From Escherichia phage vB_EcoM-pEB20: a stretch of 64,000 bases of DNA. The stretch lies in sequence record OP114733; one strand, written 5' to 3'. The notes under the pieces are model-generated. The model made no database searches, was not told where the DNA came from, and saw only the letters and a program-made list of their open reading frames with translations. This document shows positions 1 through 64,000 of this stretch, piece after piece (position 1 is the stretch's first letter; the number at the start of each line of letters is the position of its first letter). Position numbers and translations under genes: made by a program.

Positions 1-4
1 TGTT

Positions 5-1288
5 TTATTCATCAACAATAATTTTTGGTAGCTTAACACCTAATAAAACAGACAAATCTGAACGTCCTGCCATTTTATCCATGTCCCCACCATCAATTAT
101 TCTCGCTTCTTTTTCATCTTTTGCTACTGTGTAAGGATTTGCTGATAAAGCATATCTAACCAATAATCCGATAGACGGTTGCAAGCTTTCTGGATCAACT
201 ACAACTTTAAAAGCACCAACATGTTCCGGGTCATCTAAATCTACTCCTTCAGTGTATGGAGCATAAAAGATGGACCCTACAATTTCTTTTTCGCCGATAT
301 TTTCTACAACACCCACAATAACATAATCTAATGGACTGTTGGTATCGCAGTAAAGAGGTAATCCATTTGCCAAGAATCCATAAGCATTTTGTGAAAGATA
401 CTTGTCATCTTCTGGCTTATGTTTTAACCAACCGGAAGCAGCAAGAATAGCAGCTGCACGAGCTGAGGCTACACAAAACGTTGCAGTATAAGTTGTCTCT
501 TTTTGAATGTGTGATACCATTTCACACACCATTCGATATAATGAACGACCTGCTTCTGGAGCGGATGCATAGCTCAAGTCAATAAATCCGGTGTCAGTAA
601 TTCCAGTAACTTTATAACGTTTCGATACAGTAATTAAAGACTGAAGAATATCTTTATTAATTTCATCAGCCATTTCAGTAGCAAGCAAATCCTCTAAGAA
701 GTTAGGGGCATCAAATCCATTCGCTTCCAAATCTTGCGCTAATTCAACCGTGAGACCAGTTTTAAGTTTGCGAGATTTGACTGAAGTTTGCCATTTATTA
801 ATCTGGAATCTTGCATCAGAAATTTCGCTATCAGAGCTTTCAAATTTGCTTGTTACCGCTGCATCTGAAAATAACCGTACCTTTAAATGAACGACTGCAA
901 TCTGAAGAGCTAATTCTAGATCACTTTCTTGAATATCTGCAAATGGTGTATCTTCTAACACTTTATAGACGATATTATTATATTTGAAAAAATCACCTTT
1001 ATTTAGTGTGACTTTTGATTCTTCTGTGAGCTCAGTAATTTTTTCTCGGTCTACATATCCAACTTCGCCAGCATAAGTAGCACCAGTTTTAAATGTAAAT
1101 TCATTGTCTGGGTTAAGATATTTAATACCATAAAAAGCAGCAACAGGTTGATTAGTTCTTTGTGTTGCTACAATGTCAGAATATATTAATTTAGTCGTAG
1201 CGCGAGTCAAAGCAACGAGATTTGGGCGGCCAATTGAGTTGCTAGTAGACGTTGTAGATTCACGCAATAATTTTTGGATTTTACTCAT
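5..1288 (-). CDS. 24: capsid vertex protein gp24
   Basis: 427 aa ORF, same length as T4 gp24; sits directly before gene 23 in T4 order. Confidence 0.85.
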   Translation of the reverse strand: MSKIQKLLRESTTSTSNSIGRPNLVALTRATTKLIYSDIVATQRTNQPVAAFYGIKYLNPDNEFTFKTGATYAGEVGYVDREKITELTEESKVTLNKGDFFKYNNIVYKVLEDTPFADIQESDLELALQIAVVHLKVRLFSDAAVTSKFESSDSEISDARFQINKWQTSVKSRKLKTGLTVELAQDLEANGFDAPNFLEDLLATEMADEINKDILQSLITVSKRYKVTGITDTGFIDLSYASAPEAGRSLYRMVCEMVSHIQKETTYTATFCVASARAAAILAASGWLKHKPEDDKYLSQNAYGFLANGLPLYCDTNSPLDYVIVGVVENIGEKEIVGSIFYAPYTEGVDLDDPEHVGAFKVVVDPESLQPSIGLLVRYALSANPYTVAKDEKEARIIDGGDMDKMAGRSDLSVLLGVKLPKIIVDE

Positions 1289-1315
1289 TGCATTTTTTCC
1301 TTATGTGATATAGAT

Positions 1316-1323
1316 TATTTATA
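1316..1323 (-). promoter_or_regulatory. late promoter TATAAATA for gene 24
   Basis: plus-strand tatttata (rc TATAAATA) about 28 bp upstream of gene 24 ATG. Confidence 0.6.
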
Positions 1324-1329
1324 AAGATT

Positions 1330-1359
1330 GTTTACAACGTATTTGGTATGTGATACTAT
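1330..1359 (+). promoter_or_regulatory. T4-type early promoter (GTTTAC -35, TACTAT -10)
   Basis: GTTTAC then about 18 bp then TACTAT, 30 bp upstream of the ORF at 1390. Confidence 0.45.
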
Positions 1360-1389
1360 AGACTTATCAACTACAGAGGAGTAAACAAA

Positions 1390-1659
1390 ATGACTAAAGC
1401 ACGTTTCTTACGAGATACTTTAAAAGTTCTAGAAGCTGAAGCAGTTAAGTTAGTAGAAAAATATGGTGCAAAAGTTAATGGTAATGCCTTCAACAAAGTA
1501 TGGATGAAAGTTGATTCTGAAGCTCGAGCTAAAGGTTATTGGGCCACTGATAAACTTGCATCATTCAAAAACAAAGATGGTTCTCCGGCATATGTCCAAG
1601 AAGGTATGCCTAATTGGCAAAATATTTTGAAAACTTACATCAAAATTGCACAGAAATAA
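1390..1659 (+). CDS. hypothetical protein (early cassette between genes 24 and 23)
   Basis: 89 aa ORF with GAGGAG SD; opposite strand to flanking late genes; occupies the position of segD in T4. Confidence 0.55.
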   Translation: MTKARFLRDTLKVLEAEAVKLVEKYGAKVNGNAFNKVWMKVDSEARAKGYWATDKLASFKNKDGSPAYVQEGMPNWQNILKTYIKIAQK

Positions 1660-1668
1660 AACCAAAAA

Positions 1669-1688
1669 TGGGAGACCGAAGTCTCCCA
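1669..1688 (-). terminator. hairpin terminator downstream of gene 23
   Basis: tgggagac-cgaa-gtctccca stem-loop followed on minus strand by TTTTTGG. Confidence 0.6.
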
Positions 1689-1711
1689 AAATAAGATTTA
1701 ATCAATTAAGA

Positions 1712-3280
1712 TTAGATGCCTTTTACATATACACGGCGGAAGTAAGCGTTCTTACCAAGGCTGTTCAGGATAGACGGCATACCGGACTGGATGCGAGCAC
1801 CTGGAGCCTGCAGGGAACTTTCAGCAAACGGGTTAACACCGATACCGTAACGAGTTTTAAAGCCCATTACCGGCTGGAAGTTCTTAGGATCGGAACCACG
1901 CAGTGGGGTAAGTGCAACGTAAGGAGCATAGTAAATACCTGCATCCATTTCGTTAGCGCCTTTGTAACCAACGGTGAAGTAATCCTGTTTAGCATACTGG
2001 TCGATGTATACGCGGTATTTACCACCAAGTACACCGGCAAATACAGACTTAGTAGTGTCGGTATTAAAACCAGAAGCCAGACCCTGTGCAGCGTAAGAAA
2101 TACCAGTATCAACTGAAGCCAGTACGTTAACTACGTTACGGGAAGCGATAATGAAGTTACCTTCACCACGACCGGTTTGACGAGCAATTTCAACTGCTTC
2201 TTTATCAATCTGGAACAACAGAGCTTTAAAGCTTTCGCCGGCCCAACGAGCACCACGGATATCAATCGGGTCCTGGAAGTCAAATACACCAGCTTTAGAA
2301 CCAACGATATTAGTCATACCAGATTTACCAACCTGAGCGGAGTAGTTAATCCAGTCAACAACTTCACGGTTGATTTCCAGCATAATTTCAGTAGCAAGAA
2401 TACCACTCAGTTCAGCATCAGCATCCATACCGTGTACTGCACGGAGGTCTTGTGCCAATTCGATAGAGTAAGCTGCTTTCAGCTGACGAGATTTAGCTTC
2501 AATAACTTGTTTGTCGATACGGAAGCCCATTTCGTTCCACGGGTTGTCGGTAGAACCATTGAAGCCTTCCTGAAGTTCAGCGATAGAAGTAGCCATACCT
2601 TCAGCGATTTCTACCAGTGCGCCAGCTTCCATTTGTTTGATAATTTCTGCATCTAATTTAGCTGCATCATCAGCACTTGAACTAATTGTTACTTGAGCAG
2701 AAGCTTGCAGATATACAGTACCAGTTTCCTGGAAGAAGTGAGTATAGATATCACCTACTGTGGTTTGTGTGCTAGCAGCCAGAGCTGGGAATTTCTTAGC
2801 AGCACCCTGACCAGAGAACATCGCATCTGGAGCATACATCGGATGGAAAGCTTCTTTAGCGCCAGCAGCGATAGGGTCTTTACCATATACTGCACGGAGA
2901 GCAAATACCTGACCGGTAGGGCTGTTCATAGGCTGAACACCACAAATATCAAAAGCGATCAGATTAGGAATAGCACGACGAACCATACCCATAACTGCTG
3001 GCCCAATCTGGGTTACTGCACCAGAGGTTTGACCTGCTGCGATGTTCTGAGCATTATAACCATGGTCACCACCAATTTCAGCTTCGGTCAAGAAAGAACC
3101 AAATGCCTGAGCGATTTTCTCGTCTTTATATTCAGGGGATACTTCGAAATCTTTTTCCTGGTTTTCGAAGATTTTAGCGATAATAGCCTGCTTGCTATTA
3201 GCGATTTCCGGCAGGCCTTCACCTTCCAGCAGTTCTTTCCATTTGTCTACGAGCTGAGCTTTAGTTTTGATAGTAGTCAT
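1712..3280 (-). CDS. 23: major capsid protein gp23
   Basis: 522 aa; N-terminus MTTIKTKAQLVDKWKELLEGEGLPEIANSKQA matches T4 gp23 from memory. Confidence 0.95.
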   Translation of the reverse strand: MTTIKTKAQLVDKWKELLEGEGLPEIANSKQAIIAKIFENQEKDFEVSPEYKDEKIAQAFGSFLTEAEIGGDHGYNAQNIAAGQTSGAVTQIGPAVMGMVRRAIPNLIAFDICGVQPMNSPTGQVFALRAVYGKDPIAAGAKEAFHPMYAPDAMFSGQGAAKKFPALAASTQTTVGDIYTHFFQETGTVYLQASAQVTISSSADDAAKLDAEIIKQMEAGALVEIAEGMATSIAELQEGFNGSTDNPWNEMGFRIDKQVIEAKSRQLKAAYSIELAQDLRAVHGMDADAELSGILATEIMLEINREVVDWINYSAQVGKSGMTNIVGSKAGVFDFQDPIDIRGARWAGESFKALLFQIDKEAVEIARQTGRGEGNFIIASRNVVNVLASVDTGISYAAQGLASGFNTDTTKSVFAGVLGGKYRVYIDQYAKQDYFTVGYKGANEMDAGIYYAPYVALTPLRGSDPKNFQPVMGFKTRYGIGVNPFAESSLQAPGARIQSGMPSILNSLGKNAYFRRVYVKGI

Positions 3281-3297
3281 TTGTGTTAACCTTTAAA

Positions 3298-4110
3298 TTA
3301 GAAACGAGATGCGACTTTCGCATATAAACTTACATTAGAATTCTGTTCTACCTGAGTTGTGGTAGTGTCAACTGCTTCGGCAACAAAATTAAGACCGGCA
3401 GCGTCATTGTCAACTGTATTTATACTTTCGGTAATAGCGGCTTCTTCTTTAGTAGAACCTTTAACCATTTCTACAATAGCAGTTAACTTAGTACCAAATG
3501 CGTCAGAATAATCCATACCTTCAACCAGGCCAATAACTTTTTCTTTCTGAGATTCAGTCAGGTCTTTTACGCTTTCATTAATAGCGGTTTCACGCTGAAC
3601 GTAATTGATATATGCATCACGTTTGGTAACTTCTTCGAACAAACGAGCGGTTTCTTCTTTATGTTCGGCCAGCTCTTCTTCCATTTCTGCTACAACATCT
3701 ACAGATTCTTCTGGAACAACAACGTTATGTTCAACAAACAGTTCTTTCAGACCACCAAGCATGGATTCGAACAAATCAGCTTTAATGCCTTTATCAACTG
3801 CGATTTGGTTTTCTGCGAGCCATTCTTTTGCAAGATGGTCCAGGAATTTAGAAGCTTGTTCAGCCAATTTTTTATCAGCTTTCTCTTCAGCATCTTCTTT
3901 AGCCTTTTCAACTTCTTCTTCGGCCTTTTCGGCGATGGCTTTGATATGAGATTCAGCCAGTTTGACTGCTTCCTGCTTAACGGTGGCTTCGAATACAGTG
4001 CTGAAATTAGCTTTAACGTCCGGAGACAGTTCTACTGATTCGAAAACACTATTAAGAGCAACTGAAGTCTCGATGTTCTGAGCTTCTTTCAAAAGTTGTT
4101 CTTTGATCAT
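3298..4110 (-). CDS. 22: prohead scaffolding core protein gp22
   Basis: 270 aa acidic, Glu/Lys-rich coiled-coil protein between 21 and 23. Confidence 0.85.
   Translation of the reverse strand: MIKEQLLKEAQNIETSVALNSVFESVELSPDVKANFSTVFEATVKQEAVKLAESHIKAIAEKAEEEVEKAKEDAEEKADKKLAEQASKFLDHLAKEWLAENQIAVDKGIKADLFESMLGGLKELFVEHNVVVPEESVDVVAEMEEELAEHKEETARLFEEVTKRDAYINYVQRETAINESVKDLTESQKEKVIGLVEGMDYSDAFGTKLTAIVEMVKGSTKEEAAITESINTVDNDAAGLNFVAEAVDTTTTQVEQNSNVSLYAKVASRF
3417..3424 (-). promoter_or_regulatory. candidate late promoter for gene 23 inside 3' end of gene 22
   Basis: rc TATAAATA about 137 bp upstream of gene 23 ATG; no closer match found. Confidence 0.3.
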
Positions 4111-4140
4111 TTTAGTGTCCTGTGGTTTAGATTACATTAT

Positions 4141-4148
4141 TATTTATA
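4141..4148 (-). promoter_or_regulatory. late promoter TATAAATA for gene 22
   Basis: rc TATAAATA 31 bp upstream of gene 22 ATG, overlapping gene 21 stop. Confidence 0.5.
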
Positions 4149-4785
4149 ATGCTTTTAAACTCTCTGCGAGAGCTTTAAATGCTTCGTCAGCACTGTTTTT
4201 GGTGATTTCCACCGAATTTTCTGATTCTGATATTTGTTTAGGAGTAACCCAAGCATCTGGAGCAGAAGGTCCCCATACGGCATCTACGCCGACGGTTAAT
4301 TTAAATCCTTCGTTCACGATACGGTACCCTTTATTGGTGTCGGTTAAAGAACCAAGACCACGAGAGGAAACACCTGGAATCCAACCAGCTCGTATATTAG
4401 CAGCTAATTTATCGCCGGGACCATGGTCGCCTTCAATAATTCTAGCACGTCCATATACATCGTTTCCTTTCCACCACATATCTTCAATAATGATAGCGGC
4501 TTGCATAGGGTCAACATTTGCACGAGGTGGATGATTTAATTCTCCAAGGGCTTGTTTGGTTGCGACTTGTTCTTTAATATAGTCGCTTACGGCTTTTTCC
4601 AAAACGCGTTTAGGATATAAACGTTTATTTCGGTTAACAACCTCTGCCTGAAGAAAAATACCTTCTATATAAAGCCCTGGTTTTAAGCCAGAATCTTTTC
4701 CATCATGAGATTCCAACATTGGAACGCCATCAATAATCTCACCGGGTTGACCCCAAGTTTCAATAAGTAACTCGGGTTTATTCAT
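4144..4785 (-). CDS. 21: prohead core protease gp21
   Basis: 213 aa; position and length match T4 gp21 (212 aa). Confidence 0.85.
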   Translation of the reverse strand: MNKPELLIETWGQPGEIIDGVPMLESHDGKDSGLKPGLYIEGIFLQAEVVNRNKRLYPKRVLEKAVSDYIKEQVATKQALGELNHPPRANVDPMQAAIIIEDMWWKGNDVYGRARIIEGDHGPGDKLAANIRAGWIPGVSSRGLGSLTDTNKGYRIVNEGFKLTVGVDAVWGPSAPDAWVTPKQISESENSVEITKNSADEAFKALAESLKAL

Positions 4786-5210
4786 TAGCTTAATCCTAAT
4801 GCTTTACGACGTTTAAGAGCCTTTTTACGCTTACGCAAGCCTTTAACTTGGCCTGAAGGGTTAGCTTTTTTAGCTTTAACGACCTTACGAGCGATTTGTC
4901 TACGTTTTGCTTTAGAAAGACCAGTTGTTTGGAACGCGTTACGTTCACGAGTTTTACGGTCTTTAGTGCGGGTGACTTCACCACGAGAAGAAACATGTTT
5001 AACGATAAACTCATTTAACTGTTCTTCATTAATAATGGAAGCCATTGCAACAGCTAAATCCGTTTCAGTTTCAAGCATGTTCTCGATAATAGTATTTATA
5101 TCGTCAATATCGAGAGCAGAAGACAATGCATCGATTCGGCCCTGTGCTTCAGGAATAAGTGCTTCGACATTTTCGAGTACCAATTCATAAGATTCAGGGA
5201 TAAGATACAT
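4785..5210 (-). CDS. 68: prohead core protein gp68
   Basis: 141 aa with basic C-terminus; same length and position as T4 gp68. Confidence 0.75.
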
Positions 5211-5440
5211 TATTCATCGTCCTCATCATCTTCGTCTTCGTCGTCATCGCCTTCATCAGCGTCGTCTTCCGAAGCTTTCTTTTCTTCTTCAGGTTCTTCG
5301 CCTTCAATCAAAAATTGAGACGCGATTTCTGCTTTGCGTGCTTCAATCAAACGAACCGTTTTTTCTGCCATTGCACTTTCAAAAAACTTTCGAGTAGCAA
5401 CGAGGTCGTTTGATTTAATAGCTTGAATTAAATCGTCCAT
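5210..5440 (-). CDS. 67: prohead core protein gp67
   Basis: 76 aa with poly-acidic C-tail [18 protein letters not shown]; position as T4 gp67. Confidence 0.75.
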
Positions 5441-7011
5441 TAAAAATCCTCTTGTTCTTGGTCGGGGTCTTGGAAACGAGCCTCTTTCGACTCTTCTTCA
5501 ATTTGCTTAGCCTCTTGTTCAATTTCCTCGTCAGACATCTGAAGAATATCTTTCATAGCTGTTCTGTGAGAAATATATTTACCAATAAATGGTTCGGCCA
5601 TCTGAAGCATATTAATGCGACGCTCCAGAATCTCAGCATCCTTTAATTCCGAGAAATAACTATCCCGATGAAATTTTATCTTAATATTATTTATTTCATC
5701 ATTCCACTCATCTTCTGTAATAATTCCTTTAAGAATTAAATTAGTTTTAAGCGGGTCTAGGAATATCTCTTCAAATTTATGTTGCAGCTCACGAATAAAT
5801 TTACCAAATGATAATTCATCTCGTGTAATAGAAGTACCAGCATCAAACTGTATACCACCTTGGTCACTTGGAATACGGGTAATAGGAATACGTAAAGCCA
5901 TATAAAGCGCATTACGGAACCAACGTACATCTTCCATATTTCCAGTATTATCTGCACCCGGTAATGTGTCAACTTCTGTTACTGCTTTACCATCACGTCG
6001 TTGTAACCAATAATCTTCGGTCATCGACATAATATGCTGTTGGTTTTTAATCTTGCCTGTAGTAGCATCATATGCAATACGGTTTTTCATCGTATTCATA
6101 ACATGTTGCATATGTTCTGCTGCTTTTCTTGAAGGCATATTACCTGTATCAACGTACCATACACGACGATCAGGAGCACGAGTAATACGATAAATTACTA
6201 CGGCATCTTCAAGAAGTTTTAATTGGTTCGCTGGCTTAATAGCCCGATGCAAATAACCGATGATATTTTTACCACAACAATCAACTAAACCAGAATGGGC
6301 ATAAACAATCGCAGCTTTAGGGATTTTTATTTTTGTGCCAGCTTCATATATGCGTCCATCACAAGCATAAGATTCGTGTGATGTGTCATAAATGAAATAT
6401 TCTTTATAACCCTTGACTATTTTAACACCGGCTTCAGTGGTTGTAATAACTTCACGGACGTATTGAACTTGACGTGGGTCTAAACGACGAAGCTCTTTAA
6501 TACCTTCTTTAGGGCGTTTAGGGTCAATAATTTTATGGAAGAAAATTCGAGAATCTACATACCAACGCCTAAAATGGTCTGAACCTTTACGTTGGAAAGA
6601 TAAATGATTCAACACTTCGTTAAATTCATCCAACATCATTGATTTTATATTTGGACTAAATTTTGTGTTGTCTAAATTTATAGAAACGACTTCTGTATCA
6701 TCTTCATATACGATAGCATCAGAAACTATTTCAGAGACTGCATTATCTACTTCATAGTTCGTCATCAAATTTCGATACGTATCGATTAATTCACGGGTTG
6801 ATTTGAGCCCTGGTTCTTGACTACCGAACATTCTCTGAAACATAGCATTATATGTTTGCTGTGCTTCATTTTCAGATACTTCATATTCTTTAGCGCCGTC
6901 GTCCAATTTTGGTGCGGTGATAGATTCTAAATTTTCTTTTTCTTGGTCTTTGTAATCACGTTCGTCCATTTTTGCCCATGGAGCAAACAAACTTAAGATA
7001 TTAAATTTCAT
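5440..7011 (-). CDS. 20: portal vertex protein gp20
   Basis: 523 aa; length and position match T4 gp20. Confidence 0.9.
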
Positions 7012-7039
7012 TGTATTCTCCGAATGGGAATTATAGTTA

Positions 7040-7047
7040 TATTTATA
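7040..7047 (-). promoter_or_regulatory. late promoter TATAAATA for gene 20
   Basis: rc TATAAATA about 30 bp upstream of gene 20 ATG. Confidence 0.55.
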
Positions 7048-7095
7048 TGGACTTCTCCGTCATCACGGGAAGCTGGGGATTTCTCCCCAACCAGA

Positions 7096-7587
7096 TTATT
7101 CCCACCAATCAAGAGCAAGAGTTACTTCGAACGTTTCAATCTCGTTATTGCTGTCCCAGTCAAGAGATACTTCGCCAACGTTAGTAGGCCACAAGCCGAC
7201 AATTTCAACTTCTTTGGTGACCGTTTTAGCATCACGGGCAAATTGACGAACGATAGCAGACTTTTTATATTCAGCAGGTTTACCACCGGTAATTTCATTA
7301 CCTTGTCCTGCTGCAATACCTTGCCAATCAACAAATTTCTGACGAATGCTATGAGCATCATCGTTCATTACTGTAATAGTCCAATCATCGAATGTACGAT
7401 CACCGGCCACGTTAATTTTACGGTTCATATAAGAAACAGGAACCTTTTCAACGATCGCAGCAGGAAGAGCCGTAGCACGACACTGGAAGCTAAAGTTTTG
7501 CCCAAGATAAGAGATTTCTACTTCGAACAGGTTAGGGCGAGCAAAATCACCTGATTCGAAGGCACGAGTTACGTCATCTACAAACAT
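7096..7587 (-). CDS. 19: tail tube protein gp19
   Basis: 163 aa, same length as T4 gp19; between 20 and 18. Confidence 0.9.
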   Translation of the reverse strand: MFVDDVTRAFESGDFARPNLFEVEISYLGQNFSFQCRATALPAAIVEKVPVSYMNRKINVAGDRTFDDWTITVMNDDAHSIRQKFVDWQGIAAGQGNEITGGKPAEYKKSAIVRQFARDAKTVTKEVEIVGLWPTNVGEVSLDWDSNNEIETFEVTLALDWWE

Positions 7588-7659
7588 ATTAGCCTCTGTA
7601 GTAATATGGGCTTAGGATTAACCGGAGGCCCATAGAATTAATTTTTAAACGATATAGTA

Positions 7660-7667
7660 TATTTATA
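7660..7667 (-). promoter_or_regulatory. late promoter TATAAATA for gene 19
   Basis: rc TATAAATA in the 18-19 intergenic region. Confidence 0.5.
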
Positions 7668-7688
7668 TGGGCTACCGAAATAGCCCAT
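7667..7688 (-). other. stem-loop downstream of gene 18
   Basis: atgggcta-ccgaaa-tagcccat inverted repeat; no U-run on minus strand. Confidence 0.35.
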
Positions 7689-7699
7689 CAGGCGTCTTA

Positions 7700-9682
7700 T
7701 TAGGCACCTACAGCACCAATTAGTTCGTCGAAATCGGCACCCGTTGCTGTTGCTACAAAGTTCAACGTAATATAATTTATCGATCTCGCAGGTTGTAAGT
7801 AGAAAGTAGCTACAAATTCATTACGGTCTATAACTGCTGGTGTGTTATTGGTAGTATCACAAACAACTTTAAAGTTATATACACCACCGAGAGCTTTAAT
7901 ACCCTGTAGATATTGAGAAGTCTCTGTACGGAAAGAAGAACGGGTAAACGCGTTGTTCAATTCAAACAGGCGATATTTGGATGCTGAACCAATGTTCGTT
8001 TTAACCATATTGAACAAACGACGAACGTTAATACGGTCAAATGGTGAAGGAACAGAAGTGGCAGTTTTATCACCGTACAGAACATACCCATCACCACCGG
8101 TACCAGTAACAGGGTTAATAGCTTCCTGATACAAACGATCACGCTGCGCTTGGCGAGTTTCAATTGCAAGCTTAATAACGTTAAGAATTTGTCCACGGTT
8201 ATAACCGGCAGGAGACATCCAAGGCTGAGAAATATTGTCTGTGCGAGCACAAAGACCGGCAATATCAGCAGCTAATGGAACCCAACGATTCACGTCATTA
8301 TATTTGTCATATTGATATTTATAGTTACCGTCAATAGCAGCATAAGTAGAACTTACATTAAAGTTATTATCAGTGTAAGTTCCTGATGCAGTACGCCAAT
8401 CAACCAGATTATCAACTGCACGATTAACAGGAATACCGACTATAGTTGCACGTGGTGGTGAGCAAAGAACCAAGCAATCTTGGCGAGAATCACCAATTGC
8501 TACAACATGTTTCTGAACTGTAGAAGCAACTTCTAAAGATTCACCTGCACAAGAACCAGCAATAAACAACTGCGCATTAACAGATTCGCGGTCAGCAAAC
8601 AAATCCCAAGCTTCCATTAAATCACCAGCGTCAACCGTTTCATTAGATGATAAGCCACCACCCAGTTTGATTACGCCAGAGAAACCTTTTGGCCAACCTT
8701 GTGCAGTAGCGAAAATATAATTGCTTGCGCCTTTAGCAAAGAAATCATCAATAAAGATATTACTACCATAAATATCGCGTTCACCGCGTTTAGTAGAAAG
8801 AACTACACTCTGGACTACAGCATCGTTACGACGAACGATAATTGCATATTGGTCATCAGACTGTGGGCCATATCCAAAGATTGCTTTAGCAGTAGATGCA
8901 CGAGTACCACCATCAGGATAAATTTTTAACTGGGCTGAAGCACCTTTGTCATAGTCTGCTTTAGATACGATTTCAATTTCGAGCTGGTCGCCAAGTTCAC
9001 CAGGATAAAGAGCAACTACGCCCGGGACACCATATTTTTTAATAGATTCTTGGAAAGTTAGAGAAGTAATAGCTTCTTCAGAAGTTTCAACTTCAGTTAA
9101 CAGAATACCCGAATCGGTTACGATAGAACCAATTGTAATAACGCCAGAGAGACCAGAAGAAGAACTGGCAACTTCGGCGGTCCAGTTAGAACCCAATGCC
9201 GGATATTCATTAATTTCTTTTGCACGAGCAATAATTTTACCGGTTGGGATATAAATGTTAAGAATTTTACCATCGACATCAACCGAAGTGACATAACCAT
9301 CTGCTTCAACAGTTTCGGTCAAATACTTAACGATAATTTTATCACCAACTGCATAGTTACTACCAGCAGCAGAGATTGTGAATTCAATATTGCCTGCTAC
9401 AGGAGATGAGTTCTTAGCAGTATCACGGTCAACTGCGCGTACAACACGAAGGTCATTACCATATTGAAGGAAGTTCATAGCAGACATGAAATAATCTGCT
9501 GTATCCGTATTAGGAGTACCAAACATATCAACTAATGCAACTTCATCAGTGATTTGTTTAATCTGGAATGCAGGTCCCCATTGGAATTTTCCAGCCAGGG
9601 CAGCAGTACCAGTGGAGTTATTAACTACAGTACTCTGTACGGTAGTTTCTTTGAGCTCAACGCCCGGAGAGAGAAGTGCCAT
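7700..9682 (-). CDS. 18: tail sheath protein gp18
   Basis: 660 aa; length and order match T4 gp18. Confidence 0.9.
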   Translation of the reverse strand: MALLSPGVELKETTVQSTVVNNSTGTAALAGKFQWGPAFQIKQITDEVALVDMFGTPNTDTADYFMSAMNFLQYGNDLRVVRAVDRDTAKNSSPVAGNIEFTISAAGSNYAVGDKIIVKYLTETVEADGYVTSVDVDGKILNIYIPTGKIIARAKEINEYPALGSNWTAEVASSSSGLSGVITIGSIVTDSGILLTEVETSEEAITSLTFQESIKKYGVPGVVALYPGELGDQLEIEIVSKADYDKGASAQLKIYPDGGTRASTAKAIFGYGPQSDDQYAIIVRRNDAVVQSVVLSTKRGERDIYGSNIFIDDFFAKGASNYIFATAQGWPKGFSGVIKLGGGLSSNETVDAGDLMEAWDLFADRESVNAQLFIAGSCAGESLEVASTVQKHVVAIGDSRQDCLVLCSPPRATIVGIPVNRAVDNLVDWRTASGTYTDNNFNVSSTYAAIDGNYKYQYDKYNDVNRWVPLAADIAGLCARTDNISQPWMSPAGYNRGQILNVIKLAIETRQAQRDRLYQEAINPVTGTGGDGYVLYGDKTATSVPSPFDRINVRRLFNMVKTNIGSASKYRLFELNNAFTRSSFRTETSQYLQGIKALGGVYNFKVVCDTTNNTPAVIDRNEFVATFYLQPARSINYITLNFVATATGADFDELIGAVGA

Positions 9683-9712
9683 TTTAATTCCTCTTAATTT
9701 GCTTTATTTTAT

Positions 9713-12026
<2,314 letters not shown>

Positions 12027-12035
12027 ATTTACCTC

Positions 12036-12860
12036 TTATTGTTTTCTAGGACCAGGAGGGGTTGGTGGAGTCGGGATTGGAATATCATGAGTATAAGTTT
12101 GTTCAACTTCACCATTCCAATCTTGTGCTTCAACGTCTCTCGGTTTAATTTCTGTATCAACTGATTCAAAAACACTGGCGGCTGTTTGAAGGTCTCGTTC
12201 ATTAGCATGAAAATCAAGATAAGTCGTTTTAATAAGGCCTTCTGCTGCGCCTACCGGAGGATACATCCATCCATTTACTTCAAATGTTAATGACCACTCT
12301 AAACGTCGACGAGATAAATTATCACCGTCTATTTGTTCATCCATTGCTGCTGCCATCCATACGACTTTAATATCCCTTTCAAATGGAATATCCTGCCCAT
12401 ATTGCTCAATCATAGTCGTATTAAAATGCGGCTGAAAATATGGAATAATTTGCTCAACGATTTGGAACATATCATCTTCATAACGAGTAAAGATGCTCAG
12501 TTCAAAAATCATTTTAATTGGTGATGGGTTGTATTGGTCTACAATATCCTTAGTTGATTTACTCAAAAGAGAGTTATTCAATATATTCGTTTTAAACGTT
12601 GGGTTATAAACGAAATCTACCATTTGGAGATTTATACGTGGTAGAATAGTTTCGACTTTAGCCACATCTTCTTGTGAGTTTATAGAGGTCCATTTATTAA
12701 GTTTCATCATAAAGTGCTCTTTAGATGCATACGTAATAGGAACTCTAATTAATTTATTGCCTGTAGACAATTGACGGTTAACTTGGATATTTGAAAACAA
12801 ATCGCCCATCATTGTGATATATCGCCTGAACGACGAGTTGTAAAAATAGCCAAACATCAT
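12036..12860 (-). CDS. 15: tail completion / sheath stabilizer gp15
   Basis: 274 aa; position between 16 and 14. Confidence 0.85.
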   Translation of the reverse strand: MMFGYFYNSSFRRYITMMGDLFSNIQVNRQLSTGNKLIRVPITYASKEHFMMKLNKWTSINSQEDVAKVETILPRINLQMVDFVYNPTFKTNILNNSLLSKSTKDIVDQYNPSPIKMIFELSIFTRYEDDMFQIVEQIIPYFQPHFNTTMIEQYGQDIPFERDIKVVWMAAAMDEQIDGDNLSRRRLEWSLTFEVNGWMYPPVGAAEGLIKTTYLDFHANERDLQTAASVFESVDTEIKPRDVEAQDWNGEVEQTYTHDIPIPTPPTPPGPRKQ

Positions 12861-12909
12861 TTCTCCTAACCGGCCTTTCGACCGGTGTTTGCTTTATCTT
12901 ATCTATTTA

Positions 12910-13674
12910 TTAATTCATAAACCCATCGTCAAATGGTGAATTTTGTCTACCACGGTTGTTAACTACTACATACGGCTCAACGTATTCACTTGCCTCTGAA
13001 TTGATTTGCTCAACTTCAGAATATTCATCGATATTAATGTCATGGATACCGTCAAGATTTCTAACAGGGTTAAGTTCCAAGTCACTAAATTCAGGTATAT
13101 TGATACCTTCATTTTTCTGAAGCACCGGATTGATTTCTTCGCCAGAGTAAATAAACTTGCCTGCAGTAATTTTACGAATCGCATTTTTACCTACTTGATA
13201 GAATGGGTCATATGGTTCAACCCAGTTAATCTCAAACAAACTGTTGTCCATCGGGAAGTATATTAAATCACCTTCCTTGGGCTCCTGATTGTTGACCTGG
13301 TGTTTGAAAAGACCTGGGTTAATAGATAATGTAACTTCGTCTTGAACTTGCATTCCGAAGTTGCTGAAGAACGATTTCGCTCCTTCATAACCTTCAAAAG
13401 AGTTCAGATATGCAGCAAATTTCCATGCTTTAGTAAATTTATTTTTAAGGTCCTCACCAAAGATAAGGTCCACAGCAACATATTCACGTGGAACATAAAA
13501 ACATTCAATACCGCGCATCTGTATGCTTTCTGCCACTAGAACATCGGCTAATGTCTGACTATTCTCATAGTTATTAAAATTGATAAATGGATTGAGGATT
13601 TCAGTCTCATTTGTCTGAGAATACCCACCACGATTTTCTAGCTTGGCGAAAAGATTTTTATCATAAGTTGCCAT
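12910..13674 (-). CDS. 14: neck protein gp14
   Basis: 254 aa; position and size as T4 gp14. Confidence 0.85.
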
Positions 13675-13675
13675 A

Positions 13676-14602
13676 TTAACCTACCAAAATACCTGCAGGA
13701 GGGTCCAGTAAATATAACTCTTCTCGTAAAGCTTCTTTCTCTAAACGAGCTTCTTCAATTAATCGAACACCATCAACAGTGACGCCACCCGGTAACATCA
13801 TACCTTGATGTTTAGCAAGAATTTGTCCATTAAGCTCTTTAGCTAATGCAGTTGCATAATCTTTAACCCAGCGGTTGTTATATGCGCCTTGTTTAGTTGC
13901 AGGATCTTCACCAACTCGACGTCCAACCAAATTATGGTCTGGATTATCATAACGTTCAGAAATAGACCATGAATCACGAGGACCGACCTGTCCGTACCCT
14001 ACTGTATTTCCTACCATCTTATGGGTCTCGATATAAGAGCGAACATACGATTCAACGATAATGACATCTTTCTGTCTAAAGTTACCCATTACTTTTAATT
14101 GCTCGTTTGCAGAGTTAAACCAAAAATCTGGAAGAGGAGCAATCATATCTTGAAGCATACCCATATAAGATACTAATTGAGAATAATACCCGAGGTCAGC
14201 GCCAAAAGCGTTCGGACCGTAGAATTTACCACAATTACTACCCATACCACCTGAAACACCAGCCATTCCTAAAAGGAAATCGGTGAACCATGGATAAGTT
14301 GCATTACCATCCATTGAAGTAATAGAGCCAACGTTTGTTCTTATAATTCTTGTTACAGCAAATACATTAGAACCACGCATATCAAATACGCCGTGACGGT
14401 ATTTTTCTTCGTCATCAACAAAAAATACATGGAAACCTTTATTCAACCCGTCAAAATGGTATTCGCCATAAAGTTCTAACGCTCGTGAAATACAATCATA
14501 AATTTGGTCTGTAGTTAATTCAACATTTACAATAGGAGCGCCTAAACGACGTAATATTACATCCTTTAATTCTTTAGGGTTTTGTGCATTATAACCTGAC
14601 AT
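13676..14602 (-). CDS. 13: neck protein gp13
   Basis: 308 aa; position and size as T4 gp13. Confidence 0.85.
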
Positions 14603-14613
14603 ATAAATCCTTT

Positions 14614-14629
14614 AGGGCCCGAAGGCCCT
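14614..14629. other. GC hairpin between wac and gene 13
   Basis: agggcc-cgaa-ggccct; T-run follows on plus strand only. Confidence 0.35.
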
Positions 14630-14634
14630 TTTCA

Positions 14635-16083
14635 TTAAGCTGTAGGAAGTTCAACCCATGCACCATCTTTGCGAACATAGAATTTACCGTCTGAAGGAGC
14701 ATCTTCAATATATCCAGCGTCCTTAAGAGTTTGGATTTCAGCTTCTGCAGCGGCCAAATCAGTTTCAAGAGTAGCAATTCTAGAAGTTAAACCATTAATT
14801 GTCGTATCATGACTTTTAACTGTAGGCAATATACCGCGTTCTTCAACAGTTGAACCATTTGGGTTGGTGCCATTTATAAGAGTATTTAATGTGTTTACAG
14901 AACCCTTAATTCCTGTGGAATTAGTCCCAACATCAGTTTGAATGTTCTGAATGTCATTACTCAGCCCACCGATAGTTCCTTCGAGCTCTCGAGTACGATA
15001 AAGCAAAGAGCCGTCTGGTTCCGGTTTCCCACCTGAAGCGTCAACACCAACTACGTTATTTAACCATGACACATTAAAACGCAGTCCTGACGAAGAATCA
15101 GAGCCGACAACAGTGTTCAATGCTCCGATAGCATCAGTATTGAGTTTAATACGTCCTTGGATTGTAGTAGGCAAATCATCAGCGCCAATGGCAGTTTCTA
15201 CTGTAGTCAAACGAGGTTTAATACCACCTGATTGATTGAGCTCAAGATTAATGTCGTTTATTGCTGAACTATTTGCATTAGTGGTAGTAATAATAGAAGT
15301 CGTATTAGGATACCCAATAGACTGTTTAATGCCATCCAAGTCAGCATTTTGACGCGACAAAGTTAAATCAATACTGGAAAGACGACTAAACACTGGAGTA
15401 GTGAAAGAAGTGCGAGGTCCCATTTCTTCGCGCAAGTGTTCAACTTCAATAGTTAAAGAGCCGACGTCAGAATCAGCAAATTTAGTTTCTAGATCAGTTA
15501 ATCGAACACCATGGTCAACAATTACTGAGCTATTAGTCATAATACGGCGTTTCATACCAGTGCTATCATTTCCTGGAGTAGGAACCCCATTAATATCTTG
15601 ACCAGTATATTGTCCTAATTCATTTTTAATCCAAAGCAGGTCATTACGAACCGTTCTATAAACTGAATCTGTTTCCTGATTATAAACACCAATATCATCA
15701 GTATTCGCATCAATATGTTCATTCAAATCATTCAATTCACTAGCATGGGTTTGAACTGTGACTTTAATGACATCAATATCTTGGGTGTTCTGGCCTATCT
15801 GTGCAAGAGCATCAATATCCCCAGAAACATCTAAAATGCCTTGAATAACTTTGATATCTTCATTGGCCGTATTCAAAGAAGATGCTATAGTTTTAATATT
15901 AACATCTAACGCTTCTACGTTACGTTGAACTTCAACAATAGGACGGTTCATTACACCTTCAGAACCGTATTTTGTGTCAGCACCTGTTATTTCTTCATCG
16001 TTTTTAATCCATTCAATACGACTCTGACCCGCTTCTGGCGGGCCGTCAACATATGGTAAATCTACCAGAGATATATCAGCCAT
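14635..16083 (-). CDS. wac: fibritin (whisker) Wac
   Basis: 482 aa segmented coiled-coil protein with foldon-like C-terminus YVRKDGAWVEL. Confidence 0.88.
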   Translation of the reverse strand: MADISLVDLPYVDGPPEAGQSRIEWIKNDEEITGADTKYGSEGVMNRPIVEVQRNVEALDVNIKTIASSLNTANEDIKVIQGILDVSGDIDALAQIGQNTQDIDVIKVTVQTHASELNDLNEHIDANTDDIGVYNQETDSVYRTVRNDLLWIKNELGQYTGQDINGVPTPGNDSTGMKRRIMTNSSVIVDHGVRLTDLETKFADSDVGSLTIEVEHLREEMGPRTSFTTPVFSRLSSIDLTLSRQNADLDGIKQSIGYPNTTSIITTTNANSSAINDINLELNQSGGIKPRLTTVETAIGADDLPTTIQGRIKLNTDAIGALNTVVGSDSSSGLRFNVSWLNNVVGVDASGGKPEPDGSLLYRTRELEGTIGGLSNDIQNIQTDVGTNSTGIKGSVNTLNTLINGTNPNGSTVEERGILPTVKSHDTTINGLTSRIATLETDLAAAEAEIQTLKDAGYIEDAPSDGKFYVRKDGAWVELPTA

Positions 16084-17666
16084 TATTTTACCTTAATGAT
16101 ATAGTTTAAAGAAATATTCCATGGGCGAGTTTCATTTCCAATTAATTCTGGACGATTCATGGTATATCTAGAGTTACGCTGAGACGCTGGATCAATTTCA
16201 TATCCTTCGTTAGTAAAATATGAACGGTTATCCCAGTCAAGTCCTTTACGAGTACCAACAAAGTTTGAACGACGAGTATTACCAAATGCACCGGAATCGT
16301 CATATTCGCCAAAACCGCCTGCGTGTTTATGATATGACATCTGTTGTTTTTGCACTTCACCAACATATCCACCGGTACAACCAACTCCTAAACGAGGTTT
16401 ACCAAATTGGTCATTACCATTAACATTAGGGTTAGTTAAATGTGTACCACGACCTGAGCCGCGAACAAATAATCCACGCATATCAGGCAAGCCCGGGTTA
16501 GAAGAGCTACCACCATATCGTGTCCCAATTCTGGAAGCATATACCGGACATTCTGAAGCAGAAACGGTCCCACCGTGACAGAAGCGCCAGTCAGAACTCG
16601 GTAAACTATCTGCAGCCCACATTGTAATAGAGCCAACTGGAAGAATTCTGTCTAATTCATTTTGAGTCACAATACGATTGCCTTGAATATAACCACCAGT
16701 CATATTGACATTACCAGTTATATTAGCGCCACCGGAACCAACCGTCAGCGTATTATTAATGCGAAGAGTGCCATTAATAGTTTGTCCGCCTCGTTGGTGG
16801 ATAACATCAGCATTCCAAGCAAGAGCAGAAGAACCATCGCCACCTGATTGGCTACCCGCTTGTGTAGTTAAACGAACAACTCCACGTAAAGAAGTTGTAG
16901 CACCACGCCCGTTTAATGTTGCGCCGGTCACTACAACTGAAGAGTTGTTACTATTTACTTCAGTCTGTGTCCCTAGTTTAACGACACCTTTATTAGTTTC
17001 TGATGCTACTGAATTCATAAAGGTATAAGGTGAAATTGCATAGCCTTCACGCAGGGTGCCTTGTTGTGCTTGAGCGACTGTAGCCAAACGAACAACACCG
17101 GTAATAGATTCGCTGGCGTCACTATTATTTGGAGCAATTTGTGAAATAAGTTTAATTGCTAATTGCTGGGTTTTTAACGGGGTCATTGCCGTTGTATCGT
17201 CAGAACCAGCTAATGCCGCAGCAGAAGTTGAAATTTTAATTACACCATTTGTTGCTTCTGTTGATACTTTTGTCTGGAATACATTGTCTATTTTTTGATT
17301 CAATTTAAGCGGAGTAATTGATGCATCGTCAATAGTTCCTGTTACTGCTTCATCTTCAGTAGCATAACGAGTTAAGCCATATTGAGTTTCGGTTGCATTA
17401 GGATATTGTAGACGAGCATTCAGTGTTGCCGGAGTAACAGCTTTACTATTATCTAATCCATCAATAACTTCTTGTGGAGTAGCTATTTGAATAATTCCTG
17501 GTGTAGTAGTTGTTGCTTCTGGTACACCATTAACACCTGAAGGAGAAATAGCAGCTAATGCGGCTTGGACATTAGTGACTGTATCTGGAAAATTCGACCC
17601 CGTAGGGTCGAATTCAACGTAAATGGATTCGTTTGAAACGTGTTGGTATGTATTGTTATTACTCAT
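16083..17666 (-). CDS. 12: short tail fiber gp12
   Basis: 527 aa, same as T4 gp12; Gly/Thr/Asn-rich repeats. Confidence 0.88.
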
Positions 17667-18322
17667 GAGGCTCTCACAAAGTGGTAGAAAACGGTAGGAG
17701 TATTATGGTTATCAAGAGTAACCGTTTGGGCACCCAATAAATTCCATGTTCCGTATCCGGATTTTGCTTCAGACAAAATTTCTTGCGAAATTGTTACACC
17801 AAACGAAGCATATGTTGGCAACACATGACGTTGGTTATCTAAATATGTCACCTGAAGTTTATTACCTTCGGACGGATGGTCTTTATAAGAAGAAATAGCG
17901 ATTTGATTAGCAATGGCTTCTTGTAAAGCTATACGAACTTGTGCCGTTAATTCGTTATCAGTCATACCGATTGTTGCTTTAACCGCAAGTCCAAATACAT
18001 TAATAACGACCGGCGTTCCAGGGGCCAAAGTATCGTCGAGAACATCACCAGAAAAAGTCCAATAATCAACTTGTGCTGTACCTTCAGGCGATATGCCTGA
18101 AGTGTTTGTGACAACAGTACCAATATCAGCTCGTGCCATATTATGGACATCATTTATTGCAGATTCTACGTTAGCATCATAAAAACCACGAGCTAACTGA
18201 GAAATAGTCACGGAACCTACAGCTTGGTTGTTTAAAACATCAATTTGAGCTGGATTTTTTCTGTAATTCAAAAAATCAGCATGACGGGAAATAACTCCCG
18301 CCTTTGTATTAAGTACAGTCAT
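17663..18322 (-). CDS. 11: baseplate wedge / short-fiber attachment gp11
   Basis: start trimmed to [12 protein letters not shown], giving 219 aa as in T4; TAATG overlap with gene 10. Confidence 0.85.
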
Positions 18323-20127
18323 TATGCAATCCTTACCCAACGGTATACAGTTATAGATGGCTGAATATTAGTTATAGAACGCGCTGGAACATGAGATCCA
18401 TTAGTCTTTGCATGGTCTTCACGATATTTAGTGTAAATAGGACCTTCTTCATCCGGGTCGTATTGGCAACCGCCTATAATTACTGTACCATTATCATCAG
18501 AAATAAGAACCTTTTCGTCGGTTTGTGTAGCCGGTAAATCAGCATTTTCTAATGTGATGGTTGTTACACCAACGGTACCACCTGCGGTATGAGTAGGGTT
18601 ACCATTGACGTCAAGGTCATTATTATTTAATGCAAAATTAGGATCCGACGCGTCGTCATTCCAACCTGCTAATACTTTGCCTTGTCCCCAAATTTTCCAC
18701 GAACCAAAACCTAAATAAGTGGCCGGATTATTAGGGTTAACCGCATTTTCGTAAATAGTCCCGACAGGATAAATTGTATCAAATATTGCTGAGATAGTCG
18801 AGAATTCACGTTCATACTTAGGAACAGGTTCTACATTAGGCCATCCAATTTTATCGAAATCAGTTAATGCAACGTCACCAGTAATTTCAATGTTAGACCC
18901 TTGAGAAACATATTTCTCATCAGCGACATCAAGGATTTCTTCCATTTCAAGAAGAGTTCCTAAATCGTTATTAAACCATGTGATGGTAATAATGTCTTGG
19001 TCTTCAAATTGACGGTCAAACAGAATTGCGCTAGGGATATTATCAGTATATTCAATCGCATAATCTGTATACGATTGAGTCCATGTCCCACCGAGATTAG
19101 CGCATGACTCTTCAGAATCAGCATCCACGCCTTCACAACGGAAAATAGGAGTTCCAACAGTACCAGCTAATTCTTGGAGAATACCATTGAAGCGAACTTC
19201 TAATGAATTCGGGTTAGGTGGTTCCGTAGGATTAATACCAAATGCTGTAAATGGAATAGACCGGAACGTACTCAAATCAGTGACGTAAATACTTCCGTCA
19301 ATAGACTTTTTAGCAGTCAATTTACTATCTAAAATGCGAACTTGGCGACGAGTATATGAACTACGCCACTGAGAAACACCGTCTAGGAATGTCTCAATTT
19401 GTACAGTGTCGCCAACATTACATGGTTGACGTAATCTAATATTAAATCCATCAAGTGCAACCAGTTCACCAGGATTAGCGCCTGGAGAACCAAAATCACT
19501 ATTATCACTGAATACATCACCATAATACAATTCGTTGCCACGATGTTTTACGCGAATGTTGTTAACGTTATAAGAGGTCCCGTTAAAAACATCCATGAAA
19601 TCGGTCTGACCTTGGGTTTCAACCAGATATTCTCTACGAGCAACATTACTAATGTCAGAGCTAACTATTTTATCAATTTGTTTGTTCTTGATGTATTCCC
19701 AACGTCCAGGAGCACAATAAACTAATTCTAAATCAGAGAACTGAACGTTAATTTCTACCGGAGATGAAGAACCTTTAATCGTGTCTCCGTTTGCCGGAAT
19801 TAAAGTAACAGGGTTAATGTTCCAAGTTGCAAATACGTCACGAGCACGAATAACTTTATTATAGTCTGCAATTGTCCCTTTAGGAAGATTTACCGAAACT
19901 CGTCCAGAAGTAGTATTAATTGCATAAGATTTACCCCAAGCAGCCTTAAGATTAAGACCATCAGCCGCATCATAAGTCTTCCATGCACCAGCTGCATAAG
20001 GAACTTCACCATCACCTAATTCATAATAGATTTCGTCAAAGTTCTCATTTATTTTTTCACCACCTCGACGAAGGTAATCGCCTTGTCCGTCATCAACGAC
20101 GTTACCAATTTTAATATTTTGTTTCAT
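18322..20127 (-). CDS. 10: baseplate wedge protein gp10
   Basis: 601 aa; order 9-10-11. Confidence 0.88.
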
Positions 20128-20999
20128 TATTGAGCGACCCCAATTTTCTGAGTTGAGATAATTTTAACTGCCGAACGTAATCCAATAATATCGGATGTAA
20201 TCGTCATAGTAGCAAAGTTGTTAATAATACTAAAGCTAATATTAGCAATCTCGTCGGTTTCATCTACATTACCAACTCGCATTACTGCAAATTCGGTAGA
20301 AAGAACTTCTGAGTTAATTGTATCTATTAGAATATTTATTTCGCATGTTTTTATTTTTCTACCGTCAGCAGATTGGCATGTAACAAGCAATTTAGCCATG
20401 TTATAATCTGTGCGATAAAACAGAGGAATAGAAACTGTGTTTCCTGTAAGACTCCAAGTTCCATCGACAGGAGATTCTTTCTGCCCAAACATGCTATCAG
20501 TAGAATAATTCCATACTGAAGTTGGCCCATTAAGTTCAACACAACGAAGAACAACATGGGTATAAGGGGTGGAAATAACAAGATTATTAAGAACACCTTT
20601 AATCGAACCATCGGTTACTTGGATACTTAAAGGATTGTTAACAGAAATAGACCCATTAGAGTTTATGAATTCTACAGAGTCACCTAATTCAGGACGGTCA
20701 ATAATAACAATCACACCACCATCAGAAGCATCAATATCATGCATAGTGCCTGGTTTAATAGGAGTTTGATAATCGACCGCCTTTCCTTTTTGATAATAAC
20801 CTGTGGCATGAATAGTTTGACCTGTAGGTCCGGTTCCATCTGCTACGGCCATTTTACGTTGATCGCCAAATGCATTGTAAATAGCGTTGATATCGTCATT
20901 TATTTTATTACCACCGTCGAATAAGATATCACCTGTTGAGGCATTACCAATTTCGCCGGTATCGATTAATTGTTTAGGAGTTTGCTTAAAAAATGCCAT
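20127..20999 (-). CDS. 9: baseplate wedge protein gp9 (long tail fiber socket)
   Basis: 290 aa; position before gene 10. Confidence 0.85.
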   Translation of the reverse strand: MAFFKQTPKQLIDTGEIGNASTGDILFDGGNKINDDINAIYNAFGDQRKMAVADGTGPTGQTIHATGYYQKGKAVDYQTPIKPGTMHDIDASDGGVIVIIDRPELGDSVEFINSNGSISVNNPLSIQVTDGSIKGVLNNLVISTPYTHVVLRCVELNGPTSVWNYSTDSMFGQKESPVDGTWSLTGNTVSIPLFYRTDYNMAKLLVTCQSADGRKIKTCEINILIDTINSEVLSTEFAVMRVGNVDETDEIANISFSIINNFATMTITSDIIGLRSAVKIISTQKIGVAQ

Positions 21000-21032
21000 A
21001 ATTCTGCCTTTTGTTGTCCGATATTATATTCT

Positions 21033-21040
21033 ATTTATAG
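21033..21040 (-). promoter_or_regulatory. late promoter TATAAATA for gene 9
   Basis: rc TATAAATA 34 bp upstream of gene 9 ATG. Confidence 0.55.
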
Positions 21041-21050
21041 ATACAAAAAT

Positions 21051-21068
21051 GGGAGCCCGAAGGCTCCC
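21051..21068 (-). terminator. hairpin terminator after gene 8
   Basis: gggagcc-cgaa-ggctccc followed by TTTTT on minus strand. Confidence 0.6.
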
Positions 21069-21071
21069 TAA

Positions 21072-22076
21072 TTAAAACATAAACAAAATGTTAATTTCTT
21101 CTGTTTGGTCCATTGCCATAATAACAGGTGGTCGGTTTTCCATATAAATCATTTCACCGGAATGACGTTGCAGGTCTCTAGGGTCGTAATAATCCTTTTC
21201 TGCTTTAACATTAGGGTCATTTGGATTTTTCTTAGCTTCTAACGGGTTTGCGATAATTGATATCTGTCTAAAACCCTTGTTACCAGGCAAAGCTGCCTCA
21301 GGGAAATAAACAGAATCAAAATATGCTTTAAACCGCATCGTATTAGCTTTAACACGGTAAATCAAACCGTAGTCATCTTGTTGCCAAGTTAAGTTATTTT
21401 CATATCCCCAACGGGTGGGGTCTTCTTTAATTTCTTCCGGCCATGGAACTACAAGATATTCGTTAGTGCAACGGTTAATTGACACATCGGCAGGAATCTC
21501 ATAAAGGTATTCCCAAATATATCCATCACCGGTTTCGATAACCCCATTAGCATCGCCTCTGCCTTCAGGAGGAGACATAGAACGAACAGACGGAGTCCAT
21601 TTACCACCCAATTTAAGACATTCATCTTTATTATCTAAAGATTCTATTGAACAGAGCCCTACGTCAGGGACATCTAAACAACGGTAAATTAACCAACCGG
21701 CTCCAACTTCTGTCGCGTTGTACGGAGCAGTATTACATGCGACTATATCGTTAATTCTAAACGTGTAAGGGTCTGGATATCGCACATCTCCCCAATCACG
21801 TCTAGGAATAACAGAATCTAACATTGAAGGTAAAACTTTAACGGTACCCATCATATGGGTCCACATATCAGTAACACCAAGAACAGAATCTGTAGGATAA
21901 GGTGGGGCGAAGCCCACCTCATTTTCATTTGACGCCCAAGGCTCTGAACGTCCAAACGTAATATAAATGGAGTTCTTATCATCTCCATCCCCAACTGAAT
22001 TATAAAAATTCAGCATTTTCTCTGTTCTAAATTTTGATGTAACTATTGCACGATAGATAACACTTGAATCATTCAT
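21072..22076 (-). CDS. 8: baseplate wedge protein gp8
   Basis: 334 aa, same as T4 gp8. Confidence 0.88.
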   Translation of the reverse strand: MNDSSVIYRAIVTSKFRTEKMLNFYNSVGDGDDKNSIYITFGRSEPWASNENEVGFAPPYPTDSVLGVTDMWTHMMGTVKVLPSMLDSVIPRRDWGDVRYPDPYTFRINDIVACNTAPYNATEVGAGWLIYRCLDVPDVGLCSIESLDNKDECLKLGGKWTPSVRSMSPPEGRGDANGVIETGDGYIWEYLYEIPADVSINRCTNEYLVVPWPEEIKEDPTRWGYENNLTWQQDDYGLIYRVKANTMRFKAYFDSVYFPEAALPGNKGFRQISIIANPLEAKKNPNDPNVKAEKDYYDPRDLQRHSGEMIYMENRPPVIMAMDQTEEINILFMF

Positions 22077-25000
22077 CTAATTTAACCTGTGGTGGATTCA
22101 CGGGGTCTCTTGGATTTCCTACATTATCGATTAACCGTTGTTCAACCAAATCTCTAAATCTAGAGAATGTTGTTCCGGACGCATCAAATAATGGGCTCAT
22201 CAGTTTACGTCGTTCCGATGGAAGTTGACCTTGAAATATGGAGTTATTGTTTTCAGCGTTATAATCTTCAGGCAATGGATAATCTTGACCAGCCATAGGG
22301 CCTATTTCATATATCGCTTTACCTGTAATAGGATCAAACTCAACATTTCCTTGTGGGTCTAATTTAGCCACTCGGTCTGCATATTTAGTCGGTAATCCAG
22401 AATCCCACTTATAGTTTTTGTATTTATTAATAATGGTTTCAACATGTTTAAGTGTTAATCCGGTGTTAATAAACATTGTGAGAAGGGTAATTGCGATAAA
22501 TCCAAATCCAACCGGATGAACAAAACGTAATACGTCTGATTTCCAACGAGATGATGGAAGTTTAGATTTAATCTTCATTACGTAGTATGCTCTACCACGA
22601 TTTATGTAATCGATGTTGTTCTGAGAAAGCTCTTTACCTTTAATACCACGAACAATTTCACCTTCAAAACCAGGGAGTCTTTCAGCTTTAACTTCCTGTC
22701 CTTGGATTAAACGACCTAAGAGGTTGTGAATTGTTACAGTCCATTGTAATTTACCTTTAGAGTAACTTCTCTCGATATACGTTACATTACAACGTCCTGT
22801 AGCGGTGTATATGGTTTGTCCGACCAAATCTTCTGTCAACGAATCAGATTCAATGATGATATCATATTCGGTCCCGGAACTAGATTCAATTTCAATTTCA
22901 ACATCTTCGTTATAAAGCACTTTAAACAAGAATTTATATGACGCTTCGGTTCCTTTAGTTGAATAGAAGTCATAACTTCTTGATTCAAAGAAACGAGACA
23001 CTAAATCGCGTTTTTCGGCATTTAAGTAAATGTTTCGTTTATAAATCTCAGACCATAAATATTCCCACGCATGTTCTTCGCGCGGATATTGATTTTTAAT
23101 AAGATTTAAAAGGTTGTTATAATGGGTCCCATAACCGTCAGAAAGATACTGAATATAAGCCTCGCAGAATGCTTCAAAGTTTGTATTATCTAAAAGATAA
23201 GACTCCGGCATCATTGTAGTGAGCAATGGTCGTAAATCTGGGTCTGCAATACCGTCCTCTTCTACAGGAGTCCATGTGGTATCTTTTTCTTGGTTTTGTA
23301 ATGATGCTGTTAAGAATATATTAGTAGGCTTCCAAATTATAGAAACATTATCTCTAACACGATAACTAAAATCATAATAAGAAATAATCTCACCTGATGA
23401 TTTATAGAAAATCATGCCGGATGCATATTTTTTAAATCCGGTGAAATCTACGTTAGGCATCACTATTGTACAGTCACCGTCCTTCCAATATTCATGAACT
23501 TCACGGTCTGAAGAACTAAGTGGATGATTCTCAATAACCTTAGTGTAAAGTAAATCAGAATAAATTACAACGGCCTTGTCTGAGTTATTAATCCAACAAC
23601 GAGTACCAGACTTTCTAGAATAACTAAAGAATGGCTCAGCATAGTATTCCATTGGTTGGGGAGTGAACGATTCCCATTGAGAGTCTTCAGTTGAAATAAA
23701 TGCCATCATATGATAATGTTTATCAGCCAGCCATTCACGAGGATACTCATATTTAACAGCACCGATTAAACCGTACTTGACTTGTGTTTTTGGGTCGTCA
23801 ACAATATCTGATTCTAGAAATTTAAAATTACTAGATGAAATAGATAACTCAACACCATCAGTAGACATACTGGTGTACCCAGGTTCAATACGACGGCGTT
23901 CTTCTTCAGTATTACCAAACACACGTTTAAATGTGCCAGCATCATGGTCTAGAACGTAAACACCCTTATCAGCAGAATCAACAATAGGAGTGGTCCTCGG
24001 GTCGTCATTAAGATTAACAACTTCACCGATAATCAGTGCAAATATTTTACCACCGACAGAATCCATTTTATAGCAAACTGCCTTAGGGTTACCTGTGATG
24101 TTAAATGTTTCTTGTTCAAACAAACGTTCGGAATATGTCGGAGATAACGGGTCTGAATCAATAGGGGCATTACTAGTTTTAATAAAACGAACTTTATCTC
24201 GAGCAGCAACGTATACATAATCGTCATTGCAAACGATAGCTTCTGCAATACGTGATACGTTAGCAGGTAATGATGCGTAGTTACCAAATATTTCTACATC
24301 AAATCCTAAATTTAACTGGTCACCAATTTTAGCAAATGTTATATCTTGAGAACTAAATCTAACATCATCAGCAGACCAACGAACGTCAGTTGATTTACGG
24401 CCGTAAAATAATTTATCATACCCAAGAACATACGTGGTGTAATCTGTCTGGTAATACACTGTTCTTGATACAGGGTACCCTACACGGTCATTAAACAATT
24501 TAACCGATTTCCAGGTTTGTCCCTTATCATTAGAGACTTTAACCACAGGCTGATACCGTTCAAACAAATAAAGAATTCCTTCGGATTCCATCAAATAAAC
24601 ACGGTTTATATCATGACACACCTGTTGAATCGAACCTTGAATTTCATGATACTCGTTTTCGCCAATAATGAAATTTTTAATAGATGAAATATCCGCATAA
24701 GCAGGGCTAAATTGGAACGATTCATTCATTAGAGCTGCCATTATAGTGTCGTTATTAAAATCGACATAAGCCATGTTGTTATTTGTAAATTTTTCTCTAA
24801 TAAAAGTGTTAGCCAATTGCATTTCAATCATATGTTGAAATGTATACGCGTTAGTCTGAAATGATTCAAATATTTCGGTATATACCCAATCAGATCTCTC
24901 AAAGCCTTCAGCGGCAGTTGATACACGAATAATATAAGAAGTTAATGGGTCTAAACTATTTTCGAACCAGTTGCTATTAGGGGTATATCCTAAATTTATC

Positions 25001-25167
25001 CATCTGTAGCTGGCAGGGGGAATTATTCCCCCGTCTGCCGTTTTAGTCTCAGCGATTTCTACGAAATAGTAGAAATTAGCACCAACGTCATCCCAGCGTA
25101 TTTGAACTTGGTTAGCGGACAACTTGGATATTCTGAGACTTGTGACTGCTGGCGCTTTTACTGTCAT
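22069..25167 (-). CDS. 7: baseplate wedge protein gp7
   Basis: 1032 aa, same as T4 gp7. Confidence 0.9.
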   Translation of the reverse strand: MTVKAPAVTSLRISKLSANQVQIRWDDVGANFYYFVEIAETKTADGGIIPPASYRWINLGYTPNSNWFENSLDPLTSYIIRVSTAAEGFERSDWVYTEIFESFQTNAYTFQHMIEMQLANTFIREKFTNNNMAYVDFNNDTIMAALMNESFQFSPAYADISSIKNFIIGENEYHEIQGSIQQVCHDINRVYLMESEGILYLFERYQPVVKVSNDKGQTWKSVKLFNDRVGYPVSRTVYYQTDYTTYVLGYDKLFYGRKSTDVRWSADDVRFSSQDITFAKIGDQLNLGFDVEIFGNYASLPANVSRIAEAIVCNDDYVYVAARDKVRFIKTSNAPIDSDPLSPTYSERLFEQETFNITGNPKAVCYKMDSVGGKIFALIIGEVVNLNDDPRTTPIVDSADKGVYVLDHDAGTFKRVFGNTEEERRRIEPGYTSMSTDGVELSISSSNFKFLESDIVDDPKTQVKYGLIGAVKYEYPREWLADKHYHMMAFISTEDSQWESFTPQPMEYYAEPFFSYSRKSGTRCWINNSDKAVVIYSDLLYTKVIENHPLSSSDREVHEYWKDGDCTIVMPNVDFTGFKKYASGMIFYKSSGEIISYYDFSYRVRDNVSIIWKPTNIFLTASLQNQEKDTTWTPVEEDGIADPDLRPLLTTMMPESYLLDNTNFEAFCEAYIQYLSDGYGTHYNNLLNLIKNQYPREEHAWEYLWSEIYKRNIYLNAEKRDLVSRFFESRSYDFYSTKGTEASYKFLFKVLYNEDVEIEIESSSGTEYDIIIESDSLTEDLVGQTIYTATGRCNVTYIERSYSKGKLQWTVTIHNLLGRLIQGQEVKAERLPGFEGEIVRGIKGKELSQNNIDYINRGRAYYVMKIKSKLPSSRWKSDVLRFVHPVGFGFIAITLLTMFINTGLTLKHVETIINKYKNYKWDSGLPTKYADRVAKLDPQGNVEFDPITGKAIYEIGPMAGQDYPLPEDYNAENNNSIFQGQLPSERRKLMSPLFDASGTTFSRFRDLVEQRLIDNVGNPRDPVNPPQVKLDE

Positions 25168-27137
25168 TGTGAAATAGGCTCCAAATCTATAGTTAAGTAC
25201 TGAGGACGTAAGTCATTTTCGAATACGATTAACGAACCATCCTTTGTAAAAATAATATCATCTGCAGGGTCGGAATAAAGTTCAATTGTTTGAACTTCAA
25301 AACGGTCTGAAGTGAGGTCAATTTTAGCAATGTTCCAATAAATCGAATCGGCAGGATAATTCACTTCACCAATTGAATAGTATTTGTTTCGTCCGTCAGT
25401 AACAGTAAGTTTATTAAAATCATTACCTGTATAAGGTTGTATATTTTCGTTTTCAACAACATCGCCATCTGCAAATGGACCAATAATAACTTGACCTATG
25501 CCACGGTCATTACGGTCAGAAGATACTATGCGAACACCATATTTAATAGTTTCGTTTGCATTTTCTGGATTAGGTCTGTGCGAATCAAACGAGAATATAT
25601 TAGATTCCATCGATCTATCTTTAATCTGATTATTGTATTTAATACCGGCCTCAGGCGTTTTATAGAAGTTTTGTACTTCTCGAACCATTTGAATAGTAGC
25701 TGAAGAACCAATAATAGAAATATCTGCGTCATCGACATAAGTTAGCATTTTAGATTTTGCAAACGATGAGTTAAAAATTTCTACATCTTCAATATAATAA
25801 CGGTCAATTTTATTAATAATTTGCCCTTCAAGATATTGTTCTGATTCTTGGAGTTTATTCAACGCGTATGTAACTTTGATATTCATTTTGATAAACAAAT
25901 AATCAGGCGAAATAACAACAGGTGTAATAGTCCCTAAGTTATAATCATTCAAATAGTTTTTGATATCATCACGTTGGACAGAAGTCAAATACAATCCAGA
26001 TTTAGGCTTAGCAGCAATATATGCGTACCCGGGTTTAGATGAATCTGTGAATGTTTGAACTGCTTGAATAATAGAACCAAACCGCTCAGAGACGAATGTG
26101 TCATAGTCGGAAGCGGTTACACAACGTTGTTGAGTTTCGCGTTTAATTGTGCCTAATTCTCTAATACGTTCAATATCTTCAGGGTCTCCGCCACCATCGG
26201 CCCCAACAAAGTCTGGGTTATTGCTAGGGTTCTCATTAATATCGATTACCGTGATATTAGCTAATGTATCAGCATAAGAAAATCCTACAGCACCGTTAGC
26301 ATCTGCGCCATTAGTAGAAATATACTCAATTACGATTTTAGAACCCTGAACAGGTTTAAGGCCACCAATATAGTTAGATGTTAACGCACCTTCTGACGTG
26401 TTAATAGAGATTTCGCCTTCACCAAAATAAAATTCGGTGTTCCCATCAACTGTTTCACGCATATAATAGATTGTTGACGTAGAACCAGCGTGAACCATCG
26501 ACTTACGAGTCCAGTTAATCCATTCTGCTCCGTCAACATACAACTTAACCAAATTACGGTCAATATTCTTATCACGAATAATGATAGGTTTTAATCTATC
26601 AAATGTTAATTCAGTGCGAACAATACGTCCTTGAGCTAATCGAAGACGTGGAAAATATTGGTTATTTTTGTCTTTAACTACAATGACATCTTCAGTAGAA
26701 ACAAAGTTATATGGGTTAACAGAAGTATCTTTAGCGTATGCTAAGAAACGAGTGCCACGTGGAATGGTGATATAGTTTCTATTCAAAGCGTCAGTACACG
26801 TAAGCATGATTTCTGTTTGTGCAGCCGATTTGGATGCAGGCAGATATCCGTTATCTTGAGCCGCTTGTACAACAGAACTACGCAAGTTTGCAGTACGCAT
26901 AAAACTTTCATACACTGCACTATTACTAAACTGTTGGATGTAAAGAGTGTTATATGCTAAAAGGTCGCACAATACGTTTAAGCGTGAACCTTCAAAATCG
27001 TAATCAAGAAATTCATTCTGCCCGTTGAGCCATTCTATAATGTTCTGTTTGATTTCGGCAAATGTGCCCCCGATAAAAATCTCGGGAATAGCATTCGCTG
27101 TTCGGGTTAATTGATAATTTACAGGAGTGTTTGCCAT
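25164..27137 (-). CDS. 6: baseplate wedge protein gp6
   Basis: start trimmed to MANTPVNYQLTRTANAIPEIF as in T4 gp6; about 657 aa. Confidence 0.9.
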   Translation of the reverse strand: MANTPVNYQLTRTANAIPEIFIGGTFAEIKQNIIEWLNGQNEFLDYDFEGSRLNVLCDLLAYNTLYIQQFSNSAVYESFMRTANLRSSVVQAAQDNGYLPASKSAAQTEIMLTCTDALNRNYITIPRGTRFLAYAKDTSVNPYNFVSTEDVIVVKDKNNQYFPRLRLAQGRIVRTELTFDRLKPIIIRDKNIDRNLVKLYVDGAEWINWTRKSMVHAGSTSTIYYMRETVDGNTEFYFGEGEISINTSEGALTSNYIGGLKPVQGSKIVIEYISTNGADANGAVGFSYADTLANITVIDINENPSNNPDFVGADGGGDPEDIERIRELGTIKRETQQRCVTASDYDTFVSERFGSIIQAVQTFTDSSKPGYAYIAAKPKSGLYLTSVQRDDIKNYLNDYNLGTITPVVISPDYLFIKMNIKVTYALNKLQESEQYLEGQIINKIDRYYIEDVEIFNSSFAKSKMLTYVDDADISIIGSSATIQMVREVQNFYKTPEAGIKYNNQIKDRSMESNIFSFDSHRPNPENANETIKYGVRIVSSDRNDRGIGQVIIGPFADGDVVENENIQPYTGNDFNKLTVTDGRNKYYSIGEVNYPADSIYWNIAKIDLTSDRFEVQTIELYSDPADDIIFTKDGSLIVFENDLRPQYLTIDLEPISQ

Positions 27138-27145
27138 TTTAATTC

Positions 27146-27439
27146 CTATTTTATAAAGACTTTTGACGAGGCCTGAGAAACAGTATCCCCGCATGAAATT
27201 GGGTCAGCCATTTGAACGGCCTTTTTACCGGTGACGTATACTTTAGATGTACGAGGTTCAGTAACACCTCCATGAGTCTCGTATGGTTTTTTAATTTCTG
27301 TATGAGGTGTTATTTGGTCTCCTGCCACAAGAACAGGAATACCGCCGGTGAACACTTTAGATTGGGAAGCATTTATTACAGTAGGAGGCCATGCTTCATG
27401 ACCTGCTGTAACGCACTTGTCGTAACTTAAGCCAGACAT
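27146..27439 (-). CDS. 5.4: PAAR-repeat spike tip protein gp5.4
   Basis: start trimmed to [21 protein letters not shown]; 97 aa as T4 gp5.4. Confidence 0.85.
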
Positions 27440-27441
27440 TT

Positions 27442-27957
27442 TCACGGCCTCACATAAACATAGTTTCGTAATTGATGAGCCCATTTGCTCCAATTTCCTA
27501 CTATAGTTTTTGTATAAACCTTAGTAAGAGTTTTTTGTACTGGAGCCGGTGGAGGTTCTGTACCAGAGTCACTTCTAGAACCGCCTGATGAATTTTCTTC
27601 TTGGTAGTTATAAATCATTTCAACCGTATAACTAAACACTTTACGAAGATTCTGAGGAGCTCTCCACAAATATAACTGTGTGGATTCATCTTTTGGTAAA
27701 TCATCCCATGAAGATGCGGTTTCAAAATCATCATTTAATCGGTATTTCAATGCATTTGAAGAAAAGCTAAACACACTTTCATATGTTCCATATAAACGAT
27801 TGCCATCTACCGTAATGCCTTGTGTCGGTTCATAATCTGTTATATTTATTGACACTAAAGTTTCGGTTGTTTCTAACTGTGGAGTAAAAAGGACGTCAAT
27901 AGACGCCCCTTCCATGTCTTCTCCTAAGTCGGTATTTAAAGGAAGTATTTGTGCCAT
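27442..27957 (-). CDS. conserved baseplate-region protein (5.1-like, by position)
   Basis: 171 aa ORF between gene 5 and 5.4. Confidence 0.55.
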
Positions 27958-27960
27958 ATA

Positions 27961-29694
27961 TTACCCAATATCAATACGAGATCCGTCAACGGTGTATTGT
28001 CCTGAAGCTACTGAGCTCATTGTAGACATTGTTTCCGCCCAATCCCCGGCAACAGTTATATCAACATTACCATTAACAGTCCATTTAACGTTTCCGTTGA
28101 CGGTGTAATCATGATTCCCTTCGACCTGAGTTTTAGCATCACCTTTAACAAGAATATCTGCATTTCCGTCAACAACTATTTTGATATTACCCTTAACGTA
28201 AAGAGTTCCATCGCCTTCAACAGTTTTAGATTGGTTACCACGAATAAAGATTGTGTCATTGCCGTCTATTTGATGGAGGCGGTCTGCCATGTTATAATAT
28301 ATTTCATTAGCACCAACGTTAACAAGCTTATCGCCAGAAATCAAAAAGTTCCCATCACCATTAGTGATGTCAAAAAGGTCTTCTACAGTTTTACGAGTAC
28401 GACGGCCGGATGGAGAAACTTCCTCATATGACCCTGTTGGATGAACTAAGCGATAACGTTCATTACCTGGAGTATCGTCAAATTCTTGGATATGACCACT
28501 TTCTGTTTCCATAGCATGAACGTATGGATACTCACCACGATAACTTGATTCTGGTTCTTTAAAAAGGATGCGTGAATCTAATGGAACAGGAGGACCAGCC
28601 GGGTCTTCCGGATCGGTATTTCTAGTAACTAAATCGGCACCAACTCCTGGTGAAGGCGGCGTTTTAACAGGGACACCGTATGATTCCATGTTACCGGTTA
28701 AAATAATTGTTGTTACACGTGAAGCGCGTCCTTTAGTCTGTTGGAACCATAATGAATCGCGTCCAGATTTGTATGCAGTTTTCCAATCGCCTGTGGCCAT
28801 TGCTTTAAGCATAGTATTGAATTTTGCTACGCCACCAACGCCCATTTGGAAGCACATGTTTTCTAATGCCATTTGGCGAGATCTGTTCATTTTAGCATAA
28901 ACAGGACCTACTTTAGAATTAGAACGAATGTCTTTCTGCATCTTAGCAAGGTCTTTCTCAAATAACGCTGTTGCTTCTTCTAATGTAATAGTTCCGGGAT
29001 TTCCTGTTACTTCACGCCCTACTTGATCGGATAACAATTTATTAATTCGAGACATATCTCGGGTCTTTTCCATTACGATAAGGTGTCCAATACCTACTGT
29101 AGGATACCCGAGATGGTCCCAATACACTTTATCACGAAGACCTTCGTCACGACGTAACATTTCTGTTATTGTAAAATTAGGGTCATCATCTTCTGGAATA
29201 TTTGCTAAATCTGTATCGTCTGGGTTTATACCATAATCCAAGTTGTTATCTTGAATTACGTTAGAGTTCGAATAATAACCAGCTTCACCACCTTGGTTTA
29301 ATACGTTCGTATCATTACCTAAACGTCGCGGATACTGGCCTGTCGGGTCTGAAAAACCTTCAAGTCTATTAGGCTTTTCACGTACGATTCCGCCGTATGT
29401 ACCAAGTACGATCCCGTTTGTTTTCCATTTGTCTAAGAAATGACCATATACTCGAGTTCCTTCAACAGGACCTGTAACAGAACCACCAATACCTGACATT
29501 GATGCAGACGTAATAGGTTGAATAACAGTCATCCATGGAAGTTTTTCAGTAGGAATACCCTGCACATCGCCTTGTACTCTCTGTGCGGGATGAAGACCAA
29601 CGACTCGAACTCGAACTCGCCCTTGTTTTAATGGGTCCATTCTGTCCTCGACAACACCCACGAACCAATTAAGGCTACTGCTAATCATTTCCAT
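27961..29694 (-). CDS. 5: baseplate hub / tail lysozyme gp5
   Basis: 577 aa; N-term MEMISSSLNWFVGVVED; lysozyme motif GYPTVGIGHLI; C-terminal VxGxxxV beta-helix repeats. Confidence 0.93.
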   Translation of the reverse strand: MEMISSSLNWFVGVVEDRMDPLKQGRVRVRVVGLHPAQRVQGDVQGIPTEKLPWMTVIQPITSASMSGIGGSVTGPVEGTRVYGHFLDKWKTNGIVLGTYGGIVREKPNRLEGFSDPTGQYPRRLGNDTNVLNQGGEAGYYSNSNVIQDNNLDYGINPDDTDLANIPEDDDPNFTITEMLRRDEGLRDKVYWDHLGYPTVGIGHLIVMEKTRDMSRINKLLSDQVGREVTGNPGTITLEEATALFEKDLAKMQKDIRSNSKVGPVYAKMNRSRQMALENMCFQMGVGGVAKFNTMLKAMATGDWKTAYKSGRDSLWFQQTKGRASRVTTIILTGNMESYGVPVKTPPSPGVGADLVTRNTDPEDPAGPPVPLDSRILFKEPESSYRGEYPYVHAMETESGHIQEFDDTPGNERYRLVHPTGSYEEVSPSGRRTRKTVEDLFDITNGDGNFLISGDKLVNVGANEIYYNMADRLHQIDGNDTIFIRGNQSKTVEGDGTLYVKGNIKIVVDGNADILVKGDAKTQVEGNHDYTVNGNVKWTVNGNVDITVAGDWAETMSTMSSVASGQYTVDGSRIDIG

Positions 29695-30269
29695 TATGCA
29701 ATCTCCATCTCACGAATCAAATCAGTAATAAACGAGTTTATATCTTCTTTTGCAACAATTTTTATTTTACGAAGTTTTTCGTTATCTAATACTGCCGCTT
29801 CATAAATATCTACTGCAGCTAAAGGTCCTTTATATTGTGGATACTTACGAGCTTCATCACCTTTATCGTACCACACTAAAGGCTCGTCAGGATATGAAAC
29901 CAAATTGTAAAATTTCTCACGGTTCTCATTAATATGGTAAAGAACTTGGTCGCCGCCTGCATTAGCATATTTCTGAATAGAAGCTTGATACGCTGCTTCC
30001 TGAGATGTAATCCAACCATAATACGGGTCGTAGTTATCGTTGCACATCAAAAGAACCCAGTATAATTGAGGGTTGCCATAAATGATATTCGCTAGTTCTT
30101 CAGGACGCGGAGAGCCTTTAATATAATAAGAACGTAATCTATAATTGGCAGCAACACGCTTAAAGTACTCTTTATAGTTACGAAATATGTCTGTCATAGG
30201 AATAGTAGGTGCATTCTTATCAACTGTTTTAGCACTATATCCTATTGGGTCGAAGAATGTAAATAACAA
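29694..30269 (-). CDS. 53: baseplate wedge protein gp53
   Basis: 191 aa; N-term MLFTFFDPI; adjacent to gene 5. Confidence 0.85.
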   Translation of the reverse strand: MLFTFFDPIGYSAKTVDKNAPTIPMTDIFRNYKEYFKRVAANYRLRSYYIKGSPRPEELANIIYGNPQLYWVLLMCNDNYDPYYGWITSQEAAYQASIQKYANAGGDQVLYHINENREKFYNLVSYPDEPLVWYDKGDEARKYPQYKGPLAAVDIYEAAVLDNEKLRKIKIVAKEDINSFITDLIREMEIA

Positions 30270-30296
30270 GATAGTCTCCTTCCAATATGAAATTGG

Positions 30297-30304
30297 TATA
30301 AATA
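30297..30304 (+). promoter_or_regulatory. late promoter TATAAATA for gene 4
   Basis: TATAAATA 27 bp upstream of gene 4 ATG, followed by AAGGAGG. Confidence 0.55.
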
Positions 30305-30311
30305 ATAATAC

Positions 30312-30319
30312 TATTTATA
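30312..30319 (-). promoter_or_regulatory. late promoter TATAAATA for gene 53
   Basis: rc TATAAATA back-to-back with the gene 4 promoter. Confidence 0.45.
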
Positions 30320-30330
30320 AGGAGGACAAC

Positions 30331-30780
30331 ATGGCCTACTCTGGTAAATGGGTCCCAAAAAATTTAAAAAAATACCGTGGAGACCATACCAAAATAACGT
30401 ATCGTTCAAACTGGGAAAAATTCTTTTTCGAATGGTTGGATAAAAATCCAGAAATTATTGCATGGGGTAGTGAAACAGCAGTAATTCCATATTTTTGTAA
30501 TGCTGAAGGTAAGAAACGTCGATACTATATGGACATATGGATGAAAGATGCATCAGGCCAAGAGTTCTTTGTAGAAATAAAACCAAAGAAAGAAACTCAG
30601 CCACCTATTAAACCGGTGAATCTTACAACTGCGGCTAAGAAACGTTATATGAATGAAATCTACACGTGGTCTGTGAACTGTGACAAATGGAAAGCTGCTT
30701 CTGCTGTTGCAGAAAAGAGAAATATAAAATTTCGAGTTCTTACCGAAGACGGACTTAGGAAACTCGGATACAAGGGGTAA
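30331..30780 (+). CDS. 4: head completion protein gp4
   Basis: start at [12 protein letters not shown] after strong SD; 150 aa as T4 gp4. Confidence 0.88.
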
Positions 30781-30782
30781 TT

Positions 30783-31604
30783 ATGAGCATATTCCAAATT
30801 ATATCTGAAGGCGTACAAGCCCCTAAGATTGCTCAGTCTATGAATGAAAGAAAATGGATTGAGATAGGATTAGAATACAAGAAAGCTAAAGAGAAAGGAA
30901 TCACTGCAAAAGCATTTGCAGAATCAAAAGGAATAAAATATTCATCGTTTACATCTGCAATGTCTAGATATGCCTCGTCTATTAAAACTGCCCAGAAAAT
31001 TGAAACGCTTGAATCTAAACCTAAAAATAAACTCAATAAGCAAGAACGTCAACTTCTGATGATAAACTCGTTTCGTAGTTCAATACGAGAAAAGATTAGA
31101 AACGAAGGCGCAGCAGTAAACAACAAATCATCTAAGTGGTTTGCTGAAACGATTAAGAAAAGTGTAAAAGGTCATAAAGTAGTCAAGCCTACACCAGGCA
31201 AAATTTATACTTACGTGTATGATGCTAAACATAAAGATACTCTGCCGTATTGGGACAGATATCCTTTGATTATTTATTTAGGATTAGGTAAACATAATTT
31301 GATGTATGGGTTAAACTTGCACTATATCCCACCTAAAGCACGTCAACAGTTTCTTGAAGAATTGCTGAAGCAATATGCTAGCACAACTACTATTACTAAT
31401 AACACAAAGTTGAAGATAGACTGGAGCAAGGTGAAAGGATTTCAAGGTGCTGATAAAATGATTAAAGCGTACCTGCCTGGTCATATTAAGGGAACAATAA
31501 CAGAAATCGCTCCTAAAGACTGGGCCAACATAATCATGTTACCTACTCAGCAGTTTATGTCAAAAGGAAAACGTTTCTCGGCGAATACTGTTTGGAAATC
31601 TTAA
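30783..31604 (+). CDS. 2: DNA end protector protein gp2
   Basis: 273 aa; order 4-2-3-1 as in T4. Confidence 0.85.
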
Positions 31605-31706
31605 TTCTATTCTCTTCCGTTCTTCTGATATTCTGTTGAACCGGATTAATGGAAGAGACCTAAAACCATTATACTGCATTTTTATTAAAGCGTTTTTGAG
31701 GTGCTT

Positions 31707-32291
31707 ATGACTCGTCCAACGAGACAGATTTTTAACCAAACAAATATAACAAACTTTGTTGTAGATATCCCAGATAGTACACGAACTTCAGGTTTTGTGC
31801 TCAATGCCCAAACGGCTCCACTACCTGGTGTGAGAATTCCTGTTGTTGAAACAGTGACCGGCACGATGGGGTTAGGACGTGCAATGCGTGCAGGCACCAC
31901 ATTTGAATATGACCCTTTTGTTGTACGATTTATAGTTGATGAAGACATGACGTCCTGGATGAACATGTATAAATGGATGCTCAGCACTAATAACTATATA
32001 ACCGGACATAATACGGCACACTCCGATGGTCCTGAGTTTGTTACTTTGCACATTTTAAACAACAATAAGACAGAAGTAGTTTTGACGGCGAATTTCTATA
32101 AACCATGGATTTCTGATTTGAGTGAAATTGAATTTAGTTACACTGAAGATTCTGACCCTGCCGTTACGTGCGTAGCAACTATTCACTACGCGTATATGAC
32201 GATAGAAAAGGATGGCGAAGTCATTGTATCTCAACAACCGCGTCAAGCGGTCGAATCTAAATCCATTTCTAGACACCCTTCCTTGCGTTAA
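31707..32291 (+). CDS. 3: tail tube terminator gp3
   Basis: ATG MTRPTRQIF after GAGGTG; position between 2 and 1. Confidence 0.8.
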   Translation: MTRPTRQIFNQTNITNFVVDIPDSTRTSGFVLNAQTAPLPGVRIPVVETVTGTMGLGRAMRAGTTFEYDPFVVRFIVDEDMTSWMNMYKWMLSTNNYITGHNTAHSDGPEFVTLHILNNNKTEVVLTANFYKPWISDLSEIEFSYTEDSDPAVTCVATIHYAYMTIEKDGEVIVSQQPRQAVESKSISRHPSLR

Positions 32292-32344
32292 TCGCTTCTA
32301 GCTCCGTATGTTATAATCGCTCATAAATTATATGAGGAAAACCT

Positions 32345-33079
32345 ATGGAGCTAATCTTTTTAAGTGGCATCAAACGTAGTGGTAAAGACACTACTGCTGA
32401 TTACATCAATTCAAACTTTAAATCTGTAAAATATCAATTAGCATATCCAATTAAAGACGCTTTAGCAATTGCCTGGGGTCGTAGGCATGCTGAAAATCCT
32501 GATGTATTCACAGAGTTGAAATACGAATACTTTGAAGGCATTGGATACGACCGTGAAACACCATTAAATCTCAATAAGTTGGATGTTATTGAATTATTGG
32601 AAGAAGCGCTAATTTATTTGCAAAGTCAATATTTGCCGATTAATAATGTTAAAGTATTATCATCGTTAGAAGGTGGATATTCGTATCTAGATATTAAACC
32701 ATATGAAGCCCTGCGTGAAGCTATAAATAATATCAACGACACATGGTCAATCCGCCGTCTTATGCAAGCCCTCGGTACGGATGTTGTCGTTAATTTATTT
32801 GACCGTATGTATTGGGTTAAACTTTTTGCATTAAACTATATGGATTATATTGGAAGTGATTTCGATTACTATGTTGTAACCGATACACGCCAAGTCCATG
32901 AAATGGAAACCGCTAGAGCGATGGGTGCTACAGTTATTCATGTGGTTCGCTCTGGTACGGAATCCACCGATAAACATATTACAGAAGCTGGGTTGCCTAT
33001 TGAAGAAGGCGATTTAGTTATTACAAACGACGGCTCTTTAGAAGAGCTTTATTCTAAAATTGAAACAATCTTAAGGTAA
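32345..33079 (+). CDS. 1: deoxynucleoside monophosphate kinase gp1
   Basis: 244 aa; P-loop GIKRSGKDT. Confidence 0.9.
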   Translation: MELIFLSGIKRSGKDTTADYINSNFKSVKYQLAYPIKDALAIAWGRRHAENPDVFTELKYEYFEGIGYDRETPLNLNKLDVIELLEEALIYLQSQYLPINNVKVLSSLEGGYSYLDIKPYEALREAINNINDTWSIRRLMQALGTDVVVNLFDRMYWVKLFALNYMDYIGSDFDYYVVTDTRQVHEMETARAMGATVIHVVRSGTESTDKHITEAGLPIEEGDLVITNDGSLEELYSKIETILR

Positions 33080-33083
33080 TAAA

Positions 33084-33769
<686 letters not shown>

Positions 33770-33783
33770 TTTTCACAAAAACA

Positions 33784-33813
33784 GTTTACATAAGGATGAT
33801 GGTGTGTTACTAT
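33784..33813 (+). promoter_or_regulatory. T4-type early promoter
   Basis: GTTTACA then spacer then gtgTTACTAT upstream of 33850. Confidence 0.4.
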
Positions 33814-33849
33814 CATCCTATCAAATAAACAAACCAAACGGAAAAACAA

Positions 33850-34161
33850 ATGAAAACTTATCAAGAGTTTATCGCTGAAGCTACTAAAGCCGATAAAAAT
33901 TTTATTATTAACACCACCGGTCCGTTAGATGATGAATACGCTAATGCTATTATTAAGTCAATTTCTAATCAAGGCGTTGAAGTAACAAATTTCGAATATA
34001 AGAAAAATGATACTTATATGGTAATTAGTATCAAAAAAGGTTCAAAGGCTAAAATTAAATCTGCATTTGGTGTTATGCGAGTTGACCAAATTGATAACCA
34101 TGATTTTTCACAAACAGGGGTCAAACGCCAGAATACTATTTCATCTAAAGGCATAAAATAA
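33850..34161 (+). CDS. internal protein with capsid-targeting sequence
   Basis: N-terminus MKTYQEFIAE matches the T4 internal-protein CTS. Confidence 0.7.
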   Translation: MKTYQEFIAEATKADKNFIINTTGPLDDEYANAIIKSISNQGVEVTNFEYKKNDTYMVISIKKGSKAKIKSAFGVMRVDQIDNHDFSQTGVKRQNTISSKGIK

Positions 34162-34190
34162 TTTACAACACGATAGGACTATGTTATAGT
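34161..34190 (+). promoter_or_regulatory. early promoter in stem-loop cassette (PeSL-like)
   Basis: ATTTACA -35; 9-bp inverted repeat ataggacta/tagtcctat around the -10. Confidence 0.4.
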
Positions 34191-34222
34191 AGTCCTATCA
34201 AAACAACAAAATGGAACCTAAA

Positions 34223-34486
34223 ATGAAAACTTTCAACGAATTCATCTCAGAATCGTCTGGTATGAAAATTAACAAAGCGGTCAATCAGGTTATTGCTGAT
34301 ATTCTTAATTTGTATAACATTGACTTAACTCCGCATATCACGCTTGGTAACAAACGAAACTTTTTCGTATTTGACACATCCGAACTTGATGAAAATCAGT
34401 TCAATAACATTCAACGTTTTGCGAATGATAAAGGTCTTCGACACGAGCCTGGTGGCTATAAAAAATACGCAATATATTTGAAATAA
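34223..34486 (+). CDS. internal-protein-like (CTS variant)
   Basis: N-terminus MKTFNEFISE. Confidence 0.55.
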   Translation: MKTFNEFISESSGMKINKAVNQVIADILNLYNIDLTPHITLGNKRNFFVFDTSELDENQFNNIQRFANDKGLRHEPGGYKKYAIYLK

Positions 34487-34555
34487 AGGTATACAAGCCT
34501 ATAGGGATATGTTATAGTAGTCCTATCAAAACAAATGAGTAAATGGAGAAATAAA

Positions 34556-34741
34556 ATGAAACGCGCTGAACTGATTCGTAATGTTGCTGTAGTAATTGCT
34601 TCAATGGCTTTTAGCTTTTCAATGTTTGTAGGATTCATTTGTGGACTACTGACAACAACTGAAAACTCTATCTCATTGGTAGTAGCATTTCTAATCGGCT
34701 TAATCGCTATCGTTATGGATAAAATTGCAAAAGGTGAGTAA
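34556..34741 (+). CDS. small membrane protein
   Basis: about 61 aa with two hydrophobic helices; in-frame ATG also at 34535. Confidence 0.5.
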   Translation: MKRAELIRNVAVVIASMAFSFSMFVGFICGLLTTTENSISLVVAFLIGLIAIVMDKIAKGE

Positions 34742-34742
34742 A

Positions 34743-35105
34743 ATGAAATATCACGTATATGCTGATTTTGAAGCAAATCCTTCTAAAGACCCTGATTGCC
34801 GTTTGATACGCAGACCATTTGATTCAGCGGCTCAAGCATGGGCTTGGATTAAAACTTGTACTCCTTCTTACACTTTCTTTGAAGTGGTAGACGATAACGG
34901 TGTTCTGCATCCGGAACCTACAGAAACTATTAATTTCCTTCTGTTTGCTGGTTACGATTGTTATCCTCTTGGCGGTATTGATGATCTTGTTGCTACAGGA
35001 AAAACTGTTGAGGCTCTTCGCGAAATTTATAAAAACGCAGAAGAAAATTTTGACTGGTATCATATTGTTGATGCTCATACCTTTGAAGTGGTGGAACATT
35101 CATGA
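34743..35105 (+). CDS. hypothetical protein
   Basis: ORF with AAGGTGAG SD. Confidence 0.5.
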   Translation: MKYHVYADFEANPSKDPDCRLIRRPFDSAAQAWAWIKTCTPSYTFFEVVDDNGVLHPEPTETINFLLFAGYDCYPLGGIDDLVATGKTVEALREIYKNAEENFDWYHIVDAHTFEVVEHS

Positions 35106-35392
35106 TTCTTTATGCTAAAGTGTCATCTATTGAGAACGGATACGAAAGCGATCAACGTGCAGCTAAAGCACTAGTCGATGACTACGGTATTCTGACTAAC
35201 TTTGAGGTTGAAAAGGTTTACATCGACCGTTCGTCTTCACAGGTCAAATTACTATGGGAAGACCGTAAATTTAATACAGTGAACTTTGATTTCTTTATTG
35301 AAACTGAATCAGGTCCAATGGAATATAATATTTTCAAGAATCCTTTGAAATTACGTTGCATTGAATATAATTACATTAATATGGTACGGTGA
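35102..35392 (+). CDS. hypothetical protein
   Basis: 96 aa ORF, ATGA overlap with upstream. Confidence 0.5.
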   Translation: MILYAKVSSIENGYESDQRAAKALVDDYGILTNFEVEKVYIDRSSSQVKLLWEDRKFNTVNFDFFIETESGPMEYNIFKNPLKLRCIEYNYINMVR

Positions 35393-35396
35393 GTAA

Positions 35397-35912
35397 ATGA
35401 ATATTTGTTTAGGCAGTACAATTCCTAAGGGTTACGTAATTGATGTCACCACTTCGGAAAATGATGGTGACAACTATAAAACTAAAACGTTGTTTGGTGT
35501 AGAAGAGCATGAGCTCCAACAGTTTAAATATCTCTTGAAGAAATTTAAGAGTCGTCATTCTAGCACTAAAGCTGAACATTACTGTGGTAATACACCATTC
35601 AGTGATTGCTCGCTTTTAATCTATGAATACTTGGTTGAAGGACTGTTCTCAGACCAGCTTTATCCAGAATTCATTAAAAAGGTCTTTGATATTGAAGTCG
35701 ACCTCGGTAATAAATCTGAAGAAGATGAATCACGTGTATTTGACCTGTTCCGTGAGAATGGATATTTGGTATCAGAAGGTCTCATTGATATTCTCGGCCA
35801 TGCTTCTGAATATTATGATTATGATTTCTTGCGTGTAGTTGAATGTGTTGAATTTGCTTATATTGAAGAAGAAATCGTTTTGCCGACTGTTAAAATGATT
35901 GATTTGCTTTAA
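35397..35912 (+). CDS. hypothetical acidic protein
   Basis: 171 aa ORF. Confidence 0.5.
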   Translation: MNICLGSTIPKGYVIDVTTSENDGDNYKTKTLFGVEEHELQQFKYLLKKFKSRHSSTKAEHYCGNTPFSDCSLLIYEYLVEGLFSDQLYPEFIKKVFDIEVDLGNKSEEDESRVFDLFRENGYLVSEGLIDILGHASEYYDYDFLRVVECVEFAYIEEEIVLPTVKMIDLL

Positions 35913-35991
35913 GAATTATGTGTTATTATTAATTCATACCCTCTATTACCAAAGGTGCTCTAAAGTGCCTTTCATAATAGAAAGTTATTTA

Positions 35992-36065
35992 GGCCCTGTA
36001 GCTCAACGGTTAGCAGCAGTCCCCTCATAAGGGAAAGGTTACCAGTTCGAATCTGGTCTGGGTCA
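35992..36065 (+). tRNA. tRNA with anticodon CAU (Ile2/Met type)
   Basis: cloverleaf folded by hand; anticodon loop CTCATAA; T-arm ACCAG-TTCGAAT-CTGGT; CCA not encoded. Confidence 0.7.
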
Positions 36066-36071
36066 TATATT

Positions 36072-36148
<77 letters not shown>

Positions 36149-36166
36149 ACTTTAAGTGAGGAAAAT

Positions 36167-36511
36167 ATGAAAGGCAATATTTATCTGGTAGTTCATGATT
36201 TAACGTTTTATTTTAACGAACATGATACAGTTATTTCAGGCCGATTGATTAATTTGTTATACCAACACGCAGATTACATCTATGTTCAAAATGAATTCGG
36301 CCATTGGAAGTTCATTAAAAACCGTTCCAGGTTAACTAGTTTTGAATACTTTGACCGTAAAGACCTTTTAAACGAAATTCCATTGCAACATCGGTTCCAG
36401 AAACGCGAATCATTATATTATTGCCGTCATATACCAAACGCCGAATGTGTTAATGAAGCGATTAATCTATGGCGTCGGCGTCGAGAGCAAATTGATGATA
36501 TGCCAAAATAA
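36167..36511 (+). CDS. hypothetical protein
   Basis: ATG MKGNIYL after GAGGAAAA; the longer track ORF would overlap tRNA-Arg. Confidence 0.5.
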   Translation: MKGNIYLVVHDLTFYFNEHDTVISGRLINLLYQHADYIYVQNEFGHWKFIKNRSRLTSFEYFDRKDLLNEIPLQHRFQKRESLYYCRHIPNAECVNEAINLWRRRREQIDDMPK

Positions 36512-36822
36512 GAAGCCGGGTCGCTACCGGCAAGTCGTCGGACTGATGTTCCCTGGGTAAGGACTAGCCTTAATAAATCTTTATGTTTTGTTAATGCTCC
36601 CTTACATCACAGCAGAAACGGCGCACAGAATTATCGATTCGAGGAAATATCTTTGCCGTAAGCCGAGTAGCGTTTTTGACGGAACGTTCGGATATGGTCG
36701 AGATATGGCCTTTTAAAAATATTAAGTAGCGTCAACTACTTAATAACCAGGTTCAAATCCCGGCGTTTCGTACAAACACTTGCCTTAGCAGGTGGAACCC
36801 CGACAAGGTTGCCGCAAGGCTT

Positions 36823-36853
36823 AGCCCCTTCCGAAAGGTTGGGGCTTTTTTTT
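36823..36853 (+). terminator. rho-independent terminator
   Basis: agcccc-ttccgaaaggtt-ggggct followed by TTTTTTTT. Confidence 0.7.
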
Positions 36854-36897
36854 GCATAATAATAAATAGATAAGTTAATTAACTTAGGAAAAGTAAC

Positions 36898-37362
36898 ATG
36901 AAATCATATGCAGAATTTTTGACTGAACAATCTAGTTCAGATGTAAAAGCCGCTGCGATTGCAGCAATTCAAGCAGGTAAATATTCTTACAAAGACGCCT
37001 CTGATGAAGAACGTTTCCGTTTTATTAGAGATTTTAAAGCCGAAGGTTTTACTAATGCTAATACTGTTAGCCGAGTTTTTAAAAGCCTAGCTGCGTCAGG
37101 TGAATTGTTCCAGAAAGCTACAGGTAAAGCACCTGCGCCAAAAACAGACCCTAAAGCAGCTCAAGAAAAAAATATCGCCAAAGGAATTATTTCTAAGTAT
37201 GAAGCAATTCTTAAAGAGCTTTTAGTAATCAAAACAGAAGGCCAGAAACTGGCACGAGCACATAGCTTCAAAGATAATCCTCACGCTCATAGCCTTGAGT
37301 ATGTTGAAGATATCCAAAAACTTATTAAAGACCGTATCTGGTCTGCTAAACAAATTAAATAA
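36898..37362 (+). CDS. internal protein (IPIII-like) with capsid-targeting sequence
   Basis: N-terminus MKSYAEFLTE; 154 aa Ala/Lys-rich. Confidence 0.65.
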   Translation: MKSYAEFLTEQSSSDVKAAAIAAIQAGKYSYKDASDEERFRFIRDFKAEGFTNANTVSRVFKSLAASGELFQKATGKAPAPKTDPKAAQEKNIAKGIISKYEAILKELLVIKTEGQKLARAHSFKDNPHAHSLEYVEDIQKLIKDRIWSAKQIK

Positions 37363-37367
37363 TAGAA

Positions 37368-37396
37368 TGCCCCTTCCTTATGGTTGGGGCCTTTTG
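37368..37396 (+). terminator. rho-independent terminator
   Basis: gcccc-ttccttatggtt-ggggc then CTTTTGG; same hairpin family as 36823 and 52604. Confidence 0.6.
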
Positions 37397-37428
37397 GTAT
37401 CTAGGGCATAAAAATATTTCATAAAGTT

Positions 37429-37458
37429 GTTTACTTCTTCCCTAGATGTGTTACTATA
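37429..37458 (+). promoter_or_regulatory. T4-type early promoter
   Basis: ataaagttGTTTAC then spacer then gtgTTACTAT; same architecture as 1330. Confidence 0.45.
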
Positions 37459-37485
37459 GACCTATCAAAACATGAGGAGAATATT

Positions 37486-37791
37486 ATGAGTCTTTACACT
37501 GAACTGAATAAAAAATCTGAAGAATCTGCTGAAACTATTTTTAAAAACGTGCAAAAGCGTATTTTAGAAAAGATGTATAACACCGCAGCTAAAGGTGAAA
37601 AATCTTGCCGGTTCCCGATGAGGTGTTCTTCCGATTTATGCGCAAATACTATTGAATGGCTGGAAAGTGAAGGTCTTACGGTAGAGAAAAACCCGGCGAC
37701 TTCTATTGACAGCGAATCATATATTAGTATTTCTTGGGATAAACCTCGTATGAATGAAGGACACTACAAGTTGTTAAGTTGGAAAAATTAA
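37486..37791 (+). CDS. hypothetical protein
   Basis: 101 aa ORF after SD GAGGAG. Confidence 0.5.
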   Translation: MSLYTELNKKSEESAETIFKNVQKRILEKMYNTAAKGEKSCRFPMRCSSDLCANTIEWLESEGLTVEKNPATSIDSESYISISWDKPRMNEGHYKLLSWKN

Positions 37792-37859
37792 AAATAATGA
37801 TGTACAAGCACCAAGGATGGTGATACTATAGACTTATCAACTACAGAGGAGTAAACAAA

Positions 37860-38024
37860 ATGACTACTTTAATTATTTGGTTTGATGAAAATGAAGAAAC
37901 ATACTGTGTGAATATTGGTGAAAGTCCAATGCCTGAATTTGAATCCTCGGATAAAAACTCTGTTGTATCTTGGGCTGAAGGTTATAAAGCAGCTAAAGGT
38001 GACGTTGAAATAATTTACATCTAA
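37860..38024 (+). CDS. small hypothetical protein (54 aa)
   Basis: manually found; leader and first two codons identical to the ORF at 1390. Confidence 0.4.
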   Translation: MTTLIIWFDENEETYCVNIGESPMPEFESSDKNSVVSWAEGYKAAKGDVEIIYI

Positions 38025-38070
38025 GTAAGTTTATGTTATAGTAATCACAACAAATCAAGAGGAAAACAAA

Positions 38071-38298
38071 ATGGCTAAAGTTAGTATTGATGTCGTTGAT
38101 TATGAATACACTGAAGAAGTTATTCGCAACCGTCACCCTGAAGTTCGTATCGATTCAGTCCAAGATTCCAAGTTCTGGACAACCGAGCTTAATCTGAGTG
38201 GTCCTTATGAAGCTGTTAAGAAGTTCATGGTTGAAGAATACTGCGAAGGCATGCACCCCGAAGACGCCAAGTTTTATGTCAATTTGATTAAAAAATAA
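38071..38298 (+). CDS. hypothetical protein
   Basis: 75 aa ORF. Confidence 0.5.
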   Translation: MAKVSIDVVDYEYTEEVIRNRHPEVRIDSVQDSKFWTTELNLSGPYEAVKKFMVEEYCEGMHPEDAKFYVNLIKK

Positions 38299-38335
38299 TT
38301 TACAAACTCTTGAGAGCAGAGTATAATGCTCTCAT
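38298..38335 (+). promoter_or_regulatory. early promoter with -10 inside a stem-loop
   Basis: ATTTACA then spacer then TATAAT; inverted repeat gagagca/tgctctc flanks the -10. Confidence 0.45.
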
Positions 38336-38368
38336 TGGATAATAAACCACCAATTGAAAGGTAATAAT

Positions 38369-38962
38369 ATGAACACACTGAAGAAACTTGTTGAATTCAT
38401 CCGCACTAAACTGGGTACTGCTATGGCTAAAAATCTGACTGTCGAAGAACAGTATAACGCAGCTGCAGATAAGTTGATTACCCAAATCAAAGAACTAAAA
38501 ACAGCTTCTGTTAAATCTATTAATGAAGAAAAACGTATTCGCGAACTTGTTAATGAAAAGAACAAGCAAGCCGCTTCTAAGGAACGTGAAATTCGTAAGC
38601 TCTTGGCTGAAGGACAAGATGTTACCATGCATGCTAAGCTTGGTCTTCTGTATCGTCGAACTGCCGAACAACTTAATACAAAAGCTGACGGATATGCCGC
38701 TATGCGAATTGAAATTGCTCGTAAGGTGGTTGAACTTGACGATGCTCGTCAGAACCTGGCAATCAAACTCGAATACATTCGTGAAACTCGAGCAGCCAAT
38801 GCCCTTGGTATCTCTACGGCCGATGATGTAATTGAAATCGCTGCACTGACTAAGGTTGATATCGAAGACACTCTGACTCGTGTTGAAACGTTCAATGGCA
38901 CTCCAGTCGGCGTCGAAACCACTTCTGCTGATGTACAAGAATATATTAACTCTTTGAAATAA
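38369..38962 (+). CDS. coiled-coil protein (possible PspA/IM30-like fold)
   Basis: about 197 aa of heptad-like helical sequence. Confidence 0.5.
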
Positions 38963-38968
38963 AATAAT

Positions 38969-38990
38969 ACGGAGGACTCCGGTCCTCCTT
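38969..38990 (+). terminator. rho-independent terminator
   Basis: ggaggac-tccg-gtcctcc followed by TTTT. Confidence 0.65.
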
Positions 38991-39011
38991 TTGGATAATA
39001 AAGGAGTTAAC

Positions 39012-39614
39012 ATGCGAAACCAAAATAATGATATTGACTCAATGTTCGAAGAGTTCCGAGATAAGGTAAATCCACCTACGTCTTTAGTTGATTCATTACG
39101 ATATGTTGCAACCGGACGTAAATGGTACTGGTCGTCTTCTTATGAGACCGCCGAGAAAACGGCTAGCCATAGCAGAAAATCTTTATTAGCCCCAGGTATT
39201 ATGATTCATGATATCGGAGCTATTGCTAAACTAGTTGCAGACCATGATATTAGATTCACTGATTTCGTTGCTCCTACGTGGTCTGTTTGTTGTTTAAACA
39301 CTGAATGGGAATATATCAGCGAACGCTCTGAAGATTATTATGGTTTTAGAGATAAGCTTCTGAGGTCTAATATGTTTTATATCGATACAGAAGTTCTAGT
39401 CGATAATAAAAAATATTACTTTACGTTAATCATCGATTCTGAAACTATGTATGAAGGCAAGCCTTTGCTTAAAAGAGTTGATGCTTTAAGTGCTATTGAT
39501 GCGCTTTATGAAACTATGGTTGTTAGTCCTAATTTCACTAACAATTTAATCCTTGAGCAATTTATTATGGAATGTAGAGAATATGTCAAAGCCAACCCTA
39601 TACATGCCAAGTAA
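39012..39614 (+). CDS. hypothetical protein
   Basis: ATG MRNQNN after AAGGAG; C-terminus contains EQFIMECREY. Confidence 0.55.
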   Translation: MRNQNNDIDSMFEEFRDKVNPPTSLVDSLRYVATGRKWYWSSSYETAEKTASHSRKSLLAPGIMIHDIGAIAKLVADHDIRFTDFVAPTWSVCCLNTEWEYISERSEDYYGFRDKLLRSNMFYIDTEVLVDNKKYYFTLIIDSETMYEGKPLLKRVDALSAIDALYETMVVSPNFTNNLILEQFIMECREYVKANPIHAK

Positions 39615-39978
39615 GCCCTGGGCATACGAATACAAACGTAAATTAATCCCAAATGAAGTACTATTTGGCCCTATTTTAGCTTTAGCATTTTTAATCTTTA
39701 TGATTATAGGAGCTATTTTAGATTCTAGTGAAGTTATATCGTCTGATGCAGTGTTTTTACTTATTATAGTCGGGTCGTTTATTGTGCCATTTTTATTAAT
39801 GCCTATTAATTGGGTAGGATATTGGCACCAAGGCCGTCATCACAGAGCCCGATTAAGAGAATGGAAAGTTCAGTGCGCAAAAGCCCAAGCTCAGTATGAT
39901 GAAGCTGTTAAAAAGTATGAATATGAAGAAGCTATGGAATTCGTTAAGGAAATAAGATGCAAAAGCCTCAACTCTTAA
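39583..39978 (+). CDS. membrane protein
   Basis: two hydrophobic helices; C-terminal EFVKEIRCK. Confidence 0.5.
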   Translation: MSKPTLYMPSKPWAYEYKRKLIPNEVLFGPILALAFLIFMIIGAILDSSEVISSDAVFLLIIVGSFIVPFLLMPINWVGYWHQGRHHRARLREWKVQCAKAQAQYDEAVKKYEYEEAMEFVKEIRCKSLNS

Positions 39979-40316
39979 CCGTATGGCCTTCTCTTGGTGA
40001 GAACATTCTAATTTTTATTATGAGTATTGGCATGGGATTTGCCTTTGGATTAGTTGGATTTCTTATTGACGGCGTTGTGTTAGGATTTATAGGGAACACT
40101 GGTGGATTCACAGACCAATGGCAGGACTTACGATATACTCAAGCCTTTGCATCCATTGCATCATTTTGTACTATAGTCTATTTTTACTACGATTTTATAA
40201 ACCATAACAAGAAAAATAAAAAGGTTTACGCTTCTCAAATGATTAGTTATAATGAACTCCTAGCTAGACGTGAAAATGAAACAATCGAAAACTTTATTAA
40301 GGAATGTAGAAAATGA
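39957..40316 (+). CDS. membrane protein
   Basis: 119 aa, two transmembrane helices; C-terminal ENFIKECRK. Confidence 0.55.
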   Translation: MQKPQLLTVWPSLGENILIFIMSIGMGFAFGLVGFLIDGVVLGFIGNTGGFTDQWQDLRYTQAFASIASFCTIVYFYYDFINHNKKNKKVYASQMISYNELLARRENETIENFIKECRK

Positions 40317-40618
40317 GTAAGATTATTGAAATTAAAGTACCAGAGTTTAATGATGCCAAATCCGCTTCAGATGCAATTTATAAACTTCTGAATCAAGCTG
40401 AACGTATCGAAGAAGAAGCAACAAAGATCGCAGACCAATATGCCGTATCATTTTCTGTAGGTGATTATGGTAGCGGTCGTACTTATTATCCTAAGGGTGA
40501 AATCGTATCCCAGTGGATGAAAGATGAAATTGAAAATAATGGTGGCGATGTTAAGCGTGAAGGTAATGGTTACGTTATTACTGAAGGTGCTTGGGTTTCG
40601 TCTTCTGCGTTGTGCTAA
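40313..40618 (+). CDS. small protein, GWVSSSxxC family, paralog 1
   Basis: 101 aa ending GAWVSSSALC. Confidence 0.55.
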   Translation: MSKIIEIKVPEFNDAKSASDAIYKLLNQAERIEEEATKIADQYAVSFSVGDYGSGRTYYPKGEIVSQWMKDEIENNGGDVKREGNGYVITEGAWVSSSALC

Positions 40619-40627
40619 GGAATCATT

Positions 40628-40900
40628 ATGTCTAAAGAACAAACCGAACTGGCTGAAGCTGTAGCAAAAATCTATGCAGCTATTGAGGCTGCCAAAGAAA
40701 TTGCTGATAAACAAAACACAACATTCGACTTGTACCCAGCTTATGGTATGGGTGGAACCTATCATTCACCCGGACATCTTAAAGCCGATCTTGAACGTTG
40801 TACAAAAAACGGCTATGCTGAATGGGCTGACGTTTACCAATACGACTACAACCTGAGCCTTGAAGATGGCGGTTGGGTTGCATCTTCTCACACTTGCTAA
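40628..40900 (+). CDS. small protein, GWVSSSxxC family, paralog 2
   Basis: 90 aa ending GGWVASSHTC. Confidence 0.55.
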   Translation: MSKEQTELAEAVAKIYAAIEAAKEIADKQNTTFDLYPAYGMGGTYHSPGHLKADLERCTKNGYAEWADVYQYDYNLSLEDGGWVASSHTC

Positions 40901-40909
40901 GGAAACAAT

Positions 40910-41107
40910 ATGTCTCGTGAATTAGATTGTGCTGTACGTACGGCAGTAGCTGCTCTGGAAAACCTGTTCCAAATTGCAACAGAAGAACGCGAAGAAGTTA
41001 CATTATGGATTGAAGATAACGCAGGTCTGAATCTCCAGGACGCGATCTCATTATCCCACAATAGTATCACTGTTCAAGGCTGGGTATCATCTAGTTATTC
41101 TTGCTAA
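40910..41107 (+). CDS. small protein, GWVSSSxxC family, paralog 3
   Basis: 65 aa ending QGWVSSSYSC. Confidence 0.55.
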   Translation: MSRELDCAVRTAVAALENLFQIATEEREEVTLWIEDNAGLNLQDAISLSHNSITVQGWVSSSYSC

Positions 41108-41111
41108 AACA

Positions 41112-41140
41112 GTTTACAACAAGATAGGGCTATGTTATAG
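41112..41140 (+). promoter_or_regulatory. early promoter in stem-loop cassette (PeSL-like)
   Basis: GTTTACA; inverted repeat atagggcta/tagtcctat around the -10. Confidence 0.45.
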
Positions 41141-41169
41141 TAGTCCTATCAAAACAAATGGAGTCCACA

Positions 41170-41409
41170 ATGATTTATTACGAAAGTATCGGAACCAAAG
41201 TGGTTGGTAAAACCATTACTCGTGAAAAGTTTGCAAAGATATTCGATATGCGTTATAAAAAATCTGAACACAAAGGCATCCGATTCGAAGATGCGCACTG
41301 TACAATTTGCCCTTATAATGAAGACATAAACGGTACAATCGTTCCATTGGTAGAGGCTTCACATGATGACCTCTGGGATGAATATGATATCGCATGTCGT
41401 GAAATTTAA
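41170..41409 (+). CDS. hypothetical protein
   Basis: ATG MIYYESIG after AAATGGAG. Confidence 0.5.
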   Translation: MIYYESIGTKVVGKTITREKFAKIFDMRYKKSEHKGIRFEDAHCTICPYNEDINGTIVPLVEASHDDLWDEYDIACREI

Positions 41410-41437
41410 GTTAATGAATTAATCCGAGGAAAATATT

Positions 41438-42394
41438 ATGATGTTGGTTATTGGTTCTCGTGCACTTCACTATCACGGTCTTATTGATTCTAGCGCTATT
41501 AAAAATAGTGATTGGGACTTTATTGCGGACCAATGTTCTTGGAATGCATTCAAAAATCAAATGATGGGTGTATATGTTCACCAAGATAACCCTGATGTCC
41601 AAGTTTTCAAATGCTTCCATAATGGACGCGAAACTCATTTTGAAGCATATATTGTTCCGGCAATCACTAATGTCCGTGAATTAGTCGGTGAACTCACTCC
41701 TGAAGATTTCACGTCTTCTTATGACCTTTTAAAATACGCCAAGAAAAATTTGACTAAAGACCGTTTGAACGGGTTTTACTGGGCAACTCCTGAGATATGT
41801 CTTGCAATTAAGATGTCTCATCGTTTCAAGAAAAATAATCCATTCTTTTTAAAGACTATGAACCATATTCAGTATCTTCGTGGTAAAGGTGTTACACTGG
41901 ACGATGAACTTACTGAAATTATGCTGAAACGCCAGAAAGAAACCTTGAATTATGCTCACCCAGTTCTTGACACTTCTAAAAGTGCGTTCTTTAAAGATGA
42001 CATCTATACATATGACCATGATACTATTCATGAAGCCATTGCACTAACAGACCGTCCAGCGTATACATTTTACATGAAAGATGGTTCTGAAGTCATGACC
42101 TCACGCGAGAAGTTCGAATCATTACCAGAAATGGTCAAATTGGCTGGTGTATACGAAGAATCATGTGTACTAGCGTTAGAACGTTCTCAGATTCCTAATA
42201 ACTTTGAAATCCATCCACGTGATAGTTTTATGATGGCTCTTGAAAAGGTCTGTACTTCAATCACATCAGGTTGGTTCCGTGAATACGCCTGGGAAAACCA
42301 CAGCAAAGTAGTAAGTATGTACCAAAGCTTAGGACATGACGATTACGTCAAACGTTTCAAACAAAATTTCCATATGGTAAAACCTTTCAAATAA
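41438..42394 (+). CDS. hypothetical protein with weak nucleotidyltransferase-like N-terminus
   Basis: 318 aa; N-terminal GS...DWDF resembles a GS-x-DxD motif with non-canonical spacing. Confidence 0.5.
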   Translation: MMLVIGSRALHYHGLIDSSAIKNSDWDFIADQCSWNAFKNQMMGVYVHQDNPDVQVFKCFHNGRETHFEAYIVPAITNVRELVGELTPEDFTSSYDLLKYAKKNLTKDRLNGFYWATPEICLAIKMSHRFKKNNPFFLKTMNHIQYLRGKGVTLDDELTEIMLKRQKETLNYAHPVLDTSKSAFFKDDIYTYDHDTIHEAIALTDRPAYTFYMKDGSEVMTSREKFESLPEMVKLAGVYEESCVLALERSQIPNNFEIHPRDSFMMALEKVCTSITSGWFREYAWENHSKVVSMYQSLGHDDYVKRFKQNFHMVKPFK

Positions 42395-42406
42395 TTTCGC
42401 AAAACT

Positions 42407-42436
42407 GTTTACATCTTGATAGGACTATGTTATAGT
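42407..42436 (+). promoter_or_regulatory. early promoter in stem-loop cassette (PeSL-like)
   Basis: GTTTACA; ataggacta/tagtcctat inverted repeat. Confidence 0.45.
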
Positions 42437-42464
42437 AGTCCTATTAAAACATGAGGAGAATATT

Positions 42465-42770
42465 ATGAAATTAGGCGAAACCAACCGAATTGGTCTTTTA
42501 ACAATATTTGTATCACTTTTTTACGCAGCTCTTTCTGTTGCAGTATTACAAAAGGCTTACAGTATGGATGGTGTTCCTGGTTTTGTATTCTTATCGCCGT
42601 TTTTGCTATTCGTTGGAGCATTGTTATTATATGCCACGACTAGTTTCGACCATAATGTCTGGGTCAATTATAAATGTAAATTGTCTGAAGAAGAACACGC
42701 AGAAGCTCGTAAAAAAGCTATTGAATCTACCAATCTAGAAAATTTCATTAAAGAATGTCGAGGAAAATAA
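42465..42770 (+). CDS. membrane protein
   Basis: 101 aa, two transmembrane helices; C-terminal ENFIKECRGK. Confidence 0.55.
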   Translation: MKLGETNRIGLLTIFVSLFYAALSVAVLQKAYSMDGVPGFVFLSPFLLFVGALLLYATTSFDHNVWVNYKCKLSEEEHAEARKKAIESTNLENFIKECRGK

Positions 42771-42771
42771 T

Positions 42772-43458
42772 ATGAATAGTTCTAAAGTGTTTAATAGTCA
42801 AGCTCGTGCAGTAGGTGGTTTTGCTCATGCGATTAAAAATGACCAGATTAAAAACGAGCCTATGTTCTTTAACTGCGATTTGAATTTTGCTTTTGATAAT
42901 GGCGGCCCAATTACTCGTAGCTTTATCCAAAATCTTCCTGACGATTGGAAAGACTCGGATGTAGTATTTGATTCACGAGTCCACATGTTGATGCCTGGTT
43001 GGTATCCTGCTATCCCAGGTTATCACCATGACGATGTACCACGCCCGGATATTCCGGTTGGTCAACATTTTATTACTGCAGGACAACCTGACTATGACAA
43101 CCCTCGTTACCATTCTGAACATATTCTTGGTCTTGTTAACGCTGATGTGTGTCCTACTCATTTTGCAACAGGAACTGCAGAGTTCAGTCAGATTCCTGAT
43201 GGCGAACTTATCTATCGCCAGTGGCACAAAGAAGTCCTCGAAAAAATTGAAAAAGGTGAACTAGAGAAATGGGAAGCTCCAGACCGTACTCTTCTTCAGT
43301 TTGATTGGCAAACATGGCACACTGGCTCTCATGCAATTAGTAATGGATGGCGTTGGTTCGGACGTGTATCTCGTAATACAGACCGAGTTAAAAAGATTAC
43401 CAATGAAATTCGTGTCAATGCTCAAGTTTATCTGGAATTCCCTATGGAAGGCTGGTAA
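42772..43458 (+). CDS. hypothetical protein with His/Asp cluster
   Basis: 228 aa; segment HMLMPGWYPAIPGYHHDDV could be a metal site. Confidence 0.5.
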   Translation: MNSSKVFNSQARAVGGFAHAIKNDQIKNEPMFFNCDLNFAFDNGGPITRSFIQNLPDDWKDSDVVFDSRVHMLMPGWYPAIPGYHHDDVPRPDIPVGQHFITAGQPDYDNPRYHSEHILGLVNADVCPTHFATGTAEFSQIPDGELIYRQWHKEVLEKIEKGELEKWEAPDRTLLQFDWQTWHTGSHAISNGWRWFGRVSRNTDRVKKITNEIRVNAQVYLEFPMEGW

Positions 43459-43949
43459 TGATTAACAAAACATATTGGTCTAATATTGACGACGGCAATG
43501 AAGGTATTTCGTACTATTCAGTGGATTGGACAGGATGTCCATCCTACTTAGTGAAACATATTTGCCAAGAATTTAAAATCGACCAGCCAGCAGGTATTAT
43601 TGTGAACAGATACATTAATGGATATCAACCTATCGATGAAGTAATACGAACAACTCAAGCTGAGCTTGAAAAGTTTTTCAATAAGTGCCAATGGATAACA
43701 GGATGGATTATATTTGTACCGTCGGTATGGTTTTTTAGTACTAAGGTGAGTTCTTTCGGTTTTGTTGATATTACTGCTATCTTATTAGCATCTAGTATCA
43801 TAAGTGTTGTTGGTGGCATCATTGGCGGCGGTGCCGCCGCTATCATTATTAATCTTATTAAAAGTAGTTTACAAGAACGTAAAGACAAGATAAAAGCCAA
43901 GAATAATGAAGTTGAACGTTTTATTACCGAATGCAGGAATTTGAGATGA
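43458..43949 (+). CDS. membrane protein
   Basis: 163 aa with hydrophobic core; C-terminal ERFITECRNLR. Confidence 0.55.
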   Translation: MINKTYWSNIDDGNEGISYYSVDWTGCPSYLVKHICQEFKIDQPAGIIVNRYINGYQPIDEVIRTTQAELEKFFNKCQWITGWIIFVPSVWFFSTKVSSFGFVDITAILLASSIISVVGGIIGGGAAAIIINLIKSSLQERKDKIKAKNNEVERFITECRNLR

Positions 43950-44182
43950 GTATAGCAATTTACATTAAATCAGAATCATGTGATAGTTATCTGTACACAT
44001 ACGATAAAGATGTGTCAGAAGAAAAAATCAAAGACGACCTTAATATGGACCTTGATATGTTCTGTCCTATTGCAGATTACAAACTTGCGGTCTCTAATAG
44101 TGAAAGTCCATCTAAAGAAACGCGCATTGAAGAATTTATGTCCGAATTAATGGCCAAATCATGGGACCGAGATGATGAGTAA
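43946..44182 (+). CDS. hypothetical protein
   Basis: ATGA overlap with upstream stop; about 78 aa. Confidence 0.45.
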   Translation: MSIAIYIKSESCDSYLYTYDKDVSEEKIKDDLNMDLDMFCPIADYKLAVSNSESPSKETRIEEFMSELMAKSWDRDDE

Positions 44183-44630
44183 GAAAAATAAAGTGAAAGA
44201 ACTATCAGCCGGTATTATTTTCCTTACCGAAGATAAAGAATTATTCATGGGGCGTGTAACTGGTTCTCGTCCTAAAGGTTCTTTAGCTCATCGGTGGGAT
44301 ATTCCTAAAGGACGTGTCGAGCCCGGTGAATCTCCTATTGAAGCCGCTATTCGCGAATGCGAAGAAGAAACTGGGTTTACACAATATGACCCTGCCTTCC
44401 TGAAAGACCTAGGTGAACATCATTACTCAGACAATAAGAATATTCATCTGTTCCTATATACCATCCCTGTAGAGCACGAGCAATTCAGAAACAGTGTTTG
44501 TAATTCCTATCATACATTCCCAGACGGACGACAGATTCCTGAATTTGATGCATTCGCTTTAATTAAACCTTCTCAATGGGAATATGTAATGGGCAAATCA
44601 TTATATAGGGTGCTCACTACCCTCCTATAA
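44172..44630 (+). CDS. nudE: Nudix hydrolase NudE (e.1)
   Basis: Nudix box GRVEPGESPIEAAIRECEEETGF; adjacent to lysozyme e. Confidence 0.85.
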   Translation: MMSKKNKVKELSAGIIFLTEDKELFMGRVTGSRPKGSLAHRWDIPKGRVEPGESPIEAAIRECEEETGFTQYDPAFLKDLGEHHYSDNKNIHLFLYTIPVEHEQFRNSVCNSYHTFPDGRQIPEFDAFALIKPSQWEYVMGKSLYRVLTTLL

Positions 44631-44638
44631 GTAATAAA

Positions 44639-44662
44639 TACCTCCTATAAACATGGGAGGTA
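44639..44662 (+). promoter_or_regulatory. stem-loop sequestering the lysozyme ribosome-binding site
   Basis: tacctcc-tataaacatg-ggaggta pairs the SD GGAGG 5 nt before the e ATG. Confidence 0.6.
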
Positions 44663-44664
44663 TT

Positions 44665-45153
44665 ATGAATATATTTGAAATGCTTCGTAATGACGAAGGT
44701 CTTAGACTGACTTTATACAAAGACACTGAAGGCTTTTGGACGATTGGCATCGGCCATTTAGTAACAAAGAACCCGTCTTTAGCCGTAGCTAAAGCTGAAC
44801 TTGACAGAATGATCGGTCGTAAATGCAACGGTACAATTACCCTTGATGAGGCTGAAAAGCTATTTAATGAAGACGTTGATAAAGCCGTCCGCGGAATCTT
44901 GGGTAATGCTAAACTTAAACCGGTATATGATTCTTTAGATGCGGTTCGTCGATGCGCATTGGTTAATATGGTCTTCCAAATGGGTGTATCAGGCGTCGCC
45001 GGTTTTACTAATTCTCTTCGTATGCTTCAACAGAAACGTTGGGATGAAGCGGCAGTAAATCTAGCCCAATCTAAATGGTATCGTCAGACACCTAATCGTG
45101 CGAAACGCGTAATCTCAACATTTAAAACAGGAACTTGGAAAGCGTATATATGA
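44665..45153 (+). CDS. e: lysozyme (endolysin) e
   Basis: [32 protein letters not shown] matches T4 lysozyme; 162 aa by coordinates. Confidence 0.95.
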
Positions 45154-45431
45154 AAACATATAGTGAATTTTTATCAGAATCTATTCTTAACGAAGCTACT
45201 GACACATTTGCAACTAAGCTAGGTGCAGCTTTGGTTGAAGCTGAAAGTCTATTAGCACGTATTTCTGAACTTGCTAGTAAGATAGATACTCGCAAATTTG
45301 AACGTACCAGCGATATCGCTAAGCTTGAAGCCTTGTTACGTATGTGCGATAAACCGGAAGAAATCGCTAAGAACGGCTCGCTAATGAAACAACGTCTTGA
45401 AAAATATATTTCAGGCGCTTCGGAAAAATAG
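45150..45431 (+). CDS. internal protein with capsid-targeting sequence
   Basis: N-terminus [10 protein letters not shown]; ATGA overlap with e stop. Confidence 0.65.
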
Positions 45432-45432
45432 T

Positions 45433-45462
45433 GTTTACTTCCTCCAAGGACTTTGATACTAT
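45433..45462 (+). promoter_or_regulatory. early promoter with flanking inverted repeat
   Basis: GTTTAC; cctccaag ... cttggagg inverted repeat spans the -10 and includes the denV SD. Confidence 0.45.
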
Positions 45463-45489
45463 ACATTCATCAACTACTTGGAGGAAATT

Positions 45490-45903
45490 ATGACCCGTAT
45501 CAATTTAACACTTGTTTCTGAACTGTCCGACCAACATCTTATGGCTGAGTATCGTGAATTACCACGCGTATTTGGTGCAGTCCGTAAACATGTTCAAAAC
45601 GGTAAACGTGTAAAGGATTTTAAAATCTCTCCAACATTTATCTTAGGCACAGGTCACGTAACATTCTTTTACGACAAACTCGAATTTTTACGTTTACGAC
45701 AAATCGAGCTAATCGCTGAATGCTTGAAACGTGGTTTCAAAATCAAGGACACGACTGTCCAGGATATTTCCGACATCCCTGCCGAATTTCGTAATAATTA
45801 TGTCCCGTCCGAAGCGTCCATTGCGATAAGTCAAGCACGCTTAGATGAAAAAATTGCTCAACGTCCGACTTGGTACAAATACTATGGTAAATCAATTTAC
45901 TAA
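45490..45903 (+). CDS. denV: endonuclease V (pyrimidine dimer DNA glycosylase) DenV
   Basis: [12 protein letters not shown]...[17 protein letters not shown] matches T4 DenV; 137 aa. Confidence 0.95.
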
Positions 45904-45910
45904 GGAAAAA

Positions 45911-46171
45911 ATGAAAATGTATCAAGAATTTATCACTGAAGCAGATGCCAAAGGTCCTAAATTTAAAGTTAAAGCTTTCATTGGTGATGCGGAAGACTTT
46001 GGCTCATTAAAACGTAATGGGTATTCTTTCTTAGGTGGCAATGGTAAAGAAATCAACACCTATGCAAAACGTAGTGAAATTGCTTATGTTGTAGCAAGCC
46101 CTAAAGTAGATGTTGACGATATTGGATACGATTTTAACAACTTCGGAATTATTTCTGGCGGTAAAGATTAA
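45911..46171 (+). CDS. internal protein (IPII-like) with capsid-targeting sequence
   Basis: N-terminus MKMYQEFITE; about 86 aa. Confidence 0.65.
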   Translation: MKMYQEFITEADAKGPKFKVKAFIGDAEDFGSLKRNGYSFLGGNGKEINTYAKRSEIAYVVASPKVDVDDIGYDFNNFGIISGGKD

Positions 46172-46174
46172 ATT

Positions 46175-46204
46175 GTTTACGCTTAAGTATTAATATGGTA
46201 TAAT
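46175..46204 (+). promoter_or_regulatory. T4-type early promoter
   Basis: GTTTAC then about 18 bp then TATAAT. Confidence 0.5.
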
Positions 46205-46235
46205 TACTCTATCAAAACAAACAAGGAAACAAAAA

Positions 46236-46550
46236 ATGAAAACGTATAAAGAATTTATTGCAGAATCCGCCAACCAACGCGTTGAAGGTGGTTATATTTG
46301 GATTGAACAAGTTGAGCCACCGAGCCGCACTTCTACAGGTAAATGGAAAATTACTGTTGACGGTCCTGGCGGTAAACGTAGGACTCTTAAAGAAATTAAC
46401 GGGTACTATGAAGAAGCTCTTTCGGATGCAGGAACTTACATGATGCAAATCATGATTAAAAACCCTGAAAACCGTTTTGCAGCTAAAGTCTTCCGCCGTA
46501 TTGGTAATAAACTTTATGATGCATACTCTAAAAACTTCCCTAAAGAATAA
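46236..46550 (+). CDS. internal protein with capsid-targeting sequence
   Basis: N-terminus MKTYKEFIAE. Confidence 0.65.
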   Translation: MKTYKEFIAESANQRVEGGYIWIEQVEPPSRTSTGKWKITVDGPGGKRRTLKEINGYYEEALSDAGTYMMQIMIKNPENRFAAKVFRRIGNKLYDAYSKNFPKE

Positions 46551-46575
46551 CATAAATTAAAACAATAGGAACAAA

Positions 46576-46905
46576 ATGAAAACATATCAGGAGTTTATCA
46601 CTGAAGTTACATTATCTGCGGAACAGAAAGCTGCTATCGAAGAAGGTAAAAATCCCAAAGTAACATATAAAGTAAATAGTAAAGGCGTTTTTGATGGCTT
46701 GGTTCAAGACCCTGAATTGAAAAAAGCTCTTTCTAAAACTAATGCGTACTTTGCTCCTAAATTTAACACAGCCGGTGTACTTATTGGATTGGATGTATTC
46801 AACTCTAAAGGTGTTCTATCTAATGCCTTTGGTTATGCCGCTAACAAAATTACCAAAGCCGCATGGGAATCCAATACCAAACAAGCTCAAAAGCCTAGAG
46901 TATAA
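46576..46905 (+). CDS. internal protein with capsid-targeting sequence
   Basis: N-terminus MKTYQEFITE. Confidence 0.65.
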   Translation: MKTYQEFITEVTLSAEQKAAIEEGKNPKVTYKVNSKGVFDGLVQDPELKKALSKTNAYFAPKFNTAGVLIGLDVFNSKGVLSNAFGYAANKITKAAWESNTKQAQKPRV

Positions 46906-47077
46906 TTCTTGCCTAATAAATGGAAACGCAACCTCTCCTCATGAACGTCGAGTCCTCTGAGTGATGTACCTTTTCCAACCTGTAATAAGGTCGAGCGCAA
47001 TGCGGTAATGGGTTTACATAGCGAGTCGAAGGACCTAACATGTGCCACGGAATGGCCCAAACCTTAAGAGAAATAAT

Positions 47078-47617
47078 ATGAGAACATTTTTAACTGGACC
47101 TTATCTATCCCTGATGAATGCTTTTACACACCATTCTGATGCTAGAGTAGAAGAAATTTGTAAGAACGGTTATGTCCCGCCATTTGAAGACGTACTCAAG
47201 CAGTACTGCACACTTCGTTTAGACGGCGGCCGACAATCAGGTAAATCAATTGCTGTGACTAACTTTGCTGCTAATTGGCTGTATGATGGTGGAACAGTTA
47301 TTGTTCTTTCTAATACTTCAGCTTATGCTAAAATTTCTGCTGGCAACATTAAAAAAGAATTTTCTCGTTATTCTAGCGATGATATTCGATTCCGTTTATT
47401 TACTGATTCTGTTCGTAGTTTTATTGGCAATGAAGGTTCTAAATTCCGTGGATTAACGCTTTCTCGTATTCTGTATATAATTGACGAGCCTATTAAAGCT
47501 CCTGATATGGATAAGATTTACAATGTACATATTAAAACAGTCCAACACTGTTGCAAAAGCAAATATTGCATCGGCGGTAATGCTCGTCCTCAATTTTTTG
47601 TGATTGGAATGCAATGA
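47078..47617 (+). CDS. small P-loop NTPase
   Basis: Walker A GGRQSGKS and Walker B-like ILYIIDEP; about 179 aa. Confidence 0.55.
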   Translation: MRTFLTGPYLSLMNAFTHHSDARVEEICKNGYVPPFEDVLKQYCTLRLDGGRQSGKSIAVTNFAANWLYDGGTVIVLSNTSAYAKISAGNIKKEFSRYSSDDIRFRLFTDSVRSFIGNEGSKFRGLTLSRILYIIDEPIKAPDMDKIYNVHIKTVQHCCKSKYCIGGNARPQFFVIGMQ

Positions 47618-47922
47618 TGACAACTATTGAAGTTTTTGAGTATTGTTATAACAGCCCAGTATGCAATAAAAGGGCTCTTGTAGAAAATTACGAGATTTAC
47701 CATTTTAAACCTAAACGATACCGTTTGACTAAAGGTCCGTTCGCAGGGCAGCAGGTTCTTTGTACTGCTCCTAATGCACGGTTGATGACTAGTATTCCGC
47801 ATTTCAAAATGGAATTTATTGACGGGCCATTTAAGGGATTAATCACTCAAAGTTTAATGGCGTTTAATTCCGACCCATTTTTGATTAAAGAAAAAACTTG
47901 GATAAATTTATTTTCTAATTGA
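47614..47922 (+). CDS. hypothetical protein
   Basis: 102 aa, ATGA-coupled to the P-loop ORF. Confidence 0.5.
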   Translation: MMTTIEVFEYCYNSPVCNKRALVENYEIYHFKPKRYRLTKGPFAGQQVLCTAPNARLMTSIPHFKMEFIDGPFKGLITQSLMAFNSDPFLIKEKTWINLFSN

Positions 47923-47928
47923 GGTTAT

Positions 47929-48291
47929 ATGAAAGCATATCAAATTCTTGAAGGTACACATAAAGGCACTATTTATTTTGAAGATGGTACTCAAGCCCGG
48001 ATTATTGTCTCTAAAACTTTTAAAGAAGACGCTATTGTAGACCCAGAAATTTTCTACGGTTTGCATGCCCGTGAAATTGAAATTGAACATCAACCTAAAG
48101 TTAAAATTGAAGGTGGTCAACATCTGAATGTTAACGTTCTGCGTCGTGAAACTCTAGAAGATGCAGTTAAGCATCCGGAAAAATATCCGCAGCTGACCAT
48201 CCGTGTATCCGGTTATGCAGTTCGCTTTAACTCTCTGACTCCGGAACAGCAGCGCGACGTTATCGCTCGCACCTTTACTGAGAGTCTATAA
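47929..48291 (+). CDS. autonomous glycyl-radical cofactor (GrcA/YfiD-like; T4 Y06I-like)
   Basis: glycyl-radical motif RVSGYAVRF; C-terminal 60 aa resemble E. coli GrcA from memory. Confidence 0.8.
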
Positions 48292-48515
48292 TGGCTAAAT
48301 TGATTATAGAAGGGTCTGAAGATGTTTTAAAATGTTTTGCCGCCTGGTTTAGTTGCTCAGGCGAGCAATCATTCACTGAAGCATTTAGAACGGGTGATAT
48401 TACTGGAAAATATCCGACAACCGATATCACTGTACGTGGATATGGTATTAATGAGCCTATCCAATTGGTCGAATATGACCTTGCCACCGATGAGGAAATT
48501 CCTTATGTCGATTGA
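48291..48515 (+). CDS. hypothetical protein
   Basis: 74 aa ORF. Confidence 0.45.
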   Translation: MAKLIIEGSEDVLKCFAAWFSCSGEQSFTEAFRTGDITGKYPTTDITVRGYGINEPIQLVEYDLATDEEIPYVD

Positions 48516-48771
48516 AGACATCAAAGGCTACAAGCCGCATACCGATGATAAAATCGGTAAAGTGAACGCTATTAAAGATGCAGAAGTCCGTCTTGGATTG
48601 TTGTTTGATGCTCTGATTGAAGAAGCATATATCTTGAAAGAAAATGAAACAGAGCAACAAACCAAAGAAGATATGGATGCAGTGCAGGCTCTTAAGTATG
48701 CTAAGCAACATCTAAAAGAAGCCAGCATGTGGGCGTGTCGTGCAGTATTTCGACCTGAGGAAAAATACTAA
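48505..48771 (+). CDS. hypothetical protein
   Basis: ATG MSIEDIKGYK inside a longer track ORF. Confidence 0.45.
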   Translation: MSIEDIKGYKPHTDDKIGKVNAIKDAEVRLGLLFDALIEEAYILKENETEQQTKEDMDAVQALKYAKQHLKEASMWACRAVFRPEEKY

Positions 48772-48986
48772 TGGCTTCTACTATTACTGGGTTATTGGAC
48801 TTTCAAGAAAAGGTCAACAAAATTTGTAGTGAATACTTAAAGTATCTTGAAGAAGACCTTGAAGATTGTAAGGAAGAAGGCGAAGAAGACTATGCTGACC
48901 AGCGTCGACGCCAAATCGAAGAGATGAGGCATTTCGCCAATATAGTATCTAAAGAATCTTGGGCTTTAACTCCATTTTATCAATAA
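48771..48986 (+). CDS. hypothetical protein
   Basis: 71 aa ORF. Confidence 0.45.
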   Translation: MASTITGLLDFQEKVNKICSEYLKYLEEDLEDCKEEGEEDYADQRRRQIEEMRHFANIVSKESWALTPFYQ

Positions 48987-48990
48987 AGTA

Positions 48991-49020
48991 GTTTACTTCT
49001 CCTCTAGTTGTGTTACTATA
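48991..49020 (+). promoter_or_regulatory. early promoter with flanking inverted repeat
   Basis: GTTTAC; cctctagttg ... caactagagg flanks the -10 and includes the regB SD. Confidence 0.45.
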
Positions 49021-49047
49021 GACCTGTCAACTAGAGGAGAAATCAAA

Positions 49048-49506
49048 ATGACTATCAATTCAGACGTTTTTATCCGCCGTAATAAACTCCGTCGAATCTT
49101 TGAAACGGAGTTCCGCAAAATAAATGCCGGTATAAAAGATGCTGCAAAGTCTCTTGGACTACCAGGCTTTCATATCAAGTATTCTCAACATCTCTTAGAT
49201 CGTGCCATCCAGAGAGAAATAGATGAGAATTACGTTTTTGAATTATTTCATAAAGTAAAAAATCACGTTAAAGAAGTTGCAGAATTTTTGTCAATGCCGG
49301 CACGTCCAGATGTTGATGAAGATTTTGTCGAAGGTGTCGAGTATCGTCCAGGCCGTTTAGAAATAACTGACGGAAATCTTTGGTTAGGACTTACAGTTTG
49401 TCGCGAAAATCCGGCATTCAAAATGAAGACTCTTCAATGCAGAATGGCTATTATTAACAGTAAACGACTACCAGGAAAAGCTTCTAAAGCAGTGATTAAA
49501 ATCTAG
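49048..49506 (+). CDS. regB: RegB site-specific endoribonuclease
   Basis: 152 aa; MTINSDVFIRRNKLRR...KYSQHLLDRAIQREIDE...RLPGKASKAVIK matches T4 RegB. Confidence 0.92.
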   Translation: MTINSDVFIRRNKLRRIFETEFRKINAGIKDAAKSLGLPGFHIKYSQHLLDRAIQREIDENYVFELFHKVKNHVKEVAEFLSMPARPDVDEDFVEGVEYRPGRLEITDGNLWLGLTVCRENPAFKMKTLQCRMAIINSKRLPGKASKAVIKI

Positions 49507-49514
49507 AGGTAAAC

Positions 49515-50057
49515 ATGAGAAAAGCACTACTCGCTGGTCTATTTGCTCTTTCATTATCAGCACATAGCTCCGAGCATACTTTTAGTAATGTCCAACTCGA
49601 TAACTTGAATTATGCTTATCAGTTTGGGGAACAGTTTTCTAAGGACGGAAAATTTAAAACGCATGAAAATATGCATAAGAAAGGACTTGGATACATAATG
49701 GCCGCAATACTATGGCAGGAATCATCCGCCGGTATTAATCTTAAAGATAAGAAAGGTCACCATGCGTATGGAATGTTCCAAAATTATCTACCAACAATGA
49801 GGGCAAGAATTAACCAGCTTGGTTATAATATGACTGATGCCCAAATTAAGAAAATGCTATCTAAGCGGTCTAATTCAGCCAGATGGGCTTATATCGAATT
49901 TTCTTATTGGTTAAATATACATAACGGGGATATAAGAAAAGCTATATCCTCATATAATGCGGGATGGAAGACAAGTGCTGGAAGTAAATATGCTTCTGAA
50001 GTCCTAGAAAAGGCTAATTACCTTAAATCAAATAAACTACTGGAAATAAAAGAATGA
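49515..50057 (+). CDS. secreted lytic transglycosylase-like protein (SLT motifs)
   Basis: signal peptide MRKALLAGLFALSLSAHS; motifs WQESS, AYGMFQ, SYNAGW. Confidence 0.65.
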   Translation: MRKALLAGLFALSLSAHSSEHTFSNVQLDNLNYAYQFGEQFSKDGKFKTHENMHKKGLGYIMAAILWQESSAGINLKDKKGHHAYGMFQNYLPTMRARINQLGYNMTDAQIKKMLSKRSNSARWAYIEFSYWLNIHNGDIRKAISSYNAGWKTSAGSKYASEVLEKANYLKSNKLLEIKE

Positions 50058-50401
50058 CCAAAATGTTGGCTTTAATAGTTGGCTTGGTTTCATTTAACGC
50101 TCTTGCTAATACTACATATACTGATGTAACGGAGTATACAAACAGAACGGCGTCTGATTATTGCGGTAAAAGTCAAGAGTGTAAAGTAGATTTTTCACAA
50201 AAATTGTTATATGCGTATAAAGACGGAGAAAAAGATGGGGCGTCTAGTAGGTTCAAGGCGTCTACCTTAATTAAAAGATACTATAAAAAATGGCAAATAT
50301 TAGAATGCTCGGTGGCGGAACCTAAAGATAAGGCAGCATGCAATTCTATGGTGGACCGTCTAGTTGACTCTTATAATAGAGGACTTGCAGCAAGTGATTA
50401 A
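50054..50401 (+). CDS. small secreted protein
   Basis: 115 aa with N-terminal signal peptide; ATGA-coupled to the SLT-like gene. Confidence 0.55.
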   Translation: MTKMLALIVGLVSFNALANTTYTDVTEYTNRTASDYCGKSQECKVDFSQKLLYAYKDGEKDGASSRFKASTLIKRYYKKWQILECSVAEPKDKAACNSMVDRLVDSYNRGLAASD

Positions 50402-50861
50402 AAACTATATCAAGGGCGATATTGTCGCCCTGTTTTCTAAAGGTAATAATATTGCTCACGGGTGTAATTGTTTTCATACAATGGGCGCCGGTGTAGCAGG
50501 CCAATTAGCAAAGGCTTATCCAAAAATTTTAGAAGCCGATAAACTTCAAACCGAATTCGGAGACGAGTCTAAACTCGGGACTTATTCGGTTTATGAAAAA
50601 TATTTTAAGACCCATAAAGCTTATTGCTTTAATCTTTATACACAGTTTGAGCCGGGACCTAATTTTGAGTACTCTGCTTTAATGAATTGTATAATAGAAT
50701 TAAATGAATTCGGAAAGAATAAGATAACAAAGCCTGTAATTTATATGCCAAGAATTGGTGCAGGTATTGGTGGTGGAAACTGGGATGTCATCGAAGAGAT
50801 TTTAGATACGTATTCCACTAAACTAGAAATTGTGATTGTTGATTGGGAACCGTTATTATGA
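50394..50861 (+). CDS. macro domain protein (TARG1/DarG-type ADP-ribose hydrolase fold)
   Basis: GTG start assumed; motifs KGDIVALF, HGCNCFHTMGAGVAG, MPRIGAGIGGGNW. Confidence 0.7.
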   Translation: MIKNYIKGDIVALFSKGNNIAHGCNCFHTMGAGVAGQLAKAYPKILEADKLQTEFGDESKLGTYSVYEKYFKTHKAYCFNLYTQFEPGPNFEYSALMNCIIELNEFGKNKITKPVIYMPRIGAGIGGGNWDVIEEILDTYSTKLEIVIVDWEPLL

Positions 50862-51070
50862 ATATACATTATCCACATCCATATGATCCAAAGAATAAGG
50901 CAGTAATTATTCGTCAATGGGAACGCATTTGTCGTACTAAATGTCCAATTAATAGTCCACATGATGTAGATAAAGACTACATCGGAACATTCGTTGAATA
51001 TACCTTTATTGATAAGAAAGGCCGTAAACAACATGTAGAAGAATATTGCTTAAAGGTGACATGGCTATGA
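50858..51070 (+). CDS. hypothetical protein
   Basis: ATGA overlap with macro gene stop. Confidence 0.45.
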   Translation: MNIHYPHPYDPKNKAVIIRQWERICRTKCPINSPHDVDKDYIGTFVEYTFIDKKGRKQHVEEYCLKVTWL

Positions 51071-51273
51071 GTCAAACAAAAATTCTTACAGGTGCTAAAT
51101 GCGAAAAATGCGAATGGCCTGTAGTTTTTGCTTTATGCAATGACGAAATGGCTTGTGATTTTGATTATTGGTGTTACTGTTCGAACAAAGGTTGTAGCAA
51201 TCATAAAGGTGAAGGGTTTTACTCAGGATTTTACCCTTACCCAGATTTCGTTAAAGAAGGTGAACCTAAATGA
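51067..51273 (+). CDS. cysteine-rich (zinc-binding?) small protein
   Basis: 68 aa with CEKCEW ... CDFDYWCYCSNKGC. Confidence 0.5.
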   Translation: MSQTKILTGAKCEKCEWPVVFALCNDEMACDFDYWCYCSNKGCSNHKGEGFYSGFYPYPDFVKEGEPK

Positions 51274-51452
51274 AATTGACTAAAGAAGAGAAAGCTAAAC
51301 TGTTCGAACTTATCCATGACCTATTGGATGAGCAAGCAGCCACCAATGCGTACGATGAATATGCTCCTTTAACAGATGAAGAATATAATGCATTGATGGA
51401 ATCATTTGACAGGAAAGAACAAGAACTCATTGACTACGTGAATTCACTATAA
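51270..51452 (+). CDS. hypothetical acidic protein
   Basis: 60 aa. Confidence 0.45.
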   Translation: MKLTKEEKAKLFELIHDLLDEQAATNAYDEYAPLTDEEYNALMESFDRKEQELIDYVNSL

Positions 51453-51461
51453 AGGACTCTT

Positions 51462-52043
51462 ATGGCTAGTTTAATTTTTACCTATGCCGCTATGAACGCT
51501 GGTAAGTCTGCTTCATTACTTACTGCCGCACATAACTATAAAGAACGTGGCATGGGTGTATTAGTTCTTAAACCGGCTATTGATACTCGCGATTCAAAAG
51601 GTGAAATAGTCTCTCGTATTGGTATTCGTCAGGATGCCAATATAATTACAAAAGACATGGATATCTTTGAATTCTATAAATGGGCTGCAGCACAAAAGGA
51701 TATTCACTGTGTATTTGTTGACGAAGCTCAGTTCTTAACTACTGAAAAGGTGTATCAACTTAGTCGTATTGTTGACGTATACAATGTGCCGGTAATGGCA
51801 TATGGACTACGAACAGATTTTAAAGGTAATCTATTTGAAGGTTCTCAAGCATTAATGGCTATTGCCGATAAGCTTGTTGAACTTAAAGGTGTCTGTCATT
51901 GTGGTAAAAAGGCCACAATGGTAGCTAGAGTCACGGAAGACGGACTTCCAATTACAGATGGCAGTCAAATTGAAATTGGTGATACAGATAGATACGTGTC
52001 ATTATGCCGGAAGCATTGGAACGATTTGACAGGGTTGTTATAA
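51462..52043 (+). CDS. tk: thymidine kinase
   Basis: 193 aa; P-loop AAMNAGKSASLL; C-terminal zinc knuckle CHCGKKA...CRKH. Confidence 0.93.
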   Translation: MASLIFTYAAMNAGKSASLLTAAHNYKERGMGVLVLKPAIDTRDSKGEIVSRIGIRQDANIITKDMDIFEFYKWAAAQKDIHCVFVDEAQFLTTEKVYQLSRIVDVYNVPVMAYGLRTDFKGNLFEGSQALMAIADKLVELKGVCHCGKKATMVARVTEDGLPITDGSQIEIGDTDRYVSLCRKHWNDLTGLL

Positions 52044-52070
52044 ATACTAATATCTAACCAAGAGGTATAT

Positions 52071-52283
52071 ATGCAGCAATTAAACGAAAGACAACTTCGT
52101 AATCTTACTGTAACCCAATTGGATGAAATCCGAAGAGAATTAGGACATTCTATTTCTCATTTAAACGAGGATATCCGTCAAACTGGTTCTAAAGCTGATT
52201 ATACACGCAAGCGCAAGCTGGAAAAATACCTCACAGATGTTAAGGCCGTCCAAAGGCGAAAAATAAATACTGGCCAAAATTAA
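52071..52283 (+). CDS. hypothetical protein (rI.-1 position)
   Basis: 70 aa between tk and rI. Confidence 0.5.
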
Positions 52284-52295
52284 CAGGAGGCCTAT

Positions 52296-52598
52296 ATGGC
52301 CTTAAGAGCGATAGCTGTCATGGCGATGCTGGGGTTTTTTGCAGCAACAACTCCTATCGTTGGTACTGCATATATCGACCCATATTTTGATAACTTTATG
52401 GAATCAGGGATTAAAAACGTATATACTTTGTTTGAAATTCAAAATGTCGAGAATTCTGAAAAATTCTATAAGTATATGGCAAAGCATTACAAAAATAGCC
52501 CCTGTGATGATGCATTTGAATGTCATGAACAAGGCATAAAAACTGCCAGACAATTTGCTGAGTTCATGAAAATAAAATTAGAGCCTACATCTATCTAA
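52296..52598 (+). CDS. rI: lysis inhibition regulator RI (antiholin)
   Basis: 100 aa; signal-anchor MALRAIAVMAMLGFFAATT then DPYFDNFMESGIKNVY; matches T4 RI. Confidence 0.88.
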   Translation: MALRAIAVMAMLGFFAATTPIVGTAYIDPYFDNFMESGIKNVYTLFEIQNVENSEKFYKYMAKHYKNSPCDDAFECHEQGIKTARQFAEFMKIKLEPTSI

Positions 52599-52603
52599 TT
52601 TAC

Positions 52604-52633
52604 TAGCCCCTTCCTTATGGTTGGGGCTTTTTG
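52604..52633 (+). terminator. rho-independent terminator
   Basis: agcccc-ttccttatggtt-ggggct followed by TTTTTGG. Confidence 0.65.
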
Positions 52634-52643
52634 GCATCTATCA

Positions 52644-52672
52644 GTTTACTTCTCCTCAGGTTGTGTTATAGT
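52644..52672 (+). promoter_or_regulatory. T4-type early promoter
   Basis: GTTTAC; -10 gtgTTATAGT; partial inverted repeat ctcctc ... gaggag. Confidence 0.4.
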
Positions 52673-52699
52673 AGTCCTTACTTACTAGAGGAGAACGTT

Positions 52700-52879
52700 A
52701 TGACACGTAAAGAAAAGATTTCTAAGTTAATGTTTTTGATTGAAGAGTACGCTAATGCGGTATCTGATTGGGAAAATGCCCATGGTTGCGAAGATGGAGA
52801 CATCGACATTAACAGAGCTATGAAAAAGATGGCCGAAGCCCACACCGAATTGCAAATGTATGTTAACGAGATTATGTGA
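52700..52879 (+). CDS. hypothetical protein (rI.1 position)
   Basis: ATG MTRKEKISKL after GAGGAGAA. Confidence 0.5.
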   Translation: MTRKEKISKLMFLIEEYANAVSDWENAHGCEDGDIDINRAMKKMAEAHTELQMYVNEIM

Positions 52880-52886
52880 GGATATT

Positions 52887-53093
52887 ATGCTTTACGATTA
52901 TACTGGAAAATCTGAAGACGGTGTACTTGAACTTTTACCTGAAAGCGCTGAAGATGATGATATGGTGGTGATGTTTTGTAAAAATGGTCCTGGGGATAAG
53001 GGATGGATTTATCTTCGCCAAGAAAATGACCTAATTGTTTTGGACCCTAAACAAGTTGAAGAACTTTATCAACATTTAAAACATAATCGGTAG
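52887..53093 (+). CDS. hypothetical acidic protein
   Basis: ATG MLYDYTGK. Confidence 0.45.
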   Translation: MLYDYTGKSEDGVLELLPESAEDDDMVVMFCKNGPGDKGWIYLRQENDLIVLDPKQVEELYQHLKHNR

Positions 53094-53122
53094 TTTACAT
53101 GCTAATAGGACTATGATATAGT
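53093..53122 (+). promoter_or_regulatory. early promoter in stem-loop cassette (PeSL-like)
   Basis: GTTTACA; ataggacta/tagtcctat inverted repeat. Confidence 0.45.
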
Positions 53123-53150
53123 AGTCCTATCAAATCAATTGGAGAACAAA

Positions 53151-53261
53151 ATGAAACTTTTGCTTATCGCTTATGTTGTAGTACAATACAATTATCCGAT
53201 GTTTACTTATAACATGGTAAACGGCATAGTGAATCTTATTGAAACGAGTATGGTAAAATGA
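53151..53261 (+). CDS. very small hydrophobic ORF (36 aa)
   Basis: ATG after TTGGAGAA; MKLLLIAYVVVQY...; found manually. Confidence 0.3.
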   Translation: MKLLLIAYVVVQYNYPMFTYNMVNGIVNLIETSMVK

Positions 53262-53373
53262 CCCGTGAACAAGCTAATAAATTGATGGACCTTATTTAAT
53301 TTTTATAGAAATCAGGTTGATGCTCGTCAGAATGATTTGGTGAATTTTGTTGAAACTTTAATTGGTGAATAAT

Positions 53374-53904
53374 ATGAAAACTGTAATTGAAACGACTGAG
53401 TTGTTTGGTGATTTATGTATCGAAAAACGTGGTTATGCGTACGTTCTGACGCAAGAAGATGATGTTGTTACTATTCTTCCTATGGAACTAGACAAGATTT
53501 TGAAACTCAATCCACCCGGCCATGCATCTGTAATTAACATTGATGAAGACCTTCAAGTTCGTTTTTATCACAGTCTTTATAGTGGGGTTAATATCGAAAC
53601 AGAAGATGAATGCCTTTCTATCAATAATTGGAAAACATTCGTCACTAAGGTGAAAGAATTCATAGAATCTGAAACAGCCAAAAAGGCCAAACTTCAATGG
53701 GCTAAATGCCGTAATGCTTTTATTACAAATCAGGACCGCCCTGACTATACAACAGTCCTAGGCGTTAATCCTTCTTATGAAGACGGTGATGTCGTAGTTA
53801 TTCGCCAAATTGATGACCTTCGTCAGCATATCATTACATTAGACAAAGATGAAGCAGTTGCTCTTAAAGCTTATCTCGATTCTATTATCCCGACTTTGAA
53901 ATAA
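53374..53904 (+). CDS. hypothetical protein
   Basis: MKTVIETTEL...; 176 aa. Confidence 0.5.
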   Translation: MKTVIETTELFGDLCIEKRGYAYVLTQEDDVVTILPMELDKILKLNPPGHASVINIDEDLQVRFYHSLYSGVNIETEDECLSINNWKTFVTKVKEFIESETAKKAKLQWAKCRNAFITNQDRPDYTTVLGVNPSYEDGDVVVIRQIDDLRQHIITLDKDEAVALKAYLDSIIPTLK

Positions 53905-53913
53905 GGAATTATT

Positions 53914-54387
53914 ATGATTATCAATGAAAACTCTTGGCATTTTAAAATTTATGCCGCGTTCAATAGTACATGGAATCGCCCGAAAACGTTGTGTGCTTAT
54001 TTTTGGAAAACGTTAATCCCAGTATTGGCTGTTTCAATTATTGGATTTGCGATTTTAGCAGCAGTCACAATCATTGGCCATGAAATTTTAACTAAATTCT
54101 TTGTTTTTAGCAGTCTATGGACATTAGTTCCAGCCTCAATTGGTGTAGGCATTTTATTGGTAGCAGTCATGGCTTTTATTTCTACCGGGTTGGTAATTGG
54201 TCCGTCTTGGTTGTTAGACAAATATAACGACAGAAAATATTATAAAGAAATTGAGCTCATTGCACAAAACCAAGAACGAATTAAAAATGGACTTGAGCCT
54301 ATTGAACGTAAGAAATCATTAATAGGCGAATACCTTAAAGCTCGTAAAGAAAAAGTCTGTCCTACTCTTGAATATAAGGCTAAATGA
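53914..54387 (+). CDS. membrane protein
   Basis: 157 aa with three predicted transmembrane helices. Confidence 0.55.
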   Translation: MIINENSWHFKIYAAFNSTWNRPKTLCAYFWKTLIPVLAVSIIGFAILAAVTIIGHEILTKFFVFSSLWTLVPASIGVGILLVAVMAFISTGLVIGPSWLLDKYNDRKYYKEIELIAQNQERIKNGLEPIERKKSLIGEYLKARKEKVCPTLEYKAK

Positions 54388-55373
54388 TGAAAACAATTAT
54401 GAAAGGCTACTTTGGTAGCCACCTTTATGGAACGTCTACCCCAGAATCTGACGTTGATTTTAAAGAAATTTATGTCCCTCATGCTCGTGATATCTTGACC
54501 GGTAACGTTAAAGAACATATGAGCAAGAACACGAATAACACATCTTCTAAGAACACAAAAGACGACGTGGACCATGAGTTATATAGTCTCAAATATTTCT
54601 TTAAACTAGCTGCGGATGGTGAAACTGTCGCATTAGATATGCTTCACACTCCACCAAGTCTAGTAGTTAAATCTGATTTGCCTGATGTATGGAAGTATAT
54701 TCAAGATAACAGGTCTCGTTTCTATACCACTAACATGAAATCTTATTTAGGGTATGTCCGTAAGCAAGCTTCTAAATATGGTGTCAAGGGTTCTCGACTG
54801 GCTGTTCTTCGTCAAGCCCTTAAACGTTCTAATGAATGGGGACAATACTTTGATAACGGTGCAGTAATTCGTTTATCACATATGAAGAATGTTCTGCCTG
54901 TAGGTGAATTTGCTTCATGGGTTGAAATCGAAAACGAGAAAACAGGTAAGCAAACATTCTATAATCTGTTAGACCGTAAATTCCAAGACACGTTAACCAA
55001 TAAAGAGTTCAATGCCATCCTGGTTAAACTGGAAGAGAACTATGGTGAACGTGCTCGTAAGGCAGAAGCTAACGAAGGTATTGACTGGAAAGCATTGAGT
55101 CATGCATGTCGTGGTGGACTTCAATTATTGGAAATTTACAAAACCGGCGACCTGGTTTACCCACTTCAGGATGCTCCATTTATTCTCGATGTTAAGCTTG
55201 GTAAACATACGTTTAAAACTGTACAAGAATTCCTAGAAGATATCGTTGACCAAGTTGAACATGCGTCAGAACAAGCTGCCAAGAATGGTATGCAACAAAA
55301 AGTAGATATGAGTTTCTGGGATGATTTCCTTGAGCAGGTCTATCTCGAAAATCATAATTCTTACTATAAATAA
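54384..55373 (+). CDS. polymerase-beta superfamily nucleotidyltransferase-like protein
   Basis: N-terminal GSHLYGTSTPESDVDF fits the GS-x9-13-DxD motif; 329 aa. Confidence 0.6.
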   Translation: MMKTIMKGYFGSHLYGTSTPESDVDFKEIYVPHARDILTGNVKEHMSKNTNNTSSKNTKDDVDHELYSLKYFFKLAADGETVALDMLHTPPSLVVKSDLPDVWKYIQDNRSRFYTTNMKSYLGYVRKQASKYGVKGSRLAVLRQALKRSNEWGQYFDNGAVIRLSHMKNVLPVGEFASWVEIENEKTGKQTFYNLLDRKFQDTLTNKEFNAILVKLEENYGERARKAEANEGIDWKALSHACRGGLQLLEIYKTGDLVYPLQDAPFILDVKLGKHTFKTVQEFLEDIVDQVEHASEQAAKNGMQQKVDMSFWDDFLEQVYLENHNSYYK

Positions 55374-55404
55374 ATAGATAAATAACCATTAACTTGAGGT
55401 AAAT

Positions 55405-55686
55405 ATGAAAAAATTAGTAATTGGTTTATTCGCAGTAATGATGGCATTCTCTGTTGGTGCTACCACGGGTTCAGCCAGCGGTAGTGCAGGAACTGGTGGT
55501 AACCAGTCTTCTGGGCCTTCCAACGGTTCGGTAAATGCATCACATTCTCAGGGTATTGAGAATATCAAATCAAGCTATATTAATAGCACGGCCGGACAAG
55601 CAACTGAAGCATGGTCAAAGGGTCGAGTAGTTACACGCTCCGTATTCTGTGATATGCCTAATTATGTTGCTAAGTGCGATAAGTAA
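55405..55686 (+). CDS. small secreted Gly/Ser-rich protein
   Basis: signal peptide MKKLVIGLFAVMMAFSVGA; two C-terminal Cys. Confidence 0.55.
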   Translation: MKKLVIGLFAVMMAFSVGATTGSASGSAGTGGNQSSGPSNGSVNASHSQGIENIKSSYINSTAGQATEAWSKGRVVTRSVFCDMPNYVAKCDK

Positions 55687-55690
55687 ATGT

Positions 55691-55710
55691 GGGGACCTTC
55701 GGGTCCCTTT
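55691..55710 (+). terminator. rho-independent terminator
   Basis: gggacc-ttcg-ggtccc followed by TTT. Confidence 0.55.
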
Positions 55711-55737
55711 AGGGGGTTAAAATATTTTTAAAAAGTG

Positions 55738-55768
55738 GTGTACATGCTTTTAGGATATGTTATTATAG
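55738..55768 (+). promoter_or_regulatory. candidate early promoter
   Basis: GTGTAC -35 variant; -10 TATTATAG; downstream tagacctatc motif. Confidence 0.35.
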
Positions 55769-55804
55769 ACCTATCGAAACGAAATGAGTAAATTGGAGAA
55801 TAAA

Positions 55805-56785
55805 ATGTTCAACGTTCAAATCAAAAAAGGTATCTATCGTAATAACGAAATCTCTGGTTCTTATGTTGCCACAAAGACCTGGTTCCCGGCAAAGCTTAAT
55901 CCTGAATGTTCCCACTTAGGTGATGGTAAAATTTTCGTTATGATTGATGGTTCTGAACGTGGAGTATGGGTCTTCAAATCAGACATCGTAATGGAAGGAG
56001 TTGAGACGTCACCGGTTGCAGTTGTTGAAAGCACTGAAGATATGAAAACTCGTATCAACAAACGCTTTAAAGTAATGAACATGATGACGAATGGTATTAT
56101 CGATGGCAAAATTCGTTCACTCATTATTTCAGGTGCAGCCGGTATCGGTAAGACGTATTCTCTGGATAAAGCACTTAATAGTGCTAATGATAACGGTTTC
56201 ATCAAATACAAAAGCATTAATGGTAAAATCTCTGGTATTGGCCTTTACGAACAACTTTGGCTCAACCGTGATGCAGACAGCGTTCTCTTAATCGACGACG
56301 TTGATGTATTCTCAGATATGGATATCTTGAACCTTCTTAAAGCAGCATTAGATACCGGTGATAAACGCAAAGTTTGTTGGAGCACTGCGTCATCTTATCT
56401 TGATGATAAGGGTATTGATAAAGAATTTGAGTTTGAAGGTACTATCGTTTTCATTACAAACGTTGATATTGATAAAGAGTTAGAACGCGGTTCGAAACTT
56501 GCTCCGCACCTTCAAGCTTTAGTATCTCGTTCAGTGTATCTCGACCTTGGAGTACACTCTAATGAAGAGATTATGGTTCGAGTTGAAGATGTAATATTAT
56601 CTACTGACATGATGCAGAAACGTGGCTTGACTGATGCTGAAACGTACAAAGCATTGTCCTGGATGAAGGCTAACGTATCTCGTCTTCGCAATGTATCATT
56701 ACGTACGGCTCTTTATGTAGCAGATTTTATTTCAACTGATAAAGATGGTTGGGAGGAAATCTCTGAAGTAACTTTACTGAAATAA
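55805..56785 (+). CDS. AAA+/P-loop ATPase
   Basis: Walker A ISGAAGIGKT, Walker B VLLIDDVD, sensor-like FITN; about 326 aa. Confidence 0.65.
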   Translation: MFNVQIKKGIYRNNEISGSYVATKTWFPAKLNPECSHLGDGKIFVMIDGSERGVWVFKSDIVMEGVETSPVAVVESTEDMKTRINKRFKVMNMMTNGIIDGKIRSLIISGAAGIGKTYSLDKALNSANDNGFIKYKSINGKISGIGLYEQLWLNRDADSVLLIDDVDVFSDMDILNLLKAALDTGDKRKVCWSTASSYLDDKGIDKEFEFEGTIVFITNVDIDKELERGSKLAPHLQALVSRSVYLDLGVHSNEEIMVRVEDVILSTDMMQKRGLTDAETYKALSWMKANVSRLRNVSLRTALYVADFISTDKDGWEEISEVTLLK

Positions 56786-56923
56786 GCTTATAGGAAGTTC
56801 TGAGGTAACAAAAGCCATAAAGATGAATAATCATATGGCTTACCTCAAAGAAGGACACCAGGAACCTACTGAGGGCATAGAAATATTTAAAAATAATGAT
56901 GTACAAATCAAAGAGGATATGTT

Positions 56924-57211
56924 ATGGATTTTATGCAAAAAATTAAAGCCGCAGTCGAACTGTATGCTCATCGTATGGTTAGTTCTACAATGCAATATAG
57001 CGAGGAGGTTCGCCAGGACTCTTCCTTGAAAGGAAAAACTAAAGCCTTAATTACCTTAGATCGTTTGCAAAAGAATGCCATAGAGATGCTCCAGTACGAC
57101 AAGGGTGTATATAAGAAAGAACAGGAAGAGAAACTTAAATCTGAAAAATTACAAAAAATCCCGAAGTCTGTTTGGTTCAGTGGAAAAAATACCGAAAAAA
57201 GTTTCTTTTAG
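56924..57211 (+). CDS. hypothetical Lys/Glu-rich protein
   Basis: 95 aa; chosen over overlapping frame 56823-57029 on composition. Confidence 0.4.
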   Translation: MDFMQKIKAAVELYAHRMVSSTMQYSEEVRQDSSLKGKTKALITLDRLQKNAIEMLQYDKGVYKKEQEEKLKSEKLQKIPKSVWFSGKNTEKSFF

Positions 57212-57213
57212 TT

Positions 57214-57245
57214 GTTTACAAGGTCTATGGTTATGTTATTATAGA
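57214..57245 (+). promoter_or_regulatory. T4-type early promoter
   Basis: GTTTACA; -10 TTATTATAG; tagacctatcaa downstream. Confidence 0.4.
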
Positions 57246-57269
57246 CCTATCAACTACTGGAGGTAAAAC

Positions 57270-57797
57270 ATGAACGCTAAAGATATTTTCAACCTGGTAA
57301 ATTATAACGACGGTAAATTTAAATCTGAAGCACAAAGCAAGTTCTTTAATGACGTTGCTTATGGTAACGAGATTACCGTGGACGGAGGTCAGATTTTCAA
57401 ATCTCGCTGGAATTGGATTGTTATCATCGATTCAGTTGGAATTGTGGAAGTCTACAAAAACACTAACAAAAAACGTACATTATTCTGGTCTCGTGAAACT
57501 AACGAGCAGTACAAAAAGGATAAAGCATCTCGTTTATCCAAAGTAACCCAGGAAGATATCGAGTTTATCAAGAAAGATATCGAGATGTACGAAAATTTAA
57601 TCGCTGAAGACCAGGCAGTACTCGATAAGTTTGATGAAATTAAAGCTTCTCGTGAAATCCCTGACTTCATGAAAGAATCAGTAAACGAACGATACGCTCT
57701 CACTTCAGAACGTATTGCAAACTATACAAAACAGAAAGCAGAACGTATTAGTACTCTTCGGAAATTTGAAGAACGTTTAAAGACGGTTCACGCATAA
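57270..57797 (+). CDS. hypothetical protein
   Basis: 175 aa after SD GGAGGT. Confidence 0.5.
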   Translation: MNAKDIFNLVNYNDGKFKSEAQSKFFNDVAYGNEITVDGGQIFKSRWNWIVIIDSVGIVEVYKNTNKKRTLFWSRETNEQYKKDKASRLSKVTQEDIEFIKKDIEMYENLIAEDQAVLDKFDEIKASREIPDFMKESVNERYALTSERIANYTKQKAERISTLRKFEERLKTVHA

Positions 57798-57859
57798 ACG
57801 CTTTACCCAAGGACGGGTTATAATGGTTCTGAGTTCCAATTCAATCTGAGGAAATAGTT

Positions 57860-58855
57860 ATGAGCATTACATCTGATGCGGTAAAACATGAAATTAACGG
57901 TTTATGTGCTTCACAGATTAAAGTGTGGTTTAAAGACCATAATGATCGCAGAGCACTTAATTATGAACAAATTGCTATCCAAGTTCATCAATTACTGGTT
58001 AGTAAATTTGATTTTCATATGCCGTCTGAAATCTATACTAATCTGCCGCGAGCACTTATTAAAGCGTGTAAAGGTTATGGAAAATCAATGGCTGATGGAA
58101 TCTTCAGCGCGCTGAATAAACTTAACGTTCTGTCGATGATTAACTCTAACAACATCCTTCGTAATCTAGGACGTACTGATTTGTTCGGTCGTGAACAGGG
58201 TAAAATGCCTTTGAAATGGATTGTTGCTCATCTTAACGAGAACCAAACACGTTTTATGGCCGTAACAGCACGCTTACAAATGGGCCTAGATCGTCAGATG
58301 AACTTTAAAACTCATCCACGTTATTCAGGTTCAACTGACTTTTATAAATGTGAGCTTCAAAAGGTTGCAGGTAAAACTGTCTTAGTAGTTCGTGTAACGT
58401 TTGAAGGACGACGTCAAGGATATTTTGACATAATCGGCTCCGGGCTTAAACATTGTGGATTTATCGACGAAGTTGATATCAAGCGAGACGGCATTGGATA
58501 CCGTATTGGATATGTTTGTACTCTTAAAGAAGAGATTTCAGGACCAGCACCAGGACTAAAAGACGTTAGATATAAAGACGAGCTCATTGAAGAAATAAAA
58601 GAAGTTGAATATGATATCAACCAAGAAGATGCTCTTAAAGACCTTATTGACGAACTAAACCAAGACTTTATTCCGGTTCAGAAATTTGAATCAAAACATG
58701 CTGAGCAAATCAAATACTTTGAAGCTTTGATTAACGAACTTAATGTAACTATTCAACAGACCGACGATGAAATCTCACGATTAGCAGGCTTAAATGGTAA
58801 AAATAAAACAGAACGAGCTAATCTTATTCAAGTAGTAAAACTTCTTAAGGAATGA
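57860..58855 (+). CDS. hypothetical protein with C-terminal coiled coil
   Basis: 331 aa. Confidence 0.55.
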   Translation: MSITSDAVKHEINGLCASQIKVWFKDHNDRRALNYEQIAIQVHQLLVSKFDFHMPSEIYTNLPRALIKACKGYGKSMADGIFSALNKLNVLSMINSNNILRNLGRTDLFGREQGKMPLKWIVAHLNENQTRFMAVTARLQMGLDRQMNFKTHPRYSGSTDFYKCELQKVAGKTVLVVRVTFEGRRQGYFDIIGSGLKHCGFIDEVDIKRDGIGYRIGYVCTLKEEISGPAPGLKDVRYKDELIEEIKEVEYDINQEDALKDLIDELNQDFIPVQKFESKHAEQIKYFEALINELNVTIQQTDDEISRLAGLNGKNKTERANLIQVVKLLKE

Positions 58856-58864
58856 TGTACAACC

Positions 58865-58894
58865 AAGGAAGGTTGGAGTATAATAAATTTTTCA
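58865..58894 (+). promoter_or_regulatory. T4-type early promoter
   Basis: ATGTACA -35 variant; ccaaggaaggttgg then TATAAT; near-duplicate of 59851. Confidence 0.45.
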
Positions 58895-58910
58895 ACATGA
58901 GGAATATAAA

Positions 58911-59846
58911 ATGGCTTCTATTACACGTAGAGAACTTATCAAAGAATTTACCTCGAACGCATATACCCCAGGACCTAATCCTATCCGTATGCCTGTAAAG
59001 ACTCCTGAAGAGATTGAGGAAATCTGTTCATATTATGGGATTAATTCTCGTAAGTTTACTCAATTTGAATGCGTTACTAACACACCCGTTAAAGAGTTCA
59101 TTAAAAATGGTGAGTTCAGCCGTTTATTAGCCAAACAGAAACTTCGTAATTTTTGTATCGGCGGTTACGGACAATATTTCGCTAAGCAGTTCCGGAATAA
59201 CCTTAACAATCTGATGGCCATTGCTTCTCGTATTCGTCCTCAAGCAATTAACATGAAACATTTGAAATATACTTACGATAAGTTGGAAATCATGGTTATC
59301 AGTGAGAATGAGTTCACTCTCACGTATAAACCTAAGAATGATAACGTTGCTCGTGTATTCCACCAAGCGTTGGAAGTGTTAGGTGATAATATTCACCAGA
59401 TTAAAGCAATTTATTCTCGTGAGCTTAATATTATCAACCCTATCAAGAATAAGGGCCATATCGCTATCCAGGCTCGTGTATCTATTGGTAAAAAGGTTCC
59501 TGCGCCATGGTGGCACAAAGACTCTGAATACTATCAAAATCTTAAAAAGGAAAATGCAACGTTCGAAGCGTCAATTACTGCAACACCAATTGGCCATGCT
59601 GAAGTTCTAGGTGCATATTCTACTGCTCCATCTATACACATTTCACCGTCGACTAAACTGGAAATCTCTAACGGTCTTCTTCCTGCCGAAGATTACCATT
59701 ATAATCAAATCAAGGCCACTGTAGACCAACTATCCGTTGAACTTGACAAAGCACAAGCTAAGCTTCGTGATGCTCAACAAGTAGTTACCAAGCTCCAGTT
59801 GCAGTACTCTAAACTTTTTAACGCAATGAATGCGTTAAAATCATAA
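58911..59846 (+). CDS. hypothetical protein with C-terminal coiled coil
   Basis: 311 aa. Confidence 0.55.
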   Translation: MASITRRELIKEFTSNAYTPGPNPIRMPVKTPEEIEEICSYYGINSRKFTQFECVTNTPVKEFIKNGEFSRLLAKQKLRNFCIGGYGQYFAKQFRNNLNNLMAIASRIRPQAINMKHLKYTYDKLEIMVISENEFTLTYKPKNDNVARVFHQALEVLGDNIHQIKAIYSRELNIINPIKNKGHIAIQARVSIGKKVPAPWWHKDSEYYQNLKKENATFEASITATPIGHAEVLGAYSTAPSIHISPSTKLEISNGLLPAEDYHYNQIKATVDQLSVELDKAQAKLRDAQQVVTKLQLQYSKLFNAMNALKS

Positions 59847-59850
59847 ATCA

Positions 59851-59880
59851 GTTTACAACCAAGGATGGTTGGAGTATAAT
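59851..59880 (+). promoter_or_regulatory. T4-type early promoter
   Basis: GTTTACA then 18 bp (accaaggatggttggag) then TATAAT. Confidence 0.55.
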
Positions 59881-59908
59881 GAATTTATCTTAACGAGAGG
59901 AAAATATT

Positions 59909-60859
59909 ATGACACGTTCACATTACATTGAATACTTTGCAGGTCTTATCGCTAACGTTCATGCCCAACGTGCTTCTGGTGCACTAGGATTTGATGTTCC
60001 ACACCGAGATGTAGTAAGTGGTATTCTTCGCGATTTTGGTACATACACAGGCCAAGAAAATCATATCTGTAAAGATACTCAGAATGCGTATTCTCATTCA
60101 TTAGGGACGCTGCTTCAATGGTTCAAACGTTCTCGTTTATTATCTTCTACTGTAGCTCGCGATAACATTAAAAACTTTATGAAACCGAGCTTTATTAAAT
60201 CTGTGACATCTAAAACTGATTTGGTTGAATTCACTATTGTTAATGATGTTAAAAAGACTCATTTGGCTGATTGGTTATCTACCATTCCTGAAACTAAATT
60301 TGCTGATAAATTTGCTTGTGAATTCAATAAACAAGTGAATATGCTTTTTAAACATTCTCGTAAATTATTCACTGGCGGTGATGGCCGTACAAATAAAGTT
60401 CATGTTAAAGATTGGGTTACTGCAGTATTCAAACCAACTGGTAATGGTAACGCATCATTATCAATTGATATCCAGGTTCCTTATTACTACTCACGTAATC
60501 TCGGTACCATGAAAGCCGAAGAAATTAATAAGCACAACAAAACTATTCGTTCGTTGTCTTATAAACTTATTACATTGTTAGAGACTATGGATGTTGTTGA
60601 AACGTTCGACGAATCCGAAGATAACGGTTCAATGTTATATAGTTCTCGTACCCGAATTAAGTTGAAGAACCCTAACGAGTATAAACTTAAGACTATTAAA
60701 GAACCTAAAGTAGAAAAGGTTGATATCATGGCTGAAGAACGTGAATATCTCAAATCTCGTCTGAAAGAAGTCGAAGCCCAGATTGCAGAACAAACTAAAT
60801 CGTTAAAAGCTCTGAATGCGAAAGCGGATGGTTTACGAAATGCCATTGAGGTGTTATAA
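59909..60859 (+). CDS. hypothetical protein with C-terminal coiled coil
   Basis: 316 aa. Confidence 0.55.
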   Translation: MTRSHYIEYFAGLIANVHAQRASGALGFDVPHRDVVSGILRDFGTYTGQENHICKDTQNAYSHSLGTLLQWFKRSRLLSSTVARDNIKNFMKPSFIKSVTSKTDLVEFTIVNDVKKTHLADWLSTIPETKFADKFACEFNKQVNMLFKHSRKLFTGGDGRTNKVHVKDWVTAVFKPTGNGNASLSIDIQVPYYYSRNLGTMKAEEINKHNKTIRSLSYKLITLLETMDVVETFDESEDNGSMLYSSRTRIKLKNPNEYKLKTIKEPKVEKVDIMAEEREYLKSRLKEVEAQIAEQTKSLKALNAKADGLRNAIEVL

Positions 60860-61164
60860 TGAGCCTACGTCTTTTAGAGGATATTGATATGAGCACTAAT
60901 CATGACTTGGTTAAGTTTATTGACGATAGTTCAAAGATTGAATTTGTTCAGCGAGATAAAATCCACGGTGAAGAAGAGTTCGTTCCTCCGGCATGGAACG
61001 AAATAATGAAAATGGTTGAACGACGTGAAAATGCTGCCAAATCGGCAGCAAAACATCCATGCCCGGAATGTGGAACTATCCAAGTCCAACTGGTTAACTG
61101 GACCACTGATAACTTGAAATTGAAATGCCGTAAATGCTTCCACAAATTTGAGAGAACATTATAA
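60859..61164 (+). CDS. zinc-ribbon protein
   Basis: 101 aa; CPECG ... CRKC four-Cys motif. Confidence 0.5.
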   Translation: MSLRLLEDIDMSTNHDLVKFIDDSSKIEFVQRDKIHGEEEFVPPAWNEIMKMVERRENAAKSAAKHPCPECGTIQVQLVNWTTDNLKLKCRKCFHKFERTL

Positions 61165-61577
61165 TGAGATATAGCCTTCGTTGTTTTATCGCAGCTTTAG
61201 TTTTTGCTATTATTCCATTCATTTGGAACAGCCAGAATACTTACATGGAAACTAAAGTAATTCCTGTGGAGGTAGTGGAATTAATCTCAGGCCAATCTAC
61301 AGGAAAATATTCTAAATTAGAATTTATTGCAGTCTATAAAGATGAGCAAGGACGAGTTTTTGACAGGCGTGTATCACCGTCGTTTTATACGCTTCTGAAT
61401 AAAGGTGATACGATAGCTATAGAAATTCGTGAGATGGATATCAAACAAACTACTAAAGATAACTTGATTTGGTTCTTTGGTACGGTGTTGTTGGTTTCTA
61501 TCTGTATCACAGGTTTTATTACATGTATTGTATTTGGCATTGCATATTTAATCGATGAAAGGAAAAATAATGTTTAA
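61164..61577 (+). CDS. membrane protein
   Basis: 137 aa; N- and C-terminal transmembrane helices. Confidence 0.5.
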   Translation: MRYSLRCFIAALVFAIIPFIWNSQNTYMETKVIPVEVVELISGQSTGKYSKLEFIAVYKDEQGRVFDRRVSPSFYTLLNKGDTIAIEIREMDIKQTTKDNLIWFFGTVLLVSICITGFITCIVFGIAYLIDERKNNV

Positions 61578-61833
61578 AGTGTACGGGTATGACTCTACTA
61601 TTCATAAATGCATTTATTGTGATAATGCGAAACGATTGCTGACTGTTAAGAAACAGCCGTTCGAATTCATTAACGTGATGCCAGAAAAAGGTGTTTTTGA
61701 TGATGAGAAAATTGCTGAGCTTCTGGTTAAGCTTGGACGTGAATCACAAGTCGGATTGACTATGCCTCAAGTGTTTGCTCCTGACGGAAGTCACATTGGT
61801 GGATTTGATCAACTGCGAGAATATTTTAAATGA
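61570..61833 (+). CDS. nrdC: thioredoxin/glutaredoxin NrdC
   Basis: MFKVYGYDSTIHKCIYCDNAKRLL matches T4 NrdC; redox site CIYC. Confidence 0.92.
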   Translation: MFKVYGYDSTIHKCIYCDNAKRLLTVKKQPFEFINVMPEKGVFDDEKIAELLVKLGRESQVGLTMPQVFAPDGSHIGGFDQLREYFK

Positions 61834-62045
61834 TGCTTGAAGGAACTGATTATATCCATGACTACCGCGGAAGCGCGGTATATGTAGGTGATGAAGTTGC
61901 AGTTTATTATGGGTATGGAACTTTGATGACAGCCAAGGTTATTCAAATTAAAAATAATCGTGCTAAACTCGAAGTTTATTATTCTAATGGCGAAAAGTCT
62001 ATTTCTAAATGGAAATACGGCGATTGCATGGTCAAACTGGGGTAA
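61830..62045 (+). CDS. hypothetical protein
   Basis: 71 aa, ATGA-coupled to nrdC. Confidence 0.5.
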   Translation: MMLEGTDYIHDYRGSAVYVGDEVAVYYGYGTLMTAKVIQIKNNRAKLEVYYSNGEKSISKWKYGDCMVKLG

Positions 62046-62047
62046 AT

Positions 62048-62218
62048 ATGATTTACGATATTAGTGCAGCAAGAGCTCCATCAATGGTTACTATTCCTGT
62101 TGAAGAATTAGATCGTCTTCAGAAAATTGAAGAGCTTCTTTGGGAAATTGAATCTGATTTGCCATCTGGGCTAGAATCCTGGATTGATTATGAAGAACTT
62201 AATAAGCTCCGCGGTTAA
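62048..62218 (+). CDS. hypothetical protein
   Basis: ATG MIYDISAAR. Confidence 0.4.
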   Translation: MIYDISAARAPSMVTIPVEELDRLQKIEELLWEIESDLPSGLESWIDYEELNKLRG

Positions 62219-62267
62219 ACCATGGTATTCGGCTCGATGGGAGACGGTCGAGCCAGACGTCGAAACA

Positions 62268-62297
62268 GTTTACAACGACGAAGAAACGTGTTATGAT
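62268..62297 (+). promoter_or_regulatory. candidate early promoter
   Basis: GTTTACA; -10 gtgTTATGAT; preceded by hairpin ggctcga ... tcgagcc at 62230-62253. Confidence 0.35.
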
Positions 62298-62346
62298 GAA
62301 CCTTCAATAAATGAATTAATTGATATGGAAATGGGAAGAGATTATT

Positions 62347-62517
62347 ATGCAAGTTAAATTATTGTACCGTTTATTAAAAAATGGCAAGCATGATTGGTAT
62401 TTGCTTATTAAAACCGATCCGAATTTTTTCTCTGGACAACCATTTACAGTTCGTCCTACTAAACGTCAGCTTCGCAAAGCTAAACGTTCTCATCGTAACT
62501 TTTATAGAGAATATTGA
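62347..62517 (+). CDS. small basic protein
   Basis: MQVKLLYRLLKNGKHDWYLL...; 56 aa. Confidence 0.4.
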   Translation: MQVKLLYRLLKNGKHDWYLLIKTDPNFFSGQPFTVRPTKRQLRKAKRSHRNFYREY

Positions 62518-62518
62518 T

Positions 62519-62944
62519 ATGAATATTTCTGAAACTCGCGGTAAATGGTTCAAGATTGTTAAAGAAGATGAAGAACTACAAGTCAAGTTTCCTGAATTAA
62601 AGAAAGGAACAATCATCAAGGTAATTGGTACTACGACCGAAGATGGTTATGGCGACCATGGCATTATTGAAGTGATGTTGAACACTGGTGAGAAACTTTG
62701 CATCTATGACCGTGATACTTCTCTTTGGTGCTTCTGGGAATCACATTCAATAGATGAACTCGAAGAAATTGATTCGGCTGATATTGCGGATGTGCTAGGT
62801 AGTAAACTTGGCGAATTCGAAGGTGAACGTATTTCTTATGCATTAGCTAAATTAGCCGGACAAGAAAATAACGACGGCTATGAAGGTAACCTGATGCAAG
62901 CAGCCGCAGAATACATTGAATATTTAGAAAGACGTTTAAGTTAA
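62519..62944 (+). CDS. hypothetical protein (at the position of T4 pin)
   Basis: MNISETRGKW...; 141 aa immediately upstream of gene 49. Confidence 0.5.
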   Translation: MNISETRGKWFKIVKEDEELQVKFPELKKGTIIKVIGTTTEDGYGDHGIIEVMLNTGEKLCIYDRDTSLWCFWESHSIDELEEIDSADIADVLGSKLGEFEGERISYALAKLAGQENNDGYEGNLMQAAAEYIEYLERRLS

Positions 62945-62979
62945 TAAATACCCTTATCTATTTAAGGTAAGGGTTTATC

Positions 62980-63453
62980 ATGTTATTATCAGGCGCAAAA
63001 TATAAAGAAGAAAAACAAAAATTTTATGATGCACAGAACGGTAAGTGTCCTATTTGCCACCGTGAATTAGACCCTGATGTTCAAGGTAACCATCTTGACC
63101 ACGACCACGAATTAAACGGGCCAAAAGCAGGTAGAGTTCGTGGGTTACTCTGTTCTCTGTGCAACGCAGCAGAAGGTCAAATGAAGCATAAGTTCAACCG
63201 TTCCGGTCTTAAAGGTCGTGATGTCAACTACCTAGAATGGCTTGAAGCTCTTCTTGCTTATTTGAAACAAGATTATTCTGATAATAATATCCATCCTAAT
63301 TTTGTTCCAGACAAAACTAAAGAGTTCTCAAGACTAGGTAAAGAGGAAATGATGGCCGAGATGCTTCAAAGAGGATTTGAATATAATGAATCTGATACTA
63401 AAACACAATTAATAGCTTCATTCAAAAAGCAGCTTAGAAAGAGTTTAAAATGA
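62980..63453 (+). CDS. 49: endonuclease VII (Holliday junction resolvase) gp49
   Basis: 157 aa; MLLSGAKYKEEKQKFYDAQNGKCPICHREL...HLDHDHELNGPKAGRVRGLLC matches T4 EndoVII. Confidence 0.93.
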   Translation: MLLSGAKYKEEKQKFYDAQNGKCPICHRELDPDVQGNHLDHDHELNGPKAGRVRGLLCSLCNAAEGQMKHKFNRSGLKGRDVNYLEWLEALLAYLKQDYSDNNIHPNFVPDKTKEFSRLGKEEMMAEMLQRGFEYNESDTKTQLIASFKKQLRKSLK

Positions 63454-64000
63454 AAATTGAAAAAGAAATTGAAGGATTAATTCATAAAACTAATAAAGAT
63501 CTTTTGAACGAGAACGCTAATAAAGATTCTCGTGTTTTTCCAACTCAACGGGACCTTATGGCTGGTATTGTGTCTAAGCACATTGCCAAAAATATGGTCC
63601 CGTCTTTTATTATGAATGCGCATGAAAGCGGAATCATTCACATGCATGATATTGATTATTCTCCTGCTCTTCCGTTTACCAATTGCTGTTTAGTCGATTT
63701 AAAGGGGATGCTTGAGAATGGATTTAAATTAGGCAATGCTCAAATTGAAACGCCTAAATCTATTGGTGTTGCTACTGCAATTATGGCACAAATTACTGCA
63801 CAAGTTGCTTCACACCAGTATGGCGGAACTACATTTGCGAATGTCGATAAAGTTCTTTCTCCTTATGTTAAACGCACATACGCTAAACATGTTGAAGATG
63901 CAGAAAAATGGCAAATCGCTGATGCGTTGAATTATGCTCAATCCAAAACAGAAAAAGATGTCTATGACGCGTTCCAAGCTTATGAATATGAAGTAAATAC
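63450..64000 (+). CDS. nrdD: anaerobic ribonucleotide reductase NrdD (5' part, truncated by window end)
   Basis: MKIEKEIEGLIHKTNKDLLNENANKDSRVFPTQRDLMAGIVSKH matches T4 NrdD N-terminus; ATGA overlap with gene 49. Confidence 0.9.
   Translation, partial: MKIEKEIEGLIHKTNKDLLNENANKDSRVFPTQRDLMAGIVSKHIAKNMVPSFIMNAHESGIIHMHDIDYSPALPFTNCCLVDLKGMLENGFKLGNAQIETPKSIGVATAIMAQITAQVASHQYGGTTFANVDKVLSPYVKRTYAKHVEDAEKWQIADALNYAQSKTEKDVYDAFQAYEYEVN

Follow-up and report, generated by a model that had tools for sequence, protein, structure and literature searches.

Five early genes of an RB69-like (Mosigvirus) phage end in nearly the same short peptide, which we think is best explained, with a probability of roughly 0.6, as a portable docking helix in the cytoplasm, its overlap with ribosome binding sites (RBS) and its part in recombination being secondary effects. 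The genes lie in the window, the whole 64,000-nucleotide stretch of DNA analysed, and are homologs of T4 e.5, e.4 and e.3, RB69 ORF133c and e.2 (Table 1). In T4-like phages, this cluster of early genes adjoins the lysozyme gene. A preliminary description of the window had reported five ORFs with a near-identical C-terminal peptide. All five are present as described, and the observation is real and stronger than first stated. The e.4 tail counted among them is there, but in a degenerate, frame-shifted version.

Table 1. Window coordinates of the e.6 homolog, the five tail-bearing genes, their tails and one embedded SD. C-terminal ends run to the stop codon.
Feature	Position	Strand	C-terminal end or motif	Remarks
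e.6 homolog of T4	38369..38962	+		all-helical; candidate partner, no tail; matches phrog_1203
e.5 homolog	39012..39614	+	...LEQFIMECREYVKANPIHAK	200 aa, soluble; matches phrog_2607
e.5 tail	39546..39578	+	L-I-L-E-Q-F-I-M-E-C-R	core F-I-M-E-C-R at 39561-39578
e.4 homolog	39583..39978	+	...MEFVKEIRCKSLNS	131 aa, N-in/C-in hairpin membrane protein; matches phrog_2604
e.4 tail	39937..39963	+	E-F-V-K-E-I-R-C-K	degenerate, Ile in place of Cys
SD of e.3 (ATG 39957)	39946..39951	+	AAGGAA	Lys-Glu codons of e.4 tail
e.3 homolog	39957..40316	+	...IENFIKECRK	119 aa, N-in/C-in hairpin membrane protein; matches phrog_2330
e.3 tail	40287..40310	+	E-N-F-I-K-E-C-R	
ORF133c homolog (RB69)	42465..42770	+	...LENFIKECRGK	101 aa, hairpin membrane protein; matches phrog_9798
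ORF133c tail	42738..42761	+	E-N-F-I-K-E-C-R	
e.2 homolog (RB69 'e.2')	43458..43949	+	...VERFITECRNLR	163 aa; matches phrog_2203 'membrane protein'
e.2 tail	43914..43937	+	E-R-F-I-T-E-C-R	

A recurrent C-terminal peptide confined to one gene cluster

The e.5 homolog has a precomputed PF26876 tag, shares 47% identity with T4 e.5 and has no hydrophobic segment; e.5 was always found directly 3′ of e.6 in the T4-like phages examined. The N-terminus MSKPTLYMPSKP is common to the e.4 homolog and T4 e.4. The e.3 homolog is 36% identical to T4 e.3, and 692 phage records were positive for this gene by tblastn. ORF133c gave 149 tblastn-positive records, all Mosigvirus-type, and is restricted to Mosigvirus; the window homolog also gives a weak hit to phrog_2203, the e.2 family, in the C-terminal half of that family. 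The e.2 homolog consists of a soluble N-terminal domain, then a hydrophobic hairpin and then the cytoplasmic tail. Its T4 ortholog is broken by two in-frame stops.

Recurrence of the motif is not a matter of chance, and it is limited to the e.6–nudE cluster. The pattern ExF[IV]xE[CI]R has four matches in the six-frame translation of the window, each at most 11 codons from a stop. The pattern [FW][IVL]xxC[RK] lies within 17 residues of the end in 4 of 234 window ORFs, all in the cluster, compared with 0.2 on average and 2 at most after residue shuffles. Across the complete T4 genome, the motif is found only in e.5, e.3, the e.2 relic and, in degenerate form, e.4, within a span of about 1.8 kb. 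A back-translated scan of a viral contig collection returned it in real ORFs only of T4-like membrane proteins.

The preliminary description had proposed a search of other T4-like genomes, and this found two to six copies per genome in the ten genera sampled. The motif occurs in Mosigvirus, Tequatrovirus, Gaprivervirus, Dhakavirus, Marfavirus, Winklervirus and Karamvirus, as well as in Klebsiella phage Roth21, Biquartavirus (Aeromonas), Pseudotevenvirus RB43 and probably Ceceduovirus. Tail genes invariably lie between e.6 and a point just beyond nudE. The sole degenerate case in the sampling is Serratia phage WSPA, which keeps e.6 and e.5-like genes and has the tail IIHQARTRV. In other phages, the e.4 family has V, M or S where Cys is expected; taking this family together with a second small membrane family (X20_109, EnC07_120, Roth21_108), Cys is replaced by I, V, M or S. 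Cys is thus not universally required, and members may differ in role.

The tail is conserved as a peptide

Selection at the peptide level conserves the tail. Across 24 tails, codon position 3 holds 0.45–0.98 bits of information, against 0.94–2.0 at positions 1 and 2. The Arg codons include aga, agg, cga, cgt and cgc, drawn from both the AGR and CGN families, and the Phe of the motif is exchanged solely for Trp (TTY vs TGG). The e.3 and ORF133c tails encode the same peptide with four of eight codons different, and the longest exact identity between non-orthologous tails in the window is about 10 nt. Cys is present in 19 of the 24 tails. In a 12-sequence alignment of the e.5 family (12–48% identity), the only invariant residues are Met1 and the F and C of the tail. 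It is the peptide that is conserved, while third positions drift. The DNA consensus first proposed, gaa-aay-tty-att-aar-gaa-tgt-mga, describes e.3 and ORF133c, but the other tails use different codons.

One tail on unrelated bodies

We compared the families profile against profile in hhalign, with tails present and with tails removed. With tails, three family pairs reached 93–96% probability, over the last 15–43 columns only, and the others reached 27–87%. Without tails, no body similarity appeared and every family pair stayed at or below 15.5%, although with small family alignments and TM-rich sequences a true deep paralogy of the membrane bodies could escape this comparison. BLAST of the bodies alone placed the tail bearers in distinct groups. 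Judged from these comparisons, the tail appears to be a portable module on bodies that have no detectable relationship. One of two readings offered at the outset was a family of membrane proteins with a common cytoplasmic tail. The cytoplasmic tail and selection on its peptide are borne out, but the body comparisons do not yield a single family, and the tail is also found on several soluble proteins (the e.5 superfamily, F48_94, EnC07_113 and Roth21_102).

The tail is predicted to be cytoplasmic and helical

As had been noted, four of the five proteins are small membrane proteins; hydrophobic hairpins are present in the e.4, e.3, ORF133c and e.2 homologs and absent from e.5. Topology prediction gave all four the same N-in/hairpin/C-in arrangement. 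Their C-terminal segments contain 8–11 K+R, against 0–1 in the inter-TM loops, and by the positive-inside rule this bias predicts that every tail is cytoplasmic.

Hydrophobic residues at tail positions −3, 0, +1 and +4 fit an amphipathic helix. The helical hydrophobic moment is 0.4–0.7; in 11 of 13 tails it is larger than the moment for beta periodicity. AlphaFold placed a helix at residues 179–194 of the e.5 homolog and a short terminal helix at residues 110–118 of the e.3 homolog, both in low-confidence models (pLDDT 59 and 52). Periodicity and models together suggest that the tail may adopt a helical conformation.

Tail codons overlie the next translation start

At all five window junctions, the offset between the last base of the Arg codon and the start codon downstream is −1 to +10 nt, which agrees with the earlier placement of the motif over the SD and start of the next gene. 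The ATGA or TAATG overlap described as frequent is seen as ATGA in e.3 and e.2 only; ORF133c has TAA-T-ATG, the e.5/e.4 overlap is 32 nt and the e.4/e.3 overlap is 22 nt. The e.4 ATG at 39583 is 4 nt past the e.5 Arg codon. The SD within the e.4 tail has an anti-SD pairing of −6.1 kcal/mol, compared with −2.7 for synonymous respellings. Codons 40299-40304 of the e.3 tail (AAGGAA) are the SD of the next gene, with its ATG at 40313. For ORF133c, the SD is placed 3′ of the motif (GAGGAA, 42760-42765) and belongs to the ATG at 42772. At the e.2 junction, the SD of the next gene is AGGAA (43935-43939), with the ATG at 43946, and the Glu-Cys codons GAA-TGC of the tail make a second possible ATG at 43931.

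Of the first 21 junctions in the tabulation, 11 have their ATG 2 nt past the Arg codon, and in these, positions +2/+3 are spelled AAGGAA, AAAGGA, GAGGAA or AAAGAG. Mean anti-SD pairing is −6.1 kcal/mol as observed and −3.2 for synonymous respellings, from junctions that are partly orthologous and so are not independent data points. An SD is embedded in the tail region, as expected for packed T4 operons. Its site relative to the motif varies (K-E codons, R-G-K codons or R-N codons), and non-tail genes of the same operon have equally tight junctions without the motif.

Junctions have also been duplicated and deleted. The e.5/e.4 and e.4/e.3 junctions are homologous DNA over about 45 nt, which takes in codons 1–4 of the next gene (M-S/Q-K-P), and differ by a 5-nt indel. 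As a result of this indel, the e.4 tail has Ile in the place of Cys, with a Cys two residues on. In phage FB, e.4 has been deleted junction-to-junction. The second early reading, a recombination or translational-coupling junction, thus correctly captured the embedded SD, the homologous junctions and the loss of e.4 in FB. It falls short as a cause, given the two Arg codon families, the F/W swap, the drifting third positions and the mobile SD. Since nucleotide conservation cannot account for the motif, we regard the RBS and recombination features as consequences of the peptide module.

Alternative explanations

The membrane proteins and the e.5 C-terminus could all stem from one ancestral gene by tandem duplication, the tail being its slowest-evolving remnant and kept for a protein-internal reason, such as hairpin self-association, instead of a shared partner. 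The homologous junctions with their first four downstream codons would fit this, as would the e.4 and e.3 profiles, which match over 43 columns (the whole cytoplasmic segment), T4 e.3 and e.4, which can be aligned end to end at 21% identity, the layout common to all four membrane proteins, and the weak match of ORF133c to the e.2 family. We still consider this origin unlikely, because the tail also sits on soluble, unrelated bodies and is the most conserved feature of e.5 even in RB43 and the Aeromonas phages; a mere remnant would not stay invariant with all else diverged past recognition. We give less credence to a role for the Cys, flanked by Arg/Lys, as a metal ligand, redox or thiol switch or covalent-modification site, possibly tied to neighbouring paralogs ending in W-x-SS-x-x-C or to the nearby Nudix hydrolase. 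A lone Cys as conserved as this one (12 of 12 e.5-family members and most tails) is unusual for purely hydrophobic contact, and those paralogs are a second set with an invariant terminal Cys in the same interval. However, the replacements in two membrane families are those of a hydrophobic helix-face position, two to six copies per genome imply no fixed stoichiometry, the motif has no second ligand residue, and T4 keeps its tails without the W-x-SS-x-x-C genes ORF132c and ORF134c.

It is very unlikely that the junction RNA or DNA is the conserved entity, whether as an initiation/coupling region or as a PeSL-like recombination linker, with the peptide incidental. The next gene's SD is inside or directly 3′ of the motif in every case, synonymous sites are biased toward SD pairing, junctions have been duplicated and, in FB, deleted, and the broken T4 e.2 keeps its tail in frame over the nudE start. 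Against this stand the codon data, with third positions the least conserved, the unfixed SD position and the limited identity of non-orthologous tails. Moreover, the motif is 10–26 residues before the stop, and as far as 65 nt from the next start, in RB43, EnC07 and e.5 genes, and PeSLs are intergenic promoter and stem-loop cassettes, unlike tail junctions (PMC4122927). Similarly improbable, and a little more so, is a membrane-targeting helix that would lie flat in the inner leaflet, as the C-terminal helices of MinD and FtsA do, and would recruit soluble e.5 to the membrane and hold the hairpin C-termini there. The tail is C-terminal with amphipathic periodicity, and its bearers are mostly membrane proteins. 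Yet the core has an average hydrophobicity near zero or negative, and the hydrophobic face has only three or four residues. The five window tails and T4 e.3 contain several Glu and have a net charge of −1 to +1, which would make anionic lipid binding unfavourable, although seven tails of other phages reach +1 to +4. We find it scarcely credible that the tail acts in the exit tunnel to modulate termination and favour re-initiation at an overlapping AUGA. In those same 11 of 21 junctions, a single codon does separate the motif from a stop overlapping the next start, but its distance to the stop ranges from 0 to about 26 residues, and in the e.5 family, which conserves the motif best, it is never at the stop. 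We know of no arrest peptide that resembles it.

A proposed docking module and its candidate partner

The tail is a portable module of about 10–20 C-terminal residues with the pattern hydrophobic(−3)-x-x-[F/W](0)-[I/V](+1)-K-[E/G]-C(+4)-[R/K](+5). Its predicted form is a short, amphipathic helix that ends otherwise unrelated early proteins on their cytoplasmic side. The bearers are the ancient soluble e.5 family, several hairpin proteins (e.4, e.3, e.2 and ORF133c among them) and, now and then, a small soluble protein. The helix is probably a common docking tag. Through its L/F/I/C face, all members would bind the same cytoplasmic partner, which may be a phage protein, with e.6 the obvious candidate, or a host protein. 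Docking would send soluble and membrane-anchored members to one target or to each other. Because the genes of this early operon are tightly packed, tail codons necessarily overlie the translation start of the next cistron. Free synonymous positions and the K-E/K-G choice have been recruited to write that gene's SD, and the repeated tail-plus-start junctions provide short homologies for duplication or deletion of whole genes.

By adjacency and co-occurrence only, e.6 is a candidate for the partner. It is present in 1101 phage records, and a tail-bearing e.5-family gene lies directly 3′ of it in all genera examined. It has no Pfam or PDB sequence match, no recognisable domain and no Cys.

Comparison with known systems

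In T4, gp43, gp33 and gp55 have in common C-terminal tails that dock on the gp45 sliding clamp. There too a short C-terminal peptide on unrelated phage proteins is conserved far above their bodies, and the presumed logic of many clients and one partner may be the same. The tails differ in that F-I-K-E-C-R replaces a hydrophobic clamp-binding sequence, and in that the bearers here are small early membrane or soluble proteins from one contiguous cluster. In arrangements such as LiaI/LiaH and PspB-PspC/PspA, the cytoplasmic tail of a small two-TM membrane anchor brings in a soluble helical protein. By analogy, the all-helical soluble e.6 adjoins N-in/C-in hairpin proteins with cytoplasmic tails, but it has no sequence match to PspA/IM30, and a relationship would be a lead only.

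Translationally coupled, overlapping cistrons (ATGA/TAATG) are common in T4 early operons. They resemble the tail junctions in their overlapping or nearly abutting stop and start, in an SD within the last upstream codons and in SD-biased synonymous sites. This arrangement is generic, however, and leaves recurrence of the same peptide unexplained. PeSLs are promoter-early stem-loop cassettes involved in modular shuffling of T4-type genomes (PMC2839356, PMC4122927). Like tail junctions, which have their own cases in the FB loss and the duplicated junction, they are short repeats at gene boundaries in hyperplastic T4-like regions with gain and loss of whole genes. Unlike them, PeSLs are intergenic and non-coding, with a sigma-70-like promoter and stem-loop; tail junctions lie in coding sequence, are conserved in their amino acids rather than their nucleotides and contain neither promoter nor hairpin. 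Separately, PeSL-like cassettes were found in the window at 41108-41150 and 42398-42450.

A C-terminal tail in the e-segB early-gene cluster

Homologs of T4 e.5, e.4, e.3 and e.2 and of RB69 ORF133c share a C-terminal module, called here the tail (approximately F-I-K-E-C-R, with positions counted from the aromatic F or W as 0). Its codons carry a selected peptide and double as the ribosome binding site (RBS) of the next gene. Repeated junctions, each comprising the tail codons plus the next Shine-Dalgarno sequence (SD) and start, mediate cassette turnover, the gain and loss of cassettes in a hyperplastic region. RB69-like (Mosigvirus) coliphages share about 96-98% identity with positions 38900-44700 of the window, and the exact database matches of its proteins are Escherichia phage vB_EcoM-pJBB/pEB20 entries. 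By comparison with annotated relatives and with the reference records of T4 and RB69, the tail genes belong to the 'e-segB' early-gene cluster. The order e.6, e.5, e.4, e.3, ..., e.2, ORF130c, nudE, e is that of RB69, and the T4 order is the same minus an inserted block. Because T4 is missing the RB69 insert, its e.3 directly adjoins e.2. As in RB69, the frd.3 homolog has the tRNA region on one side and e.6 on the other; it is not beside frd, contrary to what its T4 name implies.

Genes and sites of the window discussed in the text (PHROG profile matches of the five tail bearers have end-to-end coverage)
Feature	Position	Match or description
frd.3 homolog	38071-38298	Pfam Phage_FRD3, E=1e-38
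e.6	38369-38962	197 aa
Terminator-like hairpin	38971-38988	GGAGGACTCCGGTCCTCC, then TTTT; between e.6 and e.5
e.5	39012-39614	phrog_2607, E=2.5e-95; 47% identity to T4 e.5
e.4	39583-39978	phrog_2604, E=5e-62; 51% identity to T4 e.4
e.3	39957-40316	phrog_2330, E=5.2e-50; 36% identity to T4 e.3
Promoter-like site	40225-40253	TTTACG-N17-TATAAT (10/12 matches)
RB69-type insert	40313-43458	contains ORF133c
Cys-terminated paralogs	40313-40618, 40628-40900, 40910-41107	phrog_899
PeSL-like cassettes	41108-41150, 42398-42450	promoter and terminator scan: 41113-41141, 42408-42436
ORF134c homolog	41438-42394	318 aa; DUF7277 (E=1e-27), DUF7275 (E=4e-78)
ORF133c	42465-42770	phrog_9798, E=8.8e-68
ORF132c homolog	42772-43458	228 aa
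e.2	43458-43949	phrog_2203, E=7.5e-54
ORF130c		downstream of e.2
nudE	44172	downstream of ORF130c
Lysozyme e	44653	downstream of nudE
Internal-head-protein gene	45150-45431	N-terminus like a capsid-targeting sequence

The preliminary description held that five genes end in nearly the same peptide, and this was borne out. In a six-frame translation of the 64-kb window, the pattern ExF[IV]xE[CI]R has four matches, none more than 11 codons from a stop. The pattern [FW][IVL]xxC[RK], at most 17 residues from the ORF end, is found in 4 of 234 window ORFs, all within the tail cluster, against 0.2 on average (maximum 2) in per-ORF residue shuffles. The fifth case, EFVKEIRCK of e.4, is a degenerate copy. 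All five motifs lie in frame at the C-terminal ends of ORFs. None of the five proteins matched the local Pfam and NCBIfam libraries, and their public names in the databases searched are 'hypothetical protein' or evident mis-annotations; we take 'sulfurtransferase', 'host specificity protein' and 'dolichol-phosphate mannosyltransferase subunit 3' to be automatic mis-annotations. A literature search on the e.x genes found nothing relevant. The tail is a genuine feature, previously unannotated in the databases and literature searched.

Among all 806 six-frame ORFs of T4 (complete genome, 168,921 bp), e.5, e.3 and an e.2 remnant alone have the C-terminal motif with Cys, and a looser pattern adds e.4 and two junk frames. 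The four real matches all fall inside about 1.8 kb beside gene e. The T4 C-termini are ...EKFVKECREYVKAITIPSK (e.5), ...MKFVKESRCKSQS (e.4) and ...KEFVIDCRKIK (e.3). We extracted the corresponding interval in other T4-like genera and listed the C-terminus of every gene. The tail recurs across the sampled genera at 2-6 copies per genome and is degenerate only in Serratia phage WSPA.

Tails found in the equivalent interval of other T4-like phages
Phage	Tails	Remarks
SP18 (Gaprivervirus)	4	
Dhakavirus FB and dhaeg	3-4	
Klebsiella Marfavirus F48	5	e.g. EEFIKHCREAVNG, NSFIKYCRGKHVS, NWIKGCRK
Serratia Winklervirus X20	4	
Karamvirus EnC07	6	
Klebsiella phage Roth21	5	one on a soluble protein just past nudE
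Aeromonas avDM5		ELFVDYCRR
RB43		LEKFIHSCKK, 24 residues before end
Aeromonas CC2		probably present: SFVNYC, SFVDYC
Serratia phage WSPA		degenerate only

A viral contig collection was also scanned with back-translated [FW][IV]K[EG]CRK-stop carrying an ATGA overlap. Twelve of the 23 matches lay inside real ORFs, all encoding T4-like membrane proteins; the other 11 were 10 chance frames of 9-23 codons and one real e.3 tail ended by the locus edge. Word-indexed homolog searches with e.3 and e.5 returned near-identical sequences only, of no use for building deep alignments, and a viral-contig locus search with e.5 returned 2 loci. An exhaustive representative search with e.5 gave 3 proteins only, so by single-sequence comparison its subfamily is a narrow one. 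By tblastn, the family of F48_94, a small soluble bearer, is restricted to Marfavirus.

Selection acts on the peptide

For codon analysis, 24 tails were anchored at the aromatic residue, giving the consensus hydrophobic(-3)-x-x-[F22/W2]-[I17/V6/L1]-K18-[E16/G4]-C19-[R22/K2]. Information content is 0.45-0.98 bits at codon position 3 and 0.94-2.0 at positions 1 and 2. The tail Arg is written aga, agg, cga, cgt or cgc, and the tails of e.3 and ORF133c encode the same peptide, ENFIKECR, with four codons differing. Together, these three observations bear the signature of selection at the amino-acid level. The likeness among the tails could have been confined to the RBS hexamer with no conserved reading frame, which would have spoken against the recurrent motif; what we found is a conserved peptide with drifting third positions. 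The codon data also rule out a nucleic-acid signal as the role of the tail. A resemblance of the e.3 tail to the T7 gene 10 'epsilon' enhancer (AACUUUA...AAGGA) was dropped because other tails spell the same peptide with different nucleotides.

The spacing of positions -3/0/+1/+4 and the helical hydrophobic moments (0.26-0.69, above the beta-periodicity value in 11 of 13 tails) indicate an amphipathic helix. AlphaFold, run on shallow alignments, predicted tail helices at residues 179-194 of e.5 (pLDDT 59, pTM 0.62) and 110-118 of e.3 (pLDDT 52), with low confidence.

A shared module on separate protein bodies

The preliminary description offered, as one explanation, a family of membrane proteins with a common cytoplasmic tail. 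The tail is shared and predicted to be cytoplasmic; a single family was not supported, since e.5 is soluble and the bodies show no detectable homology. When the last 25 residues were removed, BLAST placed the bearers in separate groups, with weak transmembrane matches as the only cross-family ones. With tails included, hhalign gave 93-96% probability in three of six pairs among the e.4, e.3, e.2 and 'small' families, with matches confined to the last 15-43 columns. Without tails, every family pair was at or below 15.5%, in alignments that are small and rich in transmembrane segments. The soluble 'e.5-position' proteins of different genera fall in PHROGs 2607, 8788, 13418 and 16253, which match one another and so form one ancient, very divergent family. 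In an alignment of this family (n=12, 12-48% identity), only Met1 and the tail F and C are invariant. Because body comparisons without tails fail and the e.5 invariants lie in the tail, the shared element is, as judged from these alignments, a C-terminal module. No other part of e.5 is as constrained as this module.

Deep paralogy is likely for one pair, e.4 and e.3: whole cytoplasmic segments match (43 columns with tails), both begin M-[S/Q]-K-P, and the e5/e4 junction is homologous to the e4/e3 junction as DNA. That homology extends over about 45 nt with a 5-nt indel, which accounts for the frame-shifted tail of e.4.

The four membrane bearers are alike in predicted topology. Each has a short K/R-bearing N-terminus, a hydrophobic hairpin and a C-terminal segment, with 0-1 K/R in the connecting loop and 8-11 K+R in the C-terminal segment. 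By the positive-inside rule they are predicted N-in/C-in hairpins, which would put their tails in the cytoplasm, the same compartment as soluble e.5.

Tail codons overlap the next gene's start

At the five window junctions the distance from the end of the Arg codon to the downstream ATG is -1, +2, +4, +8 or +10 nt. Stop and start overlap as ATGA at 40313 and 43946, nearly abut as TAA-T-ATG at 42768-42774, and overlap by 32 nt at 39583 and 22 nt at 39957. The ATG is exactly at +2 in 11 of the first 21 junctions tabulated, where C-R-K-stop is written xxA-ATG-A. In this class tail positions +2/+3 are always SD-like (AAGGAA, AAAGGA, GAGGAA or AAAGAG). With farther starts they are not SD-like (AAACAT, AAATAT, ACCGAA), and the SD lies downstream of the motif. 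Predicted anti-SD pairing is -3.3 to -6.1 kcal/mol at the window junctions. The best pairing across 34 junctions averages -6.1 kcal/mol, compared with -3.2 for codon-usage-weighted synonymous respellings, so the free positions of the tail are used to build the next RBS. Non-tail genes of the same operons are packed just as tightly; the overlay is therefore what any C-terminal motif would meet here.

The other explanation in the preliminary description, a recombination or translational-coupling junction, stands as to the embedded SD and the turnover of junctions and falls as to a nucleotide signal. Like coupled overlapping cistrons, tail junctions have a stop/start overlap or a gap of a few nucleotides, with the downstream SD inside the upstream coding sequence. 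The arrangement joins a shared C-terminal docking-type motif to overlapping-cistron architecture. The Glu-Cys codons GAA-TGT at 39572-39577 (e.5) and 40304-40309 (e.3) create an out-of-frame ATG followed by TAG, a minimal ORF, and the equivalent ATG in ORF133c opens a 6-codon frame ending in a TGA that overlaps the next start. These out-of-frame ATGs are probably incidental.

Junction turnover and gene breakage

Phage FB has no e.4; as far as the ATG it reads like the SP18 e5/e4 junction, and beyond the ATG like the e4/e3 junction. This fits an unequal crossover between repeated junctions. Gene gain and loss of this kind links tail junctions to promoter-early stem-loops (PeSLs), the shuffling cassettes of T4-type genomes: the FB breakpoints lie at two junctions, and e5/e4 and e4/e3 are duplicates. 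On sequence comparison, the tail junction shows the behavior of a shuffling site, which does not imply PeSL membership. PeSLs carry an early promoter consensus TTTACW-N17-TAYWAT and an adjacent stem-loop (PMC4122927). They are intergenic and non-coding, whereas the five tail motifs are coding, and a promoter and terminator scan found no promoter plus stem-loop on the tails. We therefore rejected tail junctions as PeSLs, the tails also being conserved as peptide.

Two window cassettes do match the T4/PST PeSL type (PMC4122927). They are near-identical direct repeats flanking the ORF135c-ORF134c block, with TTTACA-N17-TATAGT, an upstream TG, an overlapping stem-loop (ATAGGRCTA...TAGTCCTAT) and then a strong SD. 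The region contains 33 promoter-like sites against 19.7 expected. One of the promoter-like sequences lies inside e.3, 34 nt 5' of its tail. It may serve the paralog array downstream as an internal early promoter, or may match by chance.

Several annotations appear to need correction: the start codons of e.4 and nudE, and T4 e.2, which is a broken gene. T4 e.2 (NC_000866, locus 1989-2461, minus strand; concatenated genome position 140229-140420) has two in-frame stops inside the second hydrophobic segment. Its in-frame remainder ends NNFITECRKLK-stop, directly over the nudE start. In the T4 annotation nudE begins (MQEIKM...) at an ATG formed within GAA-TGC, the Glu-Cys codons of the tail, so translation may really start at the second Met. 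For e.4, candidate starts are 39583 and 39604. From the upstream ATG the protein begins MSKPTLYMPSKP, which agrees with T4 e.4 at 10 of 12 N-terminal positions, whereas conservation is lower in the e.5 frame that overlaps it; the e.4 annotations of RB69 and ST0, which start at the second ATG, are thus probably too short. The interval 40313-40618 is one intact 101-aa ORF in the window and is split into ORF139c and ORF138c in RB69 (7735-8041), where the reference probably contains a frameshift or sequencing error.

Possible function of the tail

The tail fits a docking helix for a common cytoplasmic partner. It is a short amphipathic helix by prediction, with a small L/F/I/C face and near-neutral charge in window and T4 tails; it sits in the cytoplasm on unrelated bodies, is confined to one operon at 2-6 copies per genome, and is conserved more strongly than anything else in e.5. 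A lipid-binding helix would fit less well. The window tails are C-terminal and amphipathic, like MinD/FtsA-type targeting helices; their net charge is -1 to +1 and mean core hydrophobicity -0.38 to +0.03, and some tails of other phages reach +3 or +4. We also considered the T4 internal-protein capsid-targeting sequence (CTS), a MKTYQEFIAE-type N-terminal sequence on head-packaged proteins, and the gp21 cleavage motif (I-x-E). The tail differs in location and protein class, being C-terminal on early membrane and soluble proteins; we rejected this reading on those grounds and judged the F-I-x-E likeness coincidental. A CTS-like N-terminus does occur on a separate internal-head-protein gene of the window.

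For a docking helix, e.6 is the obvious candidate partner, nominated by adjacency alone. It is found in 1101 phage records, with an e.5-family gene directly 3' in every genus examined. The e.6 protein is all-helical, has no Cys, and reaches RB43 at 31% identity. Domain searches gave no Pfam match, and no PDB match with a single sequence or a 6-sequence profile; a PspA/IM30-like appearance, noted by eye, is accordingly kept as an analogy only. The invariant e.5 Cys hints at a specific contact. Two membrane families carry I/V/M/S in its place, so Cys is not universally required.

We can sketch a fuller scheme, in which the e.6-to-nudE interval would work as an accessory array that is 'tail-addressed'. 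The F-I-K-x-C-R helix would be recognized by one cytoplasmic hub, either e.6 or a protein of the host. A cassette of about 45 nt (tail codons plus the next RBS and start), gained by recombination, would at once bring operon translation and recruitment to the hub, and the invariant Cys would make a specific contact, possibly covalent, metal-mediated or redox-sensitive. As one joint claim this is unlikely (a probability of roughly 0.15). If true, PeSL shuffling would have a coding counterpart in which the capture of a gene, its expression and its subcellular targeting go together.

T4 is among the best-studied viruses, yet e.2-e.8 have no assigned function. A tag on three to six proteins per genome, from coliphages to Aeromonas phages and RB43, provides a functional tie among such genes. 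It may be that e.4, e.3, e.2, soluble e.5 and possibly e.6 work as a single system on the inner side of the host membrane, and the binder of the tail is one concrete experimental handle on this T4 gene block.

Neighboring genes of the insert

Three tandem paralogous genes at the start of the insert encode small soluble proteins ending W-V-[S/A]-S-S-x-x-C at the stop, with conserved 9-nt spacers between genes (TAAGGAAnCAnT before ATG). Their family has 2-6 copies in SP18, FB, F48, X20, WSPA and EnC07 and is missing from T4, as is ORF134c, which is conserved in most T4-like genera examined. The ORF132c homolog had no Pfam or NCBIfam matches. Its C-terminus, GRVSRNTDRVKKITNEIRVNAQVYLEFPMEGW, is almost invariant out to Aeromonas CC2 and Serratia WSPA, and an HHDD...H...R pattern suggests a putative metal-dependent enzyme.

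Follow-up and report, generated by a model that had tools for sequence, protein, structure and literature searches.

Tandem small early proteins with a conserved C-terminal Ser/Cys tail in an RB69-like phage and their genomic linkage to a DUF7277/DUF7275 gene

Comparison with described systems

The pairing of a nucleotidyltransferase with a small protein substrate has been described for GlnD–PII, with uridylylation of a loop Tyr, and for the MntA–HepT type VII toxin–antitoxin system, with AMPylation of Tyr. The locus described here belongs to an RB69-like phage, in which three small early genes, named p1, p2 and p3, stand side by side upstream of a gene for a DUF7277/DUF7275 protein, referred to below as the partner or the enzyme. 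The likeness lies in the G-S...D-x-D...E pattern of the partner, in its conserved helical domain rich in His and Asp, and in the invariant hydroxyl residues borne by the neighbouring small proteins. However, no sequence relationship to either system was detectable, and the family of the small proteins (the tail family) had neither the ferredoxin-like trimer of PII nor the Rx4-6H motif of HEPN proteins. Furthermore, its invariant residues are the Ser and Cys of a C-terminal tail and not a loop Tyr, several paralogous putative clients accompany one enzyme, and the module is essentially a phage-only one.

Lanthipeptide and AviCys clusters also combine tandem small genes, an S/T-x-x-C-COOH end and a single adjacent enzyme, and the S/T-x-x-Cys spacing is that of the AviCys ring of epidermin-type lantibiotics. 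Compared with these clusters, the tail module had no dehydratase, cyclase or decarboxylase homologue, and its products are probably folded, intracellular and early. E. coli SSB (...DDDIPF-COOH) and T7 gp2.5 have an acidic variable linker followed by a short invariant tip at the extreme C-terminus. The tip of the tail family is instead W-x-S-S-S-x-x-C and there is no OB fold, the analogy being one of architecture only. The DNA mimics Ocr and ArdA and the nucleotide sponges Tad1, Tad2 and Acb2 are likewise small, acidic, early and phage-specific and often lie in variable accessory regions, but they act alone, whereas the tail family is tied to an enzyme, and no fold or sequence match to them was found. 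Moreover, ubiquitin-like proteins and the sulfur carriers ThiS and MoaD are beta-grasp proteins with a C-terminal Gly-Gly, while the tail family ends in x-x-Cys and gave no beta-grasp match.

The p1–p3 array

In the window, which is the whole 64-kb stretch of DNA that was analysed, p1 (40313..40618), p2 (40628..40900) and p3 (40910..41107) lie on the plus strand and share one reading frame. The encoded proteins have 101, 90 and 65 aa and pI values of 4.6, 4.7 and 4.2, respectively. p1 and p2 were assigned to phrog_899 and p3 to phrog_4882; p1 is the orthologue of RB69ORF139c and p3 that of RB69ORF136c. The consecutive ORFs and their lengths were as the original prediction had given them, but the spacers, which it had put at 9–10 bp, both measured 9 nt. 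Each spacer has the form TGC-TAA-GGAA-N5-ATG, so that the stop codon overlaps the Shine–Dalgarno sequence. On the upstream side, the stop codon of an e.3-like gene overlaps the start of p1 (ATGA), whereas in T4 e.3 directly adjoins e.2. A consensus scan gave a candidate sigma-70/T4-early-like promoter (TTTACG-17-TATAAT, 40225..40253, plus strand) that precedes p1 and lies within the e.3-like gene. At the corresponding site of phage SA79RD, a T4-type middle promoter is annotated.

The downstream boundary of the array was found at 41113..41158 on the plus strand. Here a second candidate early-like promoter from the consensus scan (TTTACA-17-TATAGT, 41113-41141) overlaps a hairpin with a 9-bp stem (41124-41149), which another annotator lists as a terminator and which has no T-run on its 3' side. 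An ORF of 83 aa follows (41158..41409, plus strand; phrog_3723), which is lineage-specific and outside the conserved module. The partner gene (41438..42394) begins 331 nt downstream of p3 on the same strand. Because the hairpin/promoter and the 83-aa ORF intervene, the array and the enzyme gene are neighbours and not a tight operon.

The proteins end in GAWVSSSALC (p1), GGWVASSHTC (p2) and QGWVSSSYSC (p3), exactly as first read from the DNA. By a six-frame motif scan, the tails with their stop codons were located on the plus strand at 40592..40618 for p1 (W94-V-S-S-S-A-L-C101), 40874..40900 for p2 (W-V-A-S-S-H-T-C) and 41081..41107 for p3 (W-V-S-S-S-Y-S-C), and the pattern W[VILMA][SATG]S[SAT]..C-stop had no other match in the six frames of the window. 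The Gly-rich segment reported for two of the three proteins was also present, as YGSGRTYY in p1 (40466..40489, plus strand) and as YGMGGTYH in p2 (40742..40765, plus strand), the tail-family consensus being YGMGGTYY; p3 is without it.

The AlphaFold2 model of p1 had a mean pLDDT of 90.8. It predicts a helix at residues 15-43 and a hairpin with strands at 47-49 and 56-59, in which YGSGRTYY would occupy the last part of the loop (residues 50-55) together with the second strand. An N-terminal helix had been proposed for all three proteins; the model bears it out for p1, and alignment alone suggests it for p2 and p3. The W-V-S of the tail was placed in a β-strand at 93-96 with a pLDDT of about 87, and the last residue alone dropped to about 65. 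Since W-V-S sits in a strand of the model, the p1 tail is probably partly structural and not a free peptide. A PDB search with the model found no fold match, including to known phage inhibitors or sponges, and no PII-like, HEPN-like or beta-grasp fold.

The description of the three genes as a paralogous triplet held in full for two of them. In pairwise BLASTP, p1 and p2 matched across 54 aa (E 7e-5), and p3 matched p1 and p2 across 23-37 aa (E 1e-3). A family HMM was made from 133 distant tail-family members, none of them close to p1–p3. It matched residues 13-101 of p1 (E 4e-22), residues 3-90 of p2 (E 1e-25) and the last 14 residues alone of p3 (E 2e-4). In the profile–profile comparison by hhalign, the p3 family matched the main family at Prob 91.6% (E 8e-7) with the tail included, and at Prob 2.5% (E 0.019), in an unchanged register, without the last 10 residues. 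Therefore p1 and p2 are full-length paralogues, and the homology of p3 beyond the tail is not significant by itself. To judge from the alignments, p3 is a short relative that appears to share the tail and the overall architecture (helix, tail), with a secure relation over the last ~14 residues only. The full-length HMM, covering the helix, the F-x-F strand, the YGxGG hairpin and the tail, took in p1 and p2, of which p2 was the most typical of the family. With the PHROG profiles, p1 (E 1.3e-22) and p2 (E 4.8e-19) matched the C-terminal part of phrog_899, and p3 matched phrog_4882 (E 7.7e-37).

The tail family and the partner gene

The tail family is a large, phage-restricted set of small acidic uncharacterised proteins with a mean pI of 4.7. 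At E <= 1e-3, an exhaustive profile search gave 558 representatives; with few exceptions they have 65-150 aa, and the profile match extends to the final residue. From N- to C-terminus they consist of an amphipathic helix, a short beta-hairpin that usually reads YGMGGTYY, an acidic linker that varies, and W-x-S-S-[S/T]-x-x-Cys-COOH. The C-terminal W-x-[SAP]-S-[ST]-x-x-C was present in 143 of 144 family members. Among these 143, the W, the middle Ser and the Cys were kept in every one, the Cys was the final residue in 136 and the sole Cys of the protein in 91, and three positions before the terminal Cys there was Ser in 136 and Thr in 7. Copies of W-x-x-S-[S/G]-C were also found within the acidic linker (10/144 members), which fits the expectation for a short recognition or modification motif. 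Orthologues of p1–p3 with conserved protein sequences range from Mosigvirus to Aeromonas, Acinetobacter, Pseudomonas and jumbo phages. Two hits were set aside: P0060 (2289 aa, 14 short Gly-rich segment matches), taken to be a low-complexity artefact, and the UvrB-like N-terminal piece of P0168, which appears to come from a chimeric gene call in metagenomic data.

The suggestion that the family is not one from T4 was borne out when all six frames of the complete T4 genome were searched: the family HMMs, the enzyme HMM and the tail motif had no match there. Nor did p1–p3 have a significant match to a characterised family in Pfam, NCBIfam, PADLOC and PDB sequence-profile searches; the only PADLOC match scored 12.5 bits (E 0.01), and the BFVD matches were uncharacterised family members only. 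No sequence or fold match to anti-defence or defence-system components was found in PADLOC, BFVD and the PDB. A literature search returned no papers on RB69ORF139c/136c/134c, phrog_899, DUF7275/7277 or PF23940/PF23942. phrog_899, phrog_4882 and phrog_2141 are catalogued as 'unknown function', and the shared tail and the linkage of the small family to the enzyme are unrecorded in the PHROG/Pfam entries.

The partner gene encodes 318 aa, is the orthologue of RB69ORF134c, and matched the HMMs of phrog_2141, DUF7277 and DUF7275 with E values of 4e-149, 4e-78 and 1e-27, respectively. Its invariant residues were G6-S7, D25, D27, K125, H128, N133, Y190, H194-D195, H198, E240-E241, E248-R249 and C272 in KVCTSITSGWFRE. 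In addition, H174 and D193 were kept in at least 90% of the sequences and E69 in at least 70%. In the sets of 17, 25 and 27 sequences, and likewise in the actinophage homologues, G6-S7, D25 and D27 were invariant. At the level of motifs only, the partner has a Pol-beta-nucleotidyltransferase-like G-S...D-x-D...E pattern, with counterparts to hG[GS], to [DE]h[DE]h and, in the mostly conserved E69, to the third carboxylate expected on a later strand. Searches of Pfam, the PDB and PADLOC revealed no profile similarity to a nucleotidyltransferase family, and neither Pfam nor the PDB gave a significant match when the N-terminal domain was the only query. Pfam gave DUF7277/7275 only, with isolated single-member matches to DUF6036 (E 0.25), described in Pfam as a nucleotidyltransferase of unknown function, and DUF4269 (E 0.12). 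By hhalign, the Prob was 0.1 against E. coli GlnD, and at most 0.13% against GlnD and T4 NrdC.11. The single-sequence AlphaFold2 model had a pLDDT of 42 and was unusable. A comparative paper on jumbo phages describes other nucleotidyltransferases (RlaP, CCA-adding) and not the DUF7277/DUF7275 protein. In GenBank, one annotator labels a partner homologue 'putative nucleotidyltransferase'.

The linkage of the two kinds of gene was reciprocal. Starting from the small proteins, a degenerate YGMGGTY DNA pattern picked out 24 IMG/VR loci without use of the enzyme, and a DUF7277/7275 gene followed 1-4 small genes on the same strand in all 17 of the loci with enough downstream DNA. On the enzyme side, 75 of the 80 enzyme-found loci had 1-5 tail-bearing ORFs upstream, with distances to the enzyme from overlapping up to 1.6 kb and of at most 16 nt in eight loci. 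When the enzymes were clustered at 70% identity, 26 of the 27 resulting lineages had tail genes near the enzyme after a re-check of variant tails. There was no other conserved neighbour, any other gene being common to at most 4 of the 27. No tail protein was detected within 4 kb of the enzyme in the lineage L077/L078, the T4-like locus L053 and phage DSS3_VP1. A distant metagenomic member of the tail family stood in the same arrangement of small genes and enzyme. The module occurred in unrelated genome contexts, namely T4-likes, jumbo phages of 355-390 kb, Otagovirus and Xanthomonas phage X1, in the last of which the small gene is downstream of the enzyme. The enzyme was found in 733 phage GenBank records and scarcely occurs in bacterial genomes. 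Among 185,579 species genomes the module was found on 6 MAG contigs; it is essentially confined to phages.

A Cys-less clade of the enzyme, phrog_6944, is without tail proteins. Its members adjoin a different protein of ~95 aa (phrog_13591/18295), and in Alteromonas phage PT11-V22 the enzyme is fused to this small protein. The adjacency and the fusion give Rosetta-stone-type support for an 'enzyme plus small partner' arrangement. The N-terminal domain of the clade has about 55-65 residues, which by length appears short for a complete Pol-beta catalytic core. The position of the invariant Cys in KVCTSITSGWFRE is Thr in the four members of this clade that were sampled.

Possible roles of the tailed proteins

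Because the small genes and the enzyme gene are almost always side by side, they look like an undescribed two-part phage module. With a probability of roughly 45%, the small proteins act as the enzyme's clients or partners, putatively engaged via the Ser/Cys tail. p1, p2 and p3 would be expressed early and would work jointly with the DUF7277/DUF7275 protein and not alone, and most likely one enzyme would serve several client proteins. We infer a physical or enzymatic coupling through the tail, which might dock into the enzyme or be covalently modified by it, while the variable N-terminal parts and linkers might set the downstream specificity of each paralogue, such as a different host or phage target. 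The chemistry of this coupling is speculative; one candidate, suggested by the G-S...D-x-D...E pattern of the enzyme, is that a Ser or the Cys of the tail is nucleotidylylated. A decoy or inhibitor role, as proposed in the original prediction, may lie downstream of the enzyme coupling. It is a tentative and somewhat doubtful step further that the tail proteins are substrates of an unrecognised phage protein-modifying enzyme, which would act on the invariant Ser and/or the C-terminal Cys and so make active effectors. The modification could be, for example, nucleotidylylation or a Ser-Cys cross-link, the modified diversified small proteins would be effectors of host takeover or counter-defence, and the sister clade would use another client protein. 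If true, this would be a new type of enzyme-plus-client module, carried in hundreds of genomes of virulent phages that range from T4-likes to jumbo phages.

The small proteins might also be stand-alone decoys, inhibitors or small-molecule sponges, each binding its own host defence or housekeeping factor or signalling nucleotide, with the enzyme gene as a mere fellow traveller in an accessory-gene island. The small size and acidity (pI 4.2-4.7) of p1–p3, their location among early genes, the diversified tandem arrangement, of which each genome has 1-5 copies, and the phage restriction of the family would suit such a role, and the conserved Gly-rich loop with Trp, Tyr and Ser could make a ligand pocket. 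However, the strongest evidence is the genomic coupling to a ~300-aa enzyme-like gene, which was overlooked at first, and the modelled p1 showed no fold similarity to the phage inhibitors and sponges in the PDB, so a stand-alone role was considered rather unlikely. The linkage evidence itself would agree equally with regulatory subunits or inhibitors of the enzyme, antitoxin-like or acting as a 'cysteine switch', in which the thiolate or carboxylate of the terminal Cys would block a metal or active site of invariant His/Asp/Glu/Cys or make it complete, and a potentially toxic enzyme would be held in check or directed to its targets. The enzymes paired with Cys tails have the invariant Cys in KVCTSITSGWFRE, Thr standing there in the four members sampled from the clade that lacks Cys-tailed partners, and the fusion of the enzyme with another kind of small partner in one phage makes a stable complex plausible. 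The Cys/Thr correlation is, however, based on few independent lineages, and the DSS3_VP1 enzyme retains the Cys without a visible partner. Moreover, up to five diversified paralogues per enzyme would be unusual for a simple inhibitor. A switch of this kind was considered distinctly unlikely.

A very unlikely explanation is that the small proteins are RiPP-like precursors, in which the neighbouring enzyme, as the single modifier of several tandem precursors, would turn [S/T]-x-x-Cys-COOH either into a ring of the lanthionine or aminovinyl-cysteine type or into a peptide-nucleotide adduct at the C-terminus. The tandem diversified small genes beside one enzyme, the invariant Ser and terminal Cys, and the Ser or Thr always found at -3 would be in agreement with it. 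However, LanB, LanM, LanKC, LanD, radical-SAM and E1-like genes were not conserved nearby in the 27 lineages, Pfam found no dehydratase, cyclase or LanD decarboxylase among the flanking genes, and export or protease genes were absent. Furthermore, going by the confident p1 model (pLDDT 90.8), the products of 65-150 aa would be folded cytoplasmic proteins and not leader-core peptides, with the Trp and Ser of the motif predicted within a β-strand of the fold. As for chance ORFs or a remnant of non-functional duplication, nothing but the small ORF size speaks for them; the protein-level conservation from Mosigvirus to jumbo phages refutes this explanation, the motif is invariant, the structure prediction of p1 is confident, and it can practically be dismissed.

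How the hundreds of early 'hypothetical' genes of T-even and jumbo phages fall into functional units is a long-standing problem. In our study, several PHROG and DUF families were grouped into one testable unit, made up of an enzyme-like protein and 1-5 tailed small proteins. The exactly C-terminal Cys, the predicted fold unmatched in the PDB and the array of paralogues with one enzyme may point to unexplored protein chemistry or regulation in the course of infection. A tie to the DNA arabinosylation of RB69 was considered and rejected: the genes RB69p048-053 are located elsewhere in the genome (PMC13326640), and the module is also present outside the RB69 group.

The p1-p3 array and its genomic setting

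Three small tandem ORFs were present on the + strand, p1 (40313-40618, 101 aa), p2 (40628-40900, 90 aa), and p3 (40910-41107, 65 aa). Their products were all acidic (pI 4.2-4.7) and ended in GAWVSSSALC, GGWVASSHTC, and QGWVSSSYSC, respectively. These C-terminal Cys tails were exactly as described in the original prediction, and a six-frame regular-expression scan of the 64-kb window revealed no further such tail. The spacers, previously put at 9-10 bp, were both 9 nt, and the three genes shared a single reading frame. Both junctions (40616-40630 and 40898-40912) read TGC-TAA-GGAA-N5-ATG, so that stop codon and Shine-Dalgarno sequence overlap. The 9-nt in-frame spacing probably reflects translational coupling, and stop-codon read-through, if any, would join the array proteins into fusions. 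In JS98-like phages (Dhakavirus; L003, L034, and L044), four consecutive genes showed the same in-frame spacing.

The array lies within the early-gene region, in the counterpart of T4 e.6-e.2. It is directly preceded by an e.3-like membrane-protein gene (39957-40316), the stop of which is overlapped by the p1 start. A promoter-like site (40225-40253) was located inside e.3, upstream of p1, and a hairpin/promoter element (41113-41158) followed p3. Across the region, the window was 99% identical to Mosigvirus phages of the RB69-like T-even group (APCEc01, JK36, and MM02), and the array is named ORF139c...ORF136c in RB69. The p1 orthologue in the RB69 record (protein P0002; AY303349 ORF139c) was annotated at 71 aa only, with 100% identity over 67% of p1, hinting that this reference contains a frameshift or that the gene was split during annotation (ORF139c/138c). 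In T4, e.3 abuts e.2, and searching all six frames of the entire T4 genome gave no match to the small-protein HMMs, the HMM of the enzyme-like DUF7277+DUF7275 protein (hereafter the enzyme), or the tail motif. Therefore, the block is an insertion relative to T4, and the earlier suspicion that the array was foreign to T4 was borne out.

Small-protein family and its C-terminal tail

The three genes had been regarded as paralogues, which held for p1 and p2 and in part for p3. By BLASTP, p1 and p2 were similar over 54 residues (E 7e-5), and both matched phrog_899. Furthermore, an HMM built from 133 distant relatives only matched p1 (E 4e-22) and p2 (E 1e-25) nearly end to end, and their homology, as judged from sequence, is beyond doubt. 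For p3 (phrog_4882), the match to this HMM was confined to the last 14 residues. When the profile of the p3 family was compared with that of the main family, the probability was 91.6% (E 8e-7, 59 columns); after removal of the last ten residues, the helix-strand register stayed the same, but E was only 0.019. Accordingly, p3 can best be regarded as a shortened relative sharing the tail and architecture, with homology beyond the tail not proven.

Word-indexed searches returned few relatives of p1-p3, and the exhaustive profile search yielded 558 family representatives (50% identity clustering). Nearly all were 65-150 aa, with the alignment extending to the final residue. The consensus was ...AE-x-IADE-x-G-[LIV]-x-F-x-F...YGMGGTYYP, a variable linker of 5-58 residues (27% Asp/Glu), and G-W-x-S-S-S-x-x-C. 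The tail W-x-[SAP]-S-[ST]-x-x-C was found in 143 of 144 representatives; its Trp, middle Ser, and Cys were present in 143/143, the Cys being the final residue in 136 and the sole Cys of the protein in 91. In addition, ten members carried extra motif-like copies (W-x-x-S-[S/G]-C) within the linker. By tblastn, 394 phage records contained p1-like genes and 281 contained p2-like genes, every one annotated as hypothetical. The confident AlphaFold2 model of p1 (15-sequence alignment, pLDDT 90.8) combined a long helix (15-43), a YGSGRTYY-bearing hairpin, and a short helix with strands whose last residues are A-W-V-S; the next residues, S-S-A-L, formed a helical turn.

On several IMG/VR contigs (L070, L075, L076, L097, L104, and L091-L099), tail proteins of 139-159 aa had unrelated N-terminal parts and ended, for example, in ...HAWCSSSMSC, ...VDWDSSSMYC, or ...HGWISSSICW. 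They lay in the same arrays 5' of the enzyme gene, so that a single locus could encode as many as five tail proteins. In Acinetobacter phage Meroveus (L122 1828-2446), degenerate tails (...WSPSSESY and ...NWSNSES) stood beside an intact ...WYNSSESC, which suggests paralogues still decaying or diverging.

Linkage to the DUF7277/DUF7275 gene

A distant metagenomic small protein was directly followed by a 303-aa DUF7277+DUF7275 protein, and the window encodes a counterpart with the same domains (318 aa, 41438-42394). The linkage was examined in both directions. From the small-protein side, a degenerate YGMGGTY DNA pattern, independent of the enzyme, retrieved 24 viral loci. Seven ended just after the small genes and were not counted; in all the other 17, which had enough downstream DNA, one to four small genes were followed by a DUF7277/7275 gene on the same strand. 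From the enzyme side, 75 of 80 loci retrieved by enzyme motifs had one to five tail-bearing ORFs upstream. These loci represented 27 lineages (70% enzyme identity), and a tail protein occurred in 26, variant tails (WVQSSC and NWDSSTC) being re-inspected and counted. No other conserved neighbour was found among the 27 lineages, any other gene being common to at most four. The distance from the last small gene to the enzyme gene ranged from an overlap to a 1.6 kb gap, and Xanthomonas phage X1 differed in having the small gene downstream.

Phage GenBank records encoding the enzyme numbered 733 (Escherichia, Acinetobacter, Aeromonas, Pseudomonas, Vibrio, Gordonia, Streptomyces, and others). The search of 185,579 species genomes placed it on only six contigs, all MAG-derived, five of which also encoded tail proteins. 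No tail protein was detected within 4 kb of the enzyme gene in phage DSS3_VP1 (L128 3986-4891), L077/L078, and L053, where the partner may be encoded elsewhere or absent.

Enzyme features and possible roles

In the enzyme alignment, G6-S7, D25, and D27 were invariant and E69 was mostly conserved, in a strand-helix-strand setting. This G-S/D-x-D/E arrangement is the classical Pol-beta nucleotidyltransferase pattern, and one GenBank annotator labelled a homologue 'putative nucleotidyltransferase'. Every profile-based test of this assignment was negative; judged by its motifs, the enzyme has a roughly even chance of being one. The second domain was very conserved, with invariant K125, H128, N133, Y190, H194-D195, H198, E240-E241, E248-R249, and C272, and nearly invariant H174 and D193.

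Sister-clade homologues (phrog_6944) occurred in Vibrio phage XZ1 (L130 3360-3653 and 3656-4417), Alteromonas phage PT11-V22 (L129 3812-4963), Gordonia phage Aphelion (L120 2809-3890), and Streptomyces phage Muntaha (L121 2851-3893). In this clade, K-T-I-T-x-L-T-K-G-W replaces the otherwise invariant K-V-C-T-S-I-T-S-G-W-F-R, and no Cys-tailed neighbour was found in the four phages. Although its gene has no such neighbour within 4 kb, the DSS3_VP1 enzyme keeps the Cys (NKVCTTLCSGWFRD). A different acidic, aromatic-rich (Tyr-rich) protein of ~95 aa (phrog_13591/18295) accompanied the enzyme in XZ1, PT11-V22, and Muntaha; its gene preceded the enzyme gene in XZ1 and followed it in Muntaha. In PT11-V22, this protein was fused to the enzyme C-terminus (BLASTP E 1.5e-13), which lends independent support to the view that enzymes of this family act together with a small protein. 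The downstream gp17 of Aphelion (phrog_16046) was not significantly similar to these proteins.

Best supported is the statement that p1-p3 belong to a phage-only small-protein family functioning with the DUF7277/DUF7275 protein (probability about 0.85). Most economically, one enzyme would serve several clients through their common invariant tail, which would be used for docking or be the site of modification, and downstream specificity would come from the regions in which the clients vary. The Cys is strictly terminal, the Ser four residues ahead of it is invariant, and motif-like copies recur in linkers, all of which fits a short motif that is reactive or recognised. Two points weigh against the client-tail mechanism: the tail is in part structural in the p1 model, and a few enzyme genes have no visible client nearby.

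The small proteins might instead regulate or inhibit the enzyme stoichiometrically, or act alone as decoys, as originally proposed, or as sponges. The original interpretation was supported in part, namely for the tandem array of related genes with an invariant terminal Cys and for its absence from T4. RiPP-like precursors are a further alternative, but none of the usual RiPP enzymes was present at the loci. The module fitted none of the known systems tested as obvious candidates. The component families are carried solely as 'unknown function' in the PHROG and Pfam DUF catalogues, no mention of them was found in the literature searched, and the locus is a good target for experiments.

Other genes around the module were also inspected. 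A lineage-specific 83-aa ORF (phrog_3723, 41158-41409) containing H-C-T-I-C-P separates the array from the enzyme gene. Downstream, a 228-aa ORF (phrog_1843, no Pfam family; 42772-43458) with a PGYHHDD segment was conserved solely among T4-like relatives, in two of the 27 lineages. The e.4-like protein (39553-39978) ended in ...EFVKEIRCK, a looser version of the ...ENFIKECR(G)K ending of both the e.3-like protein and a small membrane protein 3' of the enzyme gene (42465-42770). These two endings were identical at 9 of 13 positions (E 6e-5), and the membrane proteins flanking the module therefore have a C-terminal motif in common.

Follow-up and report, generated by a model that had tools for sequence, protein, structure and literature searches.

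Four genes with a capsid targeting sequence around denV in Escherichia phage vB_EcoM-pEB20 are candidate internal head protein genes

Gene layout of the e-denV locus

The DNA analysed here, a window of 64,000 nucleotides from Escherichia phage vB_EcoM-pEB20 (OP114733), is RB69-like Mosigvirus DNA. Between e and vs.8, the canonical ipII/ipIII slot, it carries four ORFs, referred to below by their first nucleotide as 45150, 45911, 46236 and 46576, that had been predicted from the sequence to encode internal head proteins (IPs) beginning with a capsid targeting sequence (CTS), reportedly described by Mullaney and Black in 1996. All four were found on the forward strand where they had been placed, and the description of the genes as interleaved with e and denV also holds (Table 1). 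The stop codon of e overlaps the ATG of 45150 (ATGA at 45150-45153), and a purine-rich ribosome-binding site precedes each of the four ORFs by 5-9 nt. At least 66 sequenced phages have the same arrangement of four genes. Among close relatives, APCEc01, JK36 and AlbertHofmann (Bas47) match the locus with DNA identity of 98% or more. The locus resembles that of T4 in its e-vs.8 position, its similarly small proteins and the same protease and scaffold partners; unlike T4, with two genes, the window has four, three of which lie downstream of denV and not upstream of it. As a separate observation, an inverted repeat at 45439-45486 spans the Shine-Dalgarno sequence of denV.

Table 1. Features of the window discussed in the text
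Feature	Coordinates	Strand	Remarks
gp22, scaffolding core protein; core targeted by CTS	3298..4110	-	Pfam T4_CASP, E 1.5e-89
gp21, prohead protease; expected remover of CTS	4144..4785	-	Pfam Peptidase_S77, E 3e-107
CTS gene, Ip7-like, ipI locus	33850..34161	+	phrog_2667; mogra homologue annotated 'internal head protein 7'
CTS gene, Ip9-like, ipI locus	34223..34486	+	phrog_7673; annotated 'Ip9 putative internal head protein'
Seventh CTS gene (MKSYAEFLTE), 3' of tRNA genes	36898..37362	+	phrog_2280, unknown function; mogra_134, hypothetical
e, T4-type lysozyme; left conserved flank	44665..45153	+	RB69 e, 'similar to T4'
IP gene 1, = RB69 ORF127c, Ip5 family	45150..45431	+	93 aa; phrog_3499 internal head protein, E 2e-46
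denV (endonuclease V), conserved; divides IP locus into two slots	45490..45903	+
IP gene 2, RB69 ORF125c family, CTS MKMYQEFITE	45911..46171	+	86 aa; phrog_2667, phrog_35655
Early-type sigma-70-like promoter (TTTACG, 17 nt spacer, TG-TATAAT), 5' of Ip10 gene	46176..46204	+	10/12 matches, extended -10; called by consensus match only
IP gene 3 = Ip10, = RB69 ORF124c, CTS MKTYKEFIAE	46236..46550	+	104 aa
IP gene 4, RB69 ORF123c family, without IP name, CTS MKTYQEFITE	46576..46905	+	109 aa

The early-type promoter belongs to a conserved spacer that travels with the IP cassettes, and similar promoter and stem-loop motifs are found 5' of 33850 and 34223. No exact match to the canonical late promoter (TATAAATA) was found within 44600-46900; upstream of e there are only one-mismatch variants, and such matches are found at the chance rate across the window. 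With no canonical late promoter in the locus and an early-type promoter before 46236, we infer expression in time for prohead assembly by analogy with promoter and stem-loop elements of this type described at T-even IP loci (PMC2839356). We also considered whether a conserved element 3' of 46905, at about 46920-47068, is a structured RNA and rejected this: it has no Rfam match, its folding z-scores are no better than those of shuffled sequences on either strand, and the consensus structure across nine genera is weak.

Census of CTS genes in the window

A six-frame scan of the 64 kb gave exactly seven CTS matches, all on the forward strand and all at ORF starts, compared with a mean of 0.005 matches in 200 shuffles of the window. 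Besides the four ORFs at the e-denV locus, these are 33850 and 34223, which adjoin the 57B homologue, and 36898, whose product is labelled hypothetical in relatives. Scored against MKTYQEFIAE (BLOSUM62), the seven reach 35-51 (41-47 for 45150, 45911, 46236 and 46576), whereas the best other decamer in the window scores 28 and does not stand at an ORF start. The predicted tally of seven CTS genes against the three of T4 (ipI, ipII and ipIII) is therefore exact. The accompanying idea of an expanded locus stands as far as the comparison with T4 goes, but the expansion is not peculiar to pEB20: in the e-vs.8 locus WG01 has four CTS genes and VR7 three, and the count for mogra is seven when all of the homologous stretch, with the ipI locus, is taken. 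The window also holds the genes for the two expected partners of the CTS, gp21 and gp22, which adjoin the genes for gp23, gp24 and gp20.

Targeting and cleavage residues

The CTS forms the true N-terminus of 45150, 45911, 46236 and 46576 and is read in one frame with the remainder of each protein, so the artefact against which the prediction had been hedged, a duplicated leader out of frame with the sequence behind it, is excluded for all four. Each product has M-K-x-Y-x-E-F at residues 1-7 and keeps Tyr4, Phe7, Leu/Ile8 and Glu10; in mutational work on IPIII, positions 4 and 7 matter for targeting and positions 8 and 10 for processing (PMC9026906). The gp21 cleavage motif, (L/I)-x-E ending at residue 10, reads LSE, ITE, IAE and ITE in the four products in gene order, and none of them (0/4) has the Asp at position 10 that would block processing. 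Relative to the CTS of T4 IPII and IPIII (MKTYQEFIAE), the four differ at 1-3 positions, with the gp21 motif the same. At the DNA level, 18-27 of the 30 nt are identical between pairs of the seven CTSs, and the residues at the required positions are kept although the codons differ, which points to selection on the peptide and not on the DNA alone.

These codon differences bear on a reading that we consider very unlikely, namely that some of the four proteins are not packaged, their CTS being an inherited recombination linker or leader, and that they act in the cytoplasm after early expression. Such a reading would fit the early-type promoter directly 5' of 46236 and the lack of an exact late promoter in the locus, as well as the demonstrable use of CTS-coding DNA as a recombination joint (see below) and the activity of IPIII and IPII when expressed in the host, seen for IPIII with the CTS deleted. 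It does not account for targeting and cleavage residues that are the same in all seven proteins while their codons vary; in T-even phages, IP loci with packaged products are likewise reported to have early-type promoter elements (PMC2839356), and both the protease and the scaffold partner are encoded in the window.

Protein families and predicted folds

PHROGs assigns three of the four products to 'internal head protein' families. The mature parts of the four comprise 76-99 residues with 10-14% Lys, and only those of 46236 and 46576 are basic. The 45150 product, with a mature part that is predicted to be helical by composition (pI 6.3), has homologues in 496 phage records and is 47-52% identical to the Ip5 proteins of T2 and RB32. 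Its resemblance to Ip5 (T2, RB32 and Bas37_0261) extends through about 84 residues and takes in the helical core as well as the C-terminal EIAKNGS-MK-RLE motif. It differs from Ip5 in position, between e and denV and not at the ipI locus, and in its leader: Ip5 has a 15-residue IPI-like propeptide (MKTFKEFATKTTITE), whereas in 45150 a standard CTS precedes a possible second gp21 site, L-N-E, at residue 15. In the alignment with Bas37_0261 (47% identity), SILNE of 45150 falls on the TTITE site. Homologues of the 45911 product (mature pI 6.5) are present in 217 records, and RefSeq already labels this family 'internal head protein'.

For 46236 and 46576 the original prediction recognised no counterpart. 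This was wrong for 46236, which is Ip10, a protein named in PP01, VR7 and SP18 and tied to RB69 ORF124c in the VR7 record; identity is 96% to Ip10 of PP01 and 72% to those of VR7 and SP18, with 99-100% of the query covered, and we see no material difference between 46236 and Ip10 (PP01, VR7, SP18, 'Pol'). Gene placement does vary, with Ip10 directly after e in PP01, where denV is absent, first after denV in VR7, and frameshifted in the RB69 reference copy. The 46576 family is almost confined to Mosigvirus and Dhakavirus, and among the 60 records listed of 90 it is 'hypothetical' in 59, with none naming an internal protein. An exhaustive HMMER search of 1.84 billion representatives with the 46576 mature domain returned as relatives only its own cluster and a WG01-type cluster, the other matches being repetitive giant proteins. 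Both mature domains gave confident models (pLDDT 79 and 85) of small, compact domains like IPI*: a beta-beta-beta-alpha-beta-beta domain for 46236 (pI 9.6), and a small alpha/beta domain with an SH3-like beta core for 46576 (pI 9.7, 14% Lys).

The expectation that the mature regions are unrelated to one another was supported in that no homology between them was detectable, with no pairwise BLAST match better than E about 0.01 in a ten-sequence database. Since 46236 and 46576 both match phrog_3966 over their full length, we considered them as paralogues and rejected this: their mature domains give a BLAST E of 0.89, profile-profile comparison (hhalign) aligns only 14 CTS columns, and the predicted topologies differ. 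The leader that they have in common most likely explains why both fall into phrog_3966. A relationship between 45911 and 33850, which both match phrog_2667, is likewise unsupported, with no BLAST match between the mature domains. Against the mature domains of T4 IPI, IPII and IPIII, the four gave a best E of 0.2 or worse (BLAST, ten-sequence database). Sequence searches of PDB chains, Pfam, NCBIfam and PADLOC with these products returned nothing significant; no homology of the mature domains to a solved fold was detectable, and no solved structure matched the predicted fold of 46576.

Selection and cassette exchange

The mature regions had been described as fast-evolving, but this does not agree with the substitution rates. 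Between diverged homologues of the four, dN/dS is 0.03-0.57 (0.18-0.44 for 45911), and in the comparison of 46576 with the near-identical RB69 copy of ORF123c, dN is 0. Judged from these values, the mature domains are under purifying selection, and the variation comes from replacement of whole cassettes.

The same data bear on whether the ORFs are decaying remnants or annotation noise, a view that would suit the RB69 reference record, where three of the four carry lesions. There a -1/+1 indel pair scrambles the CTS of ORF127c, a +1 insertion truncates ORF124c, and in ORF123c Ala replaces Glu10. This damage has the look of mutations from laboratory passage or of errors in old sequencing. In the window, as in dozens of independent isolates, all four ORFs are intact, their dN/dS is well below 1, and the two modelled domains are confidently predicted. 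Conservation and selection thus refute decay for this window, and we give the idea almost no credence.

One junction was located within the coding sequence of a CTS and another at the end of a CTS. The window is 97.7% identical to Mosigvirus phage mogra up to 46264, inside CTS codons 8-10 of 46236; past this point mogra has homologues of IPIII and IPII instead of 46236 and 46576. The Ip10 module that the window shares with PP01 (87% identity, with flanks at 72-81%) and with VR7 ends at 46605/46606, which is the end of the 46576 CTS. IP gene order is also permuted in VR7, WG01, CC31 and PP01, and T-even phages have been reported to carry two hypervariable IP loci with more than 30 IP variants (PMC2839356). 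These patterns are consistent with a cassette array in which each unit would run from a mature domain through a spacer, where an early-type promoter and a stem-loop are often found, to the next CTS, and in which units would be exchanged, gained or re-ordered through homologous recombination in the conserved CTS and spacer DNA. This resembles PeSL cassette shuffling (Arbiol et al. 2010; Repoila et al. 1994, for IP loci), where conserved regulatory or leader sequences flank variable ORFs as recombination joints, with the difference that one mapped junction of the window falls within coding DNA, at CTS codons 8-10, rather than in a promoter element.

Proposed role in infection

Taken together, we think it probable that the four ORFs are T4-type internal head protein genes whose products are packaged, cleaved and injected and are likely to act against host defences. 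By precedent from T4-type IPs, each protein would be made with its ten-residue N-terminal CTS, which would bring it to the gp22-based scaffolding core during prohead assembly. There gp21 would cut after Glu10 at (L/I)-x-E, and in the 45150 product perhaps also after Glu15. The mature domains would remain in the head with the DNA and then be co-injected, and in the cell they would most likely serve as ready-made stoichiometric inhibitors of host defence nucleases. By precedent, the foremost candidates as targets would be modification-dependent (type IV) restriction enzymes active against the sugar-modified hmC DNA that these phages carry. Among characterised proteins, IPI* blocks GmrS/GmrD (PMC3012670), IPII blocks fused GmrSD (10.1101/2023.04.06.535777), and IPIII is required for growth of T4 on ECOR17 (PMC9391042). 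In the newest case of an 'orphan' CTS protein found to be a type IV restriction inhibitor, Bas37_0260 blocks McrBC (10.1101/2025.11.20.689424). Bas37_0260, from the HIDEN-SEQ preprint of 2025, is like the proteins described here in CTS (MKTYQEFIAE) and size class and comes from a polymorphic IP locus of the same kind; it is unlike them in its mature domain, and no homology to it was detectable for any of the seven CTS proteins of the window. More generally, the four mature domains lack homology to the IPs with known targets (IPI, IPII, IPIII and Bas37_0260), and none showed homology or fold likeness to a characterised defence inhibitor. The searchable literature yielded no virion proteomics and no N-terminal mapping, either for these four proteins or for any Mosigvirus IP.

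Packaged IPs might instead have a mainly physical role, as basic, Lys-rich counter-ions for condensing, packaging or ejecting DNA with no specific host target. T4 holds about 1000 IP molecules within its DNA, with IP lysines touching DNA phosphates (PMC3012670), and the basic character of two of the mature domains (pI 9.6 and 9.7, 10-14% Lys) and the failure to find a target-specific domain in the products would both suit such a role. The other two, at pI 6.3 and 6.5, are close to neutral, in contrast to the classic IPs, which are basic; this counts against counter-ions and is also a point against the assignment as IPs itself. A physical role further leaves unexplained why there should be many unrelated folded domains, each under purifying selection and swapped as cassettes between genera, and all IPs with a worked-out function act as specific defence inhibitors. 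We therefore regard it as unlikely, and prefer the reading of the four as injected defence inhibitors. Tentatively, and with more doubt than confidence, the 46576/ORF123c family could be a class of injected protein not described before, neutralising a defence specific to the DNA of these phages; an example of such a target may be a type IV nuclease recognising arabinosyl-hmC, which would differ from the targets of IPI, IPII and Bas37_0260.

Significance

This T4-type cluster of variable IP genes is a known system that has been described from the 1990s on, which makes the finding real but ordinary. Its principle, its locus and three of the four families had all been reported before. What is gained in practice is a corrected annotation of the ORF123c family, together with a set of candidate genes for deletion screens. 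Because IPs are delivered along with the DNA, they act before any phage gene expression. IPI, IPII and Bas37_0260 disarm type IV restriction enzymes, IPIII enables growth on a natural host, and the four genes are plausible candidate members of such an anti-defence arsenal in arabinosyl-hmC phages. Several close relatives are candidates for therapy or biocontrol, and knowledge of IP targets would help to explain or engineer their host range. If each of the seven CTS proteins does match a different defence, the locus would be a ready-made set of probes for new defences against hypermodified DNA.

The array of CTS genes

A six-frame motif scan of the 64 kb found exactly seven starts carrying the T4-type N-terminal decamer, or capsid targeting sequence (CTS): four between e and vs.8, and those at 33850, 34223 and 36898. 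Chance expectation, from 200 shuffles, is a mean of 0.005 matches, and in a comparison with the T4 decamer the seven starts score 35-51, with the next best decamer at 28. The original prediction had counted seven CTS genes against three in T4 (IPII and IPIII, both starting MKTYQEFIAE, and IPI, starting MKTFKEFTST), and for this window the count is correct. In all four genes of the e-vs.8 locus the CTS lies in frame with 76-99 further codons behind a purine-rich ribosome-binding site (the ATG of the 45150 gene overlaps the stop of e), which excludes the possibility that the shared N-termini are a duplicated leader out of frame with the downstream sequence.

Coordinates of the CTS genes and neighboring features
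Feature	Coordinates	Strand	Remarks
CTS ORF 1 (RB69 ORF127c)	45150-45431	+	
CTS ORF 2 (ORF125c family)	45911-46171	+	
CTS ORF 3 (ORF124c/Ip10)	46236-46550	+	PP01 locus equivalent 2501-2818
CTS ORF 4 (ORF123c family)	46576-46905	+	start MKTYQEFITE
ipI-locus gene, Ip7-like	33850-34161		
ipI-locus gene, Ip9-like	34223-34486		
Seventh CTS gene	36898-37362		start MKSYAEFLTE, 154 aa
Inverted repeat	45439-45486		15 nt, TTCCTCCAAGGACTT / AACTACTTGGAGGAA
Non-coding element	46920-47068	+	
Damaged RB69 reference gene	2051-2332		equivalent of 45150
Damaged RB69 reference gene	3135-3407		equivalent of 46236
Damaged RB69 reference gene	3476-3805		equivalent of 46576

In previous work on IPIII, positions 4 and 7 of the CTS proved important for targeting and positions 8 and 10 for cleavage, with Asp10 blocking processing (PMC9026906); Tyr4, Phe7, Leu/Ile8 and Glu10 are kept in all four proteins. 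The window also encodes the head machinery, namely gp24, gp23, the gp22 scaffold, the gp20 portal and the gp21 prohead protease (Peptidase_S77, E 3e-107). Packaging and processing of the four products as internal proteins (IPs) is, in our estimation, highly probable. Our literature search turned up no proteomic data for them.

The ipI locus contains one Ip7-like and one Ip9-like gene and no T4-type IPI. Since RB69 itself has been reported in papers to have an IPI differing from that of T4 at only four residues, this locus also differs between close Mosigvirus relatives. The 36898 gene is in neither of the classical IP loci but downstream of tRNA-Met and tRNA-Arg; ahead of it are a run of T residues, as is typical for the tail of a terminator, and a AATAAATA motif. 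Its relatives are annotated as hypothetical (phrog_2280, of unknown function), and we regard its product as another unflagged IP candidate.

Identity of the four products

The 46236 product, said in the original prediction to have no counterpart, is by its sequence Ip10: it shares 96% identity with the PP01 'Ip10 internal head protein' and 72% with Ip10 of VR7 and SP18, and the VR7 record (HM563683) already notes the similarity to RB69 ORF124c. The 45150 product belongs to phrog_3499 ('internal head protein') and shares 47-52% identity with Ip5 from T2, RB32 and Bas37_0261; in the alignment its SILNE falls opposite TTITE, where Ip5 is cleaved, suggesting a second gp21-type cut after Glu15. For the 45911 product, in the RB69 ORF125c family, RefSeq gives 'internal head protein'. 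The 46576 product falls in the RB69 ORF123c family, for which none of the 60 matches listed of 90 is labeled 'internal protein', nearly all being 'hypothetical protein'. With its mature domain as query, an exhaustive HMMER search without profiles, covering 1.84 billion representative proteins, retrieved only its own cluster and one other, WG01_115 of Dhakavirus phages, which is 33% identical and also starts MKTYQQFITE.

All four ORFs are real genes. Their families occur in 496 (45150), 217 (45911), 189 (46236) and 90 (46576) phage records, including many independent isolates, and dN/dS between diverged homologues, CTS codons excluded, was 0.06 for ORF127c, 0.18-0.44 for the ORF125c family, 0.03-0.34 for Ip10 and ~0.55 for ORF123c against its Dhakavirus relative. 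AlphaFold, applied to the two least-annotated products, gave confident predicted models for Ip10 (pLDDT 85, pTM 0.77) and the 46576 product (pLDDT 79, pTM 0.69).

The RB69 reference (NC_004928 / AY303349) has lesions in three of the four IP genes when compared with the window and with other isolates: a -1/+1 indel pair scrambles CTS residues 5-13 of ORF127c (MKTYMNFYQNLSLNE), a +1 G insertion truncates the C-terminus of ORF124c (90 aa vs 104), and the cleavage-site Glu10 of ORF123c is Ala. These lesions reflect either errors in the 2003 sequence or the loss, during laboratory passage, of genes that are dispensable.

Cassette replacement at the locus

At the level of BLAST, profile-profile comparison and predicted topologies, the mature regions are unrelated. 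All-against-all BLAST of the mature parts with T4 IPI, IPII and IPIII gave a best E of ~0.01 (ten-sequence database), and the structure predictions, which had been proposed as a check, yielded topologies unlike each other for Ip10 and the 46576 product. PHROGs places Ip10 and ORF123c jointly in phrog_3966, yet in profile-profile comparison the CTS alone aligns. PDB sequences, Pfam, NCBIfam and PADLOC gave zero matches.

Positions 44600-47100 match RB69-like coliphages (genus Mosigvirus; RB69 at 98.0%, JK36, APCEc01 and others) at 97-99% identity over the full length, and at least 80% of this stretch is present in one place in 66 records. The RB69 order is nudE, e, ORF127c, denV, ORF125c, ORF124c, ORF123c, vs.8; the T4 counterpart holds e, ipIII, ipII, denV and vs.8. 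In the sister phage mogra, also a Mosigvirus, collinearity (97.7% identity) spans 44000-46264 and ends within CTS codons 8-10 of the 46236 gene; beyond that, mogra has IPIII and IPII homologues at the site of Ip10 and ORF123c, with homology resuming from 47039. IP content and order also vary between genera (T4: e, IPIII, IPII, denV; PP01: e, Ip10, IpIV, no denV; VR7: e, denV, Ip10, ORF125c-like, Ip7; WG01: e, IP, IPIII, denV, ORF123c-like, IP; CC31: e, IP, denV, Ip10). The Ip10 segment shared with Tequatrovirus PP01 is 87% identical in DNA between flanks of 72-81%, and the match stops where the CTS of the following gene ends, at 46606 (46605 for VR7). The array thus varies through replacement of cassettes, for which the conserved CTS and spacer DNA serve as the recombination joint, and not through rapid divergence of resident genes, so 'fast-evolving' was the wrong description. 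Given 96-98% Ip10 protein identity between Mosigvirus and Tequatrovirus phages (dN 0.017, dS 0.54) and the DNA contrast with the flanks, the alignments suggest that this cassette moved laterally between genera with different DNA sugar modifications.

Early-type promoter motifs lie upstream of 33850, 34223 and 46236 (two with stem-loops), with a weaker one upstream of denV; no exact late promoter was found within the locus. The inverted repeat just upstream of denV (87% complementary) contains the denV Shine-Dalgarno GGAGGA inside its 3' arm, so that a hairpin at this site could block the start of denV translation.

The interval separating the last IP gene from vs.8 holds a sequence-conserved non-coding element with the core CCAACCTGTAATAAGGTCGAGC(G/C)C-AAGTGCGGTAATGGG plus CATGTGCCACGGAATGGCCC, near-invariant in Mosigvirus, Tequatrovirus, Gaprivervirus, Dhakavirus, Karamvirus, Jiaodavirus, Gelderlandvirus and Mosugukvirus. 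With a 94-nt probe, 952 phage records were matched, nearly all of which have no annotation there; the Klebsiella phages do so at 86-89%, seemingly more than expected of a non-coding spacer across genera so far apart. The element does not preserve its reading frame, and in T4 it falls within the annotated N-terminal extension of vs.8; covariation is weak, with no Rfam match and no thermodynamic signal on either strand. A short ORF upstream of vs.8 (MCHGMAQTLREII) terminates at the start of vs.8, in an ATGA overlap.

Likely function

All IP functions found so far are counter-defence: IPI* inhibits GmrS/GmrD (PMC3012670), IPII inhibits fused GmrSD/BrxU (10.1101/2023.04.06.535777), growth on ECOR17 requires IPIII, which works without its CTS when host-expressed (PMC9391042), and the orphan CTS protein Bas37_0260 inhibits McrBC (10.1101/2025.11.20.689424). 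RB69-type phages have arabinosyl-hmC DNA that some GmrSD enzymes cut (PMC6024577). With these precedents, the best-supported hypothesis is that the four products would be injected inhibitors of modification-dependent nucleases. Neither sequence nor fold gave a functional clue for the four, and the seven CTS proteins all lack similarity to Bas37_0260 (MZ501089). The main rival, a generic DNA-counter-ion role, is favored by the basic character of two products, but the other two are near-neutral and the cassette pattern also speaks against it; we lean slightly towards specific anti-defence as the main role.

The IP system is already described: two hypervariable IP loci are on record in T-even phages, and Arbiol et al. 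2010 (PMC2839356), who also summarise the work of Repoila et al. (1994), give 'more than 30 known variants' of IPs after Comeau et al. 2007. The finding is therefore a rediscovery. The original interpretation was largely right, but it was not new and erred on Ip10 and on the mode of variation. The sole annotation-level gain is that the ORF123c and 36898 families should be flagged as IP candidates.

Follow-up and report, generated by a model that had tools for sequence, protein, structure and literature searches.

The vs.6 gene of Escherichia phage vB_EcoM-pEB20 (sequence record OP114733) is a mosaic, in which a phage-type 5' half is joined to a stretch nearly identical to the chromosomal grcA gene of E. 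coli. The explanation that best covers the observations as a whole, and that we hold to be probable, is that vs.6 is the ortholog of T4 Y06I, that its product is a spare part for pyruvate formate-lyase (PFL), and that the stretch was copied from host grcA by a conversion that recurs. The features under discussion are placed as follows in the window, by which we mean the whole 64,000-nucleotide stretch of DNA that was analysed:

47921 to 47924, + strand: GAGG, Shine-Dalgarno-like, read from the sequence, 4 nt ahead of the vs.6 ATG
47929 to 48291, + strand: vs.6 coding sequence (ATG start, 120 aa), T4 Y06I ortholog, predicted GrcA-like autonomous glycyl-radical cofactor
47929 to 48106, + strand: 5' segment of phage type, from codon 1 to the first base of codon 60, AT-rich, a divergent homologue of the N-terminal half of GrcA
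48107 to 48281, + strand: host-derived conversion tract, which takes in the entire glycyl-radical domain (I60/E61 to T117), placed by alignment, breakpoint and triplet test
48202 to 48228, + strand: glycyl-radical signature RVSGYAVRF (residues 92-100), which aligns to the G734 region of PFL
48282 to 48291, + strand: phage-type 3' end (GAG AGT CTA TAA), where clade-specific differences resume
63450 to 64000, + strand: start of the anaerobic ribonucleotide reductase gene nrdD, truncated by the window end, given for context

The gene and its locus

Similarity and gene order identify the phage as a T-even of the RB69-like group (Mosigvirus), the gene as vs.6 and its product as the ortholog of T4 Y06I; a preliminary description, made from the DNA letters alone, had already seen a relative of that protein here. 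At the nucleotide level the gene is 98.1% identical to that of phage AV115, 96.7% to RB69 vs.6 and 94.2% to the T4 gene, with nucleotide matches in 748 phage records; the protein matches PHROG 1209 from residue 1 to residue 120 (E = 5.2e-63), and the order vs.8-vs.7-vs.6-vs.5-vs.4-regB is common to the window, T4 and RB69. T4 Y06I and the window protein share their length (120 aa), 96% of their amino acids, the vs.7/vs.5 neighbours and the position of the mosaic junction, and the five amino-acid changes between them all fall in the N-terminal half. The product is a small stand-alone protein (~14 kDa), and its reading frame has a start, a Shine-Dalgarno sequence and a stop of its own: the GAGG overlaps the vs.7 stop codon (47920-47922 in the open reading frame table), and the vs.6 stop codon overlaps the vs.5 ATG (TAATG). 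A scan of IMG/VR returned six matches only, all of them close T-even relatives, because this collection is dereplicated. Between 47600 and 48600 no Rfam match was found at E ≤ 1, leaving an RNA-level cause for the nucleotide conservation unsupported, and promoter and terminator counts near vs.6 were not above those of shuffled sequence.

A glycyl-radical domain identical to that of host GrcA

The protein carries the Pfam domain Gly_radical (PF01228; 67.2 bits against a cutoff of 22.2), with the radical glycine, G95, encoded at 48211-48213, and this domain aligns to PFL residues 696-759 with E = 3e-26. Its match to the GrcA structure PDB 6OWR (phmmer, E = 1.9e-42) pairs residues 21-120 with GrcA 27-127, and its alignment to TIGR04365, the NCBIfam model for GrcA, covers residues 18-120. 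The GrcA-like cofactor with an RVSGYAVRF signature that the preliminary description proposed is therefore borne out by the motif and by both the domain and the structure matches. On TIGR04365, however, the protein scores 158.6 bits, under the equivalog cutoff of 170, where E. coli GrcA reaches 233.9; the shortfall is due to the N-terminal half, and we regard vs.6 as GrcA-like in its predicted working, yet not as a strict equivalog of the bacterial type.

The two halves of the protein differ sharply in their likeness to E. coli GrcA (YfiD), as the preliminary description had stated. Residues 61-120 are identical to GrcA 68-127 at 60 of 60 positions, whereas only 17 of the 59 N-terminal residues (~29%) are shared and this half is 7 residues shorter. 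The C-terminal string of 63 residues put forward at that stage as nearly identical to GrcA is present in the protein exactly as quoted, and departs from GrcA at two of its first three residues (VKI against VRV). The N-terminal half is nonetheless homologous to GrcA, since both the HMM and the phmmer alignments reach back to residues 18-21. The gene settings differ as well: vs.6 lies in a phage early-region operon, E. coli grcA next to ung. With PflB (PDB 1H16, 2PFL), the protein has in common the C-terminal glycyl-radical domain (PflB 696-759) and RVSGYAVRF at G734, but it is a 14-kDa stand-alone protein that lacks the catalytic barrel, and its domain is GrcA-type in sequence, unlike the PflB-type TKEQQQDVITRTFTQSM.

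Mosaic structure of vs.6

The mosaic seen in the protein is matched in the DNA, with the junction at 48106/48107. Against E. coli grcA, 87 of 178 nt are identical in the 5' part (49%) and 178 of 185 in the 3' part (96%); the uniform divergence from host GrcA that had been named beforehand as the outcome speaking against a mosaic is clearly absent. The maximum chi-square breakpoint falls between gene nt 178 and 179 (chi2 = 103.2), a value reached in none of 10,000 permutations, the highest of which gave 22.7. In the triplet test, the ratio of phage-like to host-like informative sites turns from 62:12 in the 5' part to 4:38 in the 3' part (p = 1e-15); for T4 the same test gives p = 1.6e-22. In the window gene, third-position GC (GC3) is 0.18-0.19 before the junction and 0.38 after it.

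The tract itself (48107-48281) is 97.7% identical to E. coli grcA, with 4 differences in 175 nt (at 48123, 48129, 48156 and 48270), all synonymous, and T4 is 100% identical to E. coli over 178 nt (gene nt 179-356). The ends of the tract vary: it runs to nt 356 in T4 and to nt 353 in the window, 3 nt earlier, while KPV15 takes in codon 60; the four synonymous differences in the window likewise set it apart from T4, which has none. Cronobacter phage leB and Klebsiella phage KP1LMA share the final codons of the window gene. Each of the 5,426 E. coli genomes searched has a grcA match to the tract, the best allele at 96.8%. One of the four differences, the T at 48129, also occurs as a variant among E. 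coli alleles; no allele nearer to the window tract was found than that best one, which explains one of the four.

Protein constraint and artefact

Strong conservation of a protein can, in principle, keep two genes alike with no exchange of DNA, and the C-terminal 60 residues are almost unchanged across very different phages and bacteria. The host likeness of the 3' half might thus come from extreme purifying selection, perhaps joined to convergent codon usage. Three observations make this reading highly improbable: (i) Phages whose C-terminal protein is identical or nearly so share ~45-55% of their codons with E. coli grcA, as opposed to 53 of 60 in the window and 58 of 60 in T4. The pooled control phages share 212 of 430 (window against control phages, p = 3.6e-9), and in Cronobacter phage leB a 61-aa C-terminus that is the same as that of E. 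coli GrcA is encoded with 33 of 61 codons identical. (ii) The genes of T5-like, Karamvirus, Aeromonas and jumbo phages are identical to the E. coli gene at 117-160 of 186 nt; a search for host-like tracts in T5-like, Karamvirus, Krischvirus, Pseudotevenvirus, Aeromonas and jumbo phages found none, and identity there was 63-86%, as protein constraint predicts. (iii) Klebsiella phages match the synonymous sites of Klebsiella instead. The comparison of phages with the grcA of their own hosts covered E. coli and Klebsiella. The synonymous-site and triplet tests together support what the preliminary description had suggested, a mosaic formed by recombination with a host gene.

That host reads had been merged into a phage contig, making the tract an artefact of assembly or contamination, has nothing in its favour beyond the unusual identity. 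We give it the least credence of all, given that the same mosaic with the same junctions recurs in ~750 independent phage records, those of T4, T2, RB14, RB27 and RB69 included, and that the junction is in frame within a conserved operon.

Direction of transfer and tracking of the host

Identity by itself gives no direction, and the 3' halves of grcA in E. coli and Klebsiella could also have been copied from phages. Base composition argues otherwise: GC3 is even along E. coli grcA (0.39 and 0.43), whereas the phage genes start at 0.18-0.19 on the 5' side and reach 0.38-0.57 on the 3' side, with 0.38-0.41 in the phages set against E. coli grcA. Moreover, the bacterial 3' halves differ from one another as orthologs do (164 of 186 nt between E. 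coli and K. pneumoniae) with each phage clade matching its own host, and the private mutations of the phages form a star with the E. coli sequence in the middle. Transfer from phage to bacterium is, on these grounds, hardly credible. Apart from the tract, megablast of the 64-kb window found nothing in the 5,426 E. coli genomes.

The Klebsiella phages carry the argument for transfer from the host further. The 3' half of E. coli grcA finds 638 phage records at ≥95%, with Klebsiella phages at 85-89%; the 3' half of K. pneumoniae grcA finds 106 records at 95-99%, nearly all labelled as Klebsiella phages (KPV15, 98.2%), with E. coli phages at 80-90%. Host-specific residues follow the same division: positions 77 and 81 are E/K in E. 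coli and L/E in Klebsiella, and the Klebsiella phages carry the Klebsiella residues. The string TLLDAVEH was predicted for Klebsiella GrcA from the phage sequences, and a genome scan confirmed it in K. pneumoniae, K. michiganensis, Raoultella and others. An independent replacement of the same kind took place in the T-even phages of Klebsiella (Jiaodavirus), whose tract is 97-98% identical to its donor, K. pneumoniae grcA; host-to-phage conversion must therefore have taken place at least twice and, by these comparisons, recombination keeps the phage gene in step with its host. Slopekvirus has a 15-nt host-like patch, including 2 synonymous sites. Against this pattern, the E. coli-type tract also occurs in Tequatroviruses whose labels name Hafnia, Yersinia, Citrobacter or Pseudomonas as the host.

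Probable recurrence among E. coli phages

RB69-type and T4-type phages were compared site by site in 12 sequences, leaving out the 5' columns of OES_C-2, which are out of register owing to a 6-nt deletion. The two types have 9 fixed differences in the 5' 177 nt and none in the tract (Fisher p = 0.0035); past the tract a fixed difference returns at gene nt 360, with nt 358 nearly fixed. Among the E. coli phages, private mutations radiate in a star from the E. coli allele: T4, L127 and OES_C-2 have no tract difference from E. coli, and private changes number 6 in IME537 and 5 in WFL6982. The absence of fixed differences between the T4-type and RB69-type tracts suggests that conversion against the host gene recurs.

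A more economical history would have a single or old replacement for each host type, followed by vertical descent and exchange between phages, with conversion no longer going on. Although at least two events are needed in any case, within the E. coli phages one tract could have spread through co-infecting phages, and lineages such as IME537 and WFL6982 have indeed drifted. We think this history unlikely, for several reasons: the adjoining 177 nt kept their 9 fixed differences where the tract has none; the tracts of T4, L127 and OES_C-2 are still identical to E. coli; RB69 is reported, in a passage of PMC6024577, to be unable to recombine with T4; the 5' and 3' end points of the tract vary among T4, the window and KPV15; and one variant of the window equals an E. 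coli allele variant. Host-to-phage conversion that recurs, as these same data suggest, is the reading that we retain.

The partner of the vs.6 protein

According to a passage of PMC8683613 that cites Wagner et al. (2001), PFL-AE activates both YfiD and Y06I, and both restore the activity of O2-cleaved PFL, as the preliminary description had said of T4 Y06I; the rescue is known in vitro only and, on the phage side, for the T4 protein only. By extension from the T4 ortholog and from the identity with E. coli GrcA, the window protein likely functions in the rescue of host PFL.

The preliminary description had rightly noted that the phage also encodes NrdD: the window holds the first 183 codons of nrdD, and 180 of the 183 residues are identical to the N-terminus of RB69 NrdD, whose gene stands in the order 49-nrdD-nrdG. 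Its speculation that the cofactor rescues this phage enzyme, possibly after activation by phage NrdG, found no support. It is true that T-even phages encode both NrdD and NrdG, that in Aeromonas phage Ah1 the vs.6 homologue sits between nrdG and nrdC, and that a role in nucleotide metabolism was proposed earlier from a shared Pfam domain (PMC1524935). What phage and E. coli NrdD share with vs.6, however, is glycyl-radical chemistry and a domain name at the level of the Pfam clan (PMC1524935): BLASTP of vs.6 against RB69 NrdD gave E = 11, no detectable similarity, and the C-terminal radical motif and tail of NrdD (RRTCGYLGNPNERGF; RRTCGYLGNPNERGFNLGK), with RRTCGYLG in place of the vs.6 motif, are unrelated to the vs.6 sequence. 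The vs.6 domain is instead a near-copy of PFL 696-759, identical to host GrcA, and its re-copying from host grcA argues that the partner is a host protein. A spare part for NrdD is, all this considered, very improbable.

In the function that we favour, the rescue of host PFL, the host activase PflA would place the radical on G95 during infection, and the activated vs.6 protein would then dock onto host PflB whose radical domain oxygen has cleaved. PFL activity restored in this way could supply fermentative acetyl-CoA and ATP while the phage replicates in the microaerobic gut.

A possible route of recombination

In the present gene, an old, AT-rich and phage-specific 5' half is joined to ~175 nt that homologous recombination (gene conversion) copied in from the host chromosome's grcA. 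The tract coincides with the segment in which constraint on the protein leaves phage and host DNA alike enough to pair, and the first event required the pairing of sequences just ~75-80% identical. We propose that fragments of host DNA, released by phage nucleases, were taken up by the UvsX-type recombination/replication machinery. The tract nearly fills the only homologous segment, so that hardly any homology is left at its flanks to serve two classical crossovers.

It is also conceivable, although we put this forward tentatively and with more doubt than conviction, that the domain is re-copied from the current host because PflA and PflB need an exact replica of the local GrcA, residues 77 and 81 included, which would make conversion an ongoing, measurable and adaptive channel from host to virulent phage. 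The match to the host at these two residues could be neutral hitch-hiking rather than adaptation.

Discussion

With regard to biochemistry our results add nothing new, since the protein is the T4 Y06I/GrcA spare part that had already been characterised. What is new is the evolutionary behaviour of vs.6. The literature covered here comprised papers on function and a comparison of T4-like genomes, to the exclusion of Wagner et al. (2001) itself and of PMC150520, a review of the T4 genome, and within it we found no report of the nucleotide identity with the host or of a mosaic that tracks the host. The nearest parallel is found in the cyanophages, where psbA and psbD are likewise host-derived metabolic genes of T4-like phages that exchange segments with the host copy, by intragenic recombination (Sullivan et al. 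2006; PMC1484495). vs.6 differs from these in three respects: (i) the exchange is confined to a single short domain (~175 nt), up to 100% identical to the host; (ii) it takes place in the classical T-even phages of enteric bacteria; and (iii) the donor switches cleanly with the genus of the host, E. coli or Klebsiella.

The classical T-even phages are usually described as having no DNA in common with their hosts. They do bear one island, ~175 nt long, whose identity to chromosomal grcA is 98-100%, with the Klebsiella allele in the Klebsiella phages. This island is direct evidence for recombination in nature, probably repeated, between strictly virulent phages and the chromosomal DNA of their hosts. 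A host grcA tagged with SNPs offers a simple handle on the rate and the genetic needs of host-to-lytic-phage gene conversion, and residues 77 and 81 are candidates for the host-specific fit of the spare part. If adaptive re-copying proves true, the vs.6/grcA pair would be a natural reporter of how lytic phages sample the DNA of their hosts.

Gene vs.6 and its family

The GrcA-like gene is

47929-48291, + strand: vs.6, an ORF of 120 codons with an ATG start, equal in sequence to that quoted in the preliminary description.

A Shine-Dalgarno sequence (GAGG) lies 4 nt 5' of the ATG, overlapping the stop of the preceding ORF, and the vs.6 stop codon overlaps the start of the next one (TAATG). By megablast against phage genomes, vs.6 matched 748 phage records, 737 of them over at least 80% of the gene, the nearest relatives being Escherichia phages AV115 (98.1%) and phiE142 (97.2%), RB69 vs.6 (96.7%) and T4 (94.2%). 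These relatives, together with a neighbourhood in the T4/RB69 order (e, denV, vs.8, vs.7, vs.6, vs.5, vs.4, regB, vs.1, vs, tk), place the window in a T-even phage of the RB69-like kind (Mosigvirus) and identify the gene as vs.6, a known and widely annotated phage gene whose T4 ortholog (product Y06I) has been characterised biochemically.

The protein is recognised by Pfam Gly_radical (67 bits; cutoff 22) and, over its full length, by PHROG 1209 (E = 5e-63), and it matches both the E. coli GrcA structure 6OWR (E = 1.9e-42, residues 21-120) and PFL residues 696-759 (E = 3e-26). Because of its N-terminal half, it scores only 158.6 bits with the NCBIfam GrcA equivalog model (cutoff 170; E. coli GrcA, 233.9); it probably functions like GrcA, yet falls short of a strict bacterial-type equivalog when this curated threshold is applied. 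NCBIfam also curates short spare-part forms of 78-80 aa without the N-terminal half, NF008341 (GrcA2) and NF038360 (GrcA3), which the window protein matches in the C-terminal domain only and below both cutoffs.

vs.6 is a mosaic of phage and host sequence

Residues 61-120 are identical to E. coli GrcA at all 60 positions, against 17 of the first 59, which bears out the host-like C-terminal and divergent N-terminal halves of the preliminary description. The same contrast appears in the nucleotides: 87/178 positions of the 5' part agree with E. coli grcA, against 178/185 of the 3' part (183/185 in T4). The maximum chi-square breakpoint separating these parts falls at gene nt 178/179 (window 48106/48107) in the window, in T4 and in one Klebsiella phage, with a statistic of 103.2 when the highest of 10,000 permutations reached 22.7. 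When a Karamvirus gene represented the phage parent and E. coli grcA the host parent in a triplet test, phage-like to host-like informative sites stood at 62:12 in the 5' part and 4:38 in the 3' part of the window gene (p = 1e-15), and at 61:8 versus 0:41 in T4 (p = 1.6e-22). Composition changes as well: GC3 rises from 0.18-0.19 in the 5' part to 0.38 in the 3' part, while E. coli grcA is even (0.39 and 0.43), and local GC peaks at 0.45-0.47 across window 48100-48300. The host-like segment is

48107-48281, + strand: tract differing from E. coli at four positions (48123, 48129, 48156 and 48270), all synonymous.

T4 equals E. coli across gene nt 179-356 (178 nt), and the final vs.6 codons of the window, GAG AGT CTA, are a phage-type ending common to Cronobacter phage leB and Klebsiella phage KP1LMA.

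The C-terminal domain is nearly invariant at the protein level across very different phages, but its codons are less conserved, and protein constraint does not account for the host-like 3' part. The C-termini of phage leB and E. coli GrcA agree at all 61 residues but in only 33/61 codons, and eight control phages pooled share 212/430 codons with E. coli (~49%), against 53/60 in the window (p = 3.6e-9) and 58/60 in T4. Among some 80 additional phage homologues in IMG/VR, host-like sequence was confined to genes of T4 and RB69 type (179-183/186 to E. coli) and one Jiaodavirus gene (175/186 to K. pneumoniae); genes of T5-like phages, Karamvirus, Pseudotevenvirus, Krischvirus, Aeromonas phages and jumbo phages reached 117-160/186. 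An assembly artefact is excluded, since hundreds of independent records, among them T4, T2, RB14, RB27 and RB69, share the junction. Breakpoint, triplet test and codon identity thus support the proposal, also made in the preliminary description, of recombination with a host gene.

The 3' part is an isolated island, the sole host-identical DNA in the window: its 186 nt match grcA in 5,426/5,426 complete E. coli genomes, whereas the remaining 63.6 kb (1-23000, 23000-47900 and 48300-64000) gave no megablast match in any of them.

In T5-like phages (AKFV33, retrieved as L009:601-969, and many Tequintavirus records) a GrcA-like gene adjoins the tRNA cluster; it has 72% identity to E. coli and no host-like nucleotide tract, and its annotations disagree (acetyltransferase-related, ribonucleotide reductase subunit or pyruvate formate-lyase).

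The tract tracks the host genus

E. coli phages share the motif TLEDAVKH with E. coli GrcA, while two unrelated Klebsiella phage genera, Jiaodavirus and Slopekvirus, carry TLLDAVEH. A scan of one genome per species, checking the prediction that the latter is the Klebsiella GrcA sequence, found a 127-aa GrcA with RRETLLDAVEH in K. pneumoniae ATCC 13883, K. michiganensis, K. spallanzanii and K. indica, and also in Raoultella, Kosakonia, Kluyvera and others. Of the 46 bacterial genes of this kind, that of K. pneumoniae comes closest to the Jiaodavirus 3' half (170/186; E. coli, 156/186); the K. pneumoniae and E. coli 3' halves share 164/186. Used as query, the E. coli grcA 3' half retrieved 638 phage records with at least 95% identity (four of them with at least 99%), with Klebsiella phages at only 85-89%; that of K. 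pneumoniae retrieved 106 records at 95-99%, nearly all labelled Klebsiella phages (KPV15, 98.2%), with E. coli phages at 80-90%. One exception is PSE-D1, a Jiaodavirus-type phage labelled Salmonella phage that carries the Klebsiella-type tract.

The Slopekvirus KP1LMA (L006:601-963) has a phage-type 3' half and a backbone like that of leB, except for a 15-nt patch, CTG GAT GCG GTT GAA, equal to Klebsiella/Raoultella grcA, two synonymous sites included; on sequence grounds it looks like a short-patch conversion bringing in the two Klebsiella-specific residues. Because the bacterial genes are compositionally uniform and diverge as orthologs, and because each phage clade fits its own host, the direction is from host to phage. 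The full domain has been replaced in this way at least twice, with probably one additional replacement as a short patch.

The E. coli-type tract also occurs in Tequatrovirus-type phages labelled for other hosts (Pseudomonas PsgM02F, Hafnia IsaacDaniel, Yersinia, Citrobacter); the tract goes with the phage lineage, not with the isolation label. Codons 77-81 (window 48157-48171) align to PFL residues 716-720. Positions 77 and 81 are E and K in E. coli GrcA but L and E in Klebsiella GrcA, as in the aligned PflB (L716, E720); the Klebsiella type is therefore the one that resembles PflB, and the E. coli type a derived one. KPV15 (KY000080.1, L211:222-583), whose 3' tract comes closer to K. pneumoniae than any other found, has a frameshifted vs.6 5' half annotated as two short ORFs, owing either to an error in sequencing or to decay of the gene. 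A grcA copy lies on the 276-kb plasmid unnamed4 of Klebsiella sp. WOUb02 (L027), and an enterobacterial-type grcA in a contig labelled Vagococcus sp. WN89Y (L018), a Firmicute, is probably contamination.

Repeated conversion is favoured over a single event

We compared twelve E. coli-phage vs.6 genes, seven T4-type (T4, IME537, OES_C-2 and four IMG/VR genomes) and five RB69-type (the window, RB69, WFL6982 and two IMG/VR genomes). One acquisition with later transfer of the tract among phages is the less probable alternative, and some lineages have drifted, IME537 and WFL6982 having 5-6 tract changes. Taken together, the following observations favour repeated conversion against the host gene: (i) fixed differences between the two types number nine in the 5' 177 nt and none in tract nt 181-351 (Fisher p = 0.0035; n = 12 genes), resuming 3' of the tract at nt 360, with nt 358 nearly fixed. 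(ii) Tract differences from E. coli are almost all private to single phages, and absent from T4, OES_C-2 and the retrieved sequence L127, which places the E. coli allele at the centre of a star. (iii) Tract end points vary slightly, to nt 356 in T4 and nt 353 in the window, with OES_C-2 ending in the E. coli codons AGC CTG and KPV15 taking in codon 60. (iv) One of the four window differences, 48129 T, is a natural E. coli allele variant. (v) Recombination with T4 is reportedly impossible for RB69, according to a passage in PMC6024577.

In OES_C-2 (PQ642263.1, L210:229-585), the 3' end resembles E. coli more closely than in any other phage examined (184/185, including AGC CTG), and an in-frame loss of 6 nt immediately 5' of the tract (EIEIE to EIE) shortens the protein to 118 aa. 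WFL6982 (L208:223-585) carries E106G in TPEQQRD, a radical-domain segment that is invariant elsewhere, plus four further private tract changes, and may be a lineage without recent re-conversion.

A proposed route of conversion

T-even phages fragment the host DNA and replicate via very active homologous recombination. The pairing site would be the sole host-similar segment of the genome, held at ~75-80% identity by protein constraint, and once converted it would offer a near-perfect target for further conversion. The tract takes up nearly all of the homologous segment, so that hardly any flanking homology remains for a pair of crossovers. A better fit than two classical crossovers would be assimilation of single-stranded host DNA as far as homology extends, its non-homologous tails being trimmed away. 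Recombination between host and phage copies within the cyanophage genes psbA and psbD (PMC1484495) is the nearest evolutionary parallel. The literature searched, to which the T4 genome review and the 2001 biochemical paper did not belong, contained neither the vs.6-host grcA nucleotide identity nor the host-genus switch, so an earlier mention is possible; host-tracking gene conversion of vs.6 is a modestly new, testable observation.

The partner of the vs.6 protein

A role in nucleotide metabolism was guessed from a shared Pfam domain in a 2006 genome comparison (PMC1524935), and rescue of phage NrdD had been put forward speculatively in the preliminary description. The window holds nrdD only as far as codon 183 (from 63450 to the window end), with 98% identity to RB69 NrdD; in RB69, gene 49 is followed by nrdD and nrdG. 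The vs.6 protein has no detectable similarity to RB69 NrdD (E = 11), whose C-terminus (…NTIRRTCGYLGNPNERGFNLGKNKEIMHRVKHQ) is unrelated to the vs.6 radical-motif sequence, and rescue of NrdD is thus not supported. Aeromonas phage Ah1 (NC_055733.1, L011:601-984), with the order nrdD-nrdG-vs.6-nrdC-nrdH, gives the sole synteny hint toward anaerobic ribonucleotide reduction. Since the vs.6 domain is a replica of PFL/GrcA, re-copied from host grcA, its partner is more probably a host protein than NrdD.

The N-terminal half is homologous to the GrcA N-terminus but divergent from it, with nucleotide identities of 59-92% among T-even phages against 43-51% between phage and bacterial genes, a pattern that suggests a phage-specific constraint.

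E. coli YfiD and T4 Y06I receive their glycyl radical from PFL activase and bind oxygen-cleaved PFL, which regains activity (Wagner et al. 2001, as presented in PMC8683613); GrcA is also described as restoring inactive full-length PflB in vivo (a statement in PMC9112899). The vs.6 protein is 96% identical to Y06I, every difference lying in the N-terminal half, and its radical domain is that of host GrcA. From this likeness, we would expect host PflA to activate it at G95 and the activated protein to repair host PflB, which would keep up fermentative energy and acetyl-CoA during infection under fluctuating oxygen.
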